Part shown: positions 1 to 64,000 of the stretch, piece by piece | How the letters are laid out: each line of letters begins with the position of its first letter | How positions within the stretch are numbered: the stretch's first letter is position 1 | Source: an uncultured Desulfohalobiaceae bacterium | GTDB taxonomy: Bacteria > Desulfobacterota > Desulfovibrionia > Desulfovibrionales > Desulfothermaceae | Assembly: GCA_964619345.1 (NCBI GenBank) | Contig: CAZUER010000002.1 | Span: 15,011 to 79,010 of the forward strand | Direction: 5' to 3' | Length of the DNA: 64,000 bases | Program-made: the position numbers and the translations under genes | Notes under the pieces: model-generated | Told to the model about the DNA's origin: nothing | Database searches by the model: none | The model's input: the letters and a program-made list of their open reading frames with translations, nothing else

Positions 1-115
1 GAAAGACATTACGGACAATGCTCTTCCCTGCATTTGGGACTGAGATGGTCAGGTCGTCAATGCTGATCACAGGGCGTAAAGAGGCCGGAGCTGTGGTATC
101 TTGGGTCTGTTTCAC
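1..115 (-). CDS. possible N-terminus of an ABC-type ATPase, truncated by the window edge
   Basis: The minus-strand frame from GTG 115-113 reads MKQTQDTTAPASLRPVISIDDLTISVPNAGKSIVRNVF, a typical ABC-ATPase opening. Only 38 codons are visible and there is no clear SD. Confidence 0.2.
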   Translation of the reverse strand, partial: MKQTQDTTAPASLRPVISIDDLTISVPNAGKSIVRNVF

Positions 116-242
116 AATAAAGCCTGCAAGACAGGGGGCATTTCCACCTAAAATGGAAGGAAATTGCAGTTTCAAGGAAAGGTACCAATGCACCTGCTTC
201 TGGTCCGCAGGCGCATTGTTACCTTTTCAACTGGGTATTGCC

Positions 243-2228
243 TCAGAATGCGTACTTGACCCCTGCATATAAGGTCCTTCCCGGTCTGGGCAGGGCGTAG
301 TTCTCTGCATAGGCTTCATCCAGGAGATTATCCACTCCGGCATAGACATCAAATCCGGAACCAAACAGAGTTTTTTGCACTTTGAGGTCCACAACCTGAT
401 AGGAATCCAAGGTAATGGTCTTAGATGGATCGACTTTGGAGAAATCGTATCGCTCTCCAACATACAGATACGAGGCGGAAATACGAGTATCAAAGGGGCA
501 GGCATAGGAGACCATTACTGAGACCTTGTTTTCTGGCCTGTTCTGCAGTTTACTGGAATTGCGGTCTGAGGAGCGATTTTCAGATTCTAGATAGGTATAG
601 GTGGCCTCAAAGTCCAGATTGGGCATAATTGTGGAACTGATCATGGCCTCGAGCCCTTGGAATCGATATTTGTCCTGGTTCTCGAACGGCTGATCATTGA
701 TGCTCTCAATAAAGTCTTGGGCATCGACGTGAAATACTGTCAAACCGAGGGTGGTCTGCCAGCCTGGGATATCCTGCTCCACACCGGCTTCATAGTGATA
801 GGTGGTTTCGGCTTGCAGGTCTTCATTGGCTTTATCGCCCTCGTAGAGCCGACGCAGGGACGGAAACCGAATTTTGCGGGCATGGTTCAATTTGAGCCTG
901 GTCTCATCGGTCACATCAAAGTACGTGCCAAGCTGGTAGCTGTAATCGCTTTCGCTCTCTCCGTTGTGCTTCTCTTGTCTATGCCAGCCGAGACCGGCCA
1001 CAAGGCCCAACCGATTGATCGGAGTGACTTCATATTGCAGGGAGGAGGACCACAAGTCGTTGGTTTTGTCCAGCTCAGTTATTTGGCTTTTTTTGAAGTT
1101 TTCCTCTTTGCTGTCCCAATTTCCATGCTCAGCGGAATAGGCTAGGGTGGCTACGCCCAGATCGTTCAGATCATAGCCCAGCTGACCAGCCAAGCCGAAC
1201 CTGGTGGTTGTGCTGTCCGTTCGTTTTCCTTTTTTTTGGGTGGTATAGGTCCGATCATCATATCGGTCTACTGTCTCATCGAGCTTGGTGGCAAATCCCC
1301 AGGTGCGAATAGAAAGAGGAGAGTCAAAGTCATGACTCAGAACGAGCTGGCCACCGATGCCTGTCCGGTCGTTGACCCGTTCATACGTGAGCCGGTCGAA
1401 ATCACCTTTTTTGAATTTGGCGTCAGTGTATTCATCCAGAAAGACTTCGTGTGGCCGTCCGTACTCTCCTTTTTCGAAGTCCACGTTCAAGCCGATTTGG
1501 GTTCGCTGGGTAGGTGTCAGTTCCATGCTGGCGAAGAAGGAACTTCGTTCACGATCACTGTTCTCCCGAACGTCCCCACCTTCCAAATTGGAATCATAAT
1601 CAGCGTCGTCGGCCAAGGGATATCCGTCTTGATCCAGGGAACTGCCGCTTACAAAGAAATTGCCTTTCTCGTTGCGCATCGAAAAAGTGCCTTGCCCTAA
1701 ATAGGTATCTTCTTCAGCTGCCTGCACAGATGCGGAACCGTGCACCCCTTGGGCACCACGTTTGGTGATGATGTTGATTACCCCGGCATTGCCACCGGAT
1801 CCATAGAGGACTGAGCCCCCACCCCGGGTGACTTTGATCCGCGCGATATTTTCCACGGGAATAAAGCTGGGATCGAATTGATTGTCATAACTTGAATTGA
1901 TAGGAACGCCATTGAGCAAAAGCTCGACCTGCCTGGTCCGCATGCCACGCATATCAATGCGTGGAACCCCTTTCTTCCCTCTGCGGACATAAATGCCGGG
2001 AACCAAATCCAAAGCCTCGTCCAGGCTTTTGGCATTGGTCCTTTGAATTTCCTCGGCTGTGACCACCTGGACTGTGCCCACAGCTTCAGAGATGGATCTT
2101 GGACTGGATACAACGATTTCTCCAAGCTCGAAGATGTCATCTGACGGATCCTGTGCGTAAACCGTTACCGCTAACAGGGCCAGGAAACAGCCAGCCGCGA
2201 GTCCTTTCATGGTCAGGGTTCTGTTCAT
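243..2228 (-). CDS. TonB-dependent outer-membrane receptor
   Basis: I place the start at ATG 2228 (GGAGGA just upstream) rather than at the ORF-track start. This gives the signal peptide MNRTLTMKGLAAGCFLALLAVTVYA. Plug motifs are present (VVTAEEIQR, DEALDLVPGIYV, RIDMRGM, LLLNGVPIN). The beta-barrel ends in ...LYAGVKYAF with a terminal Phe. Confidence 0.9.
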   Translation of the reverse strand: MNRTLTMKGLAAGCFLALLAVTVYAQDPSDDIFELGEIVVSSPRSISEAVGTVQVVTAEEIQRTNAKSLDEALDLVPGIYVRRGKKGVPRIDMRGMRTRQVELLLNGVPINSSYDNQFDPSFIPVENIARIKVTRGGGSVLYGSGGNAGVINIITKRGAQGVHGSASVQAAEEDTYLGQGTFSMRNEKGNFFVSGSSLDQDGYPLADDADYDSNLEGGDVRENSDRERSSFFASMELTPTQRTQIGLNVDFEKGEYGRPHEVFLDEYTDAKFKKGDFDRLTYERVNDRTGIGGQLVLSHDFDSPLSIRTWGFATKLDETVDRYDDRTYTTQKKGKRTDSTTTRFGLAGQLGYDLNDLGVATLAYSAEHGNWDSKEENFKKSQITELDKTNDLWSSSLQYEVTPINRLGLVAGLGWHRQEKHNGESESDYSYQLGTYFDVTDETRLKLNHARKIRFPSLRRLYEGDKANEDLQAETTYHYEAGVEQDIPGWQTTLGLTVFHVDAQDFIESINDQPFENQDKYRFQGLEAMISSTIMPNLDFEATYTYLESENRSSDRNSSKLQNRPENKVSVMVSYACPFDTRISASYLYVGERYDFSKVDPSKTITLDSYQVVDLKVQKTLFGSGFDVYAGVDNLLDEAYAENYALPRPGRTLYAGVKYAF

Positions 2229-2462
2229 GTGTCCTCCTTGTGGATGGTACGTGCTGAAGGGAGGGGCATAATATGAACTTTGACATGTGTCAAATGTGAC
2301 AAATACCTGTTTTATTATTAGATTAAAATACAAGTTGTTTCCTCTCAACAGGTGGAAATTTAAGCATACATATCAACCTAAATTATTAGTATATATGTAA
2401 TGTTAAGTAGCTTCAAGATCATACTATCCATGTCAGACTGAATGGGTCGGGAATAGGCAAGC

Positions 2463-2491
2463 TTGACATATCCATGACTGGTCAATAATAT
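2463..2491 (+). promoter_or_regulatory. sigma70-like promoter upstream of the oxyanion-uptake operon
   Basis: TTGACA (2463-2468), a 17-nt spacer, then TAATAT (2486-2491). It lies about 150 nt upstream of the 2639 start. Confidence 0.45.
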
Positions 2492-2638
2492 TGTAATTTT
2501 CTTAATCTACTTTTCCCGCTGAAGCTCCATCTGTGACAGTATTTCCCTACGATTTACTCTGTTTTATGTGGGGTAGCAGATTGAGTTGGTGTTGGAAATC
2601 CCGTTGATGATGAAAATGAAAAACCAAAGGAGGTCCTT

Positions 2639-3514
2639 ATGCGCTGGAATGTGTATCTGTTGTTTTTGTTCAGTGTGTTTTTACTTTTGGCTGGCGGATC
2701 ATCTCAGTCCATTGCTCAAGAGAATGTGCAGTTCAACGCCGTCTATGGGCAGGGAGATCAGGTTCTACGTGTTGCCACCGGAAGCCCCGGTGCTTTGGGG
2801 CTGCTCAAGGCAATCGGTCTGCCTTTCTGCAGGGAGAACGACTGCAGGATCAAGTGGCTGAAGCGGGGGAGCGGAGCCTCGTTGCAGGCCTTGAAGGATG
2901 GACAGGTGGATGTGGTCATGGTCCATGCCCCGCAAGCTGAACAGGAAGCGGTGGAGCAGGGATGGGCCACAGGCAGGACTCTGCTGGGCAGCAATCAGTT
3001 TTTTATTGTCGGCCCTGCAACCGATCCGGCCCAGATCAGAACCGCGGGTTCTGCTGCTGAGGCGTATGCCATGATCGCCAAGGCCAAGACCCCCTTTTTC
3101 TCCCGGGCGGACAACTCCGGAACGCATAAAAAGGAGATGCATATCTGGGAGCTGGCCGGGATTGAGCCTCAGGGCGAGTGGTACAAAAAGACCCATGACT
3201 TCATGGGGCCGACCCTGATGAAGGCTGATAAGAACTCAGGCTACTTCATGACCGACTCCAGCACCTTTATGGTCAAAGAGGCCAGGCTGGAAAATCTGGC
3301 CGTCCTGTTCAAGGACGATCCCATACTGATCAATGTCTACCATGCCTTGATGGGCAATCCGCAGAAGCTGCCGGGGACCAACGATGCCCTGGCCCGGAAG
3401 TTTCTGCGGCACATCGGTTTTGGTTCGGGACAGGAGGCGTATCGCACATTTGGTCTGGAGCAGTACGGGCAGCCCTTGTACAAGGACGCCTTTGAGGCCC
3501 AAAAGTACCATTAA
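2639..3514 (+). CDS. periplasmic oxyanion-binding protein, divergent TupA (tungstate-binding) family
   Basis: SD AAGGAGG at 2627-2633 and a signal peptide. [23 protein letters not shown] and FFIVGP follow the TupA/PBP-like pattern. The N-terminal anion-binding stretch reads ATGSPGALG rather than the Thr/Ser-rich motif I recall for TupA. Confidence 0.7.
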
Positions 3515-3540
3515 ACCTCATTTTCAAAAGGAGGAATGTT

Positions 3541-4515
3541 ATGCATACGAGAGTATCATCGATTTTTGCTCTGTGTCTGGGTGGATTGCTTGTGCTTTGC
3601 TCAGGGCAGGCCCTGGCCAAGGAGAAGCTGGTCATCTTCCATGCCGGCAGCCTGGCTGTACCCATGGAAAAAATGGAGAAGGAGTTTGAACAAAACCATC
3701 CCCAAATCGATGTTCAGAGGGAGGTCGGTGGAAGCACCAAGATGGCCCGGATGATCTCCGAGGTGGGAAAGCCGGCGGATATCATGGCCTCAGCCGACTA
3801 TAAGGTTATCGACAACAACCTTATCCCTGAGCATGCTACCTGGAACATCCGTTTTGCCAGCAATGAGCTGGTTTTGACCTATACAGATCAAAGCCGCTAT
3901 GCAGACGAAATAGATTCCAAGAATTGGTATGAGATATTGCAGCGCAAGGATGTCGAATGGGGACATTCCGACCCCAATTTAGATCCCTGCGGCTATCGGG
4001 CTTTGATGGTCCTGCAGCTGACTGAGAAATTCTACGGCATTGATGGACTGTATGAAGATCTCTTGGCCAATCGGCCCAAAAAGAACATCCGCCCCAAGTC
4101 CGTAGAGCTGGTCAATCTCCTCAAGTCAGGTCACATGGATTATGCATGGGAATATCTATCTGTGGCTGTGCAGCACGATTTGCAATACATAACCCTGGAC
4201 GAGCATATCAATCTGGGCAACTACAAATATGATCCCTTCTACAAGCAGGCCAATGTGGAAGTTACGGGTAAGGAGCCGGGAACAACGATTACCAAACAGG
4301 GCAAGTCCATCACCTACGGGGTGACTATGACCGATGATGCAGCCCATCCGGAAGCTGCCGTGGCTTTTTTGCAATATATGCTCAATGACCAGGGCGGCTT
4401 GCAAATATTAAAGGAAATGGGGCAACCGCCTTTTGTACCGGCCAGGATTCCTGATCAGGGCATGCTTGAGGCCCTGCCTGAAGAACTCAAAGACCTGGTT
4501 GTGGTCAAGAAATAA
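3541..4515 (+). CDS. wtpA: WtpA-type tungstate/molybdate ABC transporter substrate-binding protein
   Basis: SD AAGGAGG and a signal peptide. [43 protein letters not shown] and YGVTM closely follow archaeal WtpA. Confidence 0.85.
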
Positions 4516-4521
4516 AATGAA

Positions 4522-4552
4522 GGCGAGTGCAACACGAGGTGTTGCACTCGCC
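4522..4552 (+). repeat. family-A-type hairpin (variant) directly after the wtpA stop
   Basis: GGCGAGTGCAACAC-GAG-GTGTTGCACTCGCC forms a 14-bp stem starting 7 nt after the stop codon. It is followed by TGAGGTCGG, which resembles the TCAGAGGTCAG tract of the other copies. Confidence 0.6.
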
Positions 4553-4622
4553 TGAGGTCGGCTTTGCCTTCGGCAAATCTGACATATTTTTTGCCCCCAA
4601 GCGAGCAAAAAAGGGAAAAGTT

Positions 4623-4694
4623 GCCGGATTGATCACGATGAAACGTGTAGCGGGGATGCTGGAATACCCAAAAGGGCGACTGCCAGTCGCCCTT
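4623..4694 (+). repeat. family-B dispersed repeat (about 72 nt), copy 1
   Basis: Its reverse complement matches 34814-34886 at roughly 85% identity by eye. It contains the hairpin AAGGGCGACTG-C-CAGTCGCCCTT. Confidence 0.7.
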
Positions 4695-4795
4695 ACGAAT
4701 TGTTCGATACCCACTATGTAAAAATCAATACCGTCACTTTGATTGCAAAATTAAATCGGATTGTTGCATCAAATTCTGGGAGTAGGACATAAAAT

Positions 4796-5596
4796 ATGCA
4801 TTCCATCTCTCGGGGATGGTTTTCCCCTCTCTTGTTCTTTTTGAGCCTTCCCTTTCTCCTGCTCATCACCGCCCCCCTGGGCCAGTTGCTGACTTCCTCA
4901 GGGATCGAAGACCTGTTGCAGACTATCAGGGATCCCCAGGTACTGAAGGCCATTGGCCGAAGCCTGGGAAGCTCGCTGACCGCGGCTCTCCTGTGTCTAT
5001 TCCTGGGCACACCTCTGAGCTATCTTCTGGCCAGGCGGCTGTTTCCAGGCCGGCGCCTGGTGGAAGGTCTGGTGGACCTGCCCATCATGATTCCTCATCC
5101 GGTGATTGGAATTGCCATTTTGAGCCTGGCCGGACGGTATCATCCCTTCGGCCGTTTTCTCAGCGAGATTGGAATTCAAATAATGGGTTCATATGTTGGG
5201 ATAATCACTGTACTTACTTTTGTCGGTCTCCCCTTTTATGTGAACACGGTCAAGAGTGGGTTTGAAGCCATCCCAGTCAGGTTGGAAAAGGCTTCCAGGA
5301 GCCTGGGCGCGGGCATGGCCTCTACTTTTGTCCGGATCACCCTGCCCCTAGCCTGGCGGAGCATGGTTTTGGGCATGGTCATGTGCACGGCCAGGGCCAT
5401 CAGTGAGTTCGGAGCCATAGCCATTGTGGCCTATCACCCCATGACCGCCCCGGTTCTCATCTACGAACGTTTCACCGCCTATGGCCTGCAGTACTCGCAA
5501 CCGGTGGCAGTCTGGCTCATTATCATCTCCTTTTTCCTGTTTGTCCTCATGCGCCTTTTTTCCAGGTCCAAGGATACCGTATATGCTGGAAATTGA
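4796..5596 (+). CDS. wtpB: ABC transporter permease (WtpB/ModB-like)
   Basis: Multi-TM protein with a permease EAA-like loop (LEKASRSLGAGMASTFVRITLPL). It follows wtpA and overlaps the ATPase gene. Confidence 0.85.
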   Translation: MHSISRGWFSPLLFFLSLPFLLLITAPLGQLLTSSGIEDLLQTIRDPQVLKAIGRSLGSSLTAALLCLFLGTPLSYLLARRLFPGRRLVEGLVDLPIMIPHPVIGIAILSLAGRYHPFGRFLSEIGIQIMGSYVGIITVLTFVGLPFYVNTVKSGFEAIPVRLEKASRSLGAGMASTFVRITLPLAWRSMVLGMVMCTARAISEFGAIAIVAYHPMTAPVLIYERFTAYGLQYSQPVAVWLIIISFFLFVLMRLFSRSKDTVYAGN

Positions 5597-6644
5597 TTCG
5601 GTCTCCGTATTTTTGCCAGGCTTTTCACTGCAAGACATCTCATTTTCAGTCCAGCCTTCAGACTTTTTTGCCCTCCTGGGTCCCACTGGCTCCGGAAAAT
5701 CCATCCTTCTGGAAGCCACTATGGGGCTTTTGCCAGTAACCAAAGGGACAATCAGGGTTTCAGGGCAGGACATTTCCAGATACCCACCTGAATCACGAAA
5801 GCTGGGTCTGGTGTATCAGGACCATGCCCTGTTTCCGCACCTAAGCGTTCAAGAAAACCTTCTCTACGGGGTCAAATATCATCATATTCCAAGCCCTGTC
5901 CGGGACTCCCGTTTTGATTTGCTTGTGGACCGGCTGAAGCTCAAAGACCTTCTGCACCGCAGTCCGACCACCTTAAGCGGCGGGGAAAAGCAACGCACCG
6001 CACTGGCCAGATCCCTCATGCTCAATCCCCGGGCCCTCCTTTTGGACGAACCACTTTCCGCCCTGGATCAAATGTTCCGCGACGACGCCAGACGTCTGCT
6101 GAAAACTCTGCATCAGGAGCTGGGCATCCCTTTTATCCTGGTCTCGCACAGCTTTTCCGAAGTCCTTTTTCTGGCCAACAAGGGGGCGATCATCAAACAA
6201 GGCCAAATGCAACAATTAGGAAATATAGAAGATCTTTTTGAACGCCCACAGTCGTCATTTGTGGCCTCTTTCGTGGGCATGAGCAATGTCTTTCCCTGCC
6301 AGGTATCCAAGCAAATTGCCAAGGTCAATGGATTCGTATTTCACACCAGGCCCAGTGCGAAGGCAGAGCATACCCATCTGGCTGTCAGGCCTGAAGAGAT
6401 ACGGCTGGCCGCTTTGGAAACAACAGCTTATGAAAATAGTCTGAGCGGACGGATTACCCAGCTTGACTGCCAGGGTTTCTATTACCGGGTGGAGATCATG
6501 GTCCACAACACGGTATTTCAGGCCTTCTGGACCAGGCATACGGTGGAAGAGGAGAGGATTCACACTGGGAAGGAGGTGAAAATAGCCTTTCCAGCCTCAG
6601 TGGTGCATACGTTTGCCGAGCCACAGCCAGACTCGTATGAATAA
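5583..6644 (+). CDS. wtpC: ABC transporter ATP-binding protein (WtpC/ModC-like) with a C-terminal TOBE-like region
   Basis: I place the start at ATG 5583 (MLEIDSV...), overlapping the permease stop. Walker A GPTGSGKS, signature LSGGEKQR and Walker B LLLDEP are present. Confidence 0.85.
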   Translation: MLEIDSVSVFLPGFSLQDISFSVQPSDFFALLGPTGSGKSILLEATMGLLPVTKGTIRVSGQDISRYPPESRKLGLVYQDHALFPHLSVQENLLYGVKYHHIPSPVRDSRFDLLVDRLKLKDLLHRSPTTLSGGEKQRTALARSLMLNPRALLLDEPLSALDQMFRDDARRLLKTLHQELGIPFILVSHSFSEVLFLANKGAIIKQGQMQQLGNIEDLFERPQSSFVASFVGMSNVFPCQVSKQIAKVNGFVFHTRPSAKAEHTHLAVRPEEIRLAALETTAYENSLSGRITQLDCQGFYYRVEIMVHNTVFQAFWTRHTVEEERIHTGKEVKIAFPASVVHTFAEPQPDSYE

Positions 6645-6742
6645 CACATAGCAGGTGGCCAATACCGAATTGCCGGCGGGGGAGGCTCAGATCAAGCTCA
6701 GCAATTTCGGCCTGTTCCTGAGCTGCAGCATATATAGTTGCC

Positions 6743-7126
6743 TTACTCGACATCATGCTGATGACCGCCTTCCAGGGCATCTTTGATAACAGATGCAAAG
6801 ACTTCGTCACATTCAGAGACAACCAGAGTATTCACTCTCCTGAAGCGCTTCATCAGATCTTCTGCTTCCGGTGTCAGACGTGATCCGGTACTTCCCTTGA
6901 TGAGCAAGGGCATACCTAAACGACGTTCTGTGGCTGTAATTCTGGCCCACAAGGCCTTGTAGCTCATGTTCAGCTCCTTAGCAGCAGCCATGAGTGATCC
7001 TAAGCGCTGTACCGCGTCCAGAATACGATACCGTCCAGATCCGAACACGACCTCACCGTGTGCATCTTCTATCCAAACCTTCGAGCGTACCGTAAATGGT
7101 CCTGGGTTGTTTTTTTGCATGTTCAT
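6743..7126 (-). CDS. ModE N-terminal-domain-like winged-helix regulator (no TOBE/molybdate-binding domain)
   Basis: FGSGRYRILDAVQRLGSLMAAAKELNMSYKALWARI...RLTPEAEDLM follows the ModE N-terminal DNA-binding domain. The protein is only 127 aa, so the C-terminal oxyanion-sensing half is absent. Confidence 0.7.
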   Translation of the reverse strand: MNMQKNNPGPFTVRSKVWIEDAHGEVVFGSGRYRILDAVQRLGSLMAAAKELNMSYKALWARITATERRLGMPLLIKGSTGSRLTPEAEDLMKRFRRVNTLVVSECDEVFASVIKDALEGGHQHDVE

Positions 7127-7522
7127 ATATCATCCTTGACATAAGTATTGGAACAAAGTATTTCATTTGCAACCAGCTGGTTAGACACTTTGGCAGGCTC
7201 GGATCAACGAAGCTGTTCCGCCTGTAGTGGGCAGATTGTATGTCATTTTTGACATAACTAAGTGTGCACACCCTATGTTCTGTCCGTTCTGAATACAAAA
7301 CGCTGGATGATCTTTAGGGCAATTTCCTGGTGCACACATGTATTGTGCCTATGGGCTCGGGCTTGTCAAGCTAAAGGCTGGAGAAAATCTGTTTGGGCAT
7401 TGTGCTGTAGGTTATCTCCGGGGTCCAGATGAGCTCGAACACTTTTGAGAAGGAAGGGTAAGGGACAGAATTGGTTTGAGTCTTTGGCAAGGTATTGCAA
7501 TCAGGTGCAAAAGGAGGAAGGT

Positions 7523-9604
7523 ATGCGCAGCACAAGAGTGGCAATGGTGATAGGGTGCCTGGTGATTTCGCTCTGCCCGGGATGGGTGCTGGCTCAGCCT
7601 GCATCTGAACCAGCTTTTCGTCTGGGCGAGGTGGTGGTGACCGGGGAGAGGCCAGGAGTGAAAGACATTGCCATAAGCACGGAGATGACCAGTCAGGAGA
7701 TCGAGGCCACCGGTAGCAAGACTTTGGCTGAGGCTTTACGGTTTGCTCCCGGCATCACCGTAACCAGGGGGGCCAAAAATGAGCCGGAAATCTCCATCCA
7801 CGGTTTTGGGACCGAGAAGTCCTTATTCCTTATAGATGGCATTCCCTATTACGAGACGTACTATGGCAAGTTAAACCTGGATCAAATTCCTTCAGAGATC
7901 ATCTCCAAGATCGAGATCACCAAAAACGCTCCTTCAGTCCTCTACGGAGCCAATACCCAGATTGCGGTTATCAATGTGGTCACCAAGCAGGGCACAGAAG
8001 AACCCAGTTTCAACTTCACCCAGGAAGTAGGGGAAAACGATACGTATCGCACTATCTTGTCTCATGGAAATCAGATCGGTTTGGTCAACTACTGGCTGAG
8101 CTACAGCCGGCGGGAAACCGACGGATGGAGGATGTCCGATGATTACGACCCGGTACTGGCTCAGCCGGCCCGTCCCTTTATGGGCGATCCCCTGGTCACT
8201 GAAGACGGGGGCTTCAGGAACAACGCGGACCTGGAGCAGGACTCATTGTGGGGCAGGATCGGGGTCATCCCCAGCCAAGATTCAGAGTACTTTATCAGCG
8301 CCTACATGATCCAGGCCGAGAAAGGCATGCCCTTCAACACCGAAGAATACAGAGTCTTCACCACCCGCGGCGATGATGCCGGATTCTCCAATCTGGCCCG
8401 CTTTGAAAACTACGATGACTGGGGTATTGATTTCAGCGGCAAGCAAAAGTTCCTTCCCTGGATGACCTTGCGGGGCAAGCTCTTTTATCATGATCACACC
8501 GACGACTATGTTTCATACACTGACCCGGATCTGAACGACAAGATCGCCACCAGCACTTTTGAAGACAGCTATTATGGAGGATCGCTCTTTGCAGACATTG
8601 AAGCCCTTGACTGGCATATCGGACATTTTGCCGTCCATTATAAAATAGACACCCACGAGGATCGGGCAGGAAAGAATCTGCCTTTCAACGTGTTTAGGTC
8701 CTCCACTGGCTCGGTGGCCACCGAGCATGAATTCTTTGCCGATTTTGGCCTGACGGCGGTTGTCGGTGCAAGTTATGACTGGTTCGAGGTTACCGACGCC
8801 GAAGAGACTTTTTTTGACGACGATGACCTCTTTGCCGGTCAAAGGGAATTGGAGGACGCGGATCCAGATGCTGAGTTCAACCCCATGGCTGGTTTGAACT
8901 GGGAACTGCCGGATACCACCAGGCTGTACGGTTCAGTAGCTAAAAAGACCAGATTTCCGACCTTGAACCAGCTGTACTCAGGACGTTCAGGCAATCCTGA
9001 CCTGACCTCAGAGCAGAGCATCAACTATACTCTTGGAGTGCGGCGCTCTTTTTCCGATCTCGTTCATTTGCGGGTGGAAGGCTTTCACCACGACATCTCA
9101 GACTGGATCTCCAGGGATTACTATGAAGATGATTTTACCGGAGAAGCCGTCTACATCAATGTTGAAGACGTGGACATGTATGGATTCGAATTGGGTGTTG
9201 AGTTGACTCCCGTGCAGAACATGAGTGTGAAGCTGGACTATACGTACAACGATGCAGAAAATACCAGCCCCAAGGCTGTGACCGATAAGGTGGCCGGAGT
9301 TCCGGAAAACAAGTATGTCCTGTCTCTATCGGCCCTTATCCCCATGATCGAGACTCAGCTCGATGTGCAAGGGATCTATGTAGATAAGATATACGAGGAT
9401 CTGCCCACAACTGAAGATCCGGATCGGGAAATGACCCATGCCGGCAGTTACTTCACTGTGAATGCCCGCCTCTCCAAGGAAATAGGCAAGCACTTTGCAG
9501 CCTATATCGAATGCGAAAATCTGTTTGACGAAGATTATGAATCGGAAATCGGCTTTCCCGGACCGGGAAGAAACGCTTTACTGGGCCTGAAAGCCAGCTT
9601 CTAA
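7523..9604 (+). CDS. TonB-dependent outer-membrane receptor
   Basis: I place the start at ATG 7523 (AAGGAGGAAG upstream). This gives the signal peptide MRSTRVAMVIGCLVISLCPGWVLA. Plug motifs are EVVVTGER, LAEALRFAPGITV, ISIHGFG, FLIDGIPYYE and KIEITKNAPSVLYGAN. The C-terminus is ...LLGLKASF. Confidence 0.9.
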   Translation: MRSTRVAMVIGCLVISLCPGWVLAQPASEPAFRLGEVVVTGERPGVKDIAISTEMTSQEIEATGSKTLAEALRFAPGITVTRGAKNEPEISIHGFGTEKSLFLIDGIPYYETYYGKLNLDQIPSEIISKIEITKNAPSVLYGANTQIAVINVVTKQGTEEPSFNFTQEVGENDTYRTILSHGNQIGLVNYWLSYSRRETDGWRMSDDYDPVLAQPARPFMGDPLVTEDGGFRNNADLEQDSLWGRIGVIPSQDSEYFISAYMIQAEKGMPFNTEEYRVFTTRGDDAGFSNLARFENYDDWGIDFSGKQKFLPWMTLRGKLFYHDHTDDYVSYTDPDLNDKIATSTFEDSYYGGSLFADIEALDWHIGHFAVHYKIDTHEDRAGKNLPFNVFRSSTGSVATEHEFFADFGLTAVVGASYDWFEVTDAEETFFDDDDLFAGQRELEDADPDAEFNPMAGLNWELPDTTRLYGSVAKKTRFPTLNQLYSGRSGNPDLTSEQSINYTLGVRRSFSDLVHLRVEGFHHDISDWISRDYYEDDFTGEAVYINVEDVDMYGFELGVELTPVQNMSVKLDYTYNDAENTSPKAVTDKVAGVPENKYVLSLSALIPMIETQLDVQGIYVDKIYEDLPTTEDPDREMTHAGSYFTVNARLSKEIGKHFAAYIECENLFDEDYESEIGFPGPGRNALLGLKASF

Positions 9605-9679
9605 AGATGTGGACCACTTTGGGGTTCGCATCTTTAGTTATTGTTTGCAATATCCAATTGAACGCCAAGCGTATGTCTT

Positions 9680-10756
9680 ATGAAAAGAGCATTTCTCTTG
9701 CTTACTTGCGTCCTTCTCCTTCCGGGCGCGGGTTGGCTTGAGGCCAAAACAGTGGTCAGCGATGCCGCCGGCCGGAAGGTGGAGATACCGGACAGAGTCA
9801 CCCGTTTGGTCACCACCTTCAAGCCGGCCACTCTGATCGTTCTCAGCCTGAGGGCAGAAGATGCTTTGGTCGGAGTGGACAGTTCCTCCCGATATGATCC
9901 CTTAAGCCTGGCCGTGGCTCCGGAGCTGGCCCATTTGCCTGGTGTGGGGTCCAAATCCCAGGACATCAACCTGGAGACGATCATCAGCTTGGAGCCCGAC
10001 CTGGTCATTCTCTACTCCCAGAAGACCGGAATCCGACTGGCCGATAGATTGCAGGAGTCCGGCTGTCCGGCAGTGGTTATCGCCCCGGAAAGATTTGAAT
10101 CCATAGAAAAAACCTTGCGCATGCTGGCCCGGGCTCTGGAGCACGGGGTCCAGGCGGACCAGGTTATTCAGGCCATGCATCGAGTTCAGAATCTGGTTGC
10201 GGACCGGGTTCACGATCTCCAGGCAGCTGAACGAAAAACCGTGTACTATGCCGGACCGTCCGGATTTTTATCCACAGCCCCATCCGATATGCTCCAGGAT
10301 GTAATTATTCGAAGGGCTGGGGGAATCAATGCAGCCTCCAGCCTGCGCGGATATTTCAAGCAGGTATCCCCGGAACAGATCATGGCCTGGGCCCCGGACA
10401 GCATTGTCCTTTCCCGCATGATCCGCCCTCAGGCCAAGGAAATGCTGCAAAGGGAGCGTTTCTCCCTCCTCCCGGCTGTGCAAAACCAGGATATCCACGT
10501 CTTCCCTTCCACCCTGGCTCCCTGGGACTTTCCCTCTCCCTTGTCCGCCCTGGGAGTGTTGTGGCTGGGAACCAGGCTGTATCCCGAACGTTTTGCAGAC
10601 ATTTCTCTGAGTCAGAAAGTGGACGCCTTTCACCAGAGCTTGTTCGGTCAAAGCTTTACCCAAATAGGCGGTCATTTGGATGATGATCTGCCAGGCGAGC
10701 ATCCTGTGGGCCACACCCATCTTCCCAGTCAAGACCTTGGAGAACCCAATCCATGA
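9680..10756 (+). CDS. periplasmic binding protein of the FecB/FhuD/BtuF class (siderophore/haem/corrinoid type)
   Basis: Signal peptide followed by RLVTTFKPATLIVLSL, ETIISLEPDLVI and other cluster-A PBP patterns. It sits directly upstream of the FecCD permease. Confidence 0.8.
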   Translation: MKRAFLLLTCVLLLPGAGWLEAKTVVSDAAGRKVEIPDRVTRLVTTFKPATLIVLSLRAEDALVGVDSSSRYDPLSLAVAPELAHLPGVGSKSQDINLETIISLEPDLVILYSQKTGIRLADRLQESGCPAVVIAPERFESIEKTLRMLARALEHGVQADQVIQAMHRVQNLVADRVHDLQAAERKTVYYAGPSGFLSTAPSDMLQDVIIRRAGGINAASSLRGYFKQVSPEQIMAWAPDSIVLSRMIRPQAKEMLQRERFSLLPAVQNQDIHVFPSTLAPWDFPSPLSALGVLWLGTRLYPERFADISLSQKVDAFHQSLFGQSFTQIGGHLDDDLPGEHPVGHTHLPSQDLGEPNP

Positions 10757-11760
10757 CCCCAAAGGGGCAAAGGCTGGTCCTGGGAACCGGCCTGGCGGTG
10801 CTCTTTATTCTTTCCCTGTTCATCGGCCGTATGGAAATTACCCCGGCCGACATGCTGGGCTGGATCGGACAATGGCTCCAGGGCGGAAGTCTTGAACCGA
10901 ACTCCAAATCCTTGGTCTTCTTGGATATCCGTCTGCCTCGGAGCCTGACCGCAGTGCTGACTGGAACCGGATTGGCTATAGCCGGAGCAGTATACCAGGG
11001 CCTTTTTCGCAATCCTCTGGTCTCTCCGGATATTCTGGGTGTATCTGCCGGCTGTGCTTTTGGTGCTGCCCTGGGCCTTGTTTTGCCTGGAACCCAGTTC
11101 GGGGTTATCCGTTTCTTGGCATTTCTTTTTGGTCTGAGCGCTGTGGGTATGGCTGCCGGTATAGCCCGGACAGTAGCCGTACGGCCGGTACTGGTCCTCA
11201 TCCTGGCCGGCCTGGTAGTCACCTCTCTGTTCAATGCCTTGCTCATGATTCTGCAATATACTGCCGATCCTTACAGCCAGCTCCCGGCCATTGTTTTTTG
11301 GATCATGGGCAGCCTGCATCGGGCGGCCTGGAACGATGTCCAACTCATAGCTCCTGTGGTCCTGGCCGGTCTGGGAATCATTCACCTGCTCCGGTTTAAG
11401 CTTAACGTCCTCTCCCTGGGCGATGTACAGGCCACCTCTTTAGGGCTCAATCCTCGGCTGTACAGATTCATGTTCATCGCAATCAGCTCTTTGATGGTCG
11501 CGGTCACGGTCTCCGCTTGCGGCCAGATCGGATGGATCGGTCTGGTCATTCCCCATATGGCCCGGACCTGGGTGGGGCCGGATCATCGGGTCATGCTCCC
11601 GGTCACTGCAATCATGGGCGGCACATTTCTCCTGGGGGCTGATCTGGCCGCCCGCAGCCTGACCGCCGCTGAGCTGCCGGTAAGCATACTGACTTCTCTC
11701 ATCGGCGGCCCCATCTTTGCCTTCCTCTTATATCGCAACCGGGCCAGGGGGTGGCTGTGA
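10753..11760 (+). CDS. FecCD/BtuC-family ABC permease
   Basis: LDIRLPRSLTAVLTGTGLAIAGAVYQGLFRNPLVSPDILGVSAG and GGPIFAFLLY are typical FecCD motifs. Start and stop codons overlap the neighbouring genes. Confidence 0.9.
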   Translation: MTPKGQRLVLGTGLAVLFILSLFIGRMEITPADMLGWIGQWLQGGSLEPNSKSLVFLDIRLPRSLTAVLTGTGLAIAGAVYQGLFRNPLVSPDILGVSAGCAFGAALGLVLPGTQFGVIRFLAFLFGLSAVGMAAGIARTVAVRPVLVLILAGLVVTSLFNALLMILQYTADPYSQLPAIVFWIMGSLHRAAWNDVQLIAPVVLAGLGIIHLLRFKLNVLSLGDVQATSLGLNPRLYRFMFIAISSLMVAVTVSACGQIGWIGLVIPHMARTWVGPDHRVMLPVTAIMGGTFLLGADLAARSLTAAELPVSILTSLIGGPIFAFLLYRNRARGWL

Positions 11761-12539
11761 GCCTCATGTGCAGGGATATTTCCTATGCCTACAATGGGGC
11801 CCAGGTCCTGCAGGCTGTGAATCTGGAGGTGCCCCAAGGGTCCTTTTGCGCCCTTTTGGGCCGCAACGGTTCGGGAAAGACCACCCTCCTTCATTGTTTA
11901 TGCGGTATCCTGCGCCCGAGCCAGGGCCGGATCTTCGTTGACGGACAACCAGTGTCCACCAGGAACGGCCTGCAGCGGGCCAGGTGCATGAGCTTGGTGC
12001 CTCAGGAATCCGGCCAGATTTTTCCTTTTACTGTTTTCGACTTGGTTCTCATGGGCCGCAATCCATACCTCAGCCTGTATGGCCAGCCCGGTCCTGATGA
12101 CGAAGATTTGGCCTGGCAGGCTCTGAAGCTCCTGAATGCCGAACATCTGGCCCCACGGCGGGTGAATCAAATTTCCGGCGGGGAGCGTCAGCTGGCCATT
12201 GTGGCCCGGGCCCTGGCCCAACAGACCCCGGTCATGCTTCTGGACGAACCGAGCAACCATCTCGATTTTCACAACCAATACCGTCTCCTGTACCAGATCC
12301 GGAATCTATGCCGGGAGCGAAAACTGACAGTTTTGGCTTCCATGCATGACCCGAACACAGTGGCTGCGGTTGCCGACCAGGTTGTTCTTTTGGATGGGGG
12401 TAAAGCAATAGAGCAGGGGGCGGTAGAGGAAGTGTTGACCCAGGAGCGTCTTGGCCGCCTGTACGGTATGTCCATTGCGGAATCCCGGCTGAGCTCGGGT
12501 ATCAAGCACTTCATGCCCGGTCTGGAGCCTGAAGGATGA
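11751..12539 (+). CDS. ABC transporter ATP-binding protein (FecE/BtuD-like)
   Basis: GTG start overlaps the permease stop. Walker A GRNGSGKTT, signature ISGGERQ and Walker B MLLDEP are present. Confidence 0.9.
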   Translation: MAVSLMCRDISYAYNGAQVLQAVNLEVPQGSFCALLGRNGSGKTTLLHCLCGILRPSQGRIFVDGQPVSTRNGLQRARCMSLVPQESGQIFPFTVFDLVLMGRNPYLSLYGQPGPDDEDLAWQALKLLNAEHLAPRRVNQISGGERQLAIVARALAQQTPVMLLDEPSNHLDFHNQYRLLYQIRNLCRERKLTVLASMHDPNTVAAVADQVVLLDGGKAIEQGAVEEVLTQERLGRLYGMSIAESRLSSGIKHFMPGLEPEG

Positions 12540-13072
12540 TCTTTGTGACCGGAGAAAAGCATGCGGGTAAGACCGGTTTGGTTCTGGAGCTTGTGCATCA
12601 GGCCAGGACCAAGGGCCTGCATGTGGCCGGCATTGTCTGCCCCGGATTATGGTCCGAGGGCCGTCGGGCCGGATTTGACCTTTTGGAAGTGGATACAGGT
12701 CGAAGCTATGTCCTTTCCAGACGAATCCAGGGACTGCGACCCGTACCTTACATGTTTGACGCAGAAGGTGTGCGCAAGGGCAAAGAGGCCTTGTCGGTCG
12801 ACAGATGCCGGAATGCAGACCTGGTCATTGTGGACGAGGTGGGACCCCTGGAGTTGAAGGGTGGCGGTTGGGCCCAGGTATTACCCGGTCTTTTGTCTTT
12901 GTCCAGGCCGGTTCATATCTGGGTGGTCCGCCGATCTCTGATCCAGGCAGTCCAGGACACCTTCCAGGTCCGGGCCCAGGTGTTTGAACTTGAAAGCGCG
13001 CACAGCTTGGACCAGGTGTTGGAGAAAATCTTCACTCCAAGACTCGTTCAGTATGACAAAACTTACCTGTAA
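12536..13072 (+). CDS. small P-loop NTPase (THEP1/DUF2478-like)
   Basis: Walker A GEKHAGKT and Walker B-like LVIVDEVGPLELKG in a 178-aa protein. Its ATG overlaps the ATPase stop. The last roughly 12 codons are covered by repeat family D. Confidence 0.6.
   Translation: MIFVTGEKHAGKTGLVLELVHQARTKGLHVAGIVCPGLWSEGRRAGFDLLEVDTGRSYVLSRRIQGLRPVPYMFDAEGVRKGKEALSVDRCRNADLVIVDEVGPLELKGGGWAQVLPGLLSLSRPVHIWVVRRSLIQAVQDTFQVRAQVFELESAHSLDQVLEKIFTPRLVQYDKTYL
13029..13060 (+). repeat. family-D 32-nt repeat, copy 1
   Basis: TCTTCACTCCAAGACTCGTTCAGTATGACAAA matches 26388-26419 at 29 of 32 positions. Confidence 0.6.
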
Positions 13073-13079
13073 TCTTGAC

Positions 13080-13847
13080 ATGCCATACCTTTCAAGTCTC
13101 TTTGCAATGAACGGTGTACTTATCAATGTTTTGCCTGTCCTGGCCTTTTTTGCCCATCTGCTGGCCTTTCTGACTCATATGCTGGGACGAATGCGACTTG
13201 GGCGGAGGTTGACCGGTCTGGGCTTTATCCTGCTGGCCTGTACAGCCATGATCAATTGGTCCCTTGTGCACCGTCTTCCGGTCTACAGCCAGTACGAGAC
13301 ATGCGTGCATACGGCCCTGGTCCTGGCCGCCTGTCTGGTTGGGCTGAGTCTCAGGAATCCGGGACACGAAGTGCTGACCTGGGGAAATGGGATCCTGGCC
13401 CTCCTTCTGGGACTGGCCATGCCCGTTTTAGGGATCTTTCATCATGACTTCTATATGTATCAGGTCTGGCCGGTCCAGCTGTTCTTTGGACTCCGTCTGA
13501 CCGCCGGGGGCATCTTGCTCATTGCCTTTCTCCTTTTTGCCTCTGTTTGGGCCCAGCCATTGAAAAGCGGCACCCACAACGGATCGGACGCCCTGCGCAT
13601 GGCCAAAATCAGCCTCATCCTGGCCGGCTTGGTTTTTCTGGGTTCTGAGCTTTCCGGTTCGTATTGGTCCTTGCTGGGCTGGGGAGATACCTGGCACTGG
13701 AGCAGCAACTTCTTTCAATCAGCGGCCATGTTTATGCTTCTCATGCTGCCCTTGCATATTCCCCAGGGATGGAAAAGCGTCTCATTCAAAGCAGGAACCG
13801 GCAGCTTGTGCTCCTTGACTGCCGCTTTGGCTATCATGCTCCCTTAA
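13080..13847 (+). CDS. CcsA/CcmC-family (cytochrome c assembly, haem-handling) membrane protein, divergent
   Basis: Polytopic membrane protein. SGSYWSLLGWGDTWHWSS...LPLH follows the skeleton of the Trp-rich WGxxWxWD motif plus the downstream His, but the canonical WDPKE part is degenerate. The start is uncertain (13053 or 13080). Confidence 0.55.
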   Translation: MPYLSSLFAMNGVLINVLPVLAFFAHLLAFLTHMLGRMRLGRRLTGLGFILLACTAMINWSLVHRLPVYSQYETCVHTALVLAACLVGLSLRNPGHEVLTWGNGILALLLGLAMPVLGIFHHDFYMYQVWPVQLFFGLRLTAGGILLIAFLLFASVWAQPLKSGTHNGSDALRMAKISLILAGLVFLGSELSGSYWSLLGWGDTWHWSSNFFQSAAMFMLLMLPLHIPQGWKSVSFKAGTGSLCSLTAALAIMLP

Positions 13848-13888
13848 AAACTTTCACCTTTTGTTTCAAACAAAAGGTGAAAGTTTTT
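13846..13888 (+). terminator. perfect 21-bp-arm hairpin with a T-run, overlapping the CcsA-like stop codon
   Basis: AAAAACTTTCACCTTTTGTTT-C-AAACAAAAGGTGAAAGTTTTT. The 3' arm ends in TTTTT. Confidence 0.5.
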
Positions 13889-13936
13889 AAAATAAATGAT
13901 TTGTAGGATCACAGGAATATATTGGTATTTGATATC

Positions 13937-14764
13937 ATGTTTGTCTTCAAGCGGTTCAGTTCTCTGGAGCTGACCTGGTGGCTGCTTGTCAGTCTTGTTA
14001 TGTGGTTTGTTTTGGGCAGCTTGGCTGCCTCTTGGCCCACTTTCCAGGACGGACTGTCCGGAATGAACGCCTTGCTGGTCTATGACTGGCTGAGAAGCAG
14101 AGGAATCGGATATCCCTGGGTTTTGCTGTGGCTGGGAGCTTTGGTTTTTCTGGCCGCAATTCTGGGTGTGAATCTTGCTGCCTGCCTCTGGAAGCGGATC
14201 CAGAACAGGCATAAAGCCCAAGGGCTTCGCTTGTGGATCTTTATTGCCATGCATATCCTTTTCGGTCTGGTCATGATCGTGCATGGGCTGGAAACGATGA
14301 TTGGAGAAAAATATCCGAAACAAACGGTCCAGGCTGGAGACGTTGTGCTCTTGAGTTCAGGCTGGAAGGTGCACATCAAGAAGGTCATCTATGTCGACGA
14401 CCCCCAGATGCTCCGGCTGGATAAGCTGGAGGCCAGGAGGGCCATGACCAGGGACAGCTTTGACCTGAAGGCAAACAGAGTGGACATTGCTTTATCTCAC
14501 CAGGGCCAAGTGGTTGAAAGAGGCCATGTCCGAATGCTTCAGCCCCTTCACCATGCCGGATTTCATATCGTCCTGCGCGGCTTTGCATATAGCTCTCAGG
14601 GAGTTGAAGCTCGGATAAAAGTGGTCAGCAGTCCATTCCACACCGCATTCTTCATAGTATATGCTTTTTTCATAACCAGCCTGGTGATCTGGTTGGTGCT
14701 TCTCGTTTTGACATTACATACAAAGACAAGTAATCAGTCCTTTGTGTGCATACAAAGACAATAA
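13937..14764 (+). CDS. short ResB/Ccs1-like membrane protein
   Basis: The N-terminus FKRFSSLELTWWLLVSLVMWFVLGSL resembles the ResB opening. The topology is TM - TM - TM - about 110-aa soluble loop - TM. At about 275 aa it is far shorter than the canonical ResB. Confidence 0.5.
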   Translation: MFVFKRFSSLELTWWLLVSLVMWFVLGSLAASWPTFQDGLSGMNALLVYDWLRSRGIGYPWVLLWLGALVFLAAILGVNLAACLWKRIQNRHKAQGLRLWIFIAMHILFGLVMIVHGLETMIGEKYPKQTVQAGDVVLLSSGWKVHIKKVIYVDDPQMLRLDKLEARRAMTRDSFDLKANRVDIALSHQGQVVERGHVRMLQPLHHAGFHIVLRGFAYSSQGVEARIKVVSSPFHTAFFIVYAFFITSLVIWLVLLVLTLHTKTSNQSFVCIQRQ

Positions 14765-14790
14765 ACGTGTTACGAAGGGCAATAAAAACC

Positions 14791-16071
14791 ATGCGCATTG
14801 TATGCAAAGCGTGGCTTGTATTCCTGGTATGTTGTGGGCTGTGTTCCCTGTGGGCCGTTCATGGCCTGGGGGCTGATTTTCAGACCCTCAAGGAACACCG
14901 TCTGGCCTATGATGCACATCAGAAACTGGAAAAAGAGGAATATCAGGAGTGTATCCAGATTCTCACGCCCTACATATTTGAACATGAGCGGCCGGCGTCC
15001 TCCGTATTTGTGCTGTATGCCCAGGCCCAAAGCGGGCTGGGACAGGTAAAGGCGGCCCTGGATATCTATTCCCGGGCGGCCGGACTCTATCCGGAGAACG
15101 TCATTATCCTCCGCAATTATGCCGTTACCAGCCGGCGAGCGGGACTCCTGTCTCAGGCTGCCCGTCTTTTTGAGCGGGCATCGGCCCAGGGCGGCCCCCA
15201 AGAGCTTTTGTATCAAGCCGGGGCTGCCTGGTATGAGGCCAAGGAATATGCCAGAGCAGGGCAGGTTATGCTCAGTCTATTGTCTGCAACCAAAAAAACG
15301 AAAAGCGAATGGGTGAAGCTTCTGGTCTATTCCCTGGTCCAGGATGGGAAATGGAAGCAGGCTGCAGATCATGTGCAGGGCCTGATCAGAAGACGACCGA
15401 ACGATTCCACGTTCTGGAAACTCCTGGCCCATATCCGCTCCCGGCAGAACGATGTGTTGGGGACCGCGTCAGCCCTGGAACTGGCCTATCACTTGACTCA
15501 GCCGGGGAAAAAGAAATGGAGGGATCTGGCCTCCATGTATGCTACGGCCGGAGTGCCTCTGATGGCGGTGAAGGCCATGCACAAAGGCTTAACGGATAAT
15601 CCGGAGCCGGAGCACTGCTGGCGCATGGGTCGGTTCTATGCACAGGCCTTGCGTATCGATCGGGCTGTGGAGTGGATGAACCGGGCCCTGAGCGGAAAAG
15701 ACAATCCGAGTTGGCATCTGGACAAAGCCAATCTGCTCTATACCCATGAAAGGTATGCCCGGTGCAGGGAGGCGGCCATTGAGGCTGCTGGATCAAGTTC
15801 TCAACTGCGGGGGCGGGCCTGGCTCCTGGCCGGGTATGCGGCCTGGCAGGAGCAGGATTGGCGTGGAGCGAAGGAGGCCTTTTCCCGGGCCCGGAAAGTC
15901 GAGGAAACCGCTGCCCAGGCCTCTGCATGCCTGCAAACAGTCGAACGGATTCTGGAGTCTGAGCGGAAGGTGCGCCTGGCCGGAGACCATACCGGCCTGT
16001 CCAGGACCGACTCGACTGCAGCCAAGGGTTTCATTATCCACTCAAATCATACTACTGCGCAACATTCCTAG
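14791..16071 (+). CDS. TPR-repeat protein with signal peptide
   Basis: I place the start at ATG 14791 (MRIVCKAWLVFLVCCGLCSLWA). It has repeated A/Y/L-rich 34-aa helical units. It occupies the position taken by the TPR protein in TonB2-type clusters. Confidence 0.7.
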   Translation: MRIVCKAWLVFLVCCGLCSLWAVHGLGADFQTLKEHRLAYDAHQKLEKEEYQECIQILTPYIFEHERPASSVFVLYAQAQSGLGQVKAALDIYSRAAGLYPENVIILRNYAVTSRRAGLLSQAARLFERASAQGGPQELLYQAGAAWYEAKEYARAGQVMLSLLSATKKTKSEWVKLLVYSLVQDGKWKQAADHVQGLIRRRPNDSTFWKLLAHIRSRQNDVLGTASALELAYHLTQPGKKKWRDLASMYATAGVPLMAVKAMHKGLTDNPEPEHCWRMGRFYAQALRIDRAVEWMNRALSGKDNPSWHLDKANLLYTHERYARCREAAIEAAGSSSQLRGRAWLLAGYAAWQEQDWRGAKEAFSRARKVEETAAQASACLQTVERILESERKVRLAGDHTGLSRTDSTAAKGFIIHSNHTTAQHS

Positions 16072-16080
16072 GTGTATGCA

Positions 16081-16860
16081 ATGAAGTTCATGAACATATT
16101 CGTGCTCATATTCGGGACCTTGGTTGTCTGTTGGACAATGAGCCTTTTCGCCGCCCTGCATGCCCAGGACATGGATGAACCCATGCGGGAGGCTTTAAAA
16201 AAGCAGCAAGCGGTGCAGGAAGAGGTCCAGACCTGGAGTAAAGAAAAGCGGGCCCTGGTCCAGGAGATTTTGTCTTTGCAGACGGAAAAGAAATGGCTGC
16301 AGCTGCAAAATGAGCAGCACGCCGCCTATATACAGCAGAAAGAGGAGGCCATTGCCCGGTTGAAGGAGCAGGAAGAGGTGGCCAAGAGCCTGCGGATGGA
16401 ATTGGAGCCGTATCTGGCTGAAGTGGTCCAGAGGCTTCAGGAAGAAGTTACGGACGACCTCCCTTTTCTGCCCCAGGAACGTGAAGACAGGCTGAAGTTC
16501 ATGGAGCAGTCTTTGACCGAGTATGGGGTCACTCTGAGTGAACGGTTGCGCCGGGTTTTAGAAGCCCTGAGTGTAGAGGCCGGATATGGAAGCCGGATCG
16601 AAGTGACGGAGCGGGAGCTGGATGGGCAAAAGACGAAAATCCGGGCTCAGTTGGTGCGTATCGGACGGGTAGGTCTCTTTTATGTCTCTCAGGACGGGAA
16701 TACAGCCGGTATGTGGGATGAACAGAGCCAGGGTTGGAAGTCCCTGTCCCTGGAAACAGCCAGAGAACTGCAGAAAGCCGTGGACATCGTCCAGGAGCGG
16801 CGAGTGGCTGAACTGGTGACTCTCCCCCTGGGGAAGCCTGAAGAGTACAATGAGCAGTAA
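16081..16860 (+). CDS. DUF3450-like periplasmic coiled-coil protein (TonB-system accessory)
   Basis: Signal peptide, then a long coiled coil, then ...RIGRVGLFYVSQDG...WD. The composition and the position directly upstream of a long MotA/ExbB protein are typical of DUF3450. Confidence 0.65.
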   Translation: MKFMNIFVLIFGTLVVCWTMSLFAALHAQDMDEPMREALKKQQAVQEEVQTWSKEKRALVQEILSLQTEKKWLQLQNEQHAAYIQQKEEAIARLKEQEEVAKSLRMELEPYLAEVVQRLQEEVTDDLPFLPQEREDRLKFMEQSLTEYGVTLSERLRRVLEALSVEAGYGSRIEVTERELDGQKTKIRAQLVRIGRVGLFYVSQDGNTAGMWDEQSQGWKSLSLETARELQKAVDIVQERRVAELVTLPLGKPEEYNEQ

Positions 16861-18325
16861 AAACAGGACCCAAGGCATGTTGCATATTCTTTTGACTCTT
16901 TTTTTGCTTTTGCCCCTGGGATCCCCGGCTGGGGCCGAAAAGCCGAGCCCTTCTGAAGTACGACAGACTATTCGGGAACGCACTGCAGACATCGACCAGG
17001 ATGCCTCTGCAACCCAGACCTTGTTGCAGAAGGACAAAAACCAACTGCAGTCCAGGCTTGAGGAGCTGAAGGAATCGGTTTCCGGCTTCAAAGCAAACCT
17101 CAAAGATAAAAAAAATAGTTTACGATCTTTGCAAGAAAACGAAGGTGCTTTGAAGGGAAAATTGCAGGCTGAAAGGGAAGAGGTGGAAGAGGTCCAGGGC
17201 AGCCTGGTGTCTGCGGCCAAAAACCTGCATCAACTCCTGCAAAGAACACCTTTGGGACCCTTGCTGCCTGAATACAGGCAGCAATTAATCAAGGTAGCCA
17301 ACCGCCAGGAACTGCCCCGAATGAATGAAATACGCTCTGTAGTGAATTGCAGCTTTGCGATTATGGACCGGTCTCGGCGGATTGAGCGTTTTCATGGCCC
17401 GTACATTGATACAGGGGGCAGAGAACATAAAGGAACCTTGGTTCGAATCGGTGGCTTGGCAGCTCTCTACCATTCAGAACAGGGGACTGGATACCTGCAA
17501 CCCGGCCCTCAAGGCCGGGAGTTCAGGGCAGCGGGCGGGAACCTGTCCTGGCTGGTCAAAAGAGATCTGCGCGCCTTTATGTCTGGCGAGAGTGAGACAG
17601 TGCCCCTAGATATCAGCAAGGGGTCTGCCTTTACCCACATGTCCAGGGAGCAAACCTGGGGAGAGTGGGTCCGGGCCGGGGGATTTTTAGTCTGGCCCTT
17701 GTTCGGGATAGCCGCTTTGGCCCTGATTCTGGTTCTGGAACGAATGGTTTTCATGCTCCGCATCCGTGCCAACTCCGATCAGCTCATGGACCGGATAACC
17801 CAGTTGGCAGAGAAAAGTGATTGGCAGCAGTGCCGGGAGGTATGTGCCGCAAACAGGCGTTCCCCCTTGTGCCGGGTCCTGGGCAAGGCCTTGAATCATG
17901 TGGGCCAAAGCCGGCAAGTGGTGGAAAATGCCTTGCAGGAAGGTGTTTTGAGCCAGATGCCGCGGCTGGAACGTTTTTTACCTACCTTAAACGTTCTGGC
18001 AGCCATAGCTCCTTTGATCGGCTTGTTGGGTACTGTGACCGGAATGATCTCAACCTTTCAAGCTATTACTGTCTTTGGGACCGGAGAGCCCAAGGTCATG
18101 GCTGGAGGGATTTCCGAAGCCTTGATCACCACTCAGATCGGGTTGGGAGTGGCCGTACCCATCATGTTTCTGCACCATCTCCTGGACCGACGGGTGGACA
18201 AGATCATTGCAGATATGGAGGAAAAAGGGGCGGCCTTCTCCTTGATGGTGTTAAGCAAACAAGGACATGAAGGCAGAGAAGCAAATACTATTTTGCCCGC
18301 GGGACACAAGGGACACACTCAATGA
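16850..18325 (+). CDS. MotA/TolQ/ExbB proton-channel protein with a long N-terminal coiled-coil extension (TtpC-like)
   Basis: The C-terminal third carries the ExbB signature LAAIAPLIGLLGTVTGMISTF...GISEALITTQIGL. The N-terminal roughly 270 aa is coiled-coil or periplasmic. Confidence 0.85.
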   Translation: MSSKNRTQGMLHILLTLFLLLPLGSPAGAEKPSPSEVRQTIRERTADIDQDASATQTLLQKDKNQLQSRLEELKESVSGFKANLKDKKNSLRSLQENEGALKGKLQAEREEVEEVQGSLVSAAKNLHQLLQRTPLGPLLPEYRQQLIKVANRQELPRMNEIRSVVNCSFAIMDRSRRIERFHGPYIDTGGREHKGTLVRIGGLAALYHSEQGTGYLQPGPQGREFRAAGGNLSWLVKRDLRAFMSGESETVPLDISKGSAFTHMSREQTWGEWVRAGGFLVWPLFGIAALALILVLERMVFMLRIRANSDQLMDRITQLAEKSDWQQCREVCAANRRSPLCRVLGKALNHVGQSRQVVENALQEGVLSQMPRLERFLPTLNVLAAIAPLIGLLGTVTGMISTFQAITVFGTGEPKVMAGGISEALITTQIGLGVAVPIMFLHHLLDRRVDKIIADMEEKGAAFSLMVLSKQGHEGREANTILPAGHKGHTQ

Positions 18326-18349
18326 TGGGAACGGGTACAAAACGGTTGT

Positions 18350-18961
18350 ATGTTTGAAAACCTGCTCCTCCAGACCTGGTCCTTTTTGGATAGCGGCGGG
18401 GGCGTGATGTGGCCTCTGCTGGCCATTTCCGTATGGATGTGGTGGCTTATTTTGCTCAAGGTCCTGGACTTTATGGCCTGGAGAGGACAGGAGCGGTCGG
18501 TGCAGGAGTTGCTGGCATCTGAGAATGCTGAACTGGGGGCACCGTGGCAGCAAAATATTGTATTTCTGGCCTGGAATCTGGACAGAGATGGGGACAATTT
18601 TGACGAACAGGAATTGGTGGACCGGCTCACCCGGCCGACAGCCAGGAAGATAGAAAAGCATATAGAGACCATATTGGTCCTGTCTAAGGCCGCACCCCTG
18701 CTTGGGCTTCTGGGTACAGTCTGCGGGATGATTTCCACCTTTGAGGTCATTTCCGTTTTCGGGACTGGAGAGGCCAAATCCCTGGCCGGAGGGATATCCG
18801 AGGCCTTGATCACCACTCAGACCGGCTTGTTGGTGGCTGTTCCCGGGCTGGTTATGGGCAGTCTGCTGCAGAAAAGGGCGGAGGTGATCAAGGCCCGGAT
18901 GCAGCGTTTCTGTCTGGCCTTTTTGCGGTCCTGGCAGCAGGGAAAAAGGCATACGGAATAG
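18350..18961 (+). CDS. exbB: ExbB/TolQ-family proton channel
   Basis: GGGVMWPLLAISVWMWWLIL and APLLGLLGTVCGMISTF...GISEALITTQTGL. Confidence 0.85.
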   Translation: MFENLLLQTWSFLDSGGGVMWPLLAISVWMWWLILLKVLDFMAWRGQERSVQELLASENAELGAPWQQNIVFLAWNLDRDGDNFDEQELVDRLTRPTARKIEKHIETILVLSKAAPLLGLLGTVCGMISTFEVISVFGTGEAKSLAGGISEALITTQTGLLVAVPGLVMGSLLQKRAEVIKARMQRFCLAFLRSWQQGKRHTE

Positions 18962-18964
18962 AAC

Positions 18965-19375
18965 ATGCGCAGCATCCGCAGTACACGTCAGCGTTCCAGG
19001 GGGAGTACGGAACTTAATATCGCCCCCTTGATCGATATGGTTTTCATTCTACTTATTTTTTTCCTGGTCACCACCAGCTTTGTCAAAGAGTCCGGGGTCG
19101 AAGTGCAGCGGCCAGTGGCTCAGAGCGCTGAAGACCAGAAGACCACTTTGATCATCGGGGTTACCTCTGAAAACAGGGTATACATGGAAGGCAAGCCTAT
19201 TGACGTTCGATCTGTGCAGGCCCATGTAGAGCGGTTCTCATTGCAAAACCCCGGGGCCAATGTGGTCATTGCCGCAGATAAAGACAGCAGATCAGGGACC
19301 GTGATCCAGGTCCTTGATGCCTGCCGGCTGGCCGGCGTGCGGGATGTGGCCGTCGCCGCCAGCCGGCCGGGGTGA
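18965..19375 (+). CDS. exbD: ExbD/TolR-family protein
   Basis: ELNIAPLIDMVFILLIFFLVTTSF is a canonical ExbD N-terminus. The protein is 136 aa. Confidence 0.9.
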   Translation: MRSIRSTRQRSRGSTELNIAPLIDMVFILLIFFLVTTSFVKESGVEVQRPVAQSAEDQKTTLIIGVTSENRVYMEGKPIDVRSVQAHVERFSLQNPGANVVIAADKDSRSGTVIQVLDACRLAGVRDVAVAASRPG

Positions 19376-19383
19376 TTTCAGGC

Positions 19384-20157
19384 ATGTCCTCTCAATGGCT
19401 GCACACAGCAGACCCCCGCGGCTGGAAGCGTTGGCGCAGACACGCTTTGGTTCTGGCCGCTACTATCAGCCTGAATGTGCTCATTTTCTTGACCATTCCA
19501 TTTTTATCCCAGATCAGGGAAGCAGAGCCTGAGAACTCTCGTTTGGCCGGGACTCCAACAGTTGTAAGCTTGCAGCAAAAAAGCCCTCCCCAGGCCGATT
19601 CCCAGGATGAGCCAAAGCCTCCGGAGCCAGAAGAGCCCAAAGAGATGCCGCAGCCGGACTTCCAGCCTGAGCAAGTGGAGCTTTCCCCTCCGAACCAGCC
19701 CGAACTTCCGGAGCTGCAAATAGATATGCCGCAGATAGAACTGGGCCGGATCGAAGTCAGCCAGCCCGAAGAACCTCAACAGATGCAGACCAGCCCCAAA
19801 CCCCAACCCAAGTCGAAACCAGCCGCACTCCCTGCCCAACCTGAGCCATCTGCGCAAGACACCAAATTCTCCTTGAGCGAAGTCGATTCACACCCCAGGC
19901 TGGTGCGAAAAGTCAATCCCACATATCCGTTTCGGGCCAAGCGCCGGGGGGTAGAAGGTAAAGTGATCGTCCGTTTTTTGGTTGACAATCAAGGACGGGT
20001 GAGCGAATTCAGCGTTGTGCAGGCCGAGCCGGAGGGCGTGTTTGAAGAAAGTGCCCTCAGGGCTGTGCGCAAATGGCGCTTTGAACCAGGAGAAAAAGAT
20101 GGAAAACCCGTGGATACCTGGGTTCAGGTCCCTATCCGGTTCGAGCTTTCCAGGTAA
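19384..20157 (+). CDS. tonB: TonB-family energy transducer
   Basis: One TM helix, a Pro/Glu-rich spacer (PKPPEPEEPKEMPQPDFQPE...), and a C-terminal TonB domain (YPFRAKRRGVEGKVIVRFLVDNQGRV...PIRFEL). Confidence 0.85.
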   Translation: MSSQWLHTADPRGWKRWRRHALVLAATISLNVLIFLTIPFLSQIREAEPENSRLAGTPTVVSLQQKSPPQADSQDEPKPPEPEEPKEMPQPDFQPEQVELSPPNQPELPELQIDMPQIELGRIEVSQPEEPQQMQTSPKPQPKSKPAALPAQPEPSAQDTKFSLSEVDSHPRLVRKVNPTYPFRAKRRGVEGKVIVRFLVDNQGRVSEFSVVQAEPEGVFEESALRAVRKWRFEPGEKDGKPVDTWVQVPIRFELSR

Positions 20158-20178
20158 ATCCCGCTGGGTACATCAAAT

Positions 20179-21135
20179 ATGAAAAACATTTGGGTTGGCT
20201 TATTCTGCCTGGTCATCGTGGTCGTTGCCCTTCTCGAGCCTGGCTCACCAGGAAAGGCCGCGGCCAGATCTGTGATGGATCAATTGGGCCGAAAGGTCCA
20301 CCTGCCCGAGGAGATACACCGGATAGTCTCCTTGGCCCCCAGTATTACCGAGAGCATATTCGCCATTGATCAGGGCCATAAATTGACGGGAGTGACCCGG
20401 TACAGCGATTATCCCCCACAGGTCAAGGATATCCCTTCCGTCGGTTCATATATCAACCTCAATGTGGAAAAGATCGTCAGCTTGCAGCCGGACTTGTGTT
20501 TGGCCACCAAGGACGGCAATCCCTATCAAACGATACAGCAGCTGGAACGGACTGGCATATCGGTATACGCCCTGGATCCCAGGGATCTGCAGGCTATTAT
20601 GGCCACAATTGAGGAACTGGGCCGGTTGCTCGGGGCCCAGGAGCAGGCCGATCAGGTGGTCGGGAAGATGCGCAGGGAGCTTAAAGAGCTGCGTGATGTT
20701 GTGGATCGGGCCGAGCATCGGCCACGGGTCTTTTTTCAAATCGGGATTTCACCCATTGTTTCCGTTGGCAGGGATACGTTTATTCATGAACTTATTACCC
20801 TGGCTGGAGGAGAGAATGTTGCGGCTGGTCCTGTCCAGTATCCCCGCTATTCCCGGGAGGATGTCCTCGTATTCAATCCGGATATCATTTTAATCAATTC
20901 TATGAGCCAGGAAGAGGATTTGGTCCAGGCGGAAATTGACAAATGGCAGGCTTTTTCTCAGATCGAGGCCGTGGCCGGAGGCCGTATACATTCCCTGGAC
21001 GCCAGTCTGTTCAATCGACCCACCCCCAGACTGGTCAAGGCCTTGCGCGTCCTGGTCCGCCTGTTTCATCCCGGTTTGGCCCGAAATGAGGATTCACCCC
21101 AAGTATTCGGAGATGATTTCGAGATCCGTCCATGA
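20179..21135 (+). CDS. BtuF-like periplasmic binding protein (corrinoid/haem/siderophore class)
   Basis: Signal peptide followed by RIVSLAPSITESIFAI, EKIVSLQPDLCLA and a single long connecting helix, as in the BtuF class. Confidence 0.8.
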   Translation: MKNIWVGLFCLVIVVVALLEPGSPGKAAARSVMDQLGRKVHLPEEIHRIVSLAPSITESIFAIDQGHKLTGVTRYSDYPPQVKDIPSVGSYINLNVEKIVSLQPDLCLATKDGNPYQTIQQLERTGISVYALDPRDLQAIMATIEELGRLLGAQEQADQVVGKMRRELKELRDVVDRAEHRPRVFFQIGISPIVSVGRDTFIHELITLAGGENVAAGPVQYPRYSREDVLVFNPDIILINSMSQEEDLVQAEIDKWQAFSQIEAVAGGRIHSLDASLFNRPTPRLVKALRVLVRLFHPGLARNEDSPQVFGDDFEIRP

Positions 21136-22163
21136 GCAAGGGACATGCCACTGAGTCCGTCAGTCACCACGGAAGCCTGTCTCGGATAATCTGGATATGT
21201 TCAGGGCTGGTTCTGGGGCTGGGTTTGGTCATGATTTTGGGTCTGGCCTGGGGGTCAACAGGCGAGCACCTTATGGCCGTATTCAAGGCAGTGCTCTCCG
21301 GTAACCTCAGAGAGTCAGTCCACTGGACTATTATCTGGCAGATCCGTCTTCCCCGGGTATTGCTGGCTGCAGCGGTCGGGGCCACCCTGGGGGTGGGTGG
21401 TCTGGTCTTCCAGGCCTTGCTGCGCAACCCTCTGGCTGAGCCTTATATCCTCGGCGTATCTGGTGGCTCTGCAGTGGGAGCGGTGCTGGGCATGATGCTG
21501 GGCCTGCGTTTTTTCCCCGGGGTGGCTGGTCTGGCCTTTTCCGGAAGTCTGATTACTTTGCTTTTGGTCCTGCTTTTGACCTCCAAGCGGAGGCTGATCC
21601 AGGAAAACAGCCTGCTTTTGGCCGGGGTGATGGTCAACGCCTTTTGCTCGGCCATCATCACCTTTCTTATCTCCATCACCGAACATACCAAGCTTCAGGG
21701 CATTTTGTTCTGGCTTATGGGTGACCTGTCCAGTGCTGATATTGTCCAGGTTGGGGGGCTGGTGTTTCTTTTGCTGCCCAGCTTTGTCCTGGTATTTGTC
21801 CTGGCCCGACCCATGAACCTCCTGCAGTTCGGCCGGGATACGGCGAACAGCCTGGGAGTAAATGTCAAGGCGGTCACCGCAACCCTGCTGGTGGTTACTT
21901 CACTCACTGTCAGCGCTTCCGTATGCCTTGTAGGGTTGGTGGGTTTTGTGGGCCTGGTTATTCCCCACTTGTTGCGCATGTTGTGGGGGTCGGATCATCG
22001 CCTGCTGGTCCCGGCCTGTATCTTGGGCGGAGCCATGTTTATGACCGGTTGTGATTTGGTGGCCAGGTTGGCCTCAACTCATGGCCAGCTCCCTGTGGGC
22101 GTGGTTACAGCCTTGATCGGCGCTCCGGCCTTTATTGTTCTTTTGGCTCGGTCCAAGACATGA
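21132..22163 (+). CDS. FecCD/BtuC-family ABC permease
   Basis: IWQIRLPRVLLAAAVGATLGVGGLVFQALLRNPLAEPYILGVSGG and ALIGAPAFIVLL. Confidence 0.9.
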   Translation: MSKGHATESVSHHGSLSRIIWICSGLVLGLGLVMILGLAWGSTGEHLMAVFKAVLSGNLRESVHWTIIWQIRLPRVLLAAAVGATLGVGGLVFQALLRNPLAEPYILGVSGGSAVGAVLGMMLGLRFFPGVAGLAFSGSLITLLLVLLLTSKRRLIQENSLLLAGVMVNAFCSAIITFLISITEHTKLQGILFWLMGDLSSADIVQVGGLVFLLLPSFVLVFVLARPMNLLQFGRDTANSLGVNVKAVTATLLVVTSLTVSASVCLVGLVGFVGLVIPHLLRMLWGSDHRLLVPACILGGAMFMTGCDLVARLASTHGQLPVGVVTALIGAPAFIVLLARSKT

Positions 22164-22270
22164 GAAAATCTGAAACCTGAAATGCACAAGCTCTGATAGC
22201 AAGCCCGCAGCATGCAAAGACCTTCCTGAAACGTACAAACCAAAAACGACAGGCGGCAGAGGAGAAGAAC

Positions 22271-23101
22271 ATGGGTTCTGGGAATGCCGTTCGGGTATCC
22301 GGGCTTTGTGCCGGATACGACCAGGTCAATGTCCTGGATTCGGTCAGTTTCTCCGTGTCCAAGGGTGAGCTCTTGGTCCTCATCGGACCCAATGGATCGG
22401 GAAAAAGCACTCTGCTCAAAGCCATGTCCGGCATCCTTCGCCCGGAGGCCGGCGAGGTGGAGGTATTGGGCCGAGACATCCGCTCCCAATCCAGACGGGA
22501 AATGGCCAGGAAAGTGGCCTTGGTCTCCCAGCAGGGAACAGTCAATACTTCGTACACTGTTTTGGAAACTGTGCTCATGGGCCGCTATCCGCATCAGGGC
22601 CTGTTGGGTATGGAGAGTAGACGAGATATACAGGTGGCCAGGAAGGCCATGCATTCCACCCGGATTGAGCATCTCCAGAAACGGTATCTGGGCCAGCTGA
22701 GCGGGGGCGAGCTGCAGCGGGTGCTCATAGCCAGGGCCCTGTGCCAGGAGCCGGAGATCATGCTTTTGGACGAACCTACCTCTGCACTGGACCTGGCCCA
22801 TCAAGTGCGCATTATGGATCTGCTGGAGGAGCTGCATGCCGAGCATGAGTTGACCGTTATCATGGCTGCCCATGATTTAAACCTGGCATCCCTGTACGGG
22901 CAGCGCATACTGCTCCTGCGCAAAGGACAGGTGGCCGGCTTGGGTCCGCCCCGCAGCGTGCTCACCTTTGAGAATCTGGAAGCGGTTTTTGGCTGCGTGC
23001 TCCTGGTGGATGAAAGCTCCCTGGATCAACTGCCTAGGATTACAGTTATACCGGGACGGTACCTGGATAAAGAAATCGGGTCTTTTGAAGTTGTACATTA
23101 G
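22271..23101 (+). CDS. ABC transporter ATP-binding protein (BtuD/FecE-like)
   Basis: Walker A GPNGSGKST, signature LSGGELQR and Walker B MLLDEP. Confidence 0.9.
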   Translation: MGSGNAVRVSGLCAGYDQVNVLDSVSFSVSKGELLVLIGPNGSGKSTLLKAMSGILRPEAGEVEVLGRDIRSQSRREMARKVALVSQQGTVNTSYTVLETVLMGRYPHQGLLGMESRRDIQVARKAMHSTRIEHLQKRYLGQLSGGELQRVLIARALCQEPEIMLLDEPTSALDLAHQVRIMDLLEELHAEHELTVIMAAHDLNLASLYGQRILLLRKGQVAGLGPPRSVLTFENLEAVFGCVLLVDESSLDQLPRITVIPGRYLDKEIGSFEVVH

Positions 23102-23134
23102 AACAAAAGTCTCGTCTGCCTGGTGTGAATTTCC

Positions 23135-23193
23135 TTGACAAGGGAAGCGGCGGCGTGTATCTATATGTCCGTGGCACGGATATCAGCATATCT
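23135..23193 (+). promoter_or_regulatory. candidate sahR promoter with overlapping palindromic operator(s)
   Basis: TTGACA (23135-23140), 17 nt, then TATCTA (23158-23163). Next come the near-palindrome ATATGTCCGTG-G-CACGGATAT (23164-23184) and GATAT-CAGC-ATATC (23180-23193). Confidence 0.4.
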
Positions 23194-23207
23194 TTATATG
23201 AAAATTT

Positions 23208-24137
23208 ATGGATAAGATAAAGGTTTTTAAAGCTCTGGCCGACGAAACTCGGTTTCGGTTGTTCATCCTCCTCTTGCACCATGAGTTCAATGTGAATGAG
23301 ATGGTACAGGCACTGGAAATGGGGCAGTCGCGCATTTCCAGGCATTTGAAGATACTAACCGAAAGCGGGGTGCTGACATCTCGGAGGAATGGCAGTTTTG
23401 TCTATTACCATGCAGTCATCAACGAAGAGAACAAGGCCCTGATCGAATATTTGCGCCAGGACCTGGAAAATGCCCCAGGTCTCAAGCAGGACCTGCAACG
23501 GGCGGAGGTCATCTATGCCGAACGTAAGGATCGTACGGCCCGTTTTTTTCAGGATGTGGCCCAGGAATGGGATCAGATCAAGCATGAGGTTCTCGGGCCA
23601 ATAGATCTCAATACCATGATTGCCGAGGAGGTGCCTTCCTGCCAAGTGGCCGTGGATTTGGGATGTGGGACCGGTGAATTGGCATTGATGCTGGAGCAAA
23701 AAGCCCGAAGAATCATCGGCATAGACAGTTCGCCGCGGATGTTGGAACAAGCCAGGAAGCGCTTTGCCCACAATGGGCACAAAGTCGAACTTCGTTTAGG
23801 AGAGCTTGAGCATTTGCCCTTGGCAGATGAAGAGGCGGATTCAGCCGTGGTCAGCATGGCCTTACATACCCTATCCGTTCCTGCGGCCGGAATCCGGGAG
23901 GCCCGCAGGGTACTCAAACGCGGCGGCCGCTTGGTGCTGGTGGATTTCGACAAACACGACCGTTCTGATGTGCGGGATCGTTTCGGCGGACCGTGGATGG
24001 GTCTGGCCACAGACGAAGTCAGGCAGTGGTTGGATGATGCCGGATTCATCCTCAAACGCACGGATCAGATTTCAGTGAAGAACGGTCTGTGCATCAATAT
24101 GTTTGTAGCAGATAAAGAGGGAGAGTCTTCTGGCTGA
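23208..24137 (+). CDS. sahR: ArsR-family HTH fused to a SAM-dependent methyltransferase-like domain (SahR-type regulator)
   Basis: The N-terminus FKALADETRFRLFILLLHHEFNVNEMVQALEMGQSRISRHLKIL is an ArsR wHTH. The C-terminus has methyltransferase motif I, VDLGCGTGE. It lies immediately upstream of ahcY, the arrangement described for SahR. Confidence 0.75.
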   Translation: MDKIKVFKALADETRFRLFILLLHHEFNVNEMVQALEMGQSRISRHLKILTESGVLTSRRNGSFVYYHAVINEENKALIEYLRQDLENAPGLKQDLQRAEVIYAERKDRTARFFQDVAQEWDQIKHEVLGPIDLNTMIAEEVPSCQVAVDLGCGTGELALMLEQKARRIIGIDSSPRMLEQARKRFAHNGHKVELRLGELEHLPLADEEADSAVVSMALHTLSVPAAGIREARRVLKRGGRLVLVDFDKHDRSDVRDRFGGPWMGLATDEVRQWLDDAGFILKRTDQISVKNGLCINMFVADKEGESSG

Positions 24138-24162
24138 AAACCTTCAATTAAGGAGTTATAAG

Positions 24163-25425
24163 ATGGACAAAGGAAGCACCTACGAAGTCAAAGACATGGG
24201 GCTGACCGCCCAGGGAAAGAATAATTTGGAATTGGCTGAGCTGCACATGGGAGCTCTCTTGGAAGTACGGGAGCGTTTTGCCCAGGAAAAGCCCCTGCAG
24301 GGGGTTCGGGTGGGCTTGGCCCTGCACGTAACCAAAGAAACCGGGATTCTGGTCCGCACTCTGCAAGCCGGCGGTGCAGATGTGGCCATCACTGGGTGCA
24401 ACCCCTTGTCCACCCAGGATGATGTGGCCGCGGCCCTGGCTGACGAAGGAGTCAAGGTTTGGGCCTATAAAGGTGAAACCACCGAAGATTACTACCGGTA
24501 TATCGAGAACGTCATCGCTTTCAAACCTCAGATTACCATAGATGATGGATGCGATCTGGTTTCGGAGATCCACAAAAAGCATGCCCATCTCATCCCGGAC
24601 ATCATCTGCGGTTGCGAAGAGACGACCACAGGCATTATCCGGCTCAAGGCCATGGAAAAAGACAATGCCTTGAAGTATCCCATGATTGCCGTGAACGACA
24701 ACAAGACCAAGCATTTGGTGGACAACTATTACGGCACCGGGCAATCGACCATCGACGGCATCACCCGGGCCACCAACCTGCTTTGGGCTGGAAAGACGGT
24801 GGTAGTCAACGGCTATGGCAGCTGCGGCCGGGGCGTGGCCTTAAAAGCCGAAGGCATGGGCTCCAATGTGGTCATTACCGAAGTGGATAACTTCCGGGCT
24901 CTGCAGGCCGCTTATGACGGCTTTCGGATTCTGCCCATGAACGAAGCCGCACGTATCGGGGATGTCTTTTGCTCTGTGACCGGGAACAAGCACGTGATCA
25001 GCTTTGAGCACATGAAGCTGATGAAAAACGGGGCCATTATGGCCAACTCCGGTCATTTCGACAATGAAATCGAGCTGTCAACTCTGTCCGAGAAGGCCGA
25101 ATCCAGGCGCAACGTGCGGCCGTTTATGGAAGAGTATGTCCTGGACGGCAAAAAGCTCTTTGTTTTGGGGGAAGGGCGCTTGGTGAACCTGGCTGCGGCC
25201 GAGGGCCATCCCAGTGAAGTCATGTCTACTTCTTTCTGCGGCCAGGCTCTGTCCTGCGAGTTCGGAGTGAAAAACAAAGGCCGGATGGAAGCCAAAGTCC
25301 TGCAACTGCCTCCCGAGATTGATGATCAGATCGCCGGGTTGCAGCTCAAGGCCATGGGCATCAAGATCGACAGCCTCACTGCTGAACAAAACGATTATCT
25401 CAATTCCTGGGAAGAAGGTACGTAA
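24163..25425 (+). CDS. ahcY: adenosylhomocysteinase (short, archaeal/anaerobe type)
   Basis: GLALHVTKETGILVRTL, CNPLSTQDDVAAAL, DDGCDL, EETTTGI, NDNKTKHLVDNYYGTGQS, GYGSCGRG and GHFDNEI are all conserved SAHH blocks. Confidence 0.95.
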   Translation: MDKGSTYEVKDMGLTAQGKNNLELAELHMGALLEVRERFAQEKPLQGVRVGLALHVTKETGILVRTLQAGGADVAITGCNPLSTQDDVAAALADEGVKVWAYKGETTEDYYRYIENVIAFKPQITIDDGCDLVSEIHKKHAHLIPDIICGCEETTTGIIRLKAMEKDNALKYPMIAVNDNKTKHLVDNYYGTGQSTIDGITRATNLLWAGKTVVVNGYGSCGRGVALKAEGMGSNVVITEVDNFRALQAAYDGFRILPMNEAARIGDVFCSVTGNKHVISFEHMKLMKNGAIMANSGHFDNEIELSTLSEKAESRRNVRPFMEEYVLDGKKLFVLGEGRLVNLAAAEGHPSEVMSTSFCGQALSCEFGVKNKGRMEAKVLQLPPEIDDQIAGLQLKAMGIKIDSLTAEQNDYLNSWEEGT

Positions 25426-25458
25426 CCAGAGATCAGAGATCAGAAGTCAGAGGTCAGG
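25426..25458 (+). repeat. TCAGAG(G) tandem tract (family-A tail) directly after the ahcY stop
   Basis: CCAGAGATCAGAGATCAGAAGTCAGAGGTCAGG begins 1 nt after TAA 25423-25425. Confidence 0.6.
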
Positions 25459-25766
25459 TGGGCCAGGCCAAGCCTGGTAGGAGGGGATGAGTAAGACTCT
25501 GAAACTTCTTTAGGAACCCTGCGGTAACCAATCCGCCCGGGTAAGCGGCCAGCGCCCGGAACCGAGTGTTGCGCGGCCTGGAGTAATCCATGCCGTGAAG
25601 CGTCCACAGGGAATCAATAAGGGGGAGTGATTTCGCCTTTATTGGCAAAGGCATAGCGTGAAGAGCCGGATGCGTTATGTTGGCGCCAACATAATATGCG
25701 GGAAATCCTGCACGTCCGGATCCGTGGAGGGGCGGGAGAGAGAAATCTCTCCCGTCTACCCGACCC
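25452..25766. ncRNA. candidate structured RNA of unknown class (about 300 nt, strand unresolved)
   Basis: The block is GC-rich and the only ORF (104 aa, minus strand) has implausible composition. It contains many nested helices. These are GGGAGAG-AGAAAT-CTCTCCC (25734-25753) and the perfect palindrome TTATGTTGGCGCCAACATAA (25675-25694). GCGGG-AAAT-CCTGC (25698-25711) is enclosed by GAGCCGGATG (25663-25672) pairing with CGTCCGGATC (25713-25722). The ends can also pair: GGTCAGGTGG at 25452-25461 with CTACCCGACC at 25756-25765. Confidence 0.35.
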
Positions 25767-26387
25767 AAAAAAACGTTATAGCTTCAAATTTTATAGAATA
25801 TGTATATTCAAAATAACTTGTGTTTCATGAAAGAATTCTTGGTCTGTCGGAAATTTCCCTTTCCATCTAACTAGCGTATGCTTGTCCAGCTCTTTACTTG
25901 CATCATAAATTGTCTTCGCCACTATCCTTGCTTCACCTTCATCATTACAATGCTTCAAAAACACATGTCAACGACAGGAAGATGGTTCGATGGTTCCAAG
26001 CTGATCAAAAATTCGATTCGTATTCCAATTCTGCATCTCAAACAGCCTGGCTTGAACCTCCAGTTCGTCGATCTTTGTGTTCCATTCGTCCAGCTTGTAC
26101 TTTAATTTATCCATGGTCTACTGGCGCGAACGCATGCTTTTTCTCCTTAAGATTGGTTTCTACCCGATTCATACCCTGGACTCCGTAGGTAAAGCAGGAT
26201 AAATTAGACATAGTTTAGACTTTATCCATAGATATCAAGACGCAAGCCGGGCTGCAGGTCGTTGATGCCTTTCTCCAGGGCAGGTCGGACGGAGTCGGCA
26301 ATCAGACGAGTAAGTAGCCATGAGATTCGTCAGGCTGTTCGGTTTCTTGTTCTCAATCTGTCCTGGCAGAGCTGAATGCAGAGAGAT

Positions 26388-26419
26388 TCTTCACCCGAAG
26401 ACTCGTTCAGAATGACAAA
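26388..26419 (+). repeat. family-D 32-nt repeat, copy 2
   Basis: TCTTCACCCGAAGACTCGTTCAGAATGACAAA matches 13029-13060 at 29 of 32 positions. It lies about 30 nt upstream of the 26452 start. Confidence 0.6.
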
Positions 26420-26451
26420 TAAAGTCGACAGGGGAAGAAACAGGTCGAACT

Positions 26452-29178
26452 ATGCCCTTTGAAACCGGATCCTTCCTGCCTTCCATTCGGACATTAAGCC
26501 AGATCATTGATCAATTGTCTGATTCCGCTTCCGAGGCAGCTTTTATCTCGATGGATGCAAGCGGCCCCCGGGCAATGAAGCGTTCAGATGTGGGTGAACG
26601 CACAAGCCAGGTCGCGGCCGGGCTGGTCGATATTGGGGTGGAACCTGGGGTCAGAATCGCTCTCTGCGGTTCCACCTCAGTTGACTGGATGATGGTCGCG
26701 TTGGCCATTCTCCGGGCCGGCGGAACGGTCGTCCCTATTGACTCCCTGATGGAAGAAGACACCATCGTCCACATTTTCCAGGATTGTCGTCCTGAAGCTG
26801 TGTTTACTGATGAAGCCCATAAGCAGCTGATTGAAGGAAGCAATATTGCGGATAAGCCCAGGATCTTCCTCCTGGATACACCGGACAGCCCTGCCTATTG
26901 GCAAAACCTGGGCAAATCCGAACCGGATTCCTGGCCAGAGGTGCACCCTGGGCAGGAAGCGGTCCTCTTCTATACCTCAGGGACCACAGGACCACCGAAG
27001 GGGGTTCCCCTGACTCACGCCAACCTGGCATTTCAGATCGACACCATTGTAAAGGCCAACTTGATTTCGGCAGGCGAACACATTGTGCTGCCTTTACCCT
27101 TGCATCATGTTTATCCTTTTGTTTTTGGCCTGCTCACCCCACTGGCCATGAAGGTGGCAGTGGTTATTCCTCAAGCTCTGACCGGCCCTCAGCTCTTGCG
27201 GGCCATAAGGGAGGGACGGGCCAGTGCCATCATCGGGGTGCCCAGATTGTATCGGGCCTTGTACGAAGGCCTGCATGCCCGCATCCGTTCCAGAAGCGCA
27301 GCTATAGAGCGGCTTTTGGGCCGGGTTGAGAGATTATGCACGATCCTGCAGGGCAAGTTCCAGGTTTCTCTGGGGCCATGGCTTCTGTGGCCCGTTCACC
27401 GCCAGTTCGGCAGCCATCTTCGCTTAATGGCCTCGGGCGGGGCCACATTGGAAGGCGGGCTGGCCCAGCGGCTGGAAGGAGTGGGCTGGAAGGTGATGGT
27501 TGGATACGGTCTCACTGAGACCGCGCCATTGCTGACTATGCGAATGCCTGGACAAGGTCCGCCTGAGAGCGTGGGGCGTCCTATCCCCGGAGTCGAGCTG
27601 CAGATCGATCCCCAGGCCGGCCCCAAAGGAGAGAGCCTGGATAAGCAGCCAGGCAGCCAGGTTTCAGGGGAAATTCTGGCCCGGGGGCCGGGTGTCTTTC
27701 AGGGATATCTCAACTTGCCGCAAGAGACAGAGAAGGTTTTAACCCAGGACGGCTGGTTCCGGACAGGAGACCTGGGCCACTTCGACAGCGATGGCTACCT
27801 GCATGTCACCGGACGTGTATCCACCCGTATTGTGACAGAGAGTGGTGAAAATATTCAGCCGGATCACCTGGAGAGAGTCATTGCCGGACACCCCTTGATT
27901 GCTGAGGCCGGTGTGCTCTCATGGCATGGCCGGCTGGCGGCCTTGGTTGTTCCGGATACGGAGCAGTTCAAGGAATCAGATCTGCACGATATGCAGCAGG
28001 CCATGAAGCGAGCGGCAGGGGAGGCTTCCTCCAGCCTTCCATCATATATGCAGGTGAACGAAGTCAGGGTCAGCCCAGCACCCCTGTCTCGGACAAGGCT
28101 GGGAAAGATTCGGCGTCATCTTTTACAGCAGCGTTATGAGGAAGTGGGCAGGGAGCAATCGGGATCGGATCGGCGTCCGGTATCTTACCAGAGCATGTCG
28201 GATCAAGATAAGTCTTTGCTCGAAAACCAAACCGCCCACCGGGTCTGGAAATGGCTCTGCGAACGCTTCCCGGACAGAGGGCTCAGCCCTGATTCCCATC
28301 TGGAGAGGGACTTAGGGGTAGACTCCATGGAGTGGCTCAATTTAAGCCTGGAAATCCATGAGCAAACCGGTGCAGAGATCAGCCAAGAAGCAATTGATCA
28401 GATCCAAAGTGTGCGCGATCTCCTTCTGGCGGTGGTGAACGCGGCTCAAAGCGCCCAGGCCCTCGTCGATCCGGTTGAAAAACCTTATCAAGCCCTGAGC
28501 CGGGATCAGCAAGCCTGGTTGACTCCTCGAAACTCTGTACAACGAGCGGTTGCCTGGGCCGTCTATTGGTTGGGGTCTCTGGGAGTCCGTCTCTTTTACC
28601 GGGTTCGAGTTGAGGGCAAGCACCATGTCTCCTGTCGCGGTGCTTGCCTGCTGACTCCGAATCATACCAGCTACCTGGACCCCATTGTCTTGGCCCATGT
28701 TCTGGGTCTGAAAAATCTCAGGCATACCTATTGGGCAGGGTTGAGTACAGTTGCCTTTAACAATGCGTTCAAGCGGTTTATGTGTCGCCTGGGCCAGGCG
28801 GTCCCGATCTCTGCAGAGCACGGTGCTGTCAGCGGACTGGCATTTGCATCAGCCATTCTGCAAAAGAATCAGCGTCTGGTATGGTTTCCGGAAGGGCAGA
28901 GATCTGGGGATGGAGAGCTTCAAGCGTTAAGGCCCGGGTTGGGTGCGGTCTTAAAACGTATTCCGGTGCCGGTCATTCCGGTCTGGATCGAGGGAACCTA
29001 TGCAGCCTGGCCGGTATCCAGACGTGTGCCCCGGCCCGGAAGTATTCGCGTGACCTTCGGTCAGCCTGTGGAAGTCAATGAGCTTAGGGAATCCGGGACT
29101 TCTGAGAGGATTGAGTGGAGCATCATAGAGGGTCTGCACCAGCGGCTGGCTGAGCTGGGTAAGACCCAAAGCACGTAG
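26452..29178 (+). CDS. tri-domain protein: acyl-activating (AMP-forming) enzyme + carrier (PP-binding) domain + PlsC-type acyltransferase
   Basis: AMP-binding motifs FYTSGTTGPPKGV, GYGLTETAP, FRTGDLG and the terminal Lys region GKIRR. Carrier motif LGVDSMEWLNL. Acyltransferase HxxxxD as NHTSYLDP, plus FPEGQRS. Confidence 0.85.
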   Translation: MPFETGSFLPSIRTLSQIIDQLSDSASEAAFISMDASGPRAMKRSDVGERTSQVAAGLVDIGVEPGVRIALCGSTSVDWMMVALAILRAGGTVVPIDSLMEEDTIVHIFQDCRPEAVFTDEAHKQLIEGSNIADKPRIFLLDTPDSPAYWQNLGKSEPDSWPEVHPGQEAVLFYTSGTTGPPKGVPLTHANLAFQIDTIVKANLISAGEHIVLPLPLHHVYPFVFGLLTPLAMKVAVVIPQALTGPQLLRAIREGRASAIIGVPRLYRALYEGLHARIRSRSAAIERLLGRVERLCTILQGKFQVSLGPWLLWPVHRQFGSHLRLMASGGATLEGGLAQRLEGVGWKVMVGYGLTETAPLLTMRMPGQGPPESVGRPIPGVELQIDPQAGPKGESLDKQPGSQVSGEILARGPGVFQGYLNLPQETEKVLTQDGWFRTGDLGHFDSDGYLHVTGRVSTRIVTESGENIQPDHLERVIAGHPLIAEAGVLSWHGRLAALVVPDTEQFKESDLHDMQQAMKRAAGEASSSLPSYMQVNEVRVSPAPLSRTRLGKIRRHLLQQRYEEVGREQSGSDRRPVSYQSMSDQDKSLLENQTAHRVWKWLCERFPDRGLSPDSHLERDLGVDSMEWLNLSLEIHEQTGAEISQEAIDQIQSVRDLLLAVVNAAQSAQALVDPVEKPYQALSRDQQAWLTPRNSVQRAVAWAVYWLGSLGVRLFYRVRVEGKHHVSCRGACLLTPNHTSYLDPIVLAHVLGLKNLRHTYWAGLSTVAFNNAFKRFMCRLGQAVPISAEHGAVSGLAFASAILQKNQRLVWFPEGQRSGDGELQALRPGLGAVLKRIPVPVIPVWIEGTYAAWPVSRRVPRPGSIRVTFGQPVEVNELRESGTSERIEWSIIEGLHQRLAELGKTQST

Positions 29179-29338
29179 CTCGGCAGTAACAGATGACCGG
29201 TATAGTTGCAGAAACCATAGGTGATTTATTGGTGATTATGTGAAGAAATTCTCGACCTGCACTGTTGGTGTTCAGTATCATGAGATCTTCAAAGCTAAGC
29301 ATTATATTATTCGCATCAAAATCAAGGAGGTATGAGTT

Positions 29339-29911
29339 ATGAAAAGAACGTTCATTATTGCAGCACTGGTAGTGGCTTTTATCCTTGCCGGCAGTGCAGT
29401 CCTGGCTCAGCAACAGGGCTACGGCCAGGAATACGGCCCTCAAGGCCAGGGTTGGTTTTGCCCTTGGTGCGGTCAGCAACACGGACAGGGCATGGGCCCA
29501 GGGATGATGCAACGCGGCCAGAGCATGCCTTATGGCTGGCAGGGCCAAGGTATGGGGCCCGGAATGATGCCTGGTTGGCAAGGGCAAGGCATGAGGTCTG
29601 GTATGCAGCATGGCTACCGGGGCCAGGGTATGATGCACGGTGGTCGAGGCATGGGTCCCGGCATGAGAGGAGATCAATGGGGCCGCGGGCAGTATGGTCC
29701 TTCCAGCCAACCGCAGCAGATGGAACCCTTGTCCAAGAATGAAGCCCGCAACCTGGCCGAGGACTATGTGGCCCGGAACCCGAATCTGAAGATCGGTGAT
29801 CTCAGTGAAATGGATGAGGTGTATGAAGCCAGAGTGGAGACCAGGGACGGCTCTCTGGTGGAAAGGCTGCTCATCGACAAGCAAACCGGATGGATGAAAA
29901 AAGCCTACTGA
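29339..29911 (+). CDS. secreted Gly/Met/Gln-rich repeat protein with a C-terminal PepSY-like domain
   Basis: SD AAGGAGG and a signal peptide. The roughly 100-aa low-complexity core contains reiterated QGQGMGPGMM units and a CPWC pair. The C-terminus (ARNLAEDYVARNPNLKIGDL...YEARVETRDGSLVERLLIDKQTGW) follows the PepSY pattern. Confidence 0.7.
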   Translation: MKRTFIIAALVVAFILAGSAVLAQQQGYGQEYGPQGQGWFCPWCGQQHGQGMGPGMMQRGQSMPYGWQGQGMGPGMMPGWQGQGMRSGMQHGYRGQGMMHGGRGMGPGMRGDQWGRGQYGPSSQPQQMEPLSKNEARNLAEDYVARNPNLKIGDLSEMDEVYEARVETRDGSLVERLLIDKQTGWMKKAY

Positions 29912-30090
29912 TCACCGGCAGGAACAGATGGAACCGGCCCCATTGGGGATGCAGGACATTGCTTCCACATCCGCGGAGGGCTGCGACATAGCTTTCGCTG
30001 CTGGATTTCAATCTCATACACTCTTGTTGTTCGAAGCTTCAATCTGATTTTCATTCTGCGTATTCAGTGCATTACGCAGCTAAATCTTTA

Positions 30091-30447
30091 TCAGCTTTTT
30101 TGAGACTGCAGATACTTCTTTAGGGCCACTGCATTGTTATGTTCTGTGTCTTTTGCTGCAAAGATCAGGGTGACCGGTCCTTTTTGGAGCTGGTCTATGA
30201 CAGCGTTCACAGCCTCGGGGTGTGTCTGGAGTTCCTGGAAGTACCTGGTCTGAAACTCAGACCACTTATCCGGATCGTGGCCGAACCATTTGCGCAGCTC
30301 TTTGCTCGGAGCGAGCTCCTTGAGCCAGAGATCAATTTGGGCCTGCTGCTTGGACACGCCCCGGGGCCACATGCCATCCACCAGAATCCGGGTTCCGTCC
30401 TCGTCGTTGGGCTGCTCGTAGACCCTTTTGAGCATAATGTTGTGCAT
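30091..30447 (-). CDS. DUF488 (YeaO-like) protein
   Basis: KRVYEQPNDEDGTRILVDGMWPRGVSK...LWLKELAPSKELRKWFGHDP...FAAKDTEHNNAVALKKYL aligns along its length with E. coli YeaO as I remember it. Confidence 0.85.
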   Translation of the reverse strand: MHNIMLKRVYEQPNDEDGTRILVDGMWPRGVSKQQAQIDLWLKELAPSKELRKWFGHDPDKWSEFQTRYFQELQTHPEAVNAVIDQLQKGPVTLIFAAKDTEHNNAVALKKYLQSQKS

Positions 30448-30611
30448 AGTATGTTCTCCTCGAAATCCCTACCACCCTTCATCCCCACCTTGCTAAGGCT
30501 GGTCTTTATACACACATGACACCAGGGGATAAAGTAATGATCGTTATTCAGCCACCCCTGGAGTGCTTTGGTGCATCTGATGGGTCGTAAACAAAGAACC
30601 CTCCCCTATAG

Positions 30612-30650
30612 CCCCTCCCTCCCGCCTGGAAGACAGGCGGCAAGGAGGGG
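30612..30650 (-). terminator. GC-rich hairpin downstream of the thioredoxin-fold gene (family E)
   Basis: CCCCTCCCTCCCGCCTG-GAAGA-CAGGCGGCAAGGAGGGG. There is no clean U-tract. The related hairpin at 31339-31367 shares the core CTCCxGCCTGGAAG...CAGG. Confidence 0.4.
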
Positions 30651-30705
30651 AATCAGAGGAAGAAAGGTTTCGTCTAATATCAAACATTGCACATATGACA
30701 GGGTA

Positions 30706-31278
30706 CTAGAGATTCCAGTATGGAAAACCACGTCTAGCCCATGCTGAATGTGGGTAATCAAACAGAAGAAGACGGTAGACTTCTTTAAGAGCTTTGGGAT
30801 CCTCGTTCTTCTTGAAGTGGGATACCCCACGCAAAAAGACCGCTTCTGGAGCGCTTCCGCTGGCAGAGGACTCCAGGAGCAGGGAATCCAAAATCTCTAT
30901 GGCCTGGTCCAGCAGATTGCTGTGAAAAGCCTTTTTGGCTTGTCCAAGCTGAATGAAGGGAACAAGTTCATCCGGAGGAAGGAAGCCTATGACATCATGG
31001 TCCGGGTTCCCGTTTGTATCAAGTATGAATAATCGTGGCGTCCATTTGACCTTGAACTGTTCGGCATAGGGCTGCTGGTCGTGGCCGATACGCAATGGAA
31101 TGACGTTGTCTTGAACATAAGCGGCAACCTTGTCGTTAGGATACGTGACCGCATCCATCTGCTGGCAACCGATTCATCCTGGATTGTAGAAGTCCAATAA
31201 GATTGGCATATCGTTATTTTTTTTGGCTGTGGCCAGGGCATTATCCCATTGCTGTAACCATTCGATGGATTTGGACAT
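30706..31278 (-). CDS. thioredoxin-fold protein with predicted selenocysteine (UxxC) and a helical C-terminal half
   Basis: The ORF track starts this gene at 31158. In the same frame, ATG 31278 (GGGAGGA upstream) gives MSKSIEWLQQWDNALATAKKNNDMPILLDFYNPG-[TGA 31176-31174]-IGCQQMDAVTYPND.... The TGA sits at the first-Cys position of the redox CxxC motif. A hairpin follows it (next feature). Confidence 0.7.
31139..31156 (-). other. candidate bacterial SECIS hairpin
   Basis: On the mRNA, GGAUGC-GGUCAC-GUAUCC starts 17 nt 3' of the UGA. It has a 6-bp stem and G/U residues in the apical loop. Confidence 0.45.
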
Positions 31279-31338
31279 AATATCCTCCCTCAGTTTGAAT
31301 CATAACATATCAGTAAAAAACCATTTCTTCTCTGATTA

Positions 31339-31367
31339 CCCTCCTGCCTGGAAGTCAGACAGGAGGG
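31339..31367 (-). terminator. GC-rich hairpin downstream of the dodecin gene (family E)
   Basis: CCCTCCTG-CCTGGAAGTCAGA-CAGGAGGG lies about 28 nt past the stop codon. Confidence 0.4.
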
Positions 31368-31394
31368 AGGGGACAGGGGTGACTCTTTGTTCAT

Positions 31395-31598
31395 TTAGCG
31401 GTCAACCAGAAATGAGATCTTGCAGTTGACCCTGTAGGCCGAGACTTTGTTGTTTTCCACATCTGTTTGAAACTCCTTGACATAAACAGACTTAATGTTG
31501 TCCACCGTCTTCGCGGCTTCGGCCACTGCAACATTGACTGCATCTTCCCAGCTTTTCTCGGACTGGGCCAGAATTTCGATGACTTTGACTACAGGCAT
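31395..31598 (-). CDS. dodecin-family flavin-binding protein
   Basis: I place the start at ATG 31598 (AAGGAGG upstream). MPVVKVIEILAQSEKSWEDAVNVAVAEAAKTVDNIKSVYVKEF...AYRVNCKISF follows the dodecin pattern. The protein is 67 aa. Confidence 0.85.
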   Translation of the reverse strand: MPVVKVIEILAQSEKSWEDAVNVAVAEAAKTVDNIKSVYVKEFQTDVENNKVSAYRVNCKISFLVDR

Positions 31599-31736
31599 AA
31601 CGACCTCCTTGGTTTCCCAAATAGACAATCCTGATCATGCACTTTTGAAAAGCGACTTTTCGCTTGGAAAGAATCTCTACGTGTCAATCGTCGAGATTCA
31701 ATCTTGATACTCAGGATATGTATAATCTGGGATTGG

Positions 31737-31768
31737 ACAAGAGTGAGAAAATGGTGAGACTCATGGCC
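31737..31768 (+). repeat. family-F conserved element, copy 1 (between dodecin and PRTase genes)
   Basis: ACAAGAGTGAGAAAATGGTGAGACTCATGGCC is close to 61278-61310. It contains a tandem GTGAGA...GTGAGA and is bracketed by the inverted repeat ATTGGACAA (31732-31740) / TTGTCCAAT (31772-31780). Confidence 0.55.
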
Positions 31769-31904
31769 AGATTGTCCAATTCTCTATGAAAGCCAGATGG
31801 TTGCGAAACAACAGGATGAGCTGAACCCTGGTCACCTCACTGGTTTTTCACCCATATCTCACCTTTATTCCTGAGCTCAAAAATGGTTCATTATTCATAG
31901 GATA

Positions 31905-31963
31905 ATGCGAGTGAACAATCTGTATTTGCAAAAGAACATAAAGCGACCTTTTGCAGTTCCGTC
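31905..31963 (+). repeat. composite of a family-A 5' fragment and the family-C element, copy 1
   Basis: ATGCGAGTGAACAATCTGTATTTGCA resembles the family-A head. It is followed by GAACATAAAGCGACCTTTTGCAGTTCCGTC (31934-31963), which matches 59634-59663 at 28 of 30 positions. Confidence 0.6.
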
Positions 31964-31988
31964 AATATCCGTGGGAGGAGGTGAGTGC

Positions 31989-32675
31989 ATGGTGGTATCA
32001 GCTGACTCAAGCTCAGTGCAGTATTTCGTTGACCGGAGTGATGCCGGCCGCAGATTGGCCCAATCAATAGCTCAAAGAGGCATCACGGGGGATCTGCTCA
32101 TTCTCGGATTGCCCCGGGGGGGCATACCGGTGGCTTATGAGGTCGCCCGGGAGCTGAAGGCCCCTCTTGACGTCTGGCTGGTTCGGAAGCTGGGGGTTCC
32201 AGGCCACGAGGAGCTGGCCATGGGCGCCTTGGCCAGCGGCGGAGCCAAAATCATGAATGAGGATGTCGTTCGCTCCATGGGGGTGCGGCCGGAAAGCATC
32301 GATTCGGTGGTGGCCAAGGAATATAAAGAGCTCAAACGCAGGGAACAGGAATACCGCGGCGATAGACCCCTGCCGGAGATCAAGGGCAGGGTGGTCATCG
32401 TAGTTGATGATGGACTGGCCACGGGGGCGAGCATGAGGGCTGCACTCAGGGATCTGGGATCCCAGGACCCGGCCCGGCTTATTGTGGCGGTGCCGGTCGG
32501 AGCTCCGGAGGTCTGCCGGGCCATGTCCAGGGAGGCCTCAGAGGTAATTTGCCTACTTCAGCCCAGATTCTTCAATGCCGTGGGCAAATGGTACCGGAAG
32601 TTCAACCAGACCACGGATCAGGAGGTCCGTGATCTGTTGAGCCATGCCCAGACCATGAACTTCGAACATACTTGA
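31989..32675 (+). CDS. phosphoribosyltransferase-family protein
   Basis: I place the start at ATG 31989 (GGAGGAGG upstream). The ORF-track N-terminus is translation of repeat sequence. Motifs are LILGLPRGGIPVAYEVA and the PRPP loop VVIVVDDGLATGASM. Confidence 0.8.
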   Translation: MVVSADSSSVQYFVDRSDAGRRLAQSIAQRGITGDLLILGLPRGGIPVAYEVARELKAPLDVWLVRKLGVPGHEELAMGALASGGAKIMNEDVVRSMGVRPESIDSVVAKEYKELKRREQEYRGDRPLPEIKGRVVIVVDDGLATGASMRAALRDLGSQDPARLIVAVPVGAPEVCRAMSREASEVICLLQPRFFNAVGKWYRKFNQTTDQEVRDLLSHAQTMNFEHT

Positions 32676-32860
32676 GGCAGTGGGTCAGGTTGGGAGAGAA
32701 GAAAAGATTTGTCTCTCACCCGTTCGTCCCTGCCGCTCCTCACTTGAGGCGCGGAGGCACGGAGGAAGATAAGAAAAGAAAGAGACAGGGAAATGCCCTG
32801 GCCACCGAGCCGGCGTCCAGGGCAAGCTGCTCCGCCCTGCGGGCAAAAAAAAAATTTCCT

Positions 32861-33232
32861 TTATTCCATAAGGGCCTGGATAGCGGCCTCGGACTTCTCC
32901 GGCGGCCGGCGTTCAGGGACAACTTTATGCGGTATCCGGTCTTCATTCCAGTCCTCGGATACGTACAAGCCGCAGAAGCAGCTCCCGAATTCCTGGATAT
33001 CCGGCTTGGCGTACACACAGGGGCAGAGGATGTCCTTGTCCAGGTCGTAAACGCCGGAAGCCAGCCGGCATGGGCAGGATGCGTATCCGTAGCGATCCAT
33101 GTTGATGAGCAGGCTTTCCAGAAGGTCCCGGACCATCTGCTGATCCTTGTTGAAATGAAAACCCTTCTTGGCCACCAGCTTTTGAAGCTTTTCATAATAG
33201 GCGTCAATACGTTCAGGACTTATGGTGTTCAT
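32861..33232 (-). CDS. ferredoxin:thioredoxin reductase catalytic-subunit-like protein
   Basis: I place the start at ATG 33232 (GGAGGAC upstream). It has the CPC...CPC...C...C cluster (ASCPCRL, ILCPCVY, FGSCFCGLY) characteristic of FTR catalytic domains. Confidence 0.8.
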   Translation of the reverse strand: MNTISPERIDAYYEKLQKLVAKKGFHFNKDQQMVRDLLESLLINMDRYGYASCPCRLASGVYDLDKDILCPCVYAKPDIQEFGSCFCGLYVSEDWNEDRIPHKVVPERRPPEKSEAAIQALME

Positions 33233-33288
33233 ACGTCTTTGTCCTCCATACAAAAGTTATACATATGTGAACAGAAGGAGAAAACATT

Positions 33289-33504
33289 ATGGATGAACAA
33301 ACAGAACTCGTAAACTATCTTCGACAGGTGATCGGTGAAGAGGGTTGCTGTGTAACCTGTAATACAGATGATGTCTTTTTTGAAGAGGGCAGATGGAAGC
33401 TTCAATTGGAAAACTTTCTTGAGCCCTGGGATCTCGGGGAGACCGTGGATGAGGCCAAGGCCCGGATCAAGGAGTATGCCTCCATGGGGTTTGGCCTGGC
33501 CTGA
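33289..33504 (+). CDS. small hypothetical protein (71 aa)
   Basis: Good SD (GAAGGAGAA) and plausible composition. I recognise no family. It contains GCCVTC. Confidence 0.45.
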   Translation: MDEQTELVNYLRQVIGEEGCCVTCNTDDVFFEEGRWKLQLENFLEPWDLGETVDEAKARIKEYASMGFGLA

Positions 33505-33518
33505 GGACCTGTCGCAAA

Positions 33519-34946
33519 TCAGCAGGTATACAGCCGGGCCCAGAAAAAGGCCCGGCTGTAAGGATTATAGCCGTCCTCATCCTCTGTTGCCCAAGCCATG
33601 ATGGGTGAATCATAAGAGCCCAGCTTGAGCCTTTCGGCAGCCATGGTCCCCAGAGACCTGGGATGTATGCCTTCCCGGGTACCATGCTGCATGAAGCGCT
33701 TGAAGCCGCTATCTGAGGCCAGCTCGGCATCAGTGTATGTCTGAAGGAGTTCTCCAGCCGGGCCCGTTTCCTCCTCCCGGGGAATGTGCAGGTCAAACTC
33801 ATTGTGCCGCAGATACAGAGCGGAGTGTTCATAGGCAGTCAGAAGTTCATGCAGGCCCGGGCCTGCCTCCGGTATAATGGCCGGAACGGAGCTCATGTAA
33901 TCGGCAGCCCGGTCGGGTTCCCCGATAAGCTCGGTCAAGAGTTCCAGAGGGTACTCCTGTCCATGATCAGTTCGCCGGATCATGGTGGCAAACAGTTTGA
34001 TTCTCGACTTCTGGTGATAGGAGCCCACGCAGCGAAGAAATCTGAGATGGAGGGGATCGGCATAGGTGCTCAAATCCAACACGATCTGCTGGTCCTTGTG
34101 GATTCCTATGTCGGTGGGAATATCGGATGTTGGGCTCAAGCCCTTGGCCAAAAACTCGGCCAGCCTGCCCATGCCCTCGAATCCCCTGGCACTGTGGTCA
34201 GGCACGGGCCTGTGTCTGTGGCTGACCGGGTAGACCCTGGCATATTGGGCTTGCAGCTGAGGACAGGGCTGACCCAGTGCGGCCAGGCGGGTATGGGCGG
34301 AGGAGGCAAAGGGTACGGCGAATACAAGGTGGTACCCTGTAGCTGTCATGACCGTGATGAATGAGATGTTATAGAACTCGAGCCGGCTGCACAGCTCTTG
34401 ATACACCGGTTCAATGCTGGTTTGAAATAGCTTTTGGCCCTGACGATATATGAGATCTTCATCATGAGCATTCTTGTACTCCAGATCCAGAAAAAAGAGC
34501 GAACCGCGCCTGGACCACAGGCTGCGATAAATATCGGCCCGGCTGTCCAGGACATCCTTCATCTTTTGATTGGGCACATATTCAAAACATGTATCTCTCT
34601 GCGTGCCACTGACCAGGAATTCACAATCCCAGGATGCCTTGTGGTCCCTGTGACCGGCGCAGTACTCTTTGATCAAGGGCTCGGTGCGCTGATAGAAGCT
34701 GTCCAAGATATACCCCTCAATTTTGTCTAGTGAGTGCCGGGCTGGGCAATGACGGGAAATATGTTCGATGATCCCTATGTAAAAATTAACATCGTGCTGG
34801 CGTGATGGTGTGTAGGGGCGACTGGCAGTCCCCCTTTTGGTAATTCCGGCATCCCCACAACACGTTTCATCCATGATCAAACTGGCGGTCATCCGCCAGA
34901 GGCAGAGCTCGTATGAAACAAGGATTAACTTTCGCATTTCGTACAA
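33519..34946 (-). CDS. archaeo-eukaryotic-primase (AEP)-like protein; N-terminal boundary uncertain
   Basis: Three motifs occur in AEP order: SLFFLDLEY (acidic motif I), VMTATGYHLVFAV (sGxGyH motif II) and IVLDLSTYADPLHLRFLRCVGSYHQKS (hD...RhhRhxgSxHxKs motif III). ORF residues about 18-45 are translation of repeat family B, so the true start is probably downstream of 34946. Confidence 0.5.
   Translation of the reverse strand: MYEMRKLILVSYELCLWRMTASLIMDETCCGDAGITKRGTASRPYTPSRQHDVNFYIGIIEHISRHCPARHSLDKIEGYILDSFYQRTEPLIKEYCAGHRDHKASWDCEFLVSGTQRDTCFEYVPNQKMKDVLDSRADIYRSLWSRRGSLFFLDLEYKNAHDEDLIYRQGQKLFQTSIEPVYQELCSRLEFYNISFITVMTATGYHLVFAVPFASSAHTRLAALGQPCPQLQAQYARVYPVSHRHRPVPDHSARGFEGMGRLAEFLAKGLSPTSDIPTDIGIHKDQQIVLDLSTYADPLHLRFLRCVGSYHQKSRIKLFATMIRRTDHGQEYPLELLTELIGEPDRAADYMSSVPAIIPEAGPGLHELLTAYEHSALYLRHNEFDLHIPREEETGPAGELLQTYTDAELASDSGFKRFMQHGTREGIHPRSLGTMAAERLKLGSYDSPIMAWATEDEDGYNPYSRAFFWARLYTC
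34814..34886 (-). repeat. family-B dispersed repeat, copy 2 (inverted relative to 4623-4694)
   Basis: AGGGGCGACTGGCAGTCCCCCTTTTGGTAATTCCGGCATCCCCACAACACGTTTCATCCATGATCAAACTGGC. Part of it (GATCAAACTGGCxGTC...CAGAGGC) is repeated again at about 35062-35096. Confidence 0.7.
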
Positions 34947-35080
34947 AAGGCAACAGATTTATAAACCGCTGAATACGCTGAAAGCACGGAAAAGCTGAAA
35001 AATTTTTTTTCAGCGTATTCAGTGTGTTCCGCGGTTAACTCTTTGTCTTTGAGTTTCTTCCTCGATCAAACTGGCCGTCT

Positions 35081-35145
35081 GCGGTCAGAGGCGGCGCTGA
35101 CTTCTGACCACTGGCGAGTGAAAATACAGATTTTACACTCGCATC
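35081..35145 (-). repeat. family-A element (hairpin + TCAGA tract) abutting the stop of the SDR gene
   Basis: The minus strand reads TAG-ATGCGAGTGTAAAATCTGTATTTTCACTCGCCAGTGGTCAGAAGTCAG.... Confidence 0.7.
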
Positions 35146-36086
35146 TAGTAGCCGGCATACGGGTTATGCCGATCAAATCTCCGCTGAAGTTCACTTCTGT
35201 ATTCCCGACCTAATGTATGCGCATGTCTTCTGACCCACTCGCTGAGCCTGGTCTTACCAGCCGGGGGAGCATCCACATACAAAAGACCGGACACCAGCCC
35301 TTGGACCTCATCCCGGGTCAGGAGGACGTCACCCAGCATATATCCTGCAGCTCGGGTTAACCAGTAACCAAGAAGTGGAGGTACTCTGAGGATCGGTCTA
35401 GATTTGCCCAGAGCCTGTCCAATGAATCGAACCAATCCATGGAATGAATATGTCTCAGGGCCGATAGCCTGGATGACCGAATTCTCTTTTGCCCTGCCCT
35501 GCTGAACAGCCAGCTCGGCCAAATCGCCCACATAAATGGGTTGCAACTTATAGTTTCCGGTCCCGAAAACCAAAAATAGGGGAAAAGTTCGTAATGCCCA
35601 GGCAATGTTGTTGATCAGGATATCCTCGCTTCCAAAAAGAACCGCCGGCCGGAGGATGGCATAGGAGAGGCCCGACGACTGAAGCTCTTGCTCAACCCGA
35701 GCCTTGCCACGAAAATATTCAAAAGGTGAATCCAAAGAGTTATTCACAATGCTGATATGGACTATTCTTTCCACCCCAGCCTTTCGGGCGCATTTAAACA
35801 ATGTCTTGCAGTTTTCAACAGCCTGATCAAAAGTGAACTGCGGGTGATTGAACCGAACCCAATAGGTATTATACAAGACCTGCACACCTTCCAGAGCCCT
35901 TGTTAAGTCATCCGGACTGTCAAAATGATATGGAAAGATCTCAATGTGCTTGCCGAAAGGATTAGGCCTGTATATGGAATTGGTCAAGGTCCGGATGAGA
36001 GGCTCGGTCGCGAGTAATCGAGAGGCTATATACTTGCCGGTGAACCCAAATGCCCCGGTCACCGCCTGCACTTCATTCCTGCTCAT
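35145..36086 (-). CDS. NAD(P)H-binding atypical SDR (NmrA/NDUFA9-like)
   Basis: Rossmann motif VTGAFGFTGKYIASRL at the N-terminus. The 313-aa length and pattern fit the atypical SDR family. Confidence 0.8.
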   Translation of the reverse strand: MSRNEVQAVTGAFGFTGKYIASRLLATEPLIRTLTNSIYRPNPFGKHIEIFPYHFDSPDDLTRALEGVQVLYNTYWVRFNHPQFTFDQAVENCKTLFKCARKAGVERIVHISIVNNSLDSPFEYFRGKARVEQELQSSGLSYAILRPAVLFGSEDILINNIAWALRTFPLFLVFGTGNYKLQPIYVGDLAELAVQQGRAKENSVIQAIGPETYSFHGLVRFIGQALGKSRPILRVPPLLGYWLTRAAGYMLGDVLLTRDEVQGLVSGLLYVDAPPAGKTRLSEWVRRHAHTLGREYRSELQRRFDRHNPYAGY

Positions 36087-36622
36087 GTTCCGTCTTCCAG
36101 GCTTTGGACAACTGCATCGTATTTCTCATGGATCATCTTTCGGTCGAACTCCCAAAACTCCTCCAACATGGACTGGTCCTCCTCCTCGGTCATGTACGAC
36201 CTGGAGGCAGGAAAAAAGGTATCGTCTTCCTTCTGTATATGCTTGGGGTAAAACTCGACCAGGGTGGAGATCTTTTCCACGATATCCGTCAGGGCTGATG
36301 AGTCGCCGTTCCGGTATCGCTGGTTGGCCTCTATAAGGGCGTTTGTCGTGTTCCTGGCAAATACATGCTCGTCCATGAGCTCATTCATGACCTGTCGATC
36401 AGGTGCTGATAGAGAACGCTGAGCCAAGCCGTTGAATAGTATGTCCTCTTCTTTCCCATGATGTGTTCGATCGGCGTACATTTGAATAAAATCGACCACT
36501 GTATCAATAAAAACCGGATCAAGCTTGTTTGTGGTCTGTATCTTATTCAGGGCGTCTTTCATGACCTGAATCATACGTTCAATAAGCCGGTGCTCAATCA
36601 TCAGAAGTCCGCGTGCTTGCAT
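36083..36622 (-). CDS. hemerythrin-like (HHE cation-binding) domain protein
   Basis: I place the start at ATG 36622. MIEHRLIERM, HHGKEEDILF, MDEHVFARN and HIQKEDDTFF are His/Glu-rich helices typical of hemerythrin domains. A 4-nt overlap with the SDR gene suggests an operon. Confidence 0.75.
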   Translation of the reverse strand: MQARGLLMIEHRLIERMIQVMKDALNKIQTTNKLDPVFIDTVVDFIQMYADRTHHGKEEDILFNGLAQRSLSAPDRQVMNELMDEHVFARNTTNALIEANQRYRNGDSSALTDIVEKISTLVEFYPKHIQKEDDTFFPASRSYMTEEEDQSMLEEFWEFDRKMIHEKYDAVVQSLEDGT

Positions 36623-37206
36623 AGCCTGTCCCTTTCTCAATGATTTTCCAGTCCAGATACCTTGATGCGAGTCCAAAAACAGTTTTTGCACTTGCATCTA
36701 CTTCGAACATCACTGCAGAAGATCTCTCAACTCTTATGCAATATACGTGCTCAGGATTTGTCAGTAAGTTATCATATGCATGCAATGCTGACCATATTGC
36801 AAGAAATCGTGTGACGTACATTTGCAGTAAAGGCTCGTATTTTTGTGGATTCTTCGCTCCTTCATCCGGATGCTTTTTGAGGCATGACACATAAAGGTGA
36901 GACATTTAACGTGTCATGTCACATGGCCTTATACACACATAAATAAAATTATGTATATAAGATACTGATGAAACGTGTTGTGGGGATGTCGGAATTCCTG
37001 GCTGTACACCTCAAGTCGTATTTTAGACTCGAAATACCCGATTTGTCACCTTGTTCAGTACCTGTCCATCAGAATATCATACAGGAGAAACCCGGGTACG
37101 ATTTACCCAGGATGGAAGATGACCAGGGCCGGGACAACTGAATGCAAAAGCGCAATGCCATCTTGTTTCCGCCGGTGCAGAAAATCTGAGAATTGGGGTG
37201 ACCTGC

Positions 37207-38553
37207 ATGAACCGGACATACGATGTTGTTATTCTGGGTAGCGGAGTGGCCGGAGGTGTGGCCGCCCGGCAGCTGAAAGCCGGCGGGCTGAGCGTGGCCA
37301 TGCTTGAGCCTGGATCACTGGGCGGGACATGTCCGCTTCGGGGATGCGAGCCGAAAAAGGTGATGTTCGATGCTGTTGATGCCCAGGTTCGATGTGAACA
37401 TCAGAGCGGACACGGTCTGCAGGGGAAACCGGATTTGGACTGGCCGGAGCTGGTTCGTTTCAAGAACAGTTTTACCGATCCGGTTCCCGGGCTCATCGAA
37501 AAGGATCTGTCCAAGCGGGACATCGATGTGCTGTCCGGGCAGGGCCGTTTTGTGTCTCCTGACACGATCCAGGCTGGAGATCAGAGCATAACCGGGAGCA
37601 GAATCCTCATCTGCACAGGGGCCACGTCCCGTCCTTTGGACATTCCTGGTGCTGAGCACATCACCCCAAGCTACCATTTTTTCGATCTGGACAGCCTGCC
37701 CAGGCGAATGGCGGTCATTGGCGGAGGATATATCGCTTTTGAGTTTGCCCATCTGGCTGTCAGGGCCGGAGTGCAGGTTGACCTCCTGGTTCGAAGCGAT
37801 TGGTGCCTGAGGGCTTTTGACCCCGATCTGGTTCAAATTCTGGTTGAACATTCCCGGGACCTGGGTATTCGGATCCATTTCAACGCCCCCCTGGATCACA
37901 TCCAGAAGCAGGATAAGGCCTACCTGGTCTCGGCAGGCCAGGGGGCGGTCAGCATTGAAACCGACCTGGTCCTGCACGGAGCCGGACGGGTGCCCAATGT
38001 GGAGGGTTTGGACTGCCCAAAGGGGGATGTCGAGGTCTCCAAATACGGCATTGTGGTCAACGAATACCTGCAAAGCGTCTCCAATCCATTTGTCTATGCA
38101 GCAGGAGACGTTGTGGCCACCGGGCCTCAACTCACCCCTGTGGCCCTTATGGAGGCCGAAGTTGTGGCGGCCAATGTGCTCCAAAAAGGGCCGATCCAAG
38201 TTGATTATACTGGCATACCGAGTATTTTGTTCACCCATCCGGTCATGGCCAGGACCGGGCTTCTGGAAAGCGAATGCTCCAGGCAGGGTTTGGAGTACAC
38301 TGTCTACTGGGCTGATGCTTCCCGCTGGGCTTCATATAAGCGATTGGGGGAGAAGGTGGCCGGAGTCAAGATCCTGGTCAACCCTCAGACCGATGAGGTT
38401 CTCGGTGCCCATGTGTTGGGCAGAAATGCGGAAGAGGTGGTCAATACCTTCGCCCTGGCCATTCAACAGGGAATATCCAGGACCAAGCTGGTCCAGACAG
38501 TCTGGTCCTACCCGTCCTTTGTCTACGACACTGTTCGCCATGTTTTGGCATGA
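37207..38553 (+). CDS. class-I pyridine nucleotide-disulfide oxidoreductase (glutathione reductase/lipoamide dehydrogenase family)
   Basis: FAD motif VVILGSGVAGG, redox CxxxxC as GGTCPLRGCEPKK, NAD motif VIGGGYIAFE, and AAGDV. The C-terminal dimerisation domain reads WSYPSF where the family usually has HPT. Confidence 0.85.
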   Translation: MNRTYDVVILGSGVAGGVAARQLKAGGLSVAMLEPGSLGGTCPLRGCEPKKVMFDAVDAQVRCEHQSGHGLQGKPDLDWPELVRFKNSFTDPVPGLIEKDLSKRDIDVLSGQGRFVSPDTIQAGDQSITGSRILICTGATSRPLDIPGAEHITPSYHFFDLDSLPRRMAVIGGGYIAFEFAHLAVRAGVQVDLLVRSDWCLRAFDPDLVQILVEHSRDLGIRIHFNAPLDHIQKQDKAYLVSAGQGAVSIETDLVLHGAGRVPNVEGLDCPKGDVEVSKYGIVVNEYLQSVSNPFVYAAGDVVATGPQLTPVALMEAEVVAANVLQKGPIQVDYTGIPSILFTHPVMARTGLLESECSRQGLEYTVYWADASRWASYKRLGEKVAGVKILVNPQTDEVLGAHVLGRNAEEVVNTFALAIQQGISRTKLVQTVWSYPSFVYDTVRHVLA

Positions 38554-38568
38554 ATGGAGGCAATGAGC

Positions 38569-38793
38569 ATGGCCAGAGTATTCCGAATCGACGCAATCGA
38601 CCCCAATCGCCGCTTGGTTATCCAAAGGGAAGTGGTTGAGCAGCTCGGGCTGAGCATATCTGCCCACGGCCAGCTTGAGCCGATCCTGATCTATCAGCAG
38701 GGGGTCAGGTTTCGGATCATGGACGGCGAAAAGCGGTGGCGGGCCATTAAGCGGCTGGGCAGGCGGACGATTATGGTTGAGATCCAGAGATAA
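38569..38793 (+). CDS. mini ParB/sulfiredoxin-fold (ParB N-terminal domain) protein
   Basis: I place the start at ATG 38569 (GGAGG 7 nt upstream). LGLSISAHGQLEPILI...IMDGEKRWRAIKRLG follows the ParB-N pattern, including the GxxRxxA box. The protein is only about 74 aa. Confidence 0.55.
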   Translation: MARVFRIDAIDPNRRLVIQREVVEQLGLSISAHGQLEPILIYQQGVRFRIMDGEKRWRAIKRLGRRTIMVEIQR

Positions 38794-38882
38794 CGGTCTC
38801 GAAAGCGAGGCGTAAGTCCGGGCGGAAAGTGAGGTGCACACCTCCCGGCAGCCGCTGCCCGGGCTATGAAAAGGAGTGGAGC

Positions 38883-39716
38883 ATGCATATTGTGTGCTGC
38901 TTAAAGCAGGTTCCGGATACTGCTGAAGTCAAAATCGATCCTGAGACCAACACCCTGATCCGGGAGGGGGTGGAATCGATTATCAATCCGTATGATCTGG
39001 TGGCTGTAGAGATGGCCGTCCGGCTTAAGGAGGAGCACGGCTGCACGGTCAGCGCCGTGAGCATGGGTCCTCCCCAGGCCAAGAGCATCTTGCAGCAGGC
39101 CATGTCCCTGGGCATCGATCGGGGCATTCTGCTCTCGGACCGTTCATTTGCCGGAGCTGACACTCTGGCCACCAGCTATACCCTGGCCCAGGCCGTGCGC
39201 ACCCTGAATCGGGAATCACAGGTCAGCCTGGTCCTGTGCGGCAAGCAGGCCATTGACGGCGATACCGCCCAAACCGGGCCGGGCATCGCCACCAGGCTGG
39301 AGTTCACCCAATTCTCGTATGTGATTGGGGTGGATATGTGTGATCCGGACCGCAACCTGATCAAGGTCCGGCGAAAGGTGGAAGGTGGACAGGAGGTCCT
39401 GCTGGGTTTGATGCCGGCCCTGCTCACAGTGGAGCTGGAGCTGGCAGAACCCCGCCGGGCCTCGCTGCCCAACTTGATGTCCTCCCTGCGCCAGACGGTT
39501 GAGGTCTGGGACCAGGAGGCCATTGATGCAGATGTGAAGAAGCTGGGCATCAAGGGATCTCCCACCTGGGTCAGGCGGATCGGGGCCCCGCCTCCCAAGG
39601 AAAGCGGTCCCCGGTTTGAGGCGGCTCAGGGAGTGAGCCAGGCGGTGAATCAGGGCCTGGACGCCCTCTTGAGTGAAGGATTTATGGCTGAAGAGTTCGG
39701 ACAGGCAAGCGAGTGA
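38883..39716 (+). CDS. etfB: electron transfer flavoprotein beta subunit (FixA/EtfB)
   Basis: I place the start at ATG 38883 (AAGGAG upstream). MHIVCCLKQVPDT, INPYDLVAVEMAVRLKE and LVLCGKQAIDGDTAQTGP. Confidence 0.9.
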   Translation: MHIVCCLKQVPDTAEVKIDPETNTLIREGVESIINPYDLVAVEMAVRLKEEHGCTVSAVSMGPPQAKSILQQAMSLGIDRGILLSDRSFAGADTLATSYTLAQAVRTLNRESQVSLVLCGKQAIDGDTAQTGPGIATRLEFTQFSYVIGVDMCDPDRNLIKVRRKVEGGQEVLLGLMPALLTVELELAEPRRASLPNLMSSLRQTVEVWDQEAIDADVKKLGIKGSPTWVRRIGAPPPKESGPRFEAAQGVSQAVNQGLDALLSEGFMAEEFGQASE

Positions 39717-39721
39717 CGGCC

Positions 39722-40972
39722 ATGGCCAAGAATTCAAAAGGTATTGAAGTTGCCGAGATCCTGCCGGATAGATGCATAGCTTGCCAGATATGTATCGGAG
39801 AATGTCCGGTAGGGGCTATCGAGCTGACCTCGGATGGGGTTGCCTCCATCGATCCGGAGATCTGCGTCGGCTGCGGCAAGTGTGCAGACGTCTGCCCGGT
39901 GGAAGCGGTGGCCTTTGATCAGAGCAAACGCAAAAAAGTCAAGGACAAGGCCAAACCCAAGCCCCAGGCAGCCGGAAACATTGTGGCTGTATTCATTGAG
40001 ATCGACGACCGCAAAGGAGCCAACGTCTCCTGGGAGCTGGTGGGCAAGGCCCGGGAGCTGGCCGACAAGCTGCAGGCCCGGGTGGCCGGACTGATCCTGG
40101 GTTCGGATGTCCGGGCGGTCTGTGACCAGGCCGGGGCATTTGGCTGTGATCAGGTCCACCTGCTGGAGCATGAGCTGCTGGATCACTACATCTCCAGCCT
40201 GTACGGACATGCCCTGAGCGGAATGGTCCGGGAAATCGGGCCTGAAATCCTGCTCGTCGGAGCTACAAGCCTGGGCCGGGACCTGGCCGGGGTTGTGGCC
40301 ACTCATCTGCGCACCGGCCTGACCGCAGACTGCACCGGCCTGGACATTGAGGAGGAGACAGGTCTGATGCTGATGACCCGTCCCACCTTCGGGGGCAATA
40401 TCATGGCCACCATCTTTTGCGAAAACCACCGTCCCCAGATGTCCACGGTCCGGCCGAAGGTGTTCCCACTGCCCCATCAGCGGGAAAAGCCGGAATGGAA
40501 GCTGATAGAGCACGAGTGGACTCCGCCTGAGGGATCCTTTCCGGAGCTGGTTGAGTTTATTGAGGAAAAGTCCCTGATGGGCGTGGACATAACCGAGTAC
40601 CCGGTTTTGATCGTGGCCGGGAAAGGGGCCTGTTCCCCGGAGGCCTTCGCCATGCTGGAGGAGCTGGCCGGCCAGCTGGGGGGAGTGGTGGCCTGTTCGC
40701 GGCCGGTGGTGGAGTCAGGCCTCATGCCTTACGAACGTCAGGTGGGCCAGACCGGAAAGACGGTGGCCCCGAAGCTGTATATCGGAGTGGGCGTCTCCGG
40801 GGCCATTCAGCACAGAGTGGCCATTCAAGGGGCTCAGCGCATTCTGGCTGTGAACAGCGATCCCCAGGCCCCCATCTTTCAGGTAGCCGATGTGGGCATC
40901 ATAGGTGATGCATCAGTGATCATACCTGAGCTCATTTCCCAGATCCAATCGAGGAAGGCCGATCATGCCTGA
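39722..40972 (+). CDS. etfA: electron transfer flavoprotein alpha subunit with an N-terminal 2x[4Fe-4S] ferredoxin domain (FixB/EtfA)
   Basis: CIACQICIGECP and CVGCGKCADVCP occur at the N-terminus. The EtfA body follows (TRPTFGGNIMATI, PKLYIGVGVSGAIQH, ILAVNSDPQAPIF). Confidence 0.9.
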   Translation: MAKNSKGIEVAEILPDRCIACQICIGECPVGAIELTSDGVASIDPEICVGCGKCADVCPVEAVAFDQSKRKKVKDKAKPKPQAAGNIVAVFIEIDDRKGANVSWELVGKARELADKLQARVAGLILGSDVRAVCDQAGAFGCDQVHLLEHELLDHYISSLYGHALSGMVREIGPEILLVGATSLGRDLAGVVATHLRTGLTADCTGLDIEEETGLMLMTRPTFGGNIMATIFCENHRPQMSTVRPKVFPLPHQREKPEWKLIEHEWTPPEGSFPELVEFIEEKSLMGVDITEYPVLIVAGKGACSPEAFAMLEELAGQLGGVVACSRPVVESGLMPYERQVGQTGKTVAPKLYIGVGVSGAIQHRVAIQGAQRILAVNSDPQAPIFQVADVGIIGDASVIIPELISQIQSRKADHA

Positions 40973-42269
40973 ACGTTGCGAAGTGGCCATAGTAGGTGCA
41001 GGACCGGCGGGTATCTCGGCCGCATGCATCCTGGCCGAACATGGAGTGCAGACCGTTGTTTTGGAACGGGGGGAATTTCCGGGGTCCAAGAATATTTCCG
41101 GCGGGGTCCTCTACGGCAGCGATCTGGCCAGGATCCTGCCGGATTTTGTTGATCGGAAATGCCCTGTTGAGCGGAATATAACCGAGTCCAGGATCTGGTA
41201 CACCTCTGACCAGGGGGCTTACAGCATGGGCTATCGGGACCGGGCTTTTGCCCATGATCGGCGGTATAATGTTTTCACTGTCGGCAGGGCTAAGTTCGAT
41301 CGCTGGTTTGCCGAGCAGGCCAGGGAGAAGGGGGCCCTGATCGTCTGCGGCACCGTGGTCACGGACCTGTTGAAGGATGATCGGGGCAGAGTTCGGGGGG
41401 TACGTACTGACCGGGACGACGGCGACCTGGAGGCGGACGTGGTCCTTCTGGCTGATGGGATCAACTCGCCCCTGGCCGCGCAAACCGGTTTCCGTCCTGA
41501 GCCTCCGCCGGATCACGTGGCCCTGGCCGTCAAAGAGGTCATTGAGCTCTCTGAGGAAACCGTCAGTGAACGGTTCAATGTGCAGCCGGAGGACGGAGTT
41601 ACCATAGAGATCCTGGGCAGCATAACTCAAGGCATGAACGGGGTCGGGGCCTTGTACACCAATAAAAAGAGCCTCTCCCTGGTTGTAGGCGGCAACCTGC
41701 AGGATTTTGCCCATCTGAAGATAAAGCCCTATGAGCTCATCGAATCTTTGAAGGCCCATCCCATGGTGGCTCCCCTGATCAAGGGAGGTGAGCCCAGGGA
41801 GTATATGGCCCACTGGCTGCCTGAAGCCGGATACAACCATGTGCCCCGTCTCTATGGGGACGGATTTTTGATTGCCGGTGATTCGGGCATGCTCTTTAAC
41901 GCCTTGCACAGGGAGGGATCGAATATGGCCATGGTCTCCGGCCAGCTGGCTGCGGAAACCATTCTTCAGGCCAGAGAGCAGGGTGATTACGGCTCGGGCT
42001 CCCTCCAGGCCTATACCCAGGCCCTGCAGGACTCCTTTATCCTTAAGGACCTGAAAAAGTACAAAAGGTTTCCCGGCTTTTTGCAAAAGAACAAAGAGAT
42101 TTTCAGCGTATTGCCCAGCCTGGCCGGGATGGCGGCCAGGGATATGCTCACGGTCGATGAAGAGCCAAAAAAGACCAAGCAGTCCCGGATTTGGAAAACC
42201 ATCAAGCGGGAGATGTCCGTTTTTCGGCTGGTGCGCTTGATATTCGAGGCCTGGAGGAGTGTGAAGTAA
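40965..42269 (+). CDS. fixC: FixC-type FAD-dependent oxidoreductase (ETF-quinone oxidoreductase-like)
   Basis: FAD motif VAIVGAGPAGISAA. About 430 aa. It sits between etfA and fixX. Confidence 0.9.
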   Translation: MPERCEVAIVGAGPAGISAACILAEHGVQTVVLERGEFPGSKNISGGVLYGSDLARILPDFVDRKCPVERNITESRIWYTSDQGAYSMGYRDRAFAHDRRYNVFTVGRAKFDRWFAEQAREKGALIVCGTVVTDLLKDDRGRVRGVRTDRDDGDLEADVVLLADGINSPLAAQTGFRPEPPPDHVALAVKEVIELSEETVSERFNVQPEDGVTIEILGSITQGMNGVGALYTNKKSLSLVVGGNLQDFAHLKIKPYELIESLKAHPMVAPLIKGGEPREYMAHWLPEAGYNHVPRLYGDGFLIAGDSGMLFNALHREGSNMAMVSGQLAAETILQAREQGDYGSGSLQAYTQALQDSFILKDLKKYKRFPGFLQKNKEIFSVLPSLAGMAARDMLTVDEEPKKTKQSRIWKTIKREMSVFRLVRLIFEAWRSVK

Positions 42270-42547
42270 TGGCTCTTGAGGACAAACTGTTTCTGGACCG
42301 GTTCCAGGTGGATGCAAAGTCCCATTTGAAAATCCTTAATCCGGATGTCTGTACCCGGGATTGCCGGGATCAGCCCTGTCTCTTCTTCTGTCCAGCCGGG
42401 GTATACAGCCTGGAAGAGGACGGAACGGTCAATGTGGCCTATGAGGGGTGCCTGGAGTGCGGATCGTGCCGGATCGGATGCCCCCATTTGAATATTGAGT
42501 GGCATTTTCCCAAGGGGGGCTATGGGATCAGGCACAAGTTCGGATGA
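42269..42547 (+). CDS. fixX: FixX ferredoxin-like protein
   Basis: ATG overlaps the fixC TAA. CRDQPCLFFCPAGVY...CLECGSCRIGCP. The protein is 92 aa. Confidence 0.85.
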   Translation: MALEDKLFLDRFQVDAKSHLKILNPDVCTRDCRDQPCLFFCPAGVYSLEEDGTVNVAYEGCLECGSCRIGCPHLNIEWHFPKGGYGIRHKFG

Positions 42548-42548
42548 G

Positions 42549-42610
42549 AGATGCGAGTGCAAAATCTGTATTTTTGCACTCGCCAGAAATCAGAGGTAAG
42601 CAAAAACAAA
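42549..42610 (+). repeat. family-A element abutting the fixX stop
   Basis: TGA-GA-GATGCGAGTGCAAAATCTGTATTTTTGCACTCGCCAGAAATCAGAGGTAAGCAAAAACAAA. The stem is GCGAGTGCAAAA (42553-42564) pairing with TTTTGCACTCGC (42572-42583). Confidence 0.75.
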
Positions 42611-42639
42611 GAGTTATGATTCAGTGAACAGGAGAATCC

Positions 42640-44340
42640 ATGAGCGCAGAGAAAAAGAACGGCAGGATGCTGATCAGAATCGGCGGTGAGGCCGGACAGG
42701 GGTTGGAGACTGTAGGTGAAATGCTGGCCAAGGCCCTGGTCCGTTCAGGCTACGAGGTGCTGACCACCCAGAGGGCCATGTCCAGGATACGGGGAGGACA
42801 CAATTATTTCTCCATCCTAACTGGAGCTGAGCCCCTTTCAGGACCGCAGGAAGACGTCGACCTCCTGGTGGCCTTTACCCAGGAGACCGTGGATGTGCAT
42901 AAGGATGCCTTGTCCGATCGAGGCCTGATCCTGATCGGGCCGGACATGGAGGACCAAGGGTTGAGCTCGGTGCTCAGCGTTCCGTACTCCGAGCTGGCCG
43001 AAGACACGATAATGGCCAATGTGGCCGCCCTGGGAGTGGTTTCGGCCATGATCGGGCTGGACCAGGAGTCGGTCTCCGGAGTTGTCCAGGATGCCTTGGG
43101 CTCAAAGCACCAGGACTTGTTGCCGAAGAACTTGCAGGCCCTGGATAATGGCATCCAATGGTCAGGACGGCAGTCCATTGACTTTCAGCCCTTGCCGGAG
43201 GGAACCGGAGCCCAGTCCAAACTGGCCATAAACGGCAACGAAGCCATTGCTTTGGGAGCTTTGGCCGGAGGAGTCGATTTCTGCTCCTTTTATCCCATGA
43301 CTCCGGCTACCAGTGTCGCTTTGAATCTCATCTCCCAGGCAGATGAGCTGGGCGTCGTCTGTGAACAGGCCGAGGACGAGATTGCAGTCATCAATATGGC
43401 CCTGGGGGCTTCGTTTTGCGGAGCCCGGAGCCTGGTTCCCACATCCGGCGGAGGATTCGCCCTGATGGGTGAAGGAATCAGCCTGGCCGGGATGACCGAG
43501 ACCCCTATTGTGGTCGTTCTGGCTCAAAGGCCCGGACCGGCCACGGGCCTTCCCACTCAGACGGAACAGGGGGATCTGGAGCTGGCCCTGGCCAGCGGTC
43601 ATGGCGAGTTCCCCCGGGCCATTATGGCTCCGGGAAATGCCGAAGAGTGCTTTCATCTGACCATCAAGGCCCTGGATTTGGCTGAGCGGTATCAGACTCC
43701 GGTCATTGTGCTCACCGATCAATATCTGGCCACTTCCATCCGGGCTGTGCAGCGCTTTGACCTTTCCAGTATAAGCCTGCCTCAGGCCCCGGCCGCGCAA
43801 AGTGATGACCCGGAATCCTATCAACGCTTCGCCTGGAGTGAGAGCGGCATATCGCCCAGACTCATTCCCGGAGCCGGCCGGCATCTGGTGGTGGCTGACA
43901 GCGATGAGCATACTCCTGATGGACACATCACCGAAGATCATCAGGTCAGGGTGGATATGGTAAACAAGAGGTTGAAAAAGCTGGAAGGCCTGGTCCAGGA
44001 GATTGTCCCTCCAGCCTATGCCGGGGATGATGATCCTCAGCTGCTTCTGATGACCTGGGGCTCAAGTCAGGGCTCTGTCCTGGAGGCGGCGGCGGCCCTC
44101 AGACAACAGGGACAACGGGTGGCCACTTTGGTCTTTTCCCAGGTCTGGCCTCTGGATCCAGAACACTTCCAGGACTATCTGGGCAGAGCCGGAAGGGTGG
44201 TCAGCGTGGAGAGCAATGCGACAGGTCAGCTGGCCAAGCTCATCAGGCGGGAAACGGGTTTCCAGGTCCAAAGCCAGGTCCGTCGCTATGACGGTCTGCC
44301 CATGACCTCGGCCCATATCCTCAGACAGCTCCAATCCTAA
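42640..44340 (+). CDS. korA: 2-oxoacid:ferredoxin oxidoreductase, fused gamma-alpha subunit
   Basis: The N-terminal gamma-like domain (IGGEAGQGLETVGEMLAKAL) is followed by an alpha domain (NGNEAIALGALAGG, SFYPMTPAT, GPATGLPT). Confidence 0.8.
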   Translation: MSAEKKNGRMLIRIGGEAGQGLETVGEMLAKALVRSGYEVLTTQRAMSRIRGGHNYFSILTGAEPLSGPQEDVDLLVAFTQETVDVHKDALSDRGLILIGPDMEDQGLSSVLSVPYSELAEDTIMANVAALGVVSAMIGLDQESVSGVVQDALGSKHQDLLPKNLQALDNGIQWSGRQSIDFQPLPEGTGAQSKLAINGNEAIALGALAGGVDFCSFYPMTPATSVALNLISQADELGVVCEQAEDEIAVINMALGASFCGARSLVPTSGGGFALMGEGISLAGMTETPIVVVLAQRPGPATGLPTQTEQGDLELALASGHGEFPRAIMAPGNAEECFHLTIKALDLAERYQTPVIVLTDQYLATSIRAVQRFDLSSISLPQAPAAQSDDPESYQRFAWSESGISPRLIPGAGRHLVVADSDEHTPDGHITEDHQVRVDMVNKRLKKLEGLVQEIVPPAYAGDDDPQLLLMTWGSSQGSVLEAAAALRQQGQRVATLVFSQVWPLDPEHFQDYLGRAGRVVSVESNATGQLAKLIRRETGFQVQSQVRRYDGLPMTSAHILRQLQS

Positions 44341-44364
44341 AAATTCCACCAGCACGAGGTATAT

Positions 44365-45219
44365 ATGGTATCCATTGAAGATTTCGGTCAGTATGAAACT
44401 GCTTGGTGTCCGGGTTGCGGAAACTTTTCCATTTCCACATGCGTGAAGAAAGCCCTGGCCGGCAAGAATATCGCCCCCCATGAGGTCCTGTTTGTTTCCG
44501 GAATCGGGCAGGCGGCCAAAGCGCCGCACTACATGAACTGCCATCTGTTCAACGGCCTGCATGGACGTTCACTGCCTGTGGCCACGGGGGCCAGACTGGC
44601 TAATCCGGACTTGACGGTCATAGCCGAAAGCGGGGACGGCTGCATGTACGGGGAAGGAGGCAACCATTTTCTGGCCGCCCTGCGCCGAAACGTCAATCTG
44701 ACCATGCTGGTCCATGACAACCAGATCTACGGATTGACCAAAGGACAGGCCAGCCCAACCAGCGGAGCAGGCCATGTGACCAAGGCCCAGCCTCACGGCG
44801 TGCAACGGGAGCCGATCCATCCCCTGAGCGTGGCCATCGCTATGCAGGCCGGATTTGTGGCCCGGGGCTTTACCGGCCTTCAGGATCAGCTTGTAGAGCT
44901 TATTCAGGCCGCCATCGATTTTCCAGGCTTTGCCCTGGTGGATATATTGCAGCAGTGCGTGTCCTTTAACCACGTGAACACCTTCAAGTGGTACAAAGAA
45001 CGCTGTCAGCCATTGGATGAGGCCTATGATCCCGGCGACTGGGAAGCAGCCATGGCCAAGAGCCAGGTATGGGGAGATATCATTCCCACCGGTATCCTGT
45101 ACAGGAACGATTCGAAAAGAAGCTTTGAGCAGAGCTTTTCGGCCATTTCCAAAGGGCCGCTCTTTAAGCAGCAGAGAAGCATGGAGGCAGTTGCCAGGGC
45201 TATGGAGAGCTTTGCCTAA
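44365..45219 (+). CDS. korB: 2-oxoacid:ferredoxin oxidoreductase beta (TPP-binding) subunit
   Basis: WCPGCGNF, GIGQA, GRSLPVATG, SGDGCMYGEGGNH and DNQIYGLTKGQ. Confidence 0.9.
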   Translation: MVSIEDFGQYETAWCPGCGNFSISTCVKKALAGKNIAPHEVLFVSGIGQAAKAPHYMNCHLFNGLHGRSLPVATGARLANPDLTVIAESGDGCMYGEGGNHFLAALRRNVNLTMLVHDNQIYGLTKGQASPTSGAGHVTKAQPHGVQREPIHPLSVAIAMQAGFVARGFTGLQDQLVELIQAAIDFPGFALVDILQQCVSFNHVNTFKWYKERCQPLDEAYDPGDWEAAMAKSQVWGDIIPTGILYRNDSKRSFEQSFSAISKGPLFKQQRSMEAVARAMESFA

Positions 45220-45267
45220 AAAAAGAGCCCAACAGGAGTCTTAAGACTCCTGTTGGGCTCTTTTTTT
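45218..45267. terminator. strong bidirectional rho-independent terminator
   Basis: AAAAAA-AGAGCCCAACAGGAGTC-TTAA-GACTCCTGTTGGGCTCT-TTTTTT. It lies between the convergent korB and peroxidase genes. Confidence 0.85.
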
Positions 45268-45417
45268 ATATTATGGAGTTATTTTTGGGGACAAGCTACA
45301 AACCAGATAGTCAATTTCAGGACAGGAAAAATGACAAGAAATTAAAATACATGGACCCTGCCTTTTGAAAGCTCAATATATATGCCGGCACCAGTCCTGC
45401 ACTGCCGGTCAAGTTAT

Positions 45418-46824
45418 TTACAGGCAGAGCATAAAGGCCGACAAATCCTTCTTTTCCTGCTGGGTGAGATCCAGCTGCAGCACCAGGTTGAAGAACTCCA
45501 CCGTATCGTCGATGGTCAGCAGCCGGCCATCATGATGGTAGGGTGGCGAGTCCTTGATTCCCCTGACAGTGAAGGCTTTGATCGGGCCGTCCGGTATGGA
45601 GTAGTGGTCACTTATCATCTCCGGCTCATAAAACCGCTCCAGGTGGAGATCCTGCATTTCGTGATTGGTATAGGACGGTGCTGGATGGCACTCACCGCAG
45701 CGGGCTTTGCCAAAGAACAGCTCCTCACCCCGCAGCTCCTGCTCAGTAGCCTTGGCCTTGACGAGGCGGCCGGCTGGATCAAGCTTCGGAGTCGGAGGAA
45801 AGTCAAACATATTCTGCATCTGAGCCATCATAGCCACCTGGCTGGCCCGGTCAGGCAAGTTCACGCCCTTCTTGGCCGCAATGACGTGGTCCCCGTCAAA
45901 GTAGGCGCTCCGCTGCTCGAACTCGGTGAAATCCTCGACCGAGCGCAGAGACCTCTTGGATCCATGGATCTGCTGGCTGTGCATCCCCCTGAGGCTGACT
46001 GTATCCAGCCGCAGGCGAGCAGCCTGGGGCCTGGTGTCCGGATTGAGATGGAAGGCGGCATTGGTGTGCCCGTTGACGTGGCAGTCCAGACAGGTCACCC
46101 CTAAGCTCGGCTCCTTTACCTTGCGGTCCTCCGTCTGATTGAACTGCTGCTGAGGAAATGGCGTCAGCAGGAGTCTCATGCCCTCCATTTGGACCGGGGT
46201 GAGTATGCCCTTAAAGATCTCATAGTAGTTCTTGATGGAGAGCACTTTGCCTTGAGAGACATCTCCCAGATCCGGACGGCTGGTCAGATAAATGGGCGGG
46301 GGGAACTCGGGCGTAAAGTGGTCCGGGATATCGAACTCGGTATCGAAACGATTGAGATTTCGATTCTCGAATTTGCGCATGGCATCAATCTGATTTTGAG
46401 GGAACACCTGACCGCCTGTGGAATGTTTGGAATGGGGCAGAGGCCTGAACCCCATAGGAAAGAGATCTTTTTTCTTGATCTCGGCAGGGGTCATTTGGGA
46501 CAGCTCCTGCCAGGTCACCCCTCCATGGAGCTTGACCCGCACTCCGCGCTGCACAGGTTTGCGTTCGGCTGACATCATGGTCTCAGAGGGGTTGTCGCTT
46601 AAATCATAGCGCCTCTCCAGAAGCTCCTTCTGGCGCTTGATGTACATGGGCCGGTCCGCGACGTCCTTTTCCATGATTTCCTCGAAGCTTTTCTCGATCA
46701 CCACCGGCATGTAGGTAGCGTTGTTCAGTTTGACCTCATTCTTGGCCAGCACAAGACCACCAAATACGGTCAGGACTCCTCCCATGGCTAAGCAAGCTGA
46801 GGCCAGGAGTTTTGCTTTGAGCAT
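45418..46824 (-). CDS. di-haem cytochrome c peroxidase/MauG-family protein
   Basis: I place the start at ATG 46824 (AAAGGAGGGG upstream), which gives a signal anchor. There are two haem c sites, CLDCH and CGECH, with surrounding CCP-like blocks (GVTCLDCHVNGHTN, FFGKARCGECHPAPSYTNH, PPYHHDG). Confidence 0.8.
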   Translation of the reverse strand: MLKAKLLASACLAMGGVLTVFGGLVLAKNEVKLNNATYMPVVIEKSFEEIMEKDVADRPMYIKRQKELLERRYDLSDNPSETMMSAERKPVQRGVRVKLHGGVTWQELSQMTPAEIKKKDLFPMGFRPLPHSKHSTGGQVFPQNQIDAMRKFENRNLNRFDTEFDIPDHFTPEFPPPIYLTSRPDLGDVSQGKVLSIKNYYEIFKGILTPVQMEGMRLLLTPFPQQQFNQTEDRKVKEPSLGVTCLDCHVNGHTNAAFHLNPDTRPQAARLRLDTVSLRGMHSQQIHGSKRSLRSVEDFTEFEQRSAYFDGDHVIAAKKGVNLPDRASQVAMMAQMQNMFDFPPTPKLDPAGRLVKAKATEQELRGEELFFGKARCGECHPAPSYTNHEMQDLHLERFYEPEMISDHYSIPDGPIKAFTVRGIKDSPPYHHDGRLLTIDDTVEFFNLVLQLDLTQQEKKDLSAFMLCL

Positions 46825-47297
46825 CTCGCCCCTCCTTTGTGGAGTTCGATGTTGTGTTAAGTAATTGACTTGATACGCGGGTGCGAGTACTGAGCCCGGT
46901 TCTAGACCAAGGCAGGGCCCACTGGGATTTGATCCTTGTGCCAAGCGGAAAGACTCAAGGACAGAGCTGAAGATTTTTCTGCAGCATGCTGAGCACAAAG
47001 GAGAGGGGATACAGACTTCATACTGTTATTTACTTCATATGGTATCTGATTTTTGGATCCGGTCAATCCATAGAGGTGAAATCTACCCGATACATCACCT
47101 TTCACCAGGCCTGAACCCAAGAAATGCTCAGCACAATTGCCGCCAAACGGCTCGTTTCACCTGTTTCTGGGCCAGGGACGTGAACCGCCTGGCAGCCAAG
47201 GTGCTCAAACCATAATTTGGCATTGACGGCTATTATCACAATAAGAACCTTTGCAGCGCTTGGCTTGTTCAGGCTTATGGAAAAGATATTCCCTGTC

Positions 47298-50200
47298 TCA
47301 TTCCTTTTGATCTTTGCCCAGCACTTGCTGCATGGCTGAGAACAGCTTTTCAAAGCCGACCGGCTTGAGCACATATTCGTTGAAGCCTGCATGCTGGTAG
47401 CTCTGCTTTTCCTGTTCGGTCACGGTCTGGGCGGACAGGGCAATGATCGGGATATCCGGGTTCATGACCAGAGGATCTGCGGTCCGAATGCGCATGGTGG
47501 CTTCGATCCCGTCCATGACCGGCATCCTGATGTCCATGAGCACCAGGTCGAAGCTGCCCTGGGCCAGCTTGTCCAGGGCCTGCTGACCGTTCTCGGCCAC
47601 CGTGACCTGGTGGCCGGATGTGGAGAGAAGGTCTATTGTGAATATTCGGTTCATTTTTTGATCTTCCACCAACAGAATGTTCAGGGGAGAGGAGTCAGAC
47701 CAGGATTTGGACCAGACAGCTGTATCGCTGCTCGATTCAGGCTCCTTCATGATTTGACCTTCGGTTTGAAAGGGCAGCTGAATGGAAAAGGTGCTGCCTT
47801 GGTCGGGTTTGCTCTCCACCCAGATTCTGCCCCCCATCTGCTCGGACAGGTTCTTGCAGATGGCCAGACCCAGCCCGGTACCCTGATCTGACGACAGTGA
47901 ATCATGGCCTCCCTGGTCGTAGGAGTCGAAGATGGTCTGCAGCCGGCTCGGATCGATGCCCTTGCCCGTGTCATTGACCTTGAAGAGGACCGTGGCGAGA
48001 TTGAAAGGATTTCCTTCTGAGCGGACGGCCAGATCGAGCTGCTCGGCCTCAAGGGAAACTGAGCCCTGGTCCGTGAACTTAATGGCGTTGGAGAGCAGGT
48101 TGTACAGGATTCGTTTCAATCTGTAGGGATCTCCGATCAAAACAGTGGGCAGGTCCCGGTCCACTCTCAGGTATTGCTTGATGCCCTTTTCCGAGGCAAG
48201 GACTTCAATCTCCTTGCACACATTGTTTAAGAGCCGGCGTGGATGGAACTCCTTTTCGTGCAGGGTGAACCGCCCAGCTTCCACCTTGGACAGGTCCAGG
48301 AGATCGTTTAAGAGCCAGAGGAGCGATTCCGCCGAGCTCTTGGCCACCTGGATCCTCTCCATCTGCTTGCCTTGAAGGCCTCCGGACTGGGCCAGCCGCA
48401 GCATACCCAGTATAGAGTTCATCGGGGTCCGGATCTCGTGGCTCATCTTGGCCAGGAACTCGGATTTGACCCGGTTGGCGGTCTCTGCCTGCTCCTTGGC
48501 CCGCTGGAGGGCCGCTTCGGCCTGGATCTGTTCGGTGATGTCAAGTCCGGTACCCACGAAGTACTGCTGCTCGTCCATGGTAATGAAATCAATGGAGAAG
48601 ATGGTATGCCTGAGCTCCCCGCCTTTTCTCCGGACCGAGAGCTTATGTTTGGTGATAGCGCCTTCAGGAGAAATGGTCTGTACGATCCTTTGTCGCTCCT
48701 CCGGGCTGATGATGCCAAGCTCCAGGGATGATTGACCGATTATTTCGTCGTGGGTGAAGCCGGTCAGATGGAGGTAGGTGTCATTGGCCTCGATGATCCT
48801 GCCGGTATCGACTTCGCTGATGAACATAAATCCCGGATTGTTGAAAAAGGCCTTGGCAAACTTCTCCTCGCTCTCCTGCCTTGCTCGCTCCAATTTCTTG
48901 ATTGGGGTGATGTCCTGGAAAACAGCTACTGCGCCCGAACGCTCCCCATCAGAATCCACTAAGGGCTCACTGTTGACCAGTACCCAGCGTTGCTGCCCGT
49001 CGGGCCATTCAATGCACACCTCCTCCTGTCGGCAGGTCTCACCGCGAAGGGCTGAGCGGCTCAAGGGGAGCTCGTATGGGTCGTAGATCATGCCAGCAGG
49101 ATGCGAGATGGAGAGGAAGCGATGGCTCTCGACTTCCTGCCCGTAAGGCACTGGCCGGTTGTAGATGCTATCAGCGGCCGGATTGGTCATTAGTATGCGA
49201 GCCTGCCGGTCACAGACCACTATGCCCTCGGGTGCGTTGTCGAATATGGCTTTGTGCAGCGCCTCACGCTCGGTCAGCTCTTTTATGAGCTGCTCGCGCT
49301 CGGCCTTCTTGTGCTTGCGGTCAATGAGGTCGGAGGCCATTCGGGCCAGGATATCCAGGTGGCGGGTATTTTGCTCGCTGAGACTATGAGGCCGGCCCCA
49401 ATGGGTGGAGAGCATTCCAATAAGAGCGCCCGACCGGGACAGCAGTGGGGTGCTCTGGGCCGCTTTGATTCCATTTTGAAGATAGGCATCCAGCTCATCG
49501 CTGCCCTTTAGAAAGTCGCATTGTGTTACATCCGGCACGAGGACCCTTTGCCGGAATTGAAGGGCTCTTCCACAGGTGCTTCGGGTGGTTGGTGTCACCC
49601 ATTTCCAGAAATCTGCGGCTTGTTCAGTAAAGCCTCTGCATGCCAGAAGCTTGAGTTTTCCATGTGTCCCACGATCCTGGAAAAACAAATGCAGGCTGGC
49701 GTAATCTGCCTGGGTGGTGGACAAAGCGGCGTCGAGAATCTTTTCGTTAAGGTTTTTGTCGTCCTTGGCCTCGACGAGTTGAGTGCTGACTTGCTGGAGC
49801 TGCTGAAGAGTGTTGAGCTCTTCGGCCGTGTCCTGCTCACTTTGCCGCAGAGCCTGAAGGGTTCGCTTCATTTCGGTGATGTCTGCTATTGTTTGGACCG
49901 CCCCGATGATCTCTTCGTTTTCATTTCTGATGGGTGCTGCACTGGAATGAACCGGGATAGGCTCCACCCTGTCCCGGGGGCGACACTGTATTTCCTTCCG
50001 GACCACAGTCTCGCCTCGGATCGCCCGTGAGGAGACCAGCTTCTCCGGGGGCAAGACCCGACCCTCTGCATCAGTGACGGTCAGGAGCTTGATGCGCTCC
50101 TCTACAGGCCAAGCCCGGATGTTCTCAAGGCTGTAGCCGGTCATGGCTTCAGCTGCCGGGTTCATGCGGGTGATCATGTTCTGGTTGTCGTATATGATGA

Positions 50201-50447
50201 CCCCTTCGGTAATGGAGTCCATGATCATTGAGTATTCCTTAACCTGGCATTCAGCCTCGGCCAGCCTGGTCTTGAGGTTGACGTTCTTCTCGTGGAGTTC
50301 CTTGTTCTGGGCCAAGCTTGACCTGTAAAGAATCGCCATTTCAGAAAGCAGAAACTGGATATCGGCCTCGGAAAATGAGGACCCATCAGGAATATTGCCG
50401 GTTTCAAAGGCTTCCCTGGCCAGCTGTCTCAGCTCTTCAGAGTCCAT
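47298..50447 (-). CDS. hybrid sensor histidine kinase (PAS-PAS-GAF-PAS-PAS-HisKA-HATPase-REC)
   Basis: H-box [11 protein letters not shown] boxes ([24 protein letters not shown]), and a C-terminal receiver ([10 protein letters not shown]...[14 protein letters not shown]...KP). Several PAS-like blocks and one GAF-like block lie upstream. Confidence 0.9.
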
Positions 50448-50640
50448 GTTTCACTCCTTGTCCAACACGCATCATTCCATCTTAACATATTGAGCGCTCA
50501 ATTTAAATTAGAGTATTTTTCTTCTACGATCAAATCATAAGCGATCGTCCGAATACTGAGGTTATGAAGCAAGAAATCCGGGTTATCCTACCAGAACCGA
50601 GTCTGTCGGCCGTGGGCAAAAAAACTGCCTCCAAAACTTT

Positions 50641-50675
50641 TAAAGGTCCCTGCAGCCTTGAGCTGACGGGACCTT
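50641..50675 (-). terminator. candidate terminator after the second histidine kinase
   Basis: The minus strand reads AAAGGTCCC-GTCAGCTCAAGGCTGCA-GGGACCTTT, followed by AAAAGTTTT. Confidence 0.35.
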
Positions 50676-50753
50676 TGCCACCTTAGAGAGATATACGTAT
50701 TTTCGGATTGAAATGAAGCTTCTGGTCGGAGCAGGTTGGACACTGAATATTAC

Positions 50754-52685
50754 TCAAACTGCAACGTTTCTTTTCAGGACCTGCATTAATTCCTCATAAT
50801 CCATGGGCTTGGCTATGTAGTCATCCATCCCGGAGGACAGGAATTTCTCTTTATCGCCGGACATGGCGTAAGCAGTCATGGCTATGATCGGGATGTCCTT
50901 GATATCGCCTTTCAAAGACCTGATTCTCTTCGTGGTTTCAAGCCCGTCCAGAACAGGCATCTGGATATCCATGAGGATGCAGTTGAAACTGTTATGGTTC
51001 ATCTTTGCAAGAGCGTCTTTTCCGTTTTCTGCAATCTGGACTCGGGCTCCGGACATTTCTAAAATATCTCTGAGATAGAGCTGGGTCATACGGTCGTCCT
51101 CAACCACCAGGAGTCTCAGATCCCTGGAGCTACCACAGGGCATTTGGGCACTCTCACCATCCAGACTACAATGCTCAACGCTTGGGATGCGAAAAGGCAA
51201 GCTGACATAGATGGTTGTGCCGACACCTTCCAGGCTGTCTATGGCCAGATTTCCCCTGATCAGCTTGATCAGTCTTTTGACCAGGGGCAGGCCCAGCCCG
51301 GCCCCTTCATGCTGCCTGGCGTAGGGAGAGGGGTTGTTGCTGCCGGCCTGGGTGAAGGTTTCAAATATCCAGTCTATCTTGTTATCGGAAATTCCGGGGC
51401 CTGTATCGGATATGATAAAGAGGACCCTGCAGACATTTTCCTGGTATCTCGGCAACTGAGCGGCGTGAACCTCGATTCGGCCTTGATGCGTGAATTTGAC
51501 GGCATTGCCCACAAGATTGAACAGGATATGTGTCAATCGAGAGGAATCGCCGGTGAGCTTCTTTGGCAGGCCTGGATCATAATGTATTTCCAGGGTATTC
51601 CCATTTTCCTGAGCCACATGGGCAAAAGTATCCTTGATGGACTGCATGGTCTCGGGCAGCGAAAAAACATCCTCGCTGATCTCCATTTTATCGGCTTCGA
51701 TCTTGCTCAAGTCAAGAATTTCTTTCAACAATCTGGCCAGCCGCTGTGAGGACTTGGTGGCCATGTCCACATATTCTTGTTGTTCCTGGTCCAAATCAGT
51801 GGTCTGCATAACCTGCATCATACCCATGATTCCGTTCAAGGGAGTGCGAATTTCGTGGCTCATATTGGCCAAAAACTCCGACTTGGCTCTGTTGGCGGCT
51901 TCAGCCGACTCCTTGGCCTTCAGCTGCTCGGTCAGATCCACCCCCATGCTGGTTACATCCTGAATATTTCCATATCCATCCTTTGTCACCACATTGGACC
52001 AGGATATGGTCCGCTTTTCTCCGTTTCGAAGCACAATTTCGTTTTCAAAGCTGGAGAACTTCTCTTCGCTGTCGCTGGAAATGGTTTCAAAAAAGACTTG
52101 ATGGACTGATTTTCGAATGTCTTTGGGGATAAAGATTGAAAACCAGTCTTTTCCCCAAATCTCTTCAAAATTCCAGCCGGTCAAGCTCAAAAAATGCTTG
52201 TTGGCATAACCTATGGTGCCGTCCGGCAACAGAGAAATGCTGATCTGGGGAATGTCCTCCAGGATTTTCCGGAAACGCCTGTCGGAATCTTGTAGCGCTT
52301 TTTGGGTTTTTATACGCTCGGTAATATCGATCACACTTGTGTACAGGATATCTTTGCCTTGGAAGGTTATTGGTCCGCTGTAGACTTCAACATCCCTGAT
52401 CTCGCCGCTTTTCAGACGGTGCTTGAACTGGAAGTACTGCCGGTCCATGTCTTTGGCCTTTTGCATTTCCATCCGGATTTCATCAGGGGTTAAGGTGTTG
52501 ATGTCGAAAATAGATGTGCCGGCCATCTCATTTCTGGTCCAGCCGTAAAAGGCGCAGGCCGACTTGTTGGCATCAAGGATATATCCGGTCTCTGGATCAA
52601 TCAGGAGCATGGACACTGCATTGTCCTCAAAAAGGGACCGGAATTGCTTTTCACTTTCCACTTTTGATGGTTCGTGGGAAATCAT
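50754..52685 (-). CDS. hybrid sensor histidine kinase (PAS-PAS-HisKA-HATPase-REC)
   Basis: H-box [26 protein letters not shown] and GAGLGLPLV. The C-terminal receiver reads [10 protein letters not shown]...[14 protein letters not shown]...KP. Confidence 0.9.
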
Positions 52686-53208
52686 ATGTCATGTATCCTG
52701 GATTTACCCTGGTTGGGGCTGATTTTTTCTAGTGGGAGCAGAATGTAAGGAACATCCTGCTTTCACAAGGGCAAAAAGTAAACAGCTCTTTACCTTCGTG
52801 AGTAAAAAAACCAAGCTCCAGCTGTCGTCTTATGTTTCTTCAATACACAGGAACAAGACTATAATCCTGAGCTTGATAACCGAAGCCACCCAAACAACGC
52901 ATGAAACTATTTGACATTTCATGGTACCCCTTTTGTGTAGAATATTTCAACGATTAAGGGAAATGTTCAGATAAAACAAGATGTTTGAGGTTCCTGTTTC
53001 TATGCATGATATGTGCCTAATAAATAAACACAAAAAAACAAACAGATAGACTATTGAAATGATGATTCTCCGCTTGATATGTGTGGCATGGCCACAATGA
53101 CTGAGGCACAAGGCCGCTTTTGTGGCACACTTTTTCCAAAAGCTGGATGGCGGGCGGGAAATTATGTGGGTTTGCCAGAGGTGAGCCAGGGGGAGTCCGG
53201 GCAAAGAT

Positions 53209-53700
53209 TTACACAGAGGCAATCCTCAGATTTTTTTCGATGCGCAGAATATTCTGATCGTCGTGACGCATATAGGAGTAGGAATCCGAGAGCTGAGAAA
53301 TAATATAAATTCCGCGTCCAGACTCCTTGGTTGGATCAAGCTGATGATCTTTTTTGCCTGGCCCTGAGAAGGGCTTGCCACCGTCAAATATCTTGATCAA
53401 CACTTTGTTGCCGTTCTCCACAACGAGCTGCACCTTGATATAACCGTCGTGGTCATTGTTGTATCCATGAACCACAACATTGGTGCAGGCCTCTGTGATG
53501 ATCAGCTCCAACTCAAAAAGGATCTTGGGATCTGAAGTGAACCTTTGCAGGAAAAAGACAGCCTTGCGGGCAAGACTGCGACAGTCATGGATGTTGGATT
53601 TAGAGCTGAATGTTTTTCGCATCTTTCTAACCTGCTGCGGATGACTATCCACATGAGGATTTTTATAAGCAGGAGTGGTATTTGAAAAAGAATCGGACAT
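53209..53700 (-). CDS. RsbW/SpoIIAB-like anti-sigma-type serine kinase (HATPase_c_2)
   Basis: LELIITEACTNVVVHGY...IKVQLVVENGNKVLIKIFDGGKPF...GRGIYIISQLSD follows the N-box / G1 / G2 pattern of partner-switching kinases. Confidence 0.7.
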   Translation of the reverse strand: MSDSFSNTTPAYKNPHVDSHPQQVRKMRKTFSSKSNIHDCRSLARKAVFFLQRFTSDPKILFELELIITEACTNVVVHGYNNDHDGYIKVQLVVENGNKVLIKIFDGGKPFSGPGKKDHQLDPTKESGRGIYIISQLSDSYSYMRHDDQNILRIEKNLRIASV

Positions 53701-53757
53701 GGGCTGCTCTGCAATCTCGTTCAGTTTATTATGACAATAAGATGTATGTTCAAAAAA

Positions 53758-54276
53758 TTATGAAATCGTGTTAATACCAAGAACCCTTTCCAAGGTTTCT
53801 TTCAAAACCATTTTTGTAAAAGGCTTTTGCATGAAGGCCTGGGGTTGATGCTGGCGTTTTTGGATTTGAATTTGGGCTTCGTAAATCCCACTGGCCAGGA
53901 CGACAGGTGTGTCGAACCGGATGTTCCGAATGGCAGCCAAAGTGGCCCATCCATCCATTTCCGGCATGTTCACGTCCGAGAGTACCAGGCAGATCTCGTC
54001 ATGCCGTTTCCTGAAGCACTGAAGGGCCTCTTTTCCGTTTTTTGCGCAGAGGGTGTGATAGCCGAGCTGTTCCAATCGGAGCTTGATCAACTCCCGAACC
54101 ATATCGTTATCTTCGACCAGCAGCACAGTCCAGGTCTTGCGATCAGCCGGCAAGCTTGGAACCTGTGTCATTGTTTCAGGGCCTGCCAATCTCTGAGTAG
54201 CCCAGCTGAAAGGGCCTGACCACTGGTTCTGAAAAGTCGTATTTCCCTCATGAGCGGGAGTGTGTTGATTTTTCAC
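53758..54276 (-). CDS. single-domain response regulator (CheY-like) with an N-terminal extension of about 45 aa
   Basis: GTG start with GGAGG 5 nt upstream. VLLVEDNDMVRE, LVLSDVNMPEMDG and MQKPF match receiver residues. Confidence 0.8.
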   Translation of the reverse strand: MKNQHTPAHEGNTTFQNQWSGPFSWATQRLAGPETMTQVPSLPADRKTWTVLLVEDNDMVRELIKLRLEQLGYHTLCAKNGKEALQCFRKRHDEICLVLSDVNMPEMDGWATLAAIRNIRFDTPVVLASGIYEAQIQIQKRQHQPQAFMQKPFTKMVLKETLERVLGINTIS

Positions 54277-54386
54277 AAGAAACCTCCAATTTTAGGATGT
54301 TTTTCAGGTGCAGAGCCTGCCAGAGGCGGCGCCCACACTTTGGTGGGTGCAAAAGTCTTTTGCACCCACATTCACATGGTTCTGAA

Positions 54387-55025
54387 TCATCTTTTCTCAA
54401 GTGTCTCTTCAGCCAATCCCTGGCTGGTGATGGTGGCCACATGCAGGGGAGAGCTGATGGATGAGTCATCGGCCTTTTGCAGGCTGTGCATTTTTGAGGT
54501 GATCATAGAAGAGAGCTCTTCCAATGTGATGCCTTGTGAAATCTTGGTGGCCAATCCATATTCAAACCCCATAAGCCTGGGCACTGAAAATGCTGTGCTG
54601 ATTTCTTCCCGGTCCAATTGAGGCAGTTTTTTTCTGTTCCATATCAGCTCCAGCTGAAAAGCCGGCTCCTGCTCGAAGTTCATTCCCCCCAAAATGAAGT
54701 ACATGTGCTGGACAGGATCTACCGGAAGGCAATTGCATTTTCTGCGCATAACCTTCTCGTATTCACTGCTCAGAAAAGGGAGGGCGGCCATAGCCACATC
54801 TGATGTTGAGGTCAGCCTTTCCCCTTCAATAAACTGAGCCAGTGATTGAGCGATCTGCACGGCATCTGCGTCCCCCCCGGCCAGGATAAGGGTATGGGTC
54901 GAGAGACGAACCAAAGGATTGATGGTAACTTCCTGCATCTTTCCGTTCAGATCAAAGTCAAACCCTTTGCTGTCAGCAGCCATGATGAGCCCGTCACTAC
55001 TTTTGGCCACAATGAACTGAGTCAT
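54387..55025 (-). CDS. proteasome beta-subunit-like Ntn-hydrolase homologue
   Basis: SD GGAGG. MTQFIVAKSSDGLIMAADSK has Thr directly after Met and Asp at mature position 17. LILAGGDADAVQIAQSL, YFILGGM and HVATITSQG parallel conserved blocks of proteasome beta/HslV/Anbu/BPH. This alignment was done by eye only. Confidence 0.55.
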   Translation of the reverse strand: MTQFIVAKSSDGLIMAADSKGFDFDLNGKMQEVTINPLVRLSTHTLILAGGDADAVQIAQSLAQFIEGERLTSTSDVAMAALPFLSSEYEKVMRRKCNCLPVDPVQHMYFILGGMNFEQEPAFQLELIWNRKKLPQLDREEISTAFSVPRLMGFEYGLATKISQGITLEELSSMITSKMHSLQKADDSSISSPLHVATITSQGLAEETLEKR

Positions 55026-55037
55026 GACTCGCCTCCT

Positions 55038-55349
55038 TTACACATGAATGAAGATAGAAAAGATTCCATCAACATAGACTGATTTGACCTTGGCTGCAGA
55101 TGTATTGAATTCCAGAGGTATCCTGTGATTAAAACTTACAGGTCTGGATAAGTCTTGTGTTCTTGATATAGGAGTACCAATCAGTTGGAGTCCATTTTCA
55201 TGCAAATGAAAGGACAGCTCTTCGTCTTTGAACTCAGGGCAATCCACCTGAACGATGCAACCTCTTTGACTGGATCGAATAGTTGTCGGCGGATGAAAAC
55301 TTTGTATCTGAGTTGAATAGTAAGATCTGCTGATGTCTGGCAGTGTCAT
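55038..55349 (-). CDS. small alpha-crystallin-domain (Hsp20)-like protein
   Basis: SD AGGAG. IVQVDCPEFKDEELSFHLHENGLQLIG ... FNHRIPLEFNTSAAKVKSVYVDGIFSIFI mirrors the ACD pattern (vDlPG.kkedi.v.v.gn.L.I.G ... F.R.f.LP..vd...i.A.y.nGvL.I.l). Confidence 0.55.
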   Translation of the reverse strand: MTLPDISRSYYSTQIQSFHPPTTIRSSQRGCIVQVDCPEFKDEELSFHLHENGLQLIGTPISRTQDLSRPVSFNHRIPLEFNTSAAKVKSVYVDGIFSIFIHV

Positions 55350-55548
55350 AAAAATATTCTCCTGTAATTAGAATGTTATACAGATTCGGAGCGAATGGAT
55401 GAATTCTGTGCATCAATACTGAATTTATTTGTCTCAGCAAAATGCATGCCGCATAGAAAGTTCAAAGATATCAAGTAGTCATAGTTAAGATACACACGGT
55501 AAGGATCTGAAAAGATTTGGGAGAAAAAAAGCTTGGACACTTGAAAGT

Positions 55549-55588
55549 GATCAGGGATCAGAGGTCATAGGTCAGCAAAAAGAAACAG
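55549..55588 (+). repeat. family-A tail-only copy (TCAGxGG tract + CAAAAAGAAA)
   Basis: GATCAGGGATCAGAGGTCATAGGTCAGCAAAAAGAAACAG. Confidence 0.55.
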
Positions 55589-55852
55589 TTAGAAATCAAT
55601 ATGAGGTTGAAAATGCATCCAAGGGGCTTTGTGCAGCTGGTTGAATATGCTGTGGCATGACCCACTTATTTGTCTCACCTTCTGTGTCAGACTGTGTCCT
55701 GGGACATGTTTCCCAGCTGATACCGGCCTGGATCACCGGAATGATCTTCCTATTCCTCGCTCAGGATATAAGGCACATTGATTGCACAAAACAGTAAGTA
55801 CCAGCACCTGAAAAGGACATGGAGACACAAGACCTGAAGGGGGGCAGATCAT

Positions 55853-56902
55853 ATGCGTGAAGCTTTGTGGTATTTTCAACATGAGAACGATATGGTTCGC
55901 TGTTTTCTATGCGCCCATACCTGCAACATAACCCCTGGGGAGCGCGGGAAATGCAATGTGCGGGAAAACAGGAACGGTGTCCTGTGGAGCTTGGTTTACG
56001 GCCGGCCGGTGGCCCGGCATGTGGACTTTATTGAGAAGAAACCGCTGTATCATGTCTATCCGGGCAGCTTGAGCTATTCGTATGGTACAGCAGGATGCAA
56101 CTTCCATTGTACCTTTTGCCAAAATGCGGATATTGCCCACCCCAGGAAAATCCTGGGAGCTATTTCAGTTCAGGACGTTCCTCCGCAGGACATTGTGTCC
56201 CAGGCACTGGTGCAAGGGTGTTCGAGCATAGCCGCCACCTACACTGAGCCTACGGTGTTCATGGAATACGCACTGGATGTGGCCAGGTTGGGACGCGAGC
56301 GACAATTGGCCCAGGTCTTTGTGACCAACGGATTCATGACTCCTAAGTCCCTGAAAGACCTCACCCCGGTCCTGGATGCAGCCAATGTGGATCTGAAGTC
56401 CTTTCGGGACGATTTCTATATCCAGCAGTGTGAGGCTCGGTTAAAACCGGTCCTTCAGACCTTGCGTTCCCTGAAAAAGGCGGGGGTATGGCTGGAGGTA
56501 ACCACTTTGGTCATTCCGGGGCTGAACGATTCCTGGGATGAGCTCACAGAAATGGCCGACTTCATAGCTTTTTCCCTAGGGCCGGAAACTCCCTGGCACC
56601 TCTCGGCCTTTCATCCCAGCTACAAACTGAAGGATCGTCCCCGAACACCTATTGAGACCCTGTTTAAAGCCCGTGAAATCGGGGTTGCAGCTGGATTGCA
56701 CTACGTTTATTTGGGAAATGTACTGGAGCCTGAATACAGACACACGTATTGCCATCACTGCGGAAGAAAGCTGATTGATCGGTCGCAAATGGTGGGTGAA
56801 CCAGTCGGCTTGCAGAATGGAGGATGCTCTGAGTGCGGCCATAGACTGCCAGGCCTGGGGATTCAGGTCAGCCAGGAGCTGTCCGGTGTCCATCGTTCAT
56901 GA
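55853..56902 (+). CDS. amrS: AmmeMemoRadiSam-system-type radical SAM enzyme
   Basis: The N-terminal Cys-rich VRCFLCAHTCNITPGERGKCNVREN is followed by the radical SAM cluster motif CNFHCTFCQN. The length and pattern are those of AmrS / PFL-activase-like proteins. Confidence 0.8.
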   Translation: MREALWYFQHENDMVRCFLCAHTCNITPGERGKCNVRENRNGVLWSLVYGRPVARHVDFIEKKPLYHVYPGSLSYSYGTAGCNFHCTFCQNADIAHPRKILGAISVQDVPPQDIVSQALVQGCSSIAATYTEPTVFMEYALDVARLGRERQLAQVFVTNGFMTPKSLKDLTPVLDAANVDLKSFRDDFYIQQCEARLKPVLQTLRSLKKAGVWLEVTTLVIPGLNDSWDELTEMADFIAFSLGPETPWHLSAFHPSYKLKDRPRTPIETLFKAREIGVAAGLHYVYLGNVLEPEYRHTYCHHCGRKLIDRSQMVGEPVGLQNGGCSECGHRLPGLGIQVSQELSGVHRS

Positions 56903-58168
56903 TTGGTAAATTTGAGAGGAATTTTTTTGAGGCTTTTTCTGCAGAATTCACTTTCCGGCAGCAAGGACATCTTCCATCCCCGGAGTGGTTCGGAGGTCAA
57001 GCTTTTCACCTGCGGACCTTCGGTCTATAATCTGCCGCATATCGGCAATTATCGGACCTATCTGTATGAAGATGTCCTGCAGCGGATGTTAGAGGCCATG
57101 GGCTATGGGGTCAGACGCATGATCAACTTCACTGATGTGGAGGACAAGGCTGTGGCTGAGGCCCAAAGCCGGGGGCTGGCCGGTCTGTCTGAATTGACTG
57201 TCCCCAACGAGGAGCGGTTCTACAGGGATGCCGAGTTGCTGGGAATCAAGCTGCCGCAGGAGATCCCCAGGTCATCTACAAGCGTGGATCAGGCGGTCTA
57301 CCTCATTTCCAGGCTTTTGGAGCAGGGCCAGGCCTACTGGCACAAGGGAGACGTTTTTTTTGACCCCCTTACCTTTGATGGCTTCGGGCGTCTCTACGGG
57401 CTGGATATGAGCCGCTGGCCGAAGAAAAAGGTCCGCTTCCGCAAGGACACCTATCCGGGGCAGCGATGGAATCTCGGCGACTTTATCCTCTGGCACGGGG
57501 GGCGATCGGATGACCCCTTTGTCTGGAAGACTGAGATCGGTTACGGCCGGCCGGCCTGGAACATTCAAGATCCGGCCATGATCAGCAAACATTTGGGCTA
57601 TGAGCTGGATATCTGCTGCGGCGGGGTGGATAACCTTTATCGGCATCATGACTACAACATGGCCATCATGGAGTCTGTATCCAAGAGTGTTTTGGCCCCT
57701 TACTGGCTGCATGGAGAGCATCTCCTGGTCGACGGGGTAAAGATGTCCAAGAGCAAGGGCAACATCGTCTATCCTGATGATCTCATCCAGAAGGGGTGGT
57801 CACCCGGTTTTCTGCGTTTTTTTCTCCTTTGGGTTCATTACCGCTCCGCGTTGAATCTTAAGGCAAGGAATGTCCAGCAGGCCTGGACCACATTCACCAG
57901 GTTGCAGAGCCTGGTGCAGGAATTTCGAGAAGGAGGTGCGGGCAGCAGCAAACAGGCCGAGCAGGCCCCTGCAGCCCACTGCCTGTCCAACCAGGCACTG
58001 GTATATCTGGCCGACGATCTGGACGTATCCTCAGCCATCCAATGTACGATCAAGATCCTGGAGCAGCTCCGAGCCTTGCAAAAAGACGGACGTCTCAGCT
58101 CAGAGGATCACAGGGCGGCCCTTGACGGCCTCAAAGAGCTGGATCAGGTCCTTGGATTCAATCTTTAA
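56903..58168 (+). CDS. cysteinyl-tRNA-synthetase-like class I ligase paralogue, C-terminally short
   Basis: CGPSVYNLPHIGN (HIGH-type), DICCGGVDNLYRHHDYN and KMSKSKGN (KMSKS) align with CysRS. No in-frame ATG precedes the HIGN motif. TTG 56903 directly follows the amrS TGA. Confidence 0.75.
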   Translation: MVNLRGIFLRLFLQNSLSGSKDIFHPRSGSEVKLFTCGPSVYNLPHIGNYRTYLYEDVLQRMLEAMGYGVRRMINFTDVEDKAVAEAQSRGLAGLSELTVPNEERFYRDAELLGIKLPQEIPRSSTSVDQAVYLISRLLEQGQAYWHKGDVFFDPLTFDGFGRLYGLDMSRWPKKKVRFRKDTYPGQRWNLGDFILWHGGRSDDPFVWKTEIGYGRPAWNIQDPAMISKHLGYELDICCGGVDNLYRHHDYNMAIMESVSKSVLAPYWLHGEHLLVDGVKMSKSKGNIVYPDDLIQKGWSPGFLRFFLLWVHYRSALNLKARNVQQAWTTFTRLQSLVQEFREGGAGSSKQAEQAPAAHCLSNQALVYLADDLDVSSAIQCTIKILEQLRALQKDGRLSSEDHRAALDGLKELDQVLGFNL

Positions 58169-58329
58169 TCTTCTCTTTGTTCCTTAGACTTCTGTGGCGG
58201 GTGGCCTTCTGGGACAACTTTGCGGAAAAGGGAATAATCATTTCGTGTGGCATGTCTCAGCTTATTTTGTGACATCCCGAATGATTGTCACACTCATTTG
58301 CAGATCAATTCATATTCGGAGTGTTTGCT

Positions 58330-59028
58330 ATGGCTGCTTTGTATGCTGATTCCCAATTGTGGAACAAGGAATCTATCTTCAAGGACAGATTTGATGCCGG
58401 CAATTCCCTGGGAGAGTTTATGGCCTCCACGTTTGAGGGTATGGCCAGGACGGTCGTCCTGGCCATACCGGCTGGAGGTGTGCCAGTGGGAATTGAGTTG
58501 AGCAAAAGGTTGGGTCTTTCTTTTGATTGTCTCATTGTACGAAAGATTCAGATTCCTGGGAATACTGAAGCTGGATTCGGTGCTATGACCAGCGGGGGAG
58601 ATGTCCTGTTGAACCAGGAATTGGTTGATCGCCTGGGGCTGACCCAGGAACAGATTGAGAAACAGATGGGCAAAGTCAGAGAGGAGCTGGCAGCTCGGGA
58701 ACGTATGTTACGAGGCAGCAGACCGCTGCCTGATCTCTCCGGAATGAACGTCATTATCACAGACGATGGTTTGGCCTCCGGATTTACCATGCTGGCGGCC
58801 ATTGATGCTGTCCGGCATCAGGGAGCGCAGAGTGTGGTGGTGGCTGTTCCGACCGCACCCCTTCGTTCCGTGCGTATGGTGGAAAAGAAGGCTGACGCCG
58901 TGTACAGCCTGCATGTGCAGCAGGGAGGTCCCTTTGCCGTGGCCAATGCCTATCAGAATTGGTATGATTTGAGTATGGATGAGGTTGCCCAGCTGTTGAA
59001 GGAAATGGGCCCGGTGACAGAGCATTGA
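58330..59028 (+). CDS. phosphoribosyltransferase-family protein (paralogue of 31989-32675)
   Basis: VVLAIPAGGVPVGIELS and PRPP loop VIITDDGLASGFTM. It has the same architecture as the first PRTase. Confidence 0.8.
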   Translation: MAALYADSQLWNKESIFKDRFDAGNSLGEFMASTFEGMARTVVLAIPAGGVPVGIELSKRLGLSFDCLIVRKIQIPGNTEAGFGAMTSGGDVLLNQELVDRLGLTQEQIEKQMGKVREELAARERMLRGSRPLPDLSGMNVIITDDGLASGFTMLAAIDAVRHQGAQSVVVAVPTAPLRSVRMVEKKADAVYSLHVQQGGPFAVANAYQNWYDLSMDEVAQLLKEMGPVTEH

Positions 59029-59114
59029 AACGAAGATCCGGACAGGGCTTGATCCATCTGAGATCACTTCGGAGCAGTGCCCAGGATCTTGAAGACATTG
59101 AGAGGAGGCATAGT

Positions 59115-59531
59115 ATGAAACCCTGGAATTCACGTTGCATTAACAAAAGATTCATTTTTTTCTTTGGCCTACCATTGATTCTCTGCTTGATTCTTGCCGG
59201 ACCGGTCAATGCTCAGCAAAACAATTCGACCCAGGACAATGCTGCCCAGTATAAGGTCACGAATCTTCTGGGGCAAACGATCATTAACGAGCAAGGGCAA
59301 GAGATCGGTCAGGTGACTGAAGTTTTGGTCAGTACAGGCCAAAAAGAAGTCCAGGTCATCCTCTCTGTGGGTGGCTTTCTTGGACTGGGTGATAAGCTGA
59401 TTTCTGTCCCCTTGTCGGAACTCACGCAAAAGCAGGGCAGGCTCATTTGCGATCTGTGCAAAAAAGAAATACAAGAAAAACCTGAGATTACTTTTCCAAA
59501 AGGTGGGAGAGGACCGAACACCACCTACTAA
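59115..59531 (+). CDS. secreted PRC-barrel-domain protein
   Basis: I place the start at ATG 59115 (GAGGAGG upstream), which gives a signal peptide. LLGQTIINEQGQEIGQVTEVLV...VILSVGGFLGLGDKLISVPLSEL is a typical PRC-barrel. Confidence 0.7.
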   Translation: MKPWNSRCINKRFIFFFGLPLILCLILAGPVNAQQNNSTQDNAAQYKVTNLLGQTIINEQGQEIGQVTEVLVSTGQKEVQVILSVGGFLGLGDKLISVPLSELTQKQGRLICDLCKKEIQEKPEITFPKGGRGPNTTY

Positions 59532-59604
59532 GATGCGAGTGCAAAATCTGTATTTGCACTCGCCAAAGGTCAGAGGTCAGAAGCCAGAGGTCAGTAAAAA
59601 CAAA
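59531..59604 (+). repeat. family-A element abutting the PRC-barrel gene stop (fullest copy)
   Basis: TAA-GATGCGAGTGCAAAATCTGTATTTGCACTCGCCAAAGGTCAGAGGTCAGAAGCCAGAGGTCAGTAAAAACAAA. Confidence 0.75.
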
Positions 59605-59633
59605 TACTTATATCTTTAAATTTTATCGCAAAT

Positions 59634-59663
59634 GAACATAAAGCGAATTTTTGCAGTTCCGTC
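59634..59663 (+). repeat. family-C element, copy 2
   Basis: GAACATAAAGCGAATTTTTGCAGTTCCGTC matches 31934-31963 at 28 of 30 positions. Confidence 0.6.
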
Positions 59664-59706
59664 TACTAAGCTGGCTTGTCCATCTTGCGCGAATAATGCC
59701 TTTGAT

Positions 59707-59744
59707 CGATCCATAAACCGCGCCAAGGCGCGGTTTATGGATCG
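59707..59744. other. 18-bp perfect hairpin
   Basis: CGATCCATAAACCGCGCC-AA-GGCGCGGTTTATGGATCG lies 60 nt past the stop of the minus-strand 99-aa gene. No U-tract follows on either strand. Confidence 0.5.
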
Positions 59745-59803
59745 GTTCCATTTCAGATAAGAAAGGGGCAGCCCAGTGTTGAGGGATCCCTCTCAGGACA
59801 TGC

Positions 59804-60103
59804 TTATGCGGCTACGCTTTTATACTTGGCATACATGTCGTGAACCTTCCTTTTTAAACTCTTGAGCTTCTTGGAATCTTCATCCGAGGCAAATTTGGGT
59901 TCGTGGATGCTGAATAAGGCATTGGCCAGTTCATCGATAACATGCTCAGTAGCTGTGCACCATTCTGCTGTGCATTGTTTGTCCATCTGAGCCGCTTCGT
60001 TGATATCTTTTTCCGTCTGATTCAGGGCATCTTCGAGTCCCTGGATATACTCACGCCATCTGCTGGCTACGCTGTCATGTATATCAGCCTGAGGTTGTTT
60101 CAT
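59804..60103 (-). CDS. hypothetical helical protein (99 aa)
   Basis: SD GGAGG and helical, charged composition. I recognise no family. It is the last gene of the rubrerythrin-side cluster. Confidence 0.55.
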   Translation of the reverse strand: MKQPQADIHDSVASRWREYIQGLEDALNQTEKDINEAAQMDKQCTAEWCTATEHVIDELANALFSIHEPKFASDEDSKKLKSLKRKVHDMYAKYKSVAA

Positions 60104-60159
60104 GGTTGCCTCCTTCTGTGAGCTTTATAAAGTTATTGAACTTGCATCATATTGTGTGC

Positions 60160-60300
60160 TTATTTGTATTGAGAGGCTTCCTGCTCATCCAAGAGTTCCA
60201 TGTTTTCCCCGCAACAGACAAGGTCAGCACCACCGCCGACTTTCACTTCAACTACATTCCCGCATATGTTGCATCTGTAAACTTCATTCTTTTGAGGCAT
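60160..60300 (-). CDS. desulforedoxin (46 aa; below the ORF-track length cut-off)
   Basis: Read from the minus strand: [46 protein letters not shown], with SD GGAGA upstream. The CxxC...CC spacing and the VYxCxxCGxxVxV...LVCCGExM pattern match desulforedoxin and the N-domain of desulfoferrodoxin. Confidence 0.8.
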
Positions 60301-60397
60301 GTAAGGTCTCCTTGTTTTGAGGTTCGCTTTCTTTGAAAGTTGCCAGGATCACATATCCTCCACTTACACAAAGAAGGGGATTTTGGGTACATGATAA

Positions 60398-60616
60398 TCA
60401 ACGTGGAGCTTCGGATCCGGCCGAAGCATCCAAGGTGCATTGACTGAAATCAACCGGCTTGTGGCATGACGGACAGGTATGCGGACGGTCAAATTCATCG
60501 GAAAAAATCTCGATTTCCGCTCCGCATTGCGGACAGTTGCAGACAAATGAGCTGAGCTCCTTGAACCTTTGAAAACCAGGGCAATGTTGTGGTGTTGAAG
60601 AGATTTGTGGAGACAT
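60398..60616 (-). CDS. small Cys-rich zinc-ribbon protein (72 aa)
   Basis: SD GGGAGGAAAA. CNCPQCG...CPSCHK forms a classic CxxC...CxxC ribbon. Confidence 0.55.
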   Translation of the reverse strand: MSPQISSTPQHCPGFQRFKELSSFVCNCPQCGAEIEIFSDEFDRPHTCPSCHKPVDFSQCTLDASAGSEAPR

Positions 60617-60650
60617 AGGCCTTTTCCTCCCTTAATAAGTTCTGGCTGAG

Positions 60651-61199
60651 TTAGTCAAAAGCGGTAAACTGCTCTTTCTTGGCTGAACAAATAGGGCATT
60701 TTTCCGGAGCATCCCCCTCAAGGGTGTATCCACAGACGGAACAGACTTGAATTGTGCACAACTCAACGTCCTGACCCTGAGCCACAGCCTGTTCAGCTTT
60801 TTCAAAAAGCTTTTTGTGTTCTTTTTCTGTAGCATAGGACCATTCGAAGCTGCGTTGGGCTCCTTTTTCTTCCTGCATCTTGGCTACTTCGATATAAGCC
60901 GGATACATTTCTTCAATTTCAAAGGTTTCACCCTTTATGGCCAAACCCAGGTTCTTGGACGTATGGCCCGGGCCGAAGGCAGCCATAGAGTTGGCCTGAT
61001 AGCCGCCGTCCAGATGCTTGAGCTCGCGATAATGATCACCGGCATGAATGAACTCGGCGTGGGCAATGGCTGTAAACAACCGAGCTACATTGGGAAATTT
61101 TTCTTTTTCCGCCTGCAGGGCGAAATGACGATAGCGCATGTTGGCCTGAGACTCGCCGCCAAAGGCGTTGATCAGATGTTGTTGGGTTATCTGATGCAT
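60651..61199 (-). CDS. rbr: rubrerythrin
   Basis: I place the start at ATG 61199 (AGGAGG upstream). Di-iron four-helix motifs are GESQANMRY, HAEFIHAGDH, GETFEIEEMYP and EKEHKKLF. The C-terminal rubredoxin domain reads CSVCGY...CPICS. Confidence 0.9.
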   Translation of the reverse strand: MHQITQQHLINAFGGESQANMRYRHFALQAEKEKFPNVARLFTAIAHAEFIHAGDHYRELKHLDGGYQANSMAAFGPGHTSKNLGLAIKGETFEIEEMYPAYIEVAKMQEEKGAQRSFEWSYATEKEHKKLFEKAEQAVAQGQDVELCTIQVCSVCGYTLEGDAPEKCPICSAKKEQFTAFD

Positions 61200-61277
61200 A
61201 TCCTGTTCCTCCTTTTTGAAAAAACAATGCGATCGAGCACCGCACATCCTTTTATGATATGTATCAAATCAGAATGC

Positions 61278-61310
61278 ACAAGAGTGAGAAATTGGTGAGA
61301 TCTATGACCC
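61278..61310 (+). repeat. family-F conserved element, copy 2 (between rbr and the efflux operon)
   Basis: ACAAGAGTGAGAAATTGGTGAGATCTATGACCC lies about 80 nt upstream of the rbr start. Confidence 0.55.
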
Positions 61311-61483
61311 ACTCACTGAAAAACTGAGAACAAAATACCGGGCATCAAGCTGGGTGAGGGGTTGCGCACCATGCCAACAAGAACTATACTAAAAGAGTCT
61401 GAAATTGATCTGGTTGCAAAGCATTCCTTGAAGCTTAATCCCTTTTCACTTCGGAAAGGAACCATCTTACCAAGGAGAAACCC

Positions 61484-62842
61484 ATGCCTTATCTATCCTT
61501 GGCCAAAAACCATCTTTTTCTTTGTGTAGCAGTACTTATCATTGTACTTGCCGGACATTGCCCCTCTGGGTATGCCACAGATTCGATATGGGCACCGCCG
61601 CAGCTGGAGCAGCTCATAAACGAGGCTCTGCAGAACAACCGTTCCATTCTGAGCAAGGCCGCCCGGGCCGAAGCTCTTCAAGCTCGCGTCCCGGCTGCGG
61701 CCTCGCTTCCGGACCCAAAAATCGGTTTCGCTGTTCAGAGTCTGCCTACAGACAGCTTTGCCTTTGATCAGGAACCCATGACCCAGAAGCAGGTCTTCGT
61801 GGAGCAAGCTGTGCCCTGGTTGTCCAAGTTGAACCTCAGATCCGATGCTGCAGCCTGGGAGGCTGCGGGAAAAAAAGCCGAGCTGGAGACTGCCAGGCTG
61901 GAGCTGGCCAGAGAGGTGGCTGAGACCTGGTATGAGCTGGGATATATTGTTGATAGCCAGCGGATAAATAAGGAACTCGTTGAACTGATGGTCCGCATCA
62001 GGCGGGATGCCGAAAGCCGATACGCAGTGGGCGGCGGACAGCAGCAGGACATTTTCCAGGCTGAAGTGGAGCTTTCACGTCTGGAAGATGAGGCCATTAG
62101 GCTTGAATACCGCAGAGAGAGCATGCAGGACCGGCTGCATGAACTGACCAATCGGGAACGCTACCAGGCCATTGACCCTCCTTCTCATCTGCCGGAGCCG
62201 GAGTTTCGCTTTTCCGCCCCAGCCCTGGCCGAAGAGGCCTTGGCCAAAAATCCGATAGTCAAAGGTCTGCAGGCGACCATGAACAGGGCCAAGTCTGAAA
62301 CCGATTTGGCGGAAAATGAGTATTACCCGGACTTCAGTTTCCGCCTCAGCTATGGACAACGCGATCATGATTTCAACGGCAGGGATCTGCCGGATTTTAT
62401 CTCCGCAGCCGTGGCCATAGAAATCCCCCTGTGGCACAAAAAGAAGCAGTCCAATGAGCTAGCGGCAGCCATGCACGACCAGCGCTTTGCCCAAAATCGG
62501 TACCAGGATCTCAAGATCCGGATTCCATACAAGATCAATTCCCTGATCTCGGAAATAGAAGATACTGCCCGGAGGTATCGATTGTATACCCAAGAGCTTA
62601 TACCCCAGTCTGGACAGTGGGCGCGTTCAGCACTGGATGCATACCAGGTGGGCAAGGTGGAGTTCGACACAATGATCAATGCTCGTATCCGGGTACTGAG
62701 GTACAGGCAAGAGGCCAGCAGACTCGTGTACACTGCTTACCAGAAAAGGGCGGAGCTTGAGGCCTTGATAGGTGGAAAGGCTGAAAAGTACCAAGAAAAA
62801 GAGTTTCCCACATCCGGTGGAAAATCCGATGCAGAGCAGTAA
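61484..62842 (+). CDS. TolC/CusC-family outer-membrane efflux protein
   Basis: Signal peptide followed by two repeats of the long helical OEP pattern (LEQLINEALQNN..., LAEEALAKNP...). It lies upstream of an RND adaptor. Confidence 0.85.
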   Translation: MPYLSLAKNHLFLCVAVLIIVLAGHCPSGYATDSIWAPPQLEQLINEALQNNRSILSKAARAEALQARVPAAASLPDPKIGFAVQSLPTDSFAFDQEPMTQKQVFVEQAVPWLSKLNLRSDAAAWEAAGKKAELETARLELAREVAETWYELGYIVDSQRINKELVELMVRIRRDAESRYAVGGGQQQDIFQAEVELSRLEDEAIRLEYRRESMQDRLHELTNRERYQAIDPPSHLPEPEFRFSAPALAEEALAKNPIVKGLQATMNRAKSETDLAENEYYPDFSFRLSYGQRDHDFNGRDLPDFISAAVAIEIPLWHKKKQSNELAAAMHDQRFAQNRYQDLKIRIPYKINSLISEIEDTARRYRLYTQELIPQSGQWARSALDAYQVGKVEFDTMINARIRVLRYRQEASRLVYTAYQKRAELEALIGGKAEKYQEKEFPTSGGKSDAEQ

Positions 62843-64000
62843 AAAAACTTACGTGTCCGGACACGTTTCACTTTCGGTGATCATTCTCACCGCATGTATT
62901 ACCCTTGCCCTGGCCGGATCTGCCACCTGGTATGCAGGTCTGCTCAATTTGTCAGGTCATGAGCATCAGGAGATGGCAAAAGACAAGGAGTCCATCCAGT
63001 ATACGTGCAGCATGCATCCCCAGGTGGTTCAGGATCAGCCCGGGAACTGCCCCATCTGCGGCATGGAGCTTGTGCCCAAGGACACTGTGGAAGAAGAGGG
63101 CACAAAAGAAGGGGAGAGGGAAATCGCGTATTGGCGGGCCCCCATGAATCCACAAGAAATCTATGACCAACCGGGTAAAAGCGCCATGGGCATGGATCTG
63201 GAACCGGTTTACGAAGACGAGCTTGTGGGCGGGGTAAATATCTCCATCGATCCGGTCATGGAACAAAACATGGGGATTCGCACAGCATCTGTTGAAAAGG
63301 GGACCCTTGAGCATACCATCCGCACTTATGGGCACGTGACCTATGACGAGACAAAGATGGCCCAGGTCAACATCAGATTCAGCGGCTGGATCGAGAAGCT
63401 GTATGTTGATTTCACCGGCGCGCGGGTCAAAAAAGGTGAACCTATGTTCAATTTTTACTCCCCGGAACTGATCACCGCTCAGCAGGATCTGCTGGAAGCG
63501 AACCGCAATTATCGCCGCCGGCCCGGTGATACCTCCAAGAGAATGCTCGATTCAGTCAAAAGCCGACTTCGCTTCTACAATATCGCCACCTCGGAAATCC
63601 AGGAAATCATAAATAGAAATGAGATAAAGCACGCATTGACCATCCGTTCTCCCTACACCGGGGTGGTCACAGATAAAAACGTCCAGGAAGGCGATTTTGT
63701 CAAGTCCGGGGTCACTATCTATGAAATCGCGGATCTTTCCAGCGTTTGGGTGGAAGCCCATATTTACGAATATGAGCTGGCCCGGGTCACAAAGGGGCAA
63801 AAGGCGGAAATGACCCTGCCTTATCTGCCTGGAAAAAAATACACCGGACAGGTGGCCTACATCTATCCCTATCTCCAGCGCAAGACCAGAGACGTGGTTG
63901 TCCTCCTGGATTTTGCCAATCCAGACCTGTTTTTAAAGCCGGACATGTACGGCGATGTCCGGATCAGCACAGGCAAGGATGAAAGGGGTATCCATGTGCC
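62829..64000 (+). CDS. CusB-like RND/heavy-metal efflux periplasmic adaptor with an N-terminal metal-binding domain (partial; runs off the window)
   Basis: Not in the ORF track because it has no stop within the window. ATG 62829 overlaps the upstream stop. The minus... plus-strand frame reads ...YTCSMHPQVVQDQPGNCPICGMELVP..., then YWRAPMNPQEIYDQPGKSAMGMDLEPVY, then the membrane-fusion lipoyl/beta-barrel blocks. Confidence 0.85.
   Translation, partial: MQSSKKTYVSGHVSLSVIILTACITLALAGSATWYAGLLNLSGHEHQEMAKDKESIQYTCSMHPQVVQDQPGNCPICGMELVPKDTVEEEGTKEGEREIAYWRAPMNPQEIYDQPGKSAMGMDLEPVYEDELVGGVNISIDPVMEQNMGIRTASVEKGTLEHTIRTYGHVTYDETKMAQVNIRFSGWIEKLYVDFTGARVKKGEPMFNFYSPELITAQQDLLEANRNYRRRPGDTSKRMLDSVKSRLRFYNIATSEIQEIINRNEIKHALTIRSPYTGVVTDKNVQEGDFVKSGVTIYEIADLSSVWVEAHIYEYELARVTKGQKAEMTLPYLPGKKYTGQVAYIYPYLQRKTRDVVVLLDFANPDLFLKPDMYGDVRISTGKDERGIHV

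Follow-up and report, generated by a model that had tools for sequence, protein, structure and literature searches.

The gene studied here lies on the reverse strand of a 64-kb stretch of DNA, hereafter called the window. As read from the sequence, its complete coding sequence, 30706..31278 (-), runs from an ATG at 31278-31276 to a TAG at 30708-30706 and comprises 190 codons and the stop; its extent is based on the open frame, on a match to the Pfam family Thioredoxin_7 across a TGA codon and on homology to a protein of Geobacter uraniumreducens. There is just one in-frame TGA, codon 35 (31174..31176, -), which is predicted to be read as selenocysteine (Sec) and would form the first residue of a U-I-G-C motif (31165-31176), an assignment drawn from the TGA and TGY (TGC or TGT) codons of the homologues and from an alignment with DsbD. 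A Shine-Dalgarno-like GGGAGGA at 31283..31289 (-), in which GGAGG is spaced 5 nt from the ATG, was read directly and is backed by the Met positions of the homologues. Downstream of the UGA, a hairpin of the form GGAUGC(G)-GUCA-(C)GUAUCC (31139..31156, -), the putative bacterial SECIS (bSECIS), begins after 17 nt, within the codons of Met41 to Pro47, and consists of a 5' arm (31150-31156), the loop GUCA (31146-31149) and a 3' arm (31139-31145). The Sec-site peptide of the window protein is ...DFYNPG-U-IGCQQMDAVTYPNDK, and its motif is NPG-U-IGC-QQMDAV. The encoded protein is divided into a thioredoxin-fold domain of about residues 1-110 (30949..31278, -), as judged from Pfam, an AlphaFold2 model of a Cys homologue and Foldseek, and an all-helical, TPR-like C-terminal domain of about residues 111-190 (30709..30948, -), as judged from weak TPR hits, the same model and Foldseek. 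The former contains a cis-proline-type motif, W79-T80-P81 (31036-31044, -), that is invariant in the family. The start of the listed ORF (30706-31158) is an internal methionine, as the initial annotation had pointed out, and corresponds to Met41 of the 190-codon frame. The ATG at 31278, the GGGAGGA, the TGA, the translation and the hairpin 17 nt further on were likewise all found where that annotation had placed them.

The surrounding genes encode an Aas-like synthetase/acyltransferase (26452-29178, +), a DUF488 protein (30091-30447, -), a dodecin (31395-31628, -), a phosphoribosyltransferase (31905-32675, +) and a homologue of the FTR catalytic subunit in its Cys form (32861-33253, -). The last of these had been put forward as a possible redox partner. 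The gene itself is real (FeThRed_B, 73.9 bits), but the partnership is unsupported and was rejected, as an FTR-like gene is found near the selenoprotein gene in one close relative only (L006) and clustering of the flanking ORFs revealed no conserved neighbour across 123 distinct loci. The most frequent real neighbour is a CysRS-like paralogue, present in 6 of the 71 loci with enough flanking sequence; the clustering otherwise returned antisense artefacts. About 56 nt beyond the stop codon, on its 3' side, lies a strong GC-rich hairpin (30612..30650, -; -36 kcal/mol, z = -3.8) that has no U tract. It is probably the 3' end of the transcript or a terminator; a scan with a terminator consensus gave no match. 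A sister copy of this hairpin (31339-31367) follows the upstream dodecin gene on its 3' side, so that the selenoprotein gene is flanked on either side by a strong hairpin of the same design. The gene looks monocistronic. The GC content of the window is 52.8%. Its other genes include those of a tungstate ABC transporter, a 2-oxoacid:ferredoxin oxidoreductase, Etf, AmmeMemoRadiSam and TonB receptors, a content that suits an anaerobic deltaproteobacterium.

With Cys put in place of the stop, the translated frame matched Thioredoxin_7 (PF13899) over residues 6-87, across codon 35, with a score of 42.7 bits against a cut-off of 27. Matches to Thioredoxin_2 (PF13098; 41.9 bits, cut-off 27), DsbH (PF03190; 35.2 bits, cut-off 27) and Thioredoxin (PF00085; 29.9 bits, cut-off 23.5) also span this codon. 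If the TGA were instead a genuine stop, the product would be a 150-aa protein started at Met41, possibly accompanied by a separate 34-residue peptide. Public records are compatible with such an arrangement at first sight: the majority of the database homologues are annotated with a length of exactly 150 aa, truncated just as the listed ORF is, and the NCBI, ENA and Logan records of close homologues have the 150-aa form, often together with a separate 33-aa ORF. The DNA behind nine of these “150-aa” proteins was inspected at 13 loci. In all 13 the TGA lies 18 nt before the called Met, the residues before it are conserved, and the gene callers have often split the family genes into ORFs of 33 and 150 aa. 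A start at Met41 would delete strand β1, the active-site motif and the beginning of helix α1, and the Pfam match sets in at residue 6. Moreover, Met41 lacks a ribosome-binding site and sits in the invariant IGCQQMDAV motif and in the hairpin. The homologues with Cys run without interruption over 186-190 aa, and six of those in the database are full length and carry C-I-G-C.

The region upstream of the TGA was compared in 106 sequences. Over 90 nt, in-frame stops occur in 0 of the 106, while the other two frames are interrupted in 53 and 84. Entropies at codon positions 1, 2 and 3 are 0.99, 0.80 and 1.65, the third position being the most variable, and the first Met of the open frame stands 32-35 codons before the TGA in 85 of the 106 homologues. 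The consensus,.I.WETdm..AL.RAk.EnKpVLLDFFNPG-U, reflects approximately 33 residues whose in-frame conservation and coding periodicity extend to 106/106 sequences. The genuine-stop explanation still draws some weight from the gene content around the locus. The 64-kb window contains no selA, selB, selD or tRNA-Sec (it has no tRNA genes, and no sel gene is among its 20 long ORFs), and no second selenoprotein gene that would give an independent sign of Sec decoding by the host. We regard termination at this codon as very unlikely. Other TGA-interrupted frames in the window were also considered as selenoproteins and rejected, since they proved to be adjacent genes or non-coding frames.

The codon at the Sec site was surveyed by a metagenome scan with a pattern that allowed TGA, TGC or TGT at the critical position and left the synonymous sites of the hairpin free, which yielded at least 120 loci. 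An earlier scan of genome contigs had used the pattern [CW]IGCQQMD, so that only Cys forms were retrievable. After removal of duplicates, at least 109 distinct homologues have TGA at exactly the Sec codon and at least 10 have TGY, the latter including loci from Desulforhopalus and Geomonas genomes. Sec and Cys thus form a homologous pair at this site, the Cys side being represented by the six CIGC database proteins and these TGY loci. Among the matches listed from the metagenomes, there are approximately 10 Sec forms to every Cys form. The initial annotation had described a 190-aa UxxC thioredoxin-fold selenoprotein, and this description is strongly supported by the Thioredoxin_7 match across the TGA and the TGA-form homologues. 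It had also named Cys or Sec at this position in homologues and an N-terminus conserved in frame as observations that would bear it out, and both are borne out here.

A decaying pseudogene, in which a Cys codon (TGC or TGT) has mutated to TGA in this lineage, would account for a single sequence equally well, because the change from TGY to TGA is one substitution. The family as a whole speaks against such decay. The same TGA recurs in the 109 or more distinct sequences, which among the matches listed (109 sequences) span about 40-95% protein identity, and purifying selection persists on both sides of it. In the window copy, moreover, the start is intact, a Shine-Dalgarno sequence is present, the 7-bp hairpin is perfect and the C-terminus is of full length. 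A pseudogene is accordingly considered extremely improbable.

The TGA could also be a sense codon for Trp or Gly under an alternative genetic code. This idea finds some encouragement in four database proteins (P0022, P0025, P0027 and P0031) that have W-I-G-C at the site. However, P0022 shows W at its terminal stop codon as well, a hallmark of gene calling with code 4, and the W-I-G-C records were marked as artefacts for this reason. TGA is an ordinary stop in the host: it terminates 9 of the 21 confidently identified genes in the window, and their profile matches reach the C-terminus of the profile. The GC content given above likewise argues against reassignment. In true homologues the other residue at the site is Cys, and TGG was found in none of the loci L001-L005, although the pattern allowed it. 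We attach almost no probability to a sense codon of this kind.

The reading of codon 35 as Sec directs attention to the hairpin that follows it. In isolation (30 nt), this hairpin folds into a stem of 7 bp topped by the loop GUCA, with an energy of -10.8 kcal/mol, and this structure accounts for 83% of the ensemble; its z score is -3.05, and 2 of 200 shuffled sequences fold as well. A lone hairpin in one sequence is only modestly better than chance, and it amounts to more than chance because the same TGA is accompanied by the same hairpin in at least 109 distinct homologues. The bSECIS model of Zhang and Gladyshev (2005), as summarised in a review (PMC13188914), has an upper stem of 4-16 bp capped by an apical loop of 3-9 nt, a G among the first two loop positions that is usually followed by G or U, a spacing of 16-37 nt between the UGA and the loop, and a minimum free energy (MFE) of -7.5 kcal/mol or lower. 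The window hairpin can be drawn with 7 bp and a 4-nt loop or with 6 bp and a 6-nt loop, its loop reads G-U-C-A, and its first loop base is 24 nt from the UGA (31173-31150). Its MFE is below the limit of the model. Among the matches listed, the loop G is present in 109/109 and the U in 107/109 Sec forms, and an MFE of -7.5 kcal/mol or lower is reached by 96/109 Sec forms versus 3/10 Cys forms. The view of the initial annotation that this hairpin serves as a SECIS is thus in agreement with all four published bSECIS features, and the hairpin at 31156-31139 is a predicted SECIS.

Across the 109 Sec sequences, the stem is paired in 96.5% of cells. The number of compensatory double changes over six stem pairs is 0, because each stem partner is fixed by an amino acid of the conserved M-D-A-V-T-Y-P. 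With stem covariation blocked in this manner, the support comes from codon bias and from the contrast between Sec and Cys forms, of which just 10 of the latter were available. The third base of codon 45, which pairs with C8, is G in 109/109 Sec forms and in 3/10 Cys forms, while ACG makes up 27% of the Thr codons elsewhere in the same genes. The Asp codon is GAU in 94% of the Sec forms, compared with 57% elsewhere in the same genes and 6/10 Cys forms. UAU is used for Tyr in 93% of the Sec forms and 55% elsewhere in the same genes; the Cys forms have it in 5/5 of their Tyr codons, the other five having Phe. The synonymous codons are strongly biased, apparently in a way that maintains the hairpin in the Sec forms and not in the Cys forms. 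A subgroup of seven sequences with MDAVAYID shows concerted changes (GAU to GAC, ACG to GCG, UAU to UAC, and CCN to AUC) that rebuild a hairpin in a shifted register, again with a GGUC loop. An Rfam scan of the whole window at the gathering threshold found no SECIS family at the hairpin, the sole match being a group II intron fragment. RNAalifold applied to the 109 Sec forms preferred a different weak helix (-3.1 kcal/mol), because the real stem earns no covariation bonus.

Covariation was found across the loop. Among the Sec forms in the matches listed, the third positions of the Ala GCN and Val GUN codons, which flank the loop G-U, vary together as A-U (52), G-U (27), G-C (13) and C-G (6), so that 98 of 102 combinations are pairable against 80.8 expected, a value reached by 0 of 20,000 permutations. 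Their mutual information is 0.41 bits, compared with at most 0.13 bits for 20 control pairs of synonymous sites, which rules out GC3 bias or drift as the source. As two nucleotides alone separate the two sites, they do not form a canonical pair. In a speculative and rather unlikely reading, the covariation would point to a SelB-bound conformation in which the G and U are flipped out and their neighbours stack or pair.

By sequence, the window protein finds its best relatives of solved structure in the thioredoxin-like domains at the C-terminus of DsbD (6dnl, E = 1e-6), in which the first, nucleophilic Cys of the CxxC motif aligns with Sec35. An AlphaFold2 model (pLDDT 91.8, pTM 0.87) was made of P0029, which of the full-length Cys homologues is the one closest to the window protein (48% identity). 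The model shows a thioredoxin fold from residue 1 to about 95, followed by five helices (98-185), and C31-I-G-C34 immediately precedes and enters helix 32-41. W79, T80 and P81, invariant across the family, are at the position of the cis-Pro loop. In Foldseek searches with the P0029 model, the N-terminal domain matched DsbD-γ, DsbH and thioredoxins, and the full-length matches were to YbbN/CnoX only (Trx + TPR; 3qou and 3qdn; TM 0.37). For the C-terminal domain, TPR_16 scored 20.7 bits, below its cut-off of 32.7, and TPR_6 was also below threshold. No signal peptide is present in the window protein, and a stop codon seven codons upstream of the ATG leaves no room for one; a subgroup of the family with NPN-U-[LM]GCKKMD (L017, L018 and relatives) does have a signal peptide. 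The lack of a signal peptide implies that the window protein would act in the cytoplasm, unlike DsbD-γ. Judged by its fold and motif, the protein is likely a selenol/thiol oxidoreductase of the cytoplasm. Sec35 would be its nucleophile and Cys38 its resolving residue, and a client or a reductant is probably bound by the helical, TPR-like C-terminal half.

We conclude with high confidence that the locus holds one gene for a 190-residue cytoplasmic thioredoxin-fold oxidoreductase, in which the UGA at 31176-31174 encodes Sec, and that it is an orthologue of a predicted selenoprotein family of Geobacter and Syntrophus. The hairpin at 31156-31139, with its apical loop 24 nt from the UGA, would present the loop G-U to the SelB-GTP-Sec-tRNASec complex. 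Following the established bacterial mechanism, this complex would be recruited to the ribosome as the UGA enters the A site, and RF2 would be outcompeted. Sec35, expected at the N-terminus of helix α1 and facing the invariant Trp-Thr-Pro loop, may then attack as the nucleophile, and Cys38 may resolve the mixed selenenylsulfide; these two steps are deduced from the fold and the motif. A more speculative proposal, which we consider rather unlikely, is that the SECIS loop of the family falls outside the standard hairpin model and, separately, that the protein is a cytoplasmic, CnoX-like selenium “chaperedoxin”. Its TPR-like domain could then select clients, and a CysRS-like ligase could be linked to it in a few lineages.

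The family is not new. A “Thiol:disulfide interchange protein” family (PF13098, UxxC, WP_011366075.1) appears in Table 1 of the 2026 review PMC13188914, which credits it to Kryukov and Gladyshev (2004; EMBO Rep 5:538) and classes it as “predicted with high confidence” and not as “experimentally verified”. Zhang et al. (2006; Genome Biol 7:R94) reported it in Geobacter metallireducens, G. uraniumreducens and Syntrophus aciditrophicus. The sequences in file 4 of their supplement read LLDFFNPG-U-IGC[QK]QMDAV and have 186-190 aa, and the supplement gives the motifs NPG-U-IGC-KQMDAV and NPN-U-IGC-KTMDAV. Aligned with the member from G. uraniumreducens, the window protein shows 50% identity across 183 of 190 residues (E = 2e-65), and its nearest named relative comes from a Desulfohalobiaceae metagenome-assembled genome (71% identity). 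At the level of sequence, its membership of the predicted thiol:disulfide interchange selenoprotein family is established. The family name implies a DsbD-like periplasmic role, which does not suit a protein that lacks a signal peptide.

The family has already been known as a predicted selenoprotein since 2004/2006, and the present case is the detection of an annotation error and not a discovery. All public protein records of close homologues that were found are either truncated to 150 aa or translated with code 4, so that Trp stands at the Sec site. The family is captured by no NCBIfam model: those for Trx-like selenoproteins (TsoB, VPGUxxT types 1 and 2, and Trx7/PDZ) all stayed below their cut-offs with the window protein, the best scores being 37.2 bits (cut-off 805), 19 bits (cut-offs 350/275) and 11 bits (cut-off 300), which probably explains why the public records are still truncated. 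The practical value of the case is therefore in annotation, as the family remains systematically mis-annotated about twenty years after its prediction. The case adds no new biology. The data set provides a well-defined predicted SECIS inside an invariant peptide motif, with at least 109 Sec forms against at least 10 Cys forms. Mildly new are only the extent to which Sec forms outnumber Cys forms, the analysis of the SECIS codon by codon, and the cross-loop covariation.

Several known systems are comparable. E. coli CnoX is a holdase with an SxxC motif. The E. coli protein YbbN/CnoX (3qou, 3qdn) aligns along the full length of the P0029 model, in approximately 195 columns (Foldseek E about 3e-5), and seems to share with the window family the order of an N-terminal Trx fold and a helical TPR-like domain; however, the TM score is 0.37, the identity is 12-16%, and YbbN is about 100 residues longer. 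The γ domain of DsbD (6dnl, 2fwf, 1vrs) is the best solved relative by fold too, with a Foldseek E value of about 1e-5 and a TM score of 0.68 normalised to the target. DsbD-γ forms the periplasmic terminus of a membrane-bound electron conduit of three domains, whereas the window protein has no membrane or α domain and possesses an extra helical C-terminal domain and the predicted Sec. The three-domain architecture of DsbD with export is absent, a γ-like domain alone being present in the window protein, which scores 36 bits with the NCBIfam DsbD model against a cut-off of 330. The predicted SECIS resembles the E. coli fdhF type in that both hairpins lie within the coding region, shortly 3' of the UGA, and expose G-U in an apical loop of small size, and the fdhF loop GGUC is similar to the G-GUC-A of the window. 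In E. coli, the loop G23 and U24 are conserved contacts of SelB (PMC8659212). By comparison with the fdhF type, the upper stem in the window is shorter (6-7 bp), the window element has no evident equivalent of the bulged U17, and the family element has no conserved lower stem reaching the UGA. The closest counterpart is the thiol:disulfide interchange family, with which the window protein shares the length of 186-190 aa, the two-part architecture, the Sec position and a neighbourhood of anaerobic Deltaproteobacteria. Nothing of substance distinguishes it from the published members, and it is best viewed as a further predicted orthologue from another lineage.

On either side of the G-U in the SECIS loop, the third position of the Ala codon (GCN) and that of the Val codon (GUN) covary as if they were paired. 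In the A3 alignment, these sites are columns 27 and 30, corresponding to window positions 31150 and 31147, and the combinations A-U (52), G-U (27), G-C (13), and C-G (6) were observed there. The mutual information of the two columns is 0.41 bits vs at most 0.13 bits in the controls, and the spacing between the covarying bases is only two nucleotides. In the loop dinucleotide, the G is invariant and the U is present in 107 of the 109 Sec forms listed. The MDAVAYID subgroup (L051, L066, L114, L119, L122, L133, and L134) of the family has a SECIS hairpin whose register is shifted by 2 nt, with ACGC-GGUC-GCGU atop GAUG/CAUC, and this shift arises from four concerted codon changes.

Four family members in public protein collections (P0022, P0025, P0027, and P0031) have the Sec codon translated as Trp, and P0022 was additionally translated past its own stop codon. 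These readings are artefacts that arose when genes on short metagenome contigs were called under genetic code 4. The motif NPN-U-[LM]GCK[KQ]MD defines a subfamily comprising L017, L018, L019, L038, and L104 (and L053, L064, L091, and L116). The N-termini of L017 (MKKSSLLVALVVFCATALVAVSSQAQ) and L018 are signal-peptide-like, which suggests that this subfamily includes exported versions of the same selenoprotein.

Two strong GC-rich hairpins on the minus strand share the design CCCCTCC...CTTCCAGGC.GGAGGG, which occurs nowhere else in the 64 kb. One is located just 3' of the dodecin gene (31339-31367, −25.8 kcal/mol, z = −3.4) and the other just 3' of the selenoprotein gene (30612-30650, −36 kcal/mol, z = −3.8), so that both adjoin the 3' side of minus-strand genes. 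Neither was detected by the terminator scan because they lack a U tract.

A group-II-D1D4-6 intron match of Rfam (25528-25667, plus strand, 54.3 bits, E = 1.6e-12), in which the 225-position model is fitted within 140 nt, directly follows the adenosylhomocysteinase gene (24163-25425). The product of the plus-strand ORF at 29339-29911 (190 aa) begins like a signal peptide, contains repeats rich in Gly, Met, and Gln (GQGMGPGMM...), and has no match in Pfam. The region 243-9604, where two TonB-dependent receptors flank a tungstate ABC transporter (WtpA, 3541-4515, 452 bits; WtpC-like component, 5481-6644), is consistent with an anaerobe using tungsten enzymes.

A CysRS-like paralogue (56903-58168, plus strand) scored 268.9 bits, below the cysS cut-off of 340, and is directly abutted in the same frame by an AmmeMemoRadiSam radical-SAM gene (55853-56902, plus strand). 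Among the matches listed, a paralogue of this type adjoins the selenoprotein gene in 6 of the 71 loci with enough flank (L014/L015, L016, L083, L108, L115, and L127). These arrangements may point to a connection with a cysteine-ligating or low-molecular-weight-thiol pathway.

The homologue of the ferredoxin:thioredoxin reductase catalytic subunit (32861-33253, minus strand) matches FeThRed_B at 73.9 bits and, with its CPC motifs, represents a Cys form. A relationship also exists to the NCBIfam model "FtrB family double-selenoprotein", against which it scores 50 bits (cut-off 160).

Follow-up and report, generated by a model that had tools for sequence, protein, structure and literature searches.

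An alpha-crystallin-domain gene and a divergent proteasome homologue, adjacent on the minus strand of a 64-kb stretch of DNA from a sulfate-reducer-type bacterium (the window), are best read as a lineage-specific stress cassette beside an independent signalling module. We hold with moderate confidence that the locus consists of two independent units placed head to tail by chance, the two-gene cassette and a module of phosphorelay or partner-switching genes. The cassette genes are real and under purifying selection, with dN/dS values of 0.155-0.17 for the Hsp20-like gene (0.155 against its orthologue in the related locus L094) and 0.08 for the proteasome homologue against its L094 orthologue. 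A preliminary description of the same DNA had suggested that genes of both units might form one signal-controlled four-gene module; its reading of the genes was sound, but comparison with related loci does not support the single module.

Organization of the locus

Reading of the ORFs bore out the four minus-strand genes of the preliminary description, and profile and structure searches confirmed all four family assignments that it had made by eye, including the difficult call of a proteasome fold. The features of the locus, all on the minus strand, are:

55436-55450, minus strand, sigma-54-like -24/-12 element GGCATGCATTTTGCT (motif match, weak)
55038-55349, minus strand, Hsp20-like bare alpha-crystallin-domain gene, 103 aa (PF00011)
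54387-55025, minus strand, proteasome homologue, 212 aa, proteasome-beta (Ntn) fold (AF2, Foldseek, profile chain)
54343-54369, minus strand, perfect 12-bp stem-loop (RNA fold)
53758-54276, minus strand, stand-alone CheY-like receiver, 172 aa, GTG start (PF00072)
53209-53700, minus strand, RsbW/SpoIIAB-type HATPase_c_2 Ser-kinase-like gene, 163 aa, no obvious Shine-Dalgarno (SD) sequence (PF13581)
50754-52685, minus strand, hybrid histidine kinase with two PAS, HisKA, HATPase_c and receiver domains (Pfam)
47298-50447, minus strand, hybrid histidine kinase with three PAS, GAF, HisKA, HATPase_c and receiver domains (Pfam)

The intergenic gaps from the cassette to the kinase-like gene are 12, 110 and 57 nt, and SD sequences (AGGAG or GGAGG) precede the first three genes and not the fourth, as had been claimed. 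A further 523 nt separate the kinase-like gene from the first hybrid histidine kinase, and 306 nt separate the two hybrid kinases, which Pfam confirms to be PAS-rich proteins with HisKA, HATPase_c and receiver domains. GC content is low at 52-56 kb of the window.

The window contains none of the partners that commonly accompany HslV, Anbu, actinobacterial proteasomes or RsbW, in agreement with the preliminary description. A Pfam scan across all 64 kb, covering the 57 largest non-overlapping ORFs (at least 90 aa) and a desulforedoxin-like ORF at 60166-60300, detected no HslU or other AAA+ unfoldase, no ATP-grasp, alpha-E or transglutaminase gene of the Anbu operon type, no Mpa/Pup, and no STAS, PP2C or sigma factor. 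The cassette is instead surrounded by redox and oxidative-stress genes (rubrerythrin, desulforedoxin, hemerythrin, Pyr_redox_2), and because of these surroundings it most likely belongs to a stress regulon.

The alpha-crystallin protein

Pfam and structure search both identify the 103-aa protein as a bare alpha-crystallin domain (ACD). It matches PF00011 above the cut-off (E=5.5e-5; 23.6 bits against 20.8), and its AF2 model, built from a 5-sequence alignment and of moderate confidence (pLDDT 75.6), has seven strands. The best 50 Foldseek matches to this model are all alpha-crystallin domains of small heat-shock proteins (E down to 4.6e-6, TM ~0.7). The N-terminus is disordered over residues 1-16 and has an invariant LPDI.R motif, and the chain stops at the last ACD strand (…GIFSIFIHV), leaving no C-terminal IXI tail. 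The family is very small, with 5 clusters in 5.8 billion proteins. A word-based search yielded only 5 homologues, and scanning JGI metagenome contigs with the alignment gave a single locus (L100).

The sigma-54-like element lies 101 nt upstream of the ATG, and a similar element, GGCATACAAATTGCC, precedes the orthologue in L096. The window contains three such matches against 0.99 expected, and three or more occur in 7 of 100 shuffles; we tentatively list the element as a weak candidate for the promoter of the Hsp20-like gene.

The proteasome homologue and its family

Direct Pfam and NCBIfam scans of the 212-aa protein gave no match, and single-sequence phmmer against the PDB returned nothing. 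Its placement comes from its fold, which is that of a proteasome beta subunit over the full length, and from a series of sequence matches that leads to PF00227. The AF2 monomer model (pLDDT 89.9) has 464 PDB matches at E<=1e-3 (best 8.7e-10), of which the best 50 are all 20S proteasome entries, and it aligns with 20S beta subunits at TM 0.56-0.67 over ~220 columns, the full length of the protein. Searched against the PDB, the family profile (A1) finds mostly proteasome beta subunits aligned from the N-terminus (E 0.004-1); that search also picks up a few unrelated proteins, Nup85 among them. From the same profile the matches extend to P0230 (E about 1e-9) and P0243 (E about 5e-8). These two in turn match PF00227, for which the cut-off is 22.4 bits, with scores of 40 and 43.9 bits, and hhalign of A1 with P0243 gives a probability of 97.4%. 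An hhalign comparison with an approximate Thermoplasma beta-subunit sequence gave 0.9%, a meaningless value. No propeptide is possible, since the first start codon in the ORF is an ATG directly before a Thr (MT-) and all full-length family members align from residue 1.

The family comprises 210 representatives at 50% identity, fragments included. Its 78 GTDB species loci are nearly all Thermodesulfobacteriota or delta-proteobacteria by title, the exceptions being one MAG titled Hyphomicrobiales, one titled only Proteobacteria and one titled candidate division B38; named members come from Desulfobacterales, Desulfohalobiaceae, Syntrophobacteraceae and Desulfobacca. Judged by its published description rather than by comparison with the representative sequence OGP72033.1, it is probably PHD (Proteasome Homolog of Deltaproteobacteria), which is among the 22 proteasome-like families that Fuchs, Alva & Lupas catalogued as uncharacterised in 2021, with OGP72033.1 as representative and 55 nr90 sequences (PMC8665760). 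According to these authors the catalogued families have no informative gene context and retain the Thr1/Asp17/Lys33 triad (PMC8665760).

The residue pattern departs from that triad in the clade to which the window's protein belongs. Of 111 full-length members, 106 have Thr or Ser at position 2, 110 have Asp18 and all 111 have Gly51, and the family has an invariant P149-R150...E155 and a GPPF-like motif. The window's protein carries Thr2, Asp18, Lys20 and Gly50-Gly51, with Pro37 at the position equivalent to Lys33, an alignment register confirmed by profile-versus-PDB search and hhalign. Lys occupies that position in 44 of 49 deep members; the middle clade has Arg there throughout (51/51), and the window's clade has Pro (11/11). 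Position 20, equivalent to Arg19, changes in the opposite direction: Arg in 33 of the 49 deep members becomes Lys in 46/51 of the middle clade and 10/11 of the window's clade. Conserved equivalents of Ser129, Asp166 and Ser169 were not found in the family alignment, whose register is uncertain in that region. Lys33 is the general base of the proteasome, and in yeast beta5 the K33A mutant keeps ~17% activity through a water molecule and K33R has no measurable activity (PMC4792962).

Pairing of the two genes in relatives

The adjacency of the two genes recurs in a few close lineages and is optional there. In L094 the Hsp20-like gene and the proteasome homologue adjoin directly, with the 12-nt SD-coupled junction of the window preserved, and in L096 and L013 a gene of 66-70 aa lies between them. 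At least four lineages have the pair, and sequence identity between their Hsp20-like proteins is down to 37%. Other relatives keep one gene only: L100 has the Hsp20-like gene and the 66-aa gene, and of the two cassette genes only the proteasome homologue is present in L095, L010 and about 75 species. L097 differs from L094 by lacking exactly the 709 bp of the proteasome-homologue gene between flanks that are 91-96% identical. The junctions of this indel run from SD to SD, and neither repeats nor the ends of a mobile element mark them. The Hsp20-like gene is followed by a Prismane gene in L097-L099; in a close relative the alpha-crystallin gene lies directly before a Prismane/hybrid-cluster gene. 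A tblastn search of the window for a hidden 66-aa protein was negative.

In this small Desulfobacterota family the gene mostly stands alone, and unbiased clustering of flanking ORFs gave no family-wide partner, the best candidate occurring at 15/87 loci. The recurring neighbours, MgsA/RarA upstream and a histone-deacetylase-family gene downstream, are all explained by lineage synteny. The preliminary description knew of no described system of this composition. This stands for the pairing with an alpha-crystallin gene, but the proteasome-like family itself was very probably catalogued in 2021 as uncharacterised (PMC8665760).

The signalling genes

The receiver matches PF00072 (Response_reg, E=1.9e-18), in keeping with its original assignment. 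It begins at a GTG after GGAGG, has an N-terminal extension of roughly 45 aa, and has a readable acidic pocket (ED), phospho-acceptor Asp in LSDVNMPEMDG, Ser and Lys (QKPF). The kinase-like protein likewise falls where it had been placed by eye, matching PF13581 (HATPase_c_2) at E=1.3e-22. Its NCBIfam similarities to RsbW (E=4.6e-11; 42 bits against a cut-off of 145) and SpoIIAB (E=3e-10) are both below equivalog cut-offs, and its 11 homologues are all single-domain proteins.

The stem-loop between the cassette and the receiver gene begins 17 nt after the stop codon of the proteasome homologue and has no U-tract. The region 54277-54395(-) folds with an MFE of -41.9 kcal/mol (z=-3.3; 1 of 200 shuffles folds as well), and the element may mark a transcript end or act in attenuation or stability. 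Searches for a U-tract terminator between the genes gave only consensus-level matches at about the chance rate.

A model for the locus

We propose that the Hsp20-like gene and the proteasome homologue, 12 nt apart and each with its own SD, form a first unit that is probably translationally coupled. Removal of the initiator methionine would expose Thr1 of the proteasome homologue, which keeps Asp17, Gly47 and the family-wide P-R...E motif. The general base Lys33 has been replaced by Pro by way of the Arg seen in the sister clade, and the Arg19 position has become Lys. The protein may act as a hydrolase that needs no ATP and in which Lys19 or a water molecule has taken over as the base. The alpha-crystallin protein may be a co-expressed holdase or adaptor-type stress protein that serves whichever gene follows it. 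The receiver, the RsbW-type kinase and the two hybrid histidine kinases would form a second unit, an ordinary phosphorelay or partner-switching module with its STAS and sigma partners elsewhere in the genome. These signalling genes appear to be unrelated neighbours of the cassette.

Alternative explanations

Spelled out in full, the operon model of the preliminary description would have the hybrid kinases phosphorylate the receiver, and the receiver and the RsbW-like kinase in turn switch an Hsp20-assisted, proteasome-like peptidase on or off. Co-directional genes with short gaps, three of them with an SD, and the want of a convincing U-tract terminator speak for such an operon. Related loci offer some parallels, namely a response regulator and an RsbW-like homologue (45% identity) at a distance of 1.2 kb from the L097 Hsp20-like gene, a receiver directly downstream of the proteasome homologue in L010, and Hpt genes near the cassette in L013, L095 and L100. 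However, an RsbW-like gene adjoins the proteasome homologue at none of 93 related loci, receivers are near in only 13 and at varying positions and strands, and signalling genes lie within 2.5 kb at only 12/87 loci, on mixed strands and sides, a frequency that we judge to be about the background rate for these two-component-rich genomes. The L010 receiver is only 25% identical and of another architecture. What lies downstream changes from one relative at 68-78% identity to the next (Prismane, a membrane protein, opposite-strand genes, an unrelated receiver), a strong hairpin follows the stop codon of the proteasome homologue, and L097 cleanly lacks the proteasome homologue while its kinase homologue is still there. 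We therefore regard a single four-gene operon as improbable. Because a hairpin that lacks a U-tract does not prove termination, all four genes may still be co-transcribed, and the L097 homologues and nearby Hpt genes leave room for some regulatory link to signalling. An anti-phage defence system, or cargo carried by a mobile element, is far less probable still. Low GC at the locus, the variable presence of the proteasome homologue between near-identical relatives and the phage-borne nature of the proteasome-homologue families PPH and AAH (PMC8665760) are consistent with it, but PADLOC found nothing for the Hsp20-like protein, the proteasome homologue or the kinase (its sole match was a generic one to a receiver), the Pfam scan of window ORFs of at least 90 aa found no integrase, transposase or phage domain, the L094/L097 indel has the clean ends described above, and the neighbours are housekeeping and redox genes.

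The two remaining alternatives concern the cassette itself. The adjacency could be merely historical, with the proteasome homologue a pseudo-enzyme or structural protein ever since Lys33 became Pro and the Hsp20-like gene separately acquired, so that the two do not cooperate. We consider this unlikely, if a good deal less so than the operon. With Pro at position 33 in every member of its clade and no conserved equivalents of Ser129, Asp166 and Ser169 seen in the uncertainly aligned region, the protein may be catalytically dead, and both K33R and K33A are deleterious in yeast beta5 (PMC4792962). Each gene is also found without the other, the best conserved neighbour is lineage-specific, and the two genes differ sharply in composition: GC3 is 0.365 in the Hsp20-like gene and 0.58 in the proteasome homologue, which points to separate histories rather than a co-evolved pair and so counts against our preferred reading as well. 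A dead active site, however, would not be expected to keep Thr/Ser2, Asp18 and Gly51 nearly invariant in the clades that lack Lys33. The reciprocal change of Arg19 to Lys looks compensatory, purifying selection is strong, and the SD-coupled junction and the recurrence of the pair despite divergence of the Hsp20-like protein likewise speak against a chance association. The opposite reading of the covariation is that the catalytic lysine moved from position 33 to 19 (K33/R19 to R33/K19 to P33/K19), giving a new active-site layout in an AAA+-free, ATP-independent chaperone-protease pair that would work under redox stress. Here the minimal alpha-crystallin protein, with the 66-aa protein in relatives, would deliver or hold substrates. 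Covariation suggests such a relocation, which in this full form we think improbable. A stress cassette beside an independent signalling module is the reading that we retain.

Significance

The 2021 catalogue left dozens of proteasome-like families without a clue to their function, and this locus offers two testable handles on one of them. One is the SD-coupled pairing, within a narrow clade, with a bare alpha-crystallin-domain protein and a conserved 66-aa protein. The other is a natural active-site series, K33/R19, R33/K19 and P33/K19, with which to ask if Lys33 is dispensable to an enzyme of the proteasome fold. Activity of the Lys19 variant would add to the catalytic solutions known among Ntn hydrolases, and inactivity would make it a bacterial parallel to the eukaryotic beta subunits that are inactive. 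If true, a signal-controlled chaperone-peptidase operon would be notable, but the comparative data do not support it.

Comparison with known systems

The proteasome homologue has the Ntn alpha-beta-beta-alpha fold in common with HslV, Anbu and BPH, together with the equivalents of Asp17 and Gly47, and differs from them in lacking Lys33. Like Anbu and BPH it has an N-terminal Thr/Ser nucleophile, here a predicted one, without a long propeptide. HslV works with HslU and Anbu with operon genes for ATP-grasp, alpha-E and transglutaminase proteins, none of which was found in the 64-kb window. The Anbu structure 5nyj is a marginal match to the family profile (E=0.36), and the protein has no direct PF00227 match.

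The second unit resembles RsbW/SpoIIAB modules and HptB-type phosphorelays in placing a single-domain HATPase_c_2 protein beside a receiver and hybrid kinases. It differs from RsbW/SpoIIAB modules in that their STAS antagonist, PP2C phosphatase and sigma factor are absent from the 64 kb of the window, and in NCBIfam scores far under the equivalog cut-offs. Small heat-shock proteins such as Sulfolobus Hsp14 and wheat Hsp16.9 have the same alpha-crystallin beta-sandwich as the Hsp20-like protein. However, the latter is only 103 aa long, has a short disordered N-terminus with LPDI.R in place of their hydrophobic N-terminal region, and lacks the C-terminal I-X-I tail with which they build large oligomers.

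The published account of PHD differs from what is seen here in two respects. The catalogue states that the triad is retained, whereas position 33 is Pro in the window's clade and Arg in its sister clade, and it reports no clade-specific pairing with genes for an alpha-crystallin-domain protein and a 66-aa protein (PMC8665760). In other respects the two agree: both have no AAA+ partner or informative conserved gene context, both are small and restricted to the Deltaproteobacteria/Thermodesulfobacteriota (55 nr90 sequences and 210 representatives, respectively), and both have a predicted proteasome-beta fold that begins without a propeptide.

Four genes and their domains

Four minus-strand open reading frames lie in a row at this locus, with the coordinates and spacing claimed in the preliminary description:

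55038-55349, minus strand: Hsp20-like ORF, 103 aa (Pfam HSP20, E=5.5e-5, 23.6 bits against a cut-off of 20.8)
54387-55025, minus strand: proteasome-homologue ORF, 212 aa (assigned by fold and a chain of sequence matches)
53758-54276, minus strand: receiver ORF, 172 aa, GTG start (Pfam Response_reg, E=1.9e-18)
53209-53700, minus strand: RsbW-like kinase ORF, 163 aa (Pfam HATPase_c_2, E=1.3e-22)

The intergenic gaps are 12, 110 and 57 nt, and a Shine-Dalgarno sequence (AGGAG/GGAGG) precedes each of the first three genes and not the fourth, that of the 163-aa kinase. For three of the four proteins Pfam agrees with the families originally called by eye (HSP20, receiver, HATPase kinase); the RsbW/SpoIIAB similarity of the kinase is sub-threshold in NCBIfam, and the two proteins encoded downstream of it are PAS-rich hybrid histidine kinases (Pfam). 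Measured against the orthologues in the related locus L094, the 212-aa gene has a dN/dS of 0.08 and the 103-aa gene one of 0.155; these two, which we call the cassette, are accordingly real genes under selection.

The 212-aa protein has no match in Pfam, in NCBIfam or in a single-sequence PDB search. Seventy homologues, each about 208 aa long, were found, and every one comes from a Desulfobacterota-type metagenome or MAG; a profile from an alignment of 57 of them (A1) gave weak PDB matches (E 0.004-1), mostly to proteasome beta subunits, with the alignment starting at the mature N-terminus. The AF2 model (pLDDT 89.9, pTM 0.88) matched 464 PDB chains in Foldseek at E<=1e-3 over its full length (best 8.7e-10, TM 0.56-0.67); the best 50 of these 464 are 20S proteasome entries throughout, and the beta assignment comes from the sequence-profile alignment. 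An exhaustive profile search of 1.84 billion proteins returned 210 representatives of the family, and residue 1 is the alignment start in all full-length members. The direct Pfam scan gave no PF00227 match, but the distant members P0230 and P0243 exceed the cut-off of that family (22.4 bits) with scores of 40 and 43.9, and hhalign joins A1 to P0243 with a probability of 97.4% over residues 1-207. The by-eye call of a proteasome-like fold was correct: the fold and the transitive sequence matches identify the 212-aa product as a proteasome homologue.

Its 103-aa neighbor is a bare alpha-crystallin domain, modelled by AF2 (pLDDT 75.6) with seven strands and with residues 1-16 disordered; the best 50 PDB matches of this model all fall on alpha-crystallin domains of sHSPs (E down to 4.6e-6, TM about 0.7). 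Because the chain stops at the last strand, the I-X-I tail is absent. The family is very small, with five clusters in 5.8 billion proteins, and carries an invariant LPDI.R motif in the N-terminus. The gene has a GC content of 0.404 and a GC3 of 0.365, against a GC3 of 0.58 in the adjacent proteasome homologue, 0.52-0.58 in the neighbors and 0.55-0.72 in most of the window, which may reflect a separate or recent acquisition.

Evolution of the active site

We compared residues across 111 full-length members grouped by identity to the window's protein, in which positions 2, 18, 20, 37 and 51 correspond to Thr1, Asp17, Arg19, Lys33 and Gly47 of proteasome beta subunits. Of the 111, 106 have Thr or Ser at position 2, 110 have Asp18 and all have Gly51; a P149-R150...E155 motif is family-wide. 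Positions 20 and 37 vary in opposite directions across the family: written as (position 20, position 37), 31 sequences have (R,K), 46 have (K,R), 10 have (K,P) and only 2 have (K,K). A HMMER alignment to Plasmodium beta5 and the alignment to P0243 both support the register.

Residues at the Lys33 and Arg19 equivalents, by identity to the window's protein
Deep members (<33%): position 37, K in 44/49; position 20, R in 33/49
Middle clade (33-47%): position 37, R in 51/51; position 20, K in 46/51
Window's clade (>=47%): position 37, P in 11/11; position 20, K in 10/11

Lys33 is the general base of the proteasome; a water molecule lets K33A retain about 17% activity when the N-terminus is free, and the activity of K33R is not measurable (Huber et al. 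2016, PMC4792962). Since this residue is Pro in the window's protein, the canonical triad is unusable there. That the nucleophile and the Asp are retained, and that the R-to-K change is reciprocal, suggests at the level of sequence an active site that was re-wired rather than one that decayed. We hypothesize that the catalytic lysine may have relocated from position 37 to position 20. This series, from K33/R19 through R33/K19 to P33/K19, is the most interesting piece of the locus, ahead of the operon idea.

Gene order in related loci

The preliminary description proposed a single signal-controlled module of four genes. When the window's proteins were searched by tblastn against 93 related loci, the RsbW-like kinase was found in none, the Hsp20-like protein in one lineage only (L013-L015), and receivers in 13, at varying distance and strand. 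Distant family members are lone genes with unrelated neighbors, and unbiased clustering of ORFs up to 2.5 kb away in 87 loci revealed no general partner of the proteasome homologue. The commonest neighbors, each confined to a single lineage, are a MgsA/RarA-type AAA+ ATPase gene about 180 nt upstream on the same strand in 15 species (L035:3335-4768 and 14 other Desulfatitalea-type loci) and a histone-deacetylase-family gene converging on the 3' end in 13 other species (L059:5609-6430 and 12 other loci). Both adjacencies are probably lineage synteny, though MgsA is an AAA+ protein.

Arrangements in related loci, with identity of the proteasome homologue to the window's protein
L094, 78%: Hsp20-like, proteasome homologue, Prismane
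L095, 74%: desulforedoxin, proteasome homologue, membrane protein
L096, 71%: Hsp20-like, 70-aa gene, proteasome homologue
L013, 71%: Hsp20-like, 66-aa gene, proteasome homologue
L010, 68%: 90-aa gene, 74-aa gene, proteasome homologue, different receiver
L001 and L008, 52-54%: 67-71-aa gene, proteasome homologue, PolX, LigA

Other relatives have the Hsp20-like gene without the proteasome homologue: L097-L099 carry desulforedoxin, Hsp20-like (73% identity) and Prismane, and L100 carries Hsp20-like and a 66-aa gene. L094 and L097 are 91-96% identical in both flanks and differ by exactly the 709 bp bearing the proteasome-homologue gene, a clean presence/absence (L094:582-1290 against L097:4139/4140). 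In L097 the Prismane start codon is directly preceded by the Shine-Dalgarno sequence that fronts the proteasome homologue in L094. These arrangements show that the pair recurs yet is optional both ways. The four-gene order of the window has no second instance among the loci compared. The family calls of the preliminary description stand and its interpretation is supported in part: a two-gene pair is what recurs, and the comparison does not support a single four-gene operon.

Most relatives at 50-71% identity encode a conserved 66-74-aa protein directly upstream of the proteasome homologue, with the motif …Y[KQ]N[YH]TIR[IV]…C[SD].Y.[YF]V[IV][IV]DP[ED]G.E[IV]KHV..GG… (L013:539-739, L096:1871-2083, L010:851-1075, L001:5784-5999, L008:6741-6944, L018:2822-3019, L100:263-505). 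In these relatives it is a more regular companion of the proteasome homologue than the Hsp20-like gene is; neither Pfam nor PADLOC gives a match for it, and the window lacks it. Desulfohalobiaceae-type relatives repeatedly encode another conserved protein of 74 aa (MSWV.VTRF…EEPGEWK) close to the cassette (L001:5532-5756, L006:5611-5835, L008:6040-6264, L044, L097:10745-10969), without a Pfam match and not found in the window.

Transcription signals and surroundings

The junction within the cassette, 12 nt including GGAGG, suggests that its two genes are coupled; the same 12 nt form the Hsp20-like/Prismane junction in L097. The proteasome-homologue stop codon is followed after 17 nt by a perfect 12-bp hairpin that has no U-tract, in a region that folds at z = -3.3. 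Two sigma-54-like elements fall within the 503-nt divergent intergenic region between the Hsp20-like and radical-SAM genes:

55436-55450, minus strand: -24/-12 element GGCATGCATTTTGCT, 101 nt upstream of the Hsp20-like ATG
55772-55786, plus strand: second -24/-12 element, upstream of the radical-SAM gene

The statistics for these elements are weak, with three matches in the window against one expected. A similar element occurs in L096.

A Pfam scan covering the whole window (the 57 largest non-overlapping ORFs of >=90 aa and a desulforedoxin-like ORF at 60166-60300) found no STAS, PP2C, sigma factor, enhancer-binding protein, AAA+ unfoldase, Anbu-operon genes or Pup/Mpa, bearing out the claim that the usual partner genes are absent from these 64 kb. 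PADLOC gave no defence-system match for the cassette. Redox and oxidative-stress genes lie nearby (rubrerythrin, desulforedoxin, hemerythrin, Pyr_redox_2, ETF, POR).

Other features of the window are observations in their own right:

55853-56902, plus strand: radical-SAM gene, also near the cassette in L100
56903-58168, plus strand: 421 aa, class-I CysRS catalytic domain, TTG start, abutting the radical-SAM gene with zero gap
45418-46998, minus strand: 526-aa ORF with two CxxCH haem-binding motifs (CLDCH, CGECH) and no Pfam family above noise
243-23101, left third of the window: iron/siderophore-type uptake region (two TonB-dependent receptors, ExbB/ExbD/TonB, DUF3450, FecCD permeases, ABC ATPases with periplasmic binding proteins)

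The radical-SAM and CysRS-domain genes may form a non-canonical ligase system.

A proposed reading of the locus as two units

The best reading of the locus is two units, a lineage-specific cassette and an independent signalling module. The cassette, probably stress-related, would pair a bare alpha-crystallin-domain protein with a proteasome-fold protein whose base has been re-wired or lost; the receiver, RsbW-like kinase and hybrid kinases would make up the other unit. For one signal-controlled operon, only residual hints persist against the gene-order counts: a kinase homologue in L097, a receiver in L010, and opposite-strand genes for small Hpt phosphotransfer proteins, about 1.5 kb or less from the cassette, in three relatives (L013:2815-3156, L095:2124-2471, L100:529-918); the window has hybrid kinases and a receiver instead. 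The adjacency may also be purely historical and the proteasome homologue a dead pseudo-enzyme; the substitution at Lys33 is consistent with this, and the kept nucleophile and Asp point instead to re-wiring.

Relation to known proteasome-like families

The proteasome homologue occurs at 78 loci in the 185,579 GTDB species genomes scanned. Almost every one carries a Thermodesulfobacteriota or delta-proteobacteria title (Desulfobacterales, Desulfatitalea, Syntrophobacterales, Desulfohalobiaceae, Desulfosoma), the others being three MAGs labelled Hyphomicrobiales, Proteobacteria and candidate division B38, and every named family member is annotated 'hypothetical protein'. Fuchs, Alva and Lupas (2021, PMC8665760) described 22 new proteasome-like families, finding neither suggestive gene contexts nor AAA+ partners for them; among these is PHD, 'Proteasome Homolog of Deltaproteobacteria', with 55 nr90 sequences. 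The window's 212-aa protein very probably belongs to PHD, and the locus would then be a new variation inside a catalogued, uncharacterised proteasome-like family.
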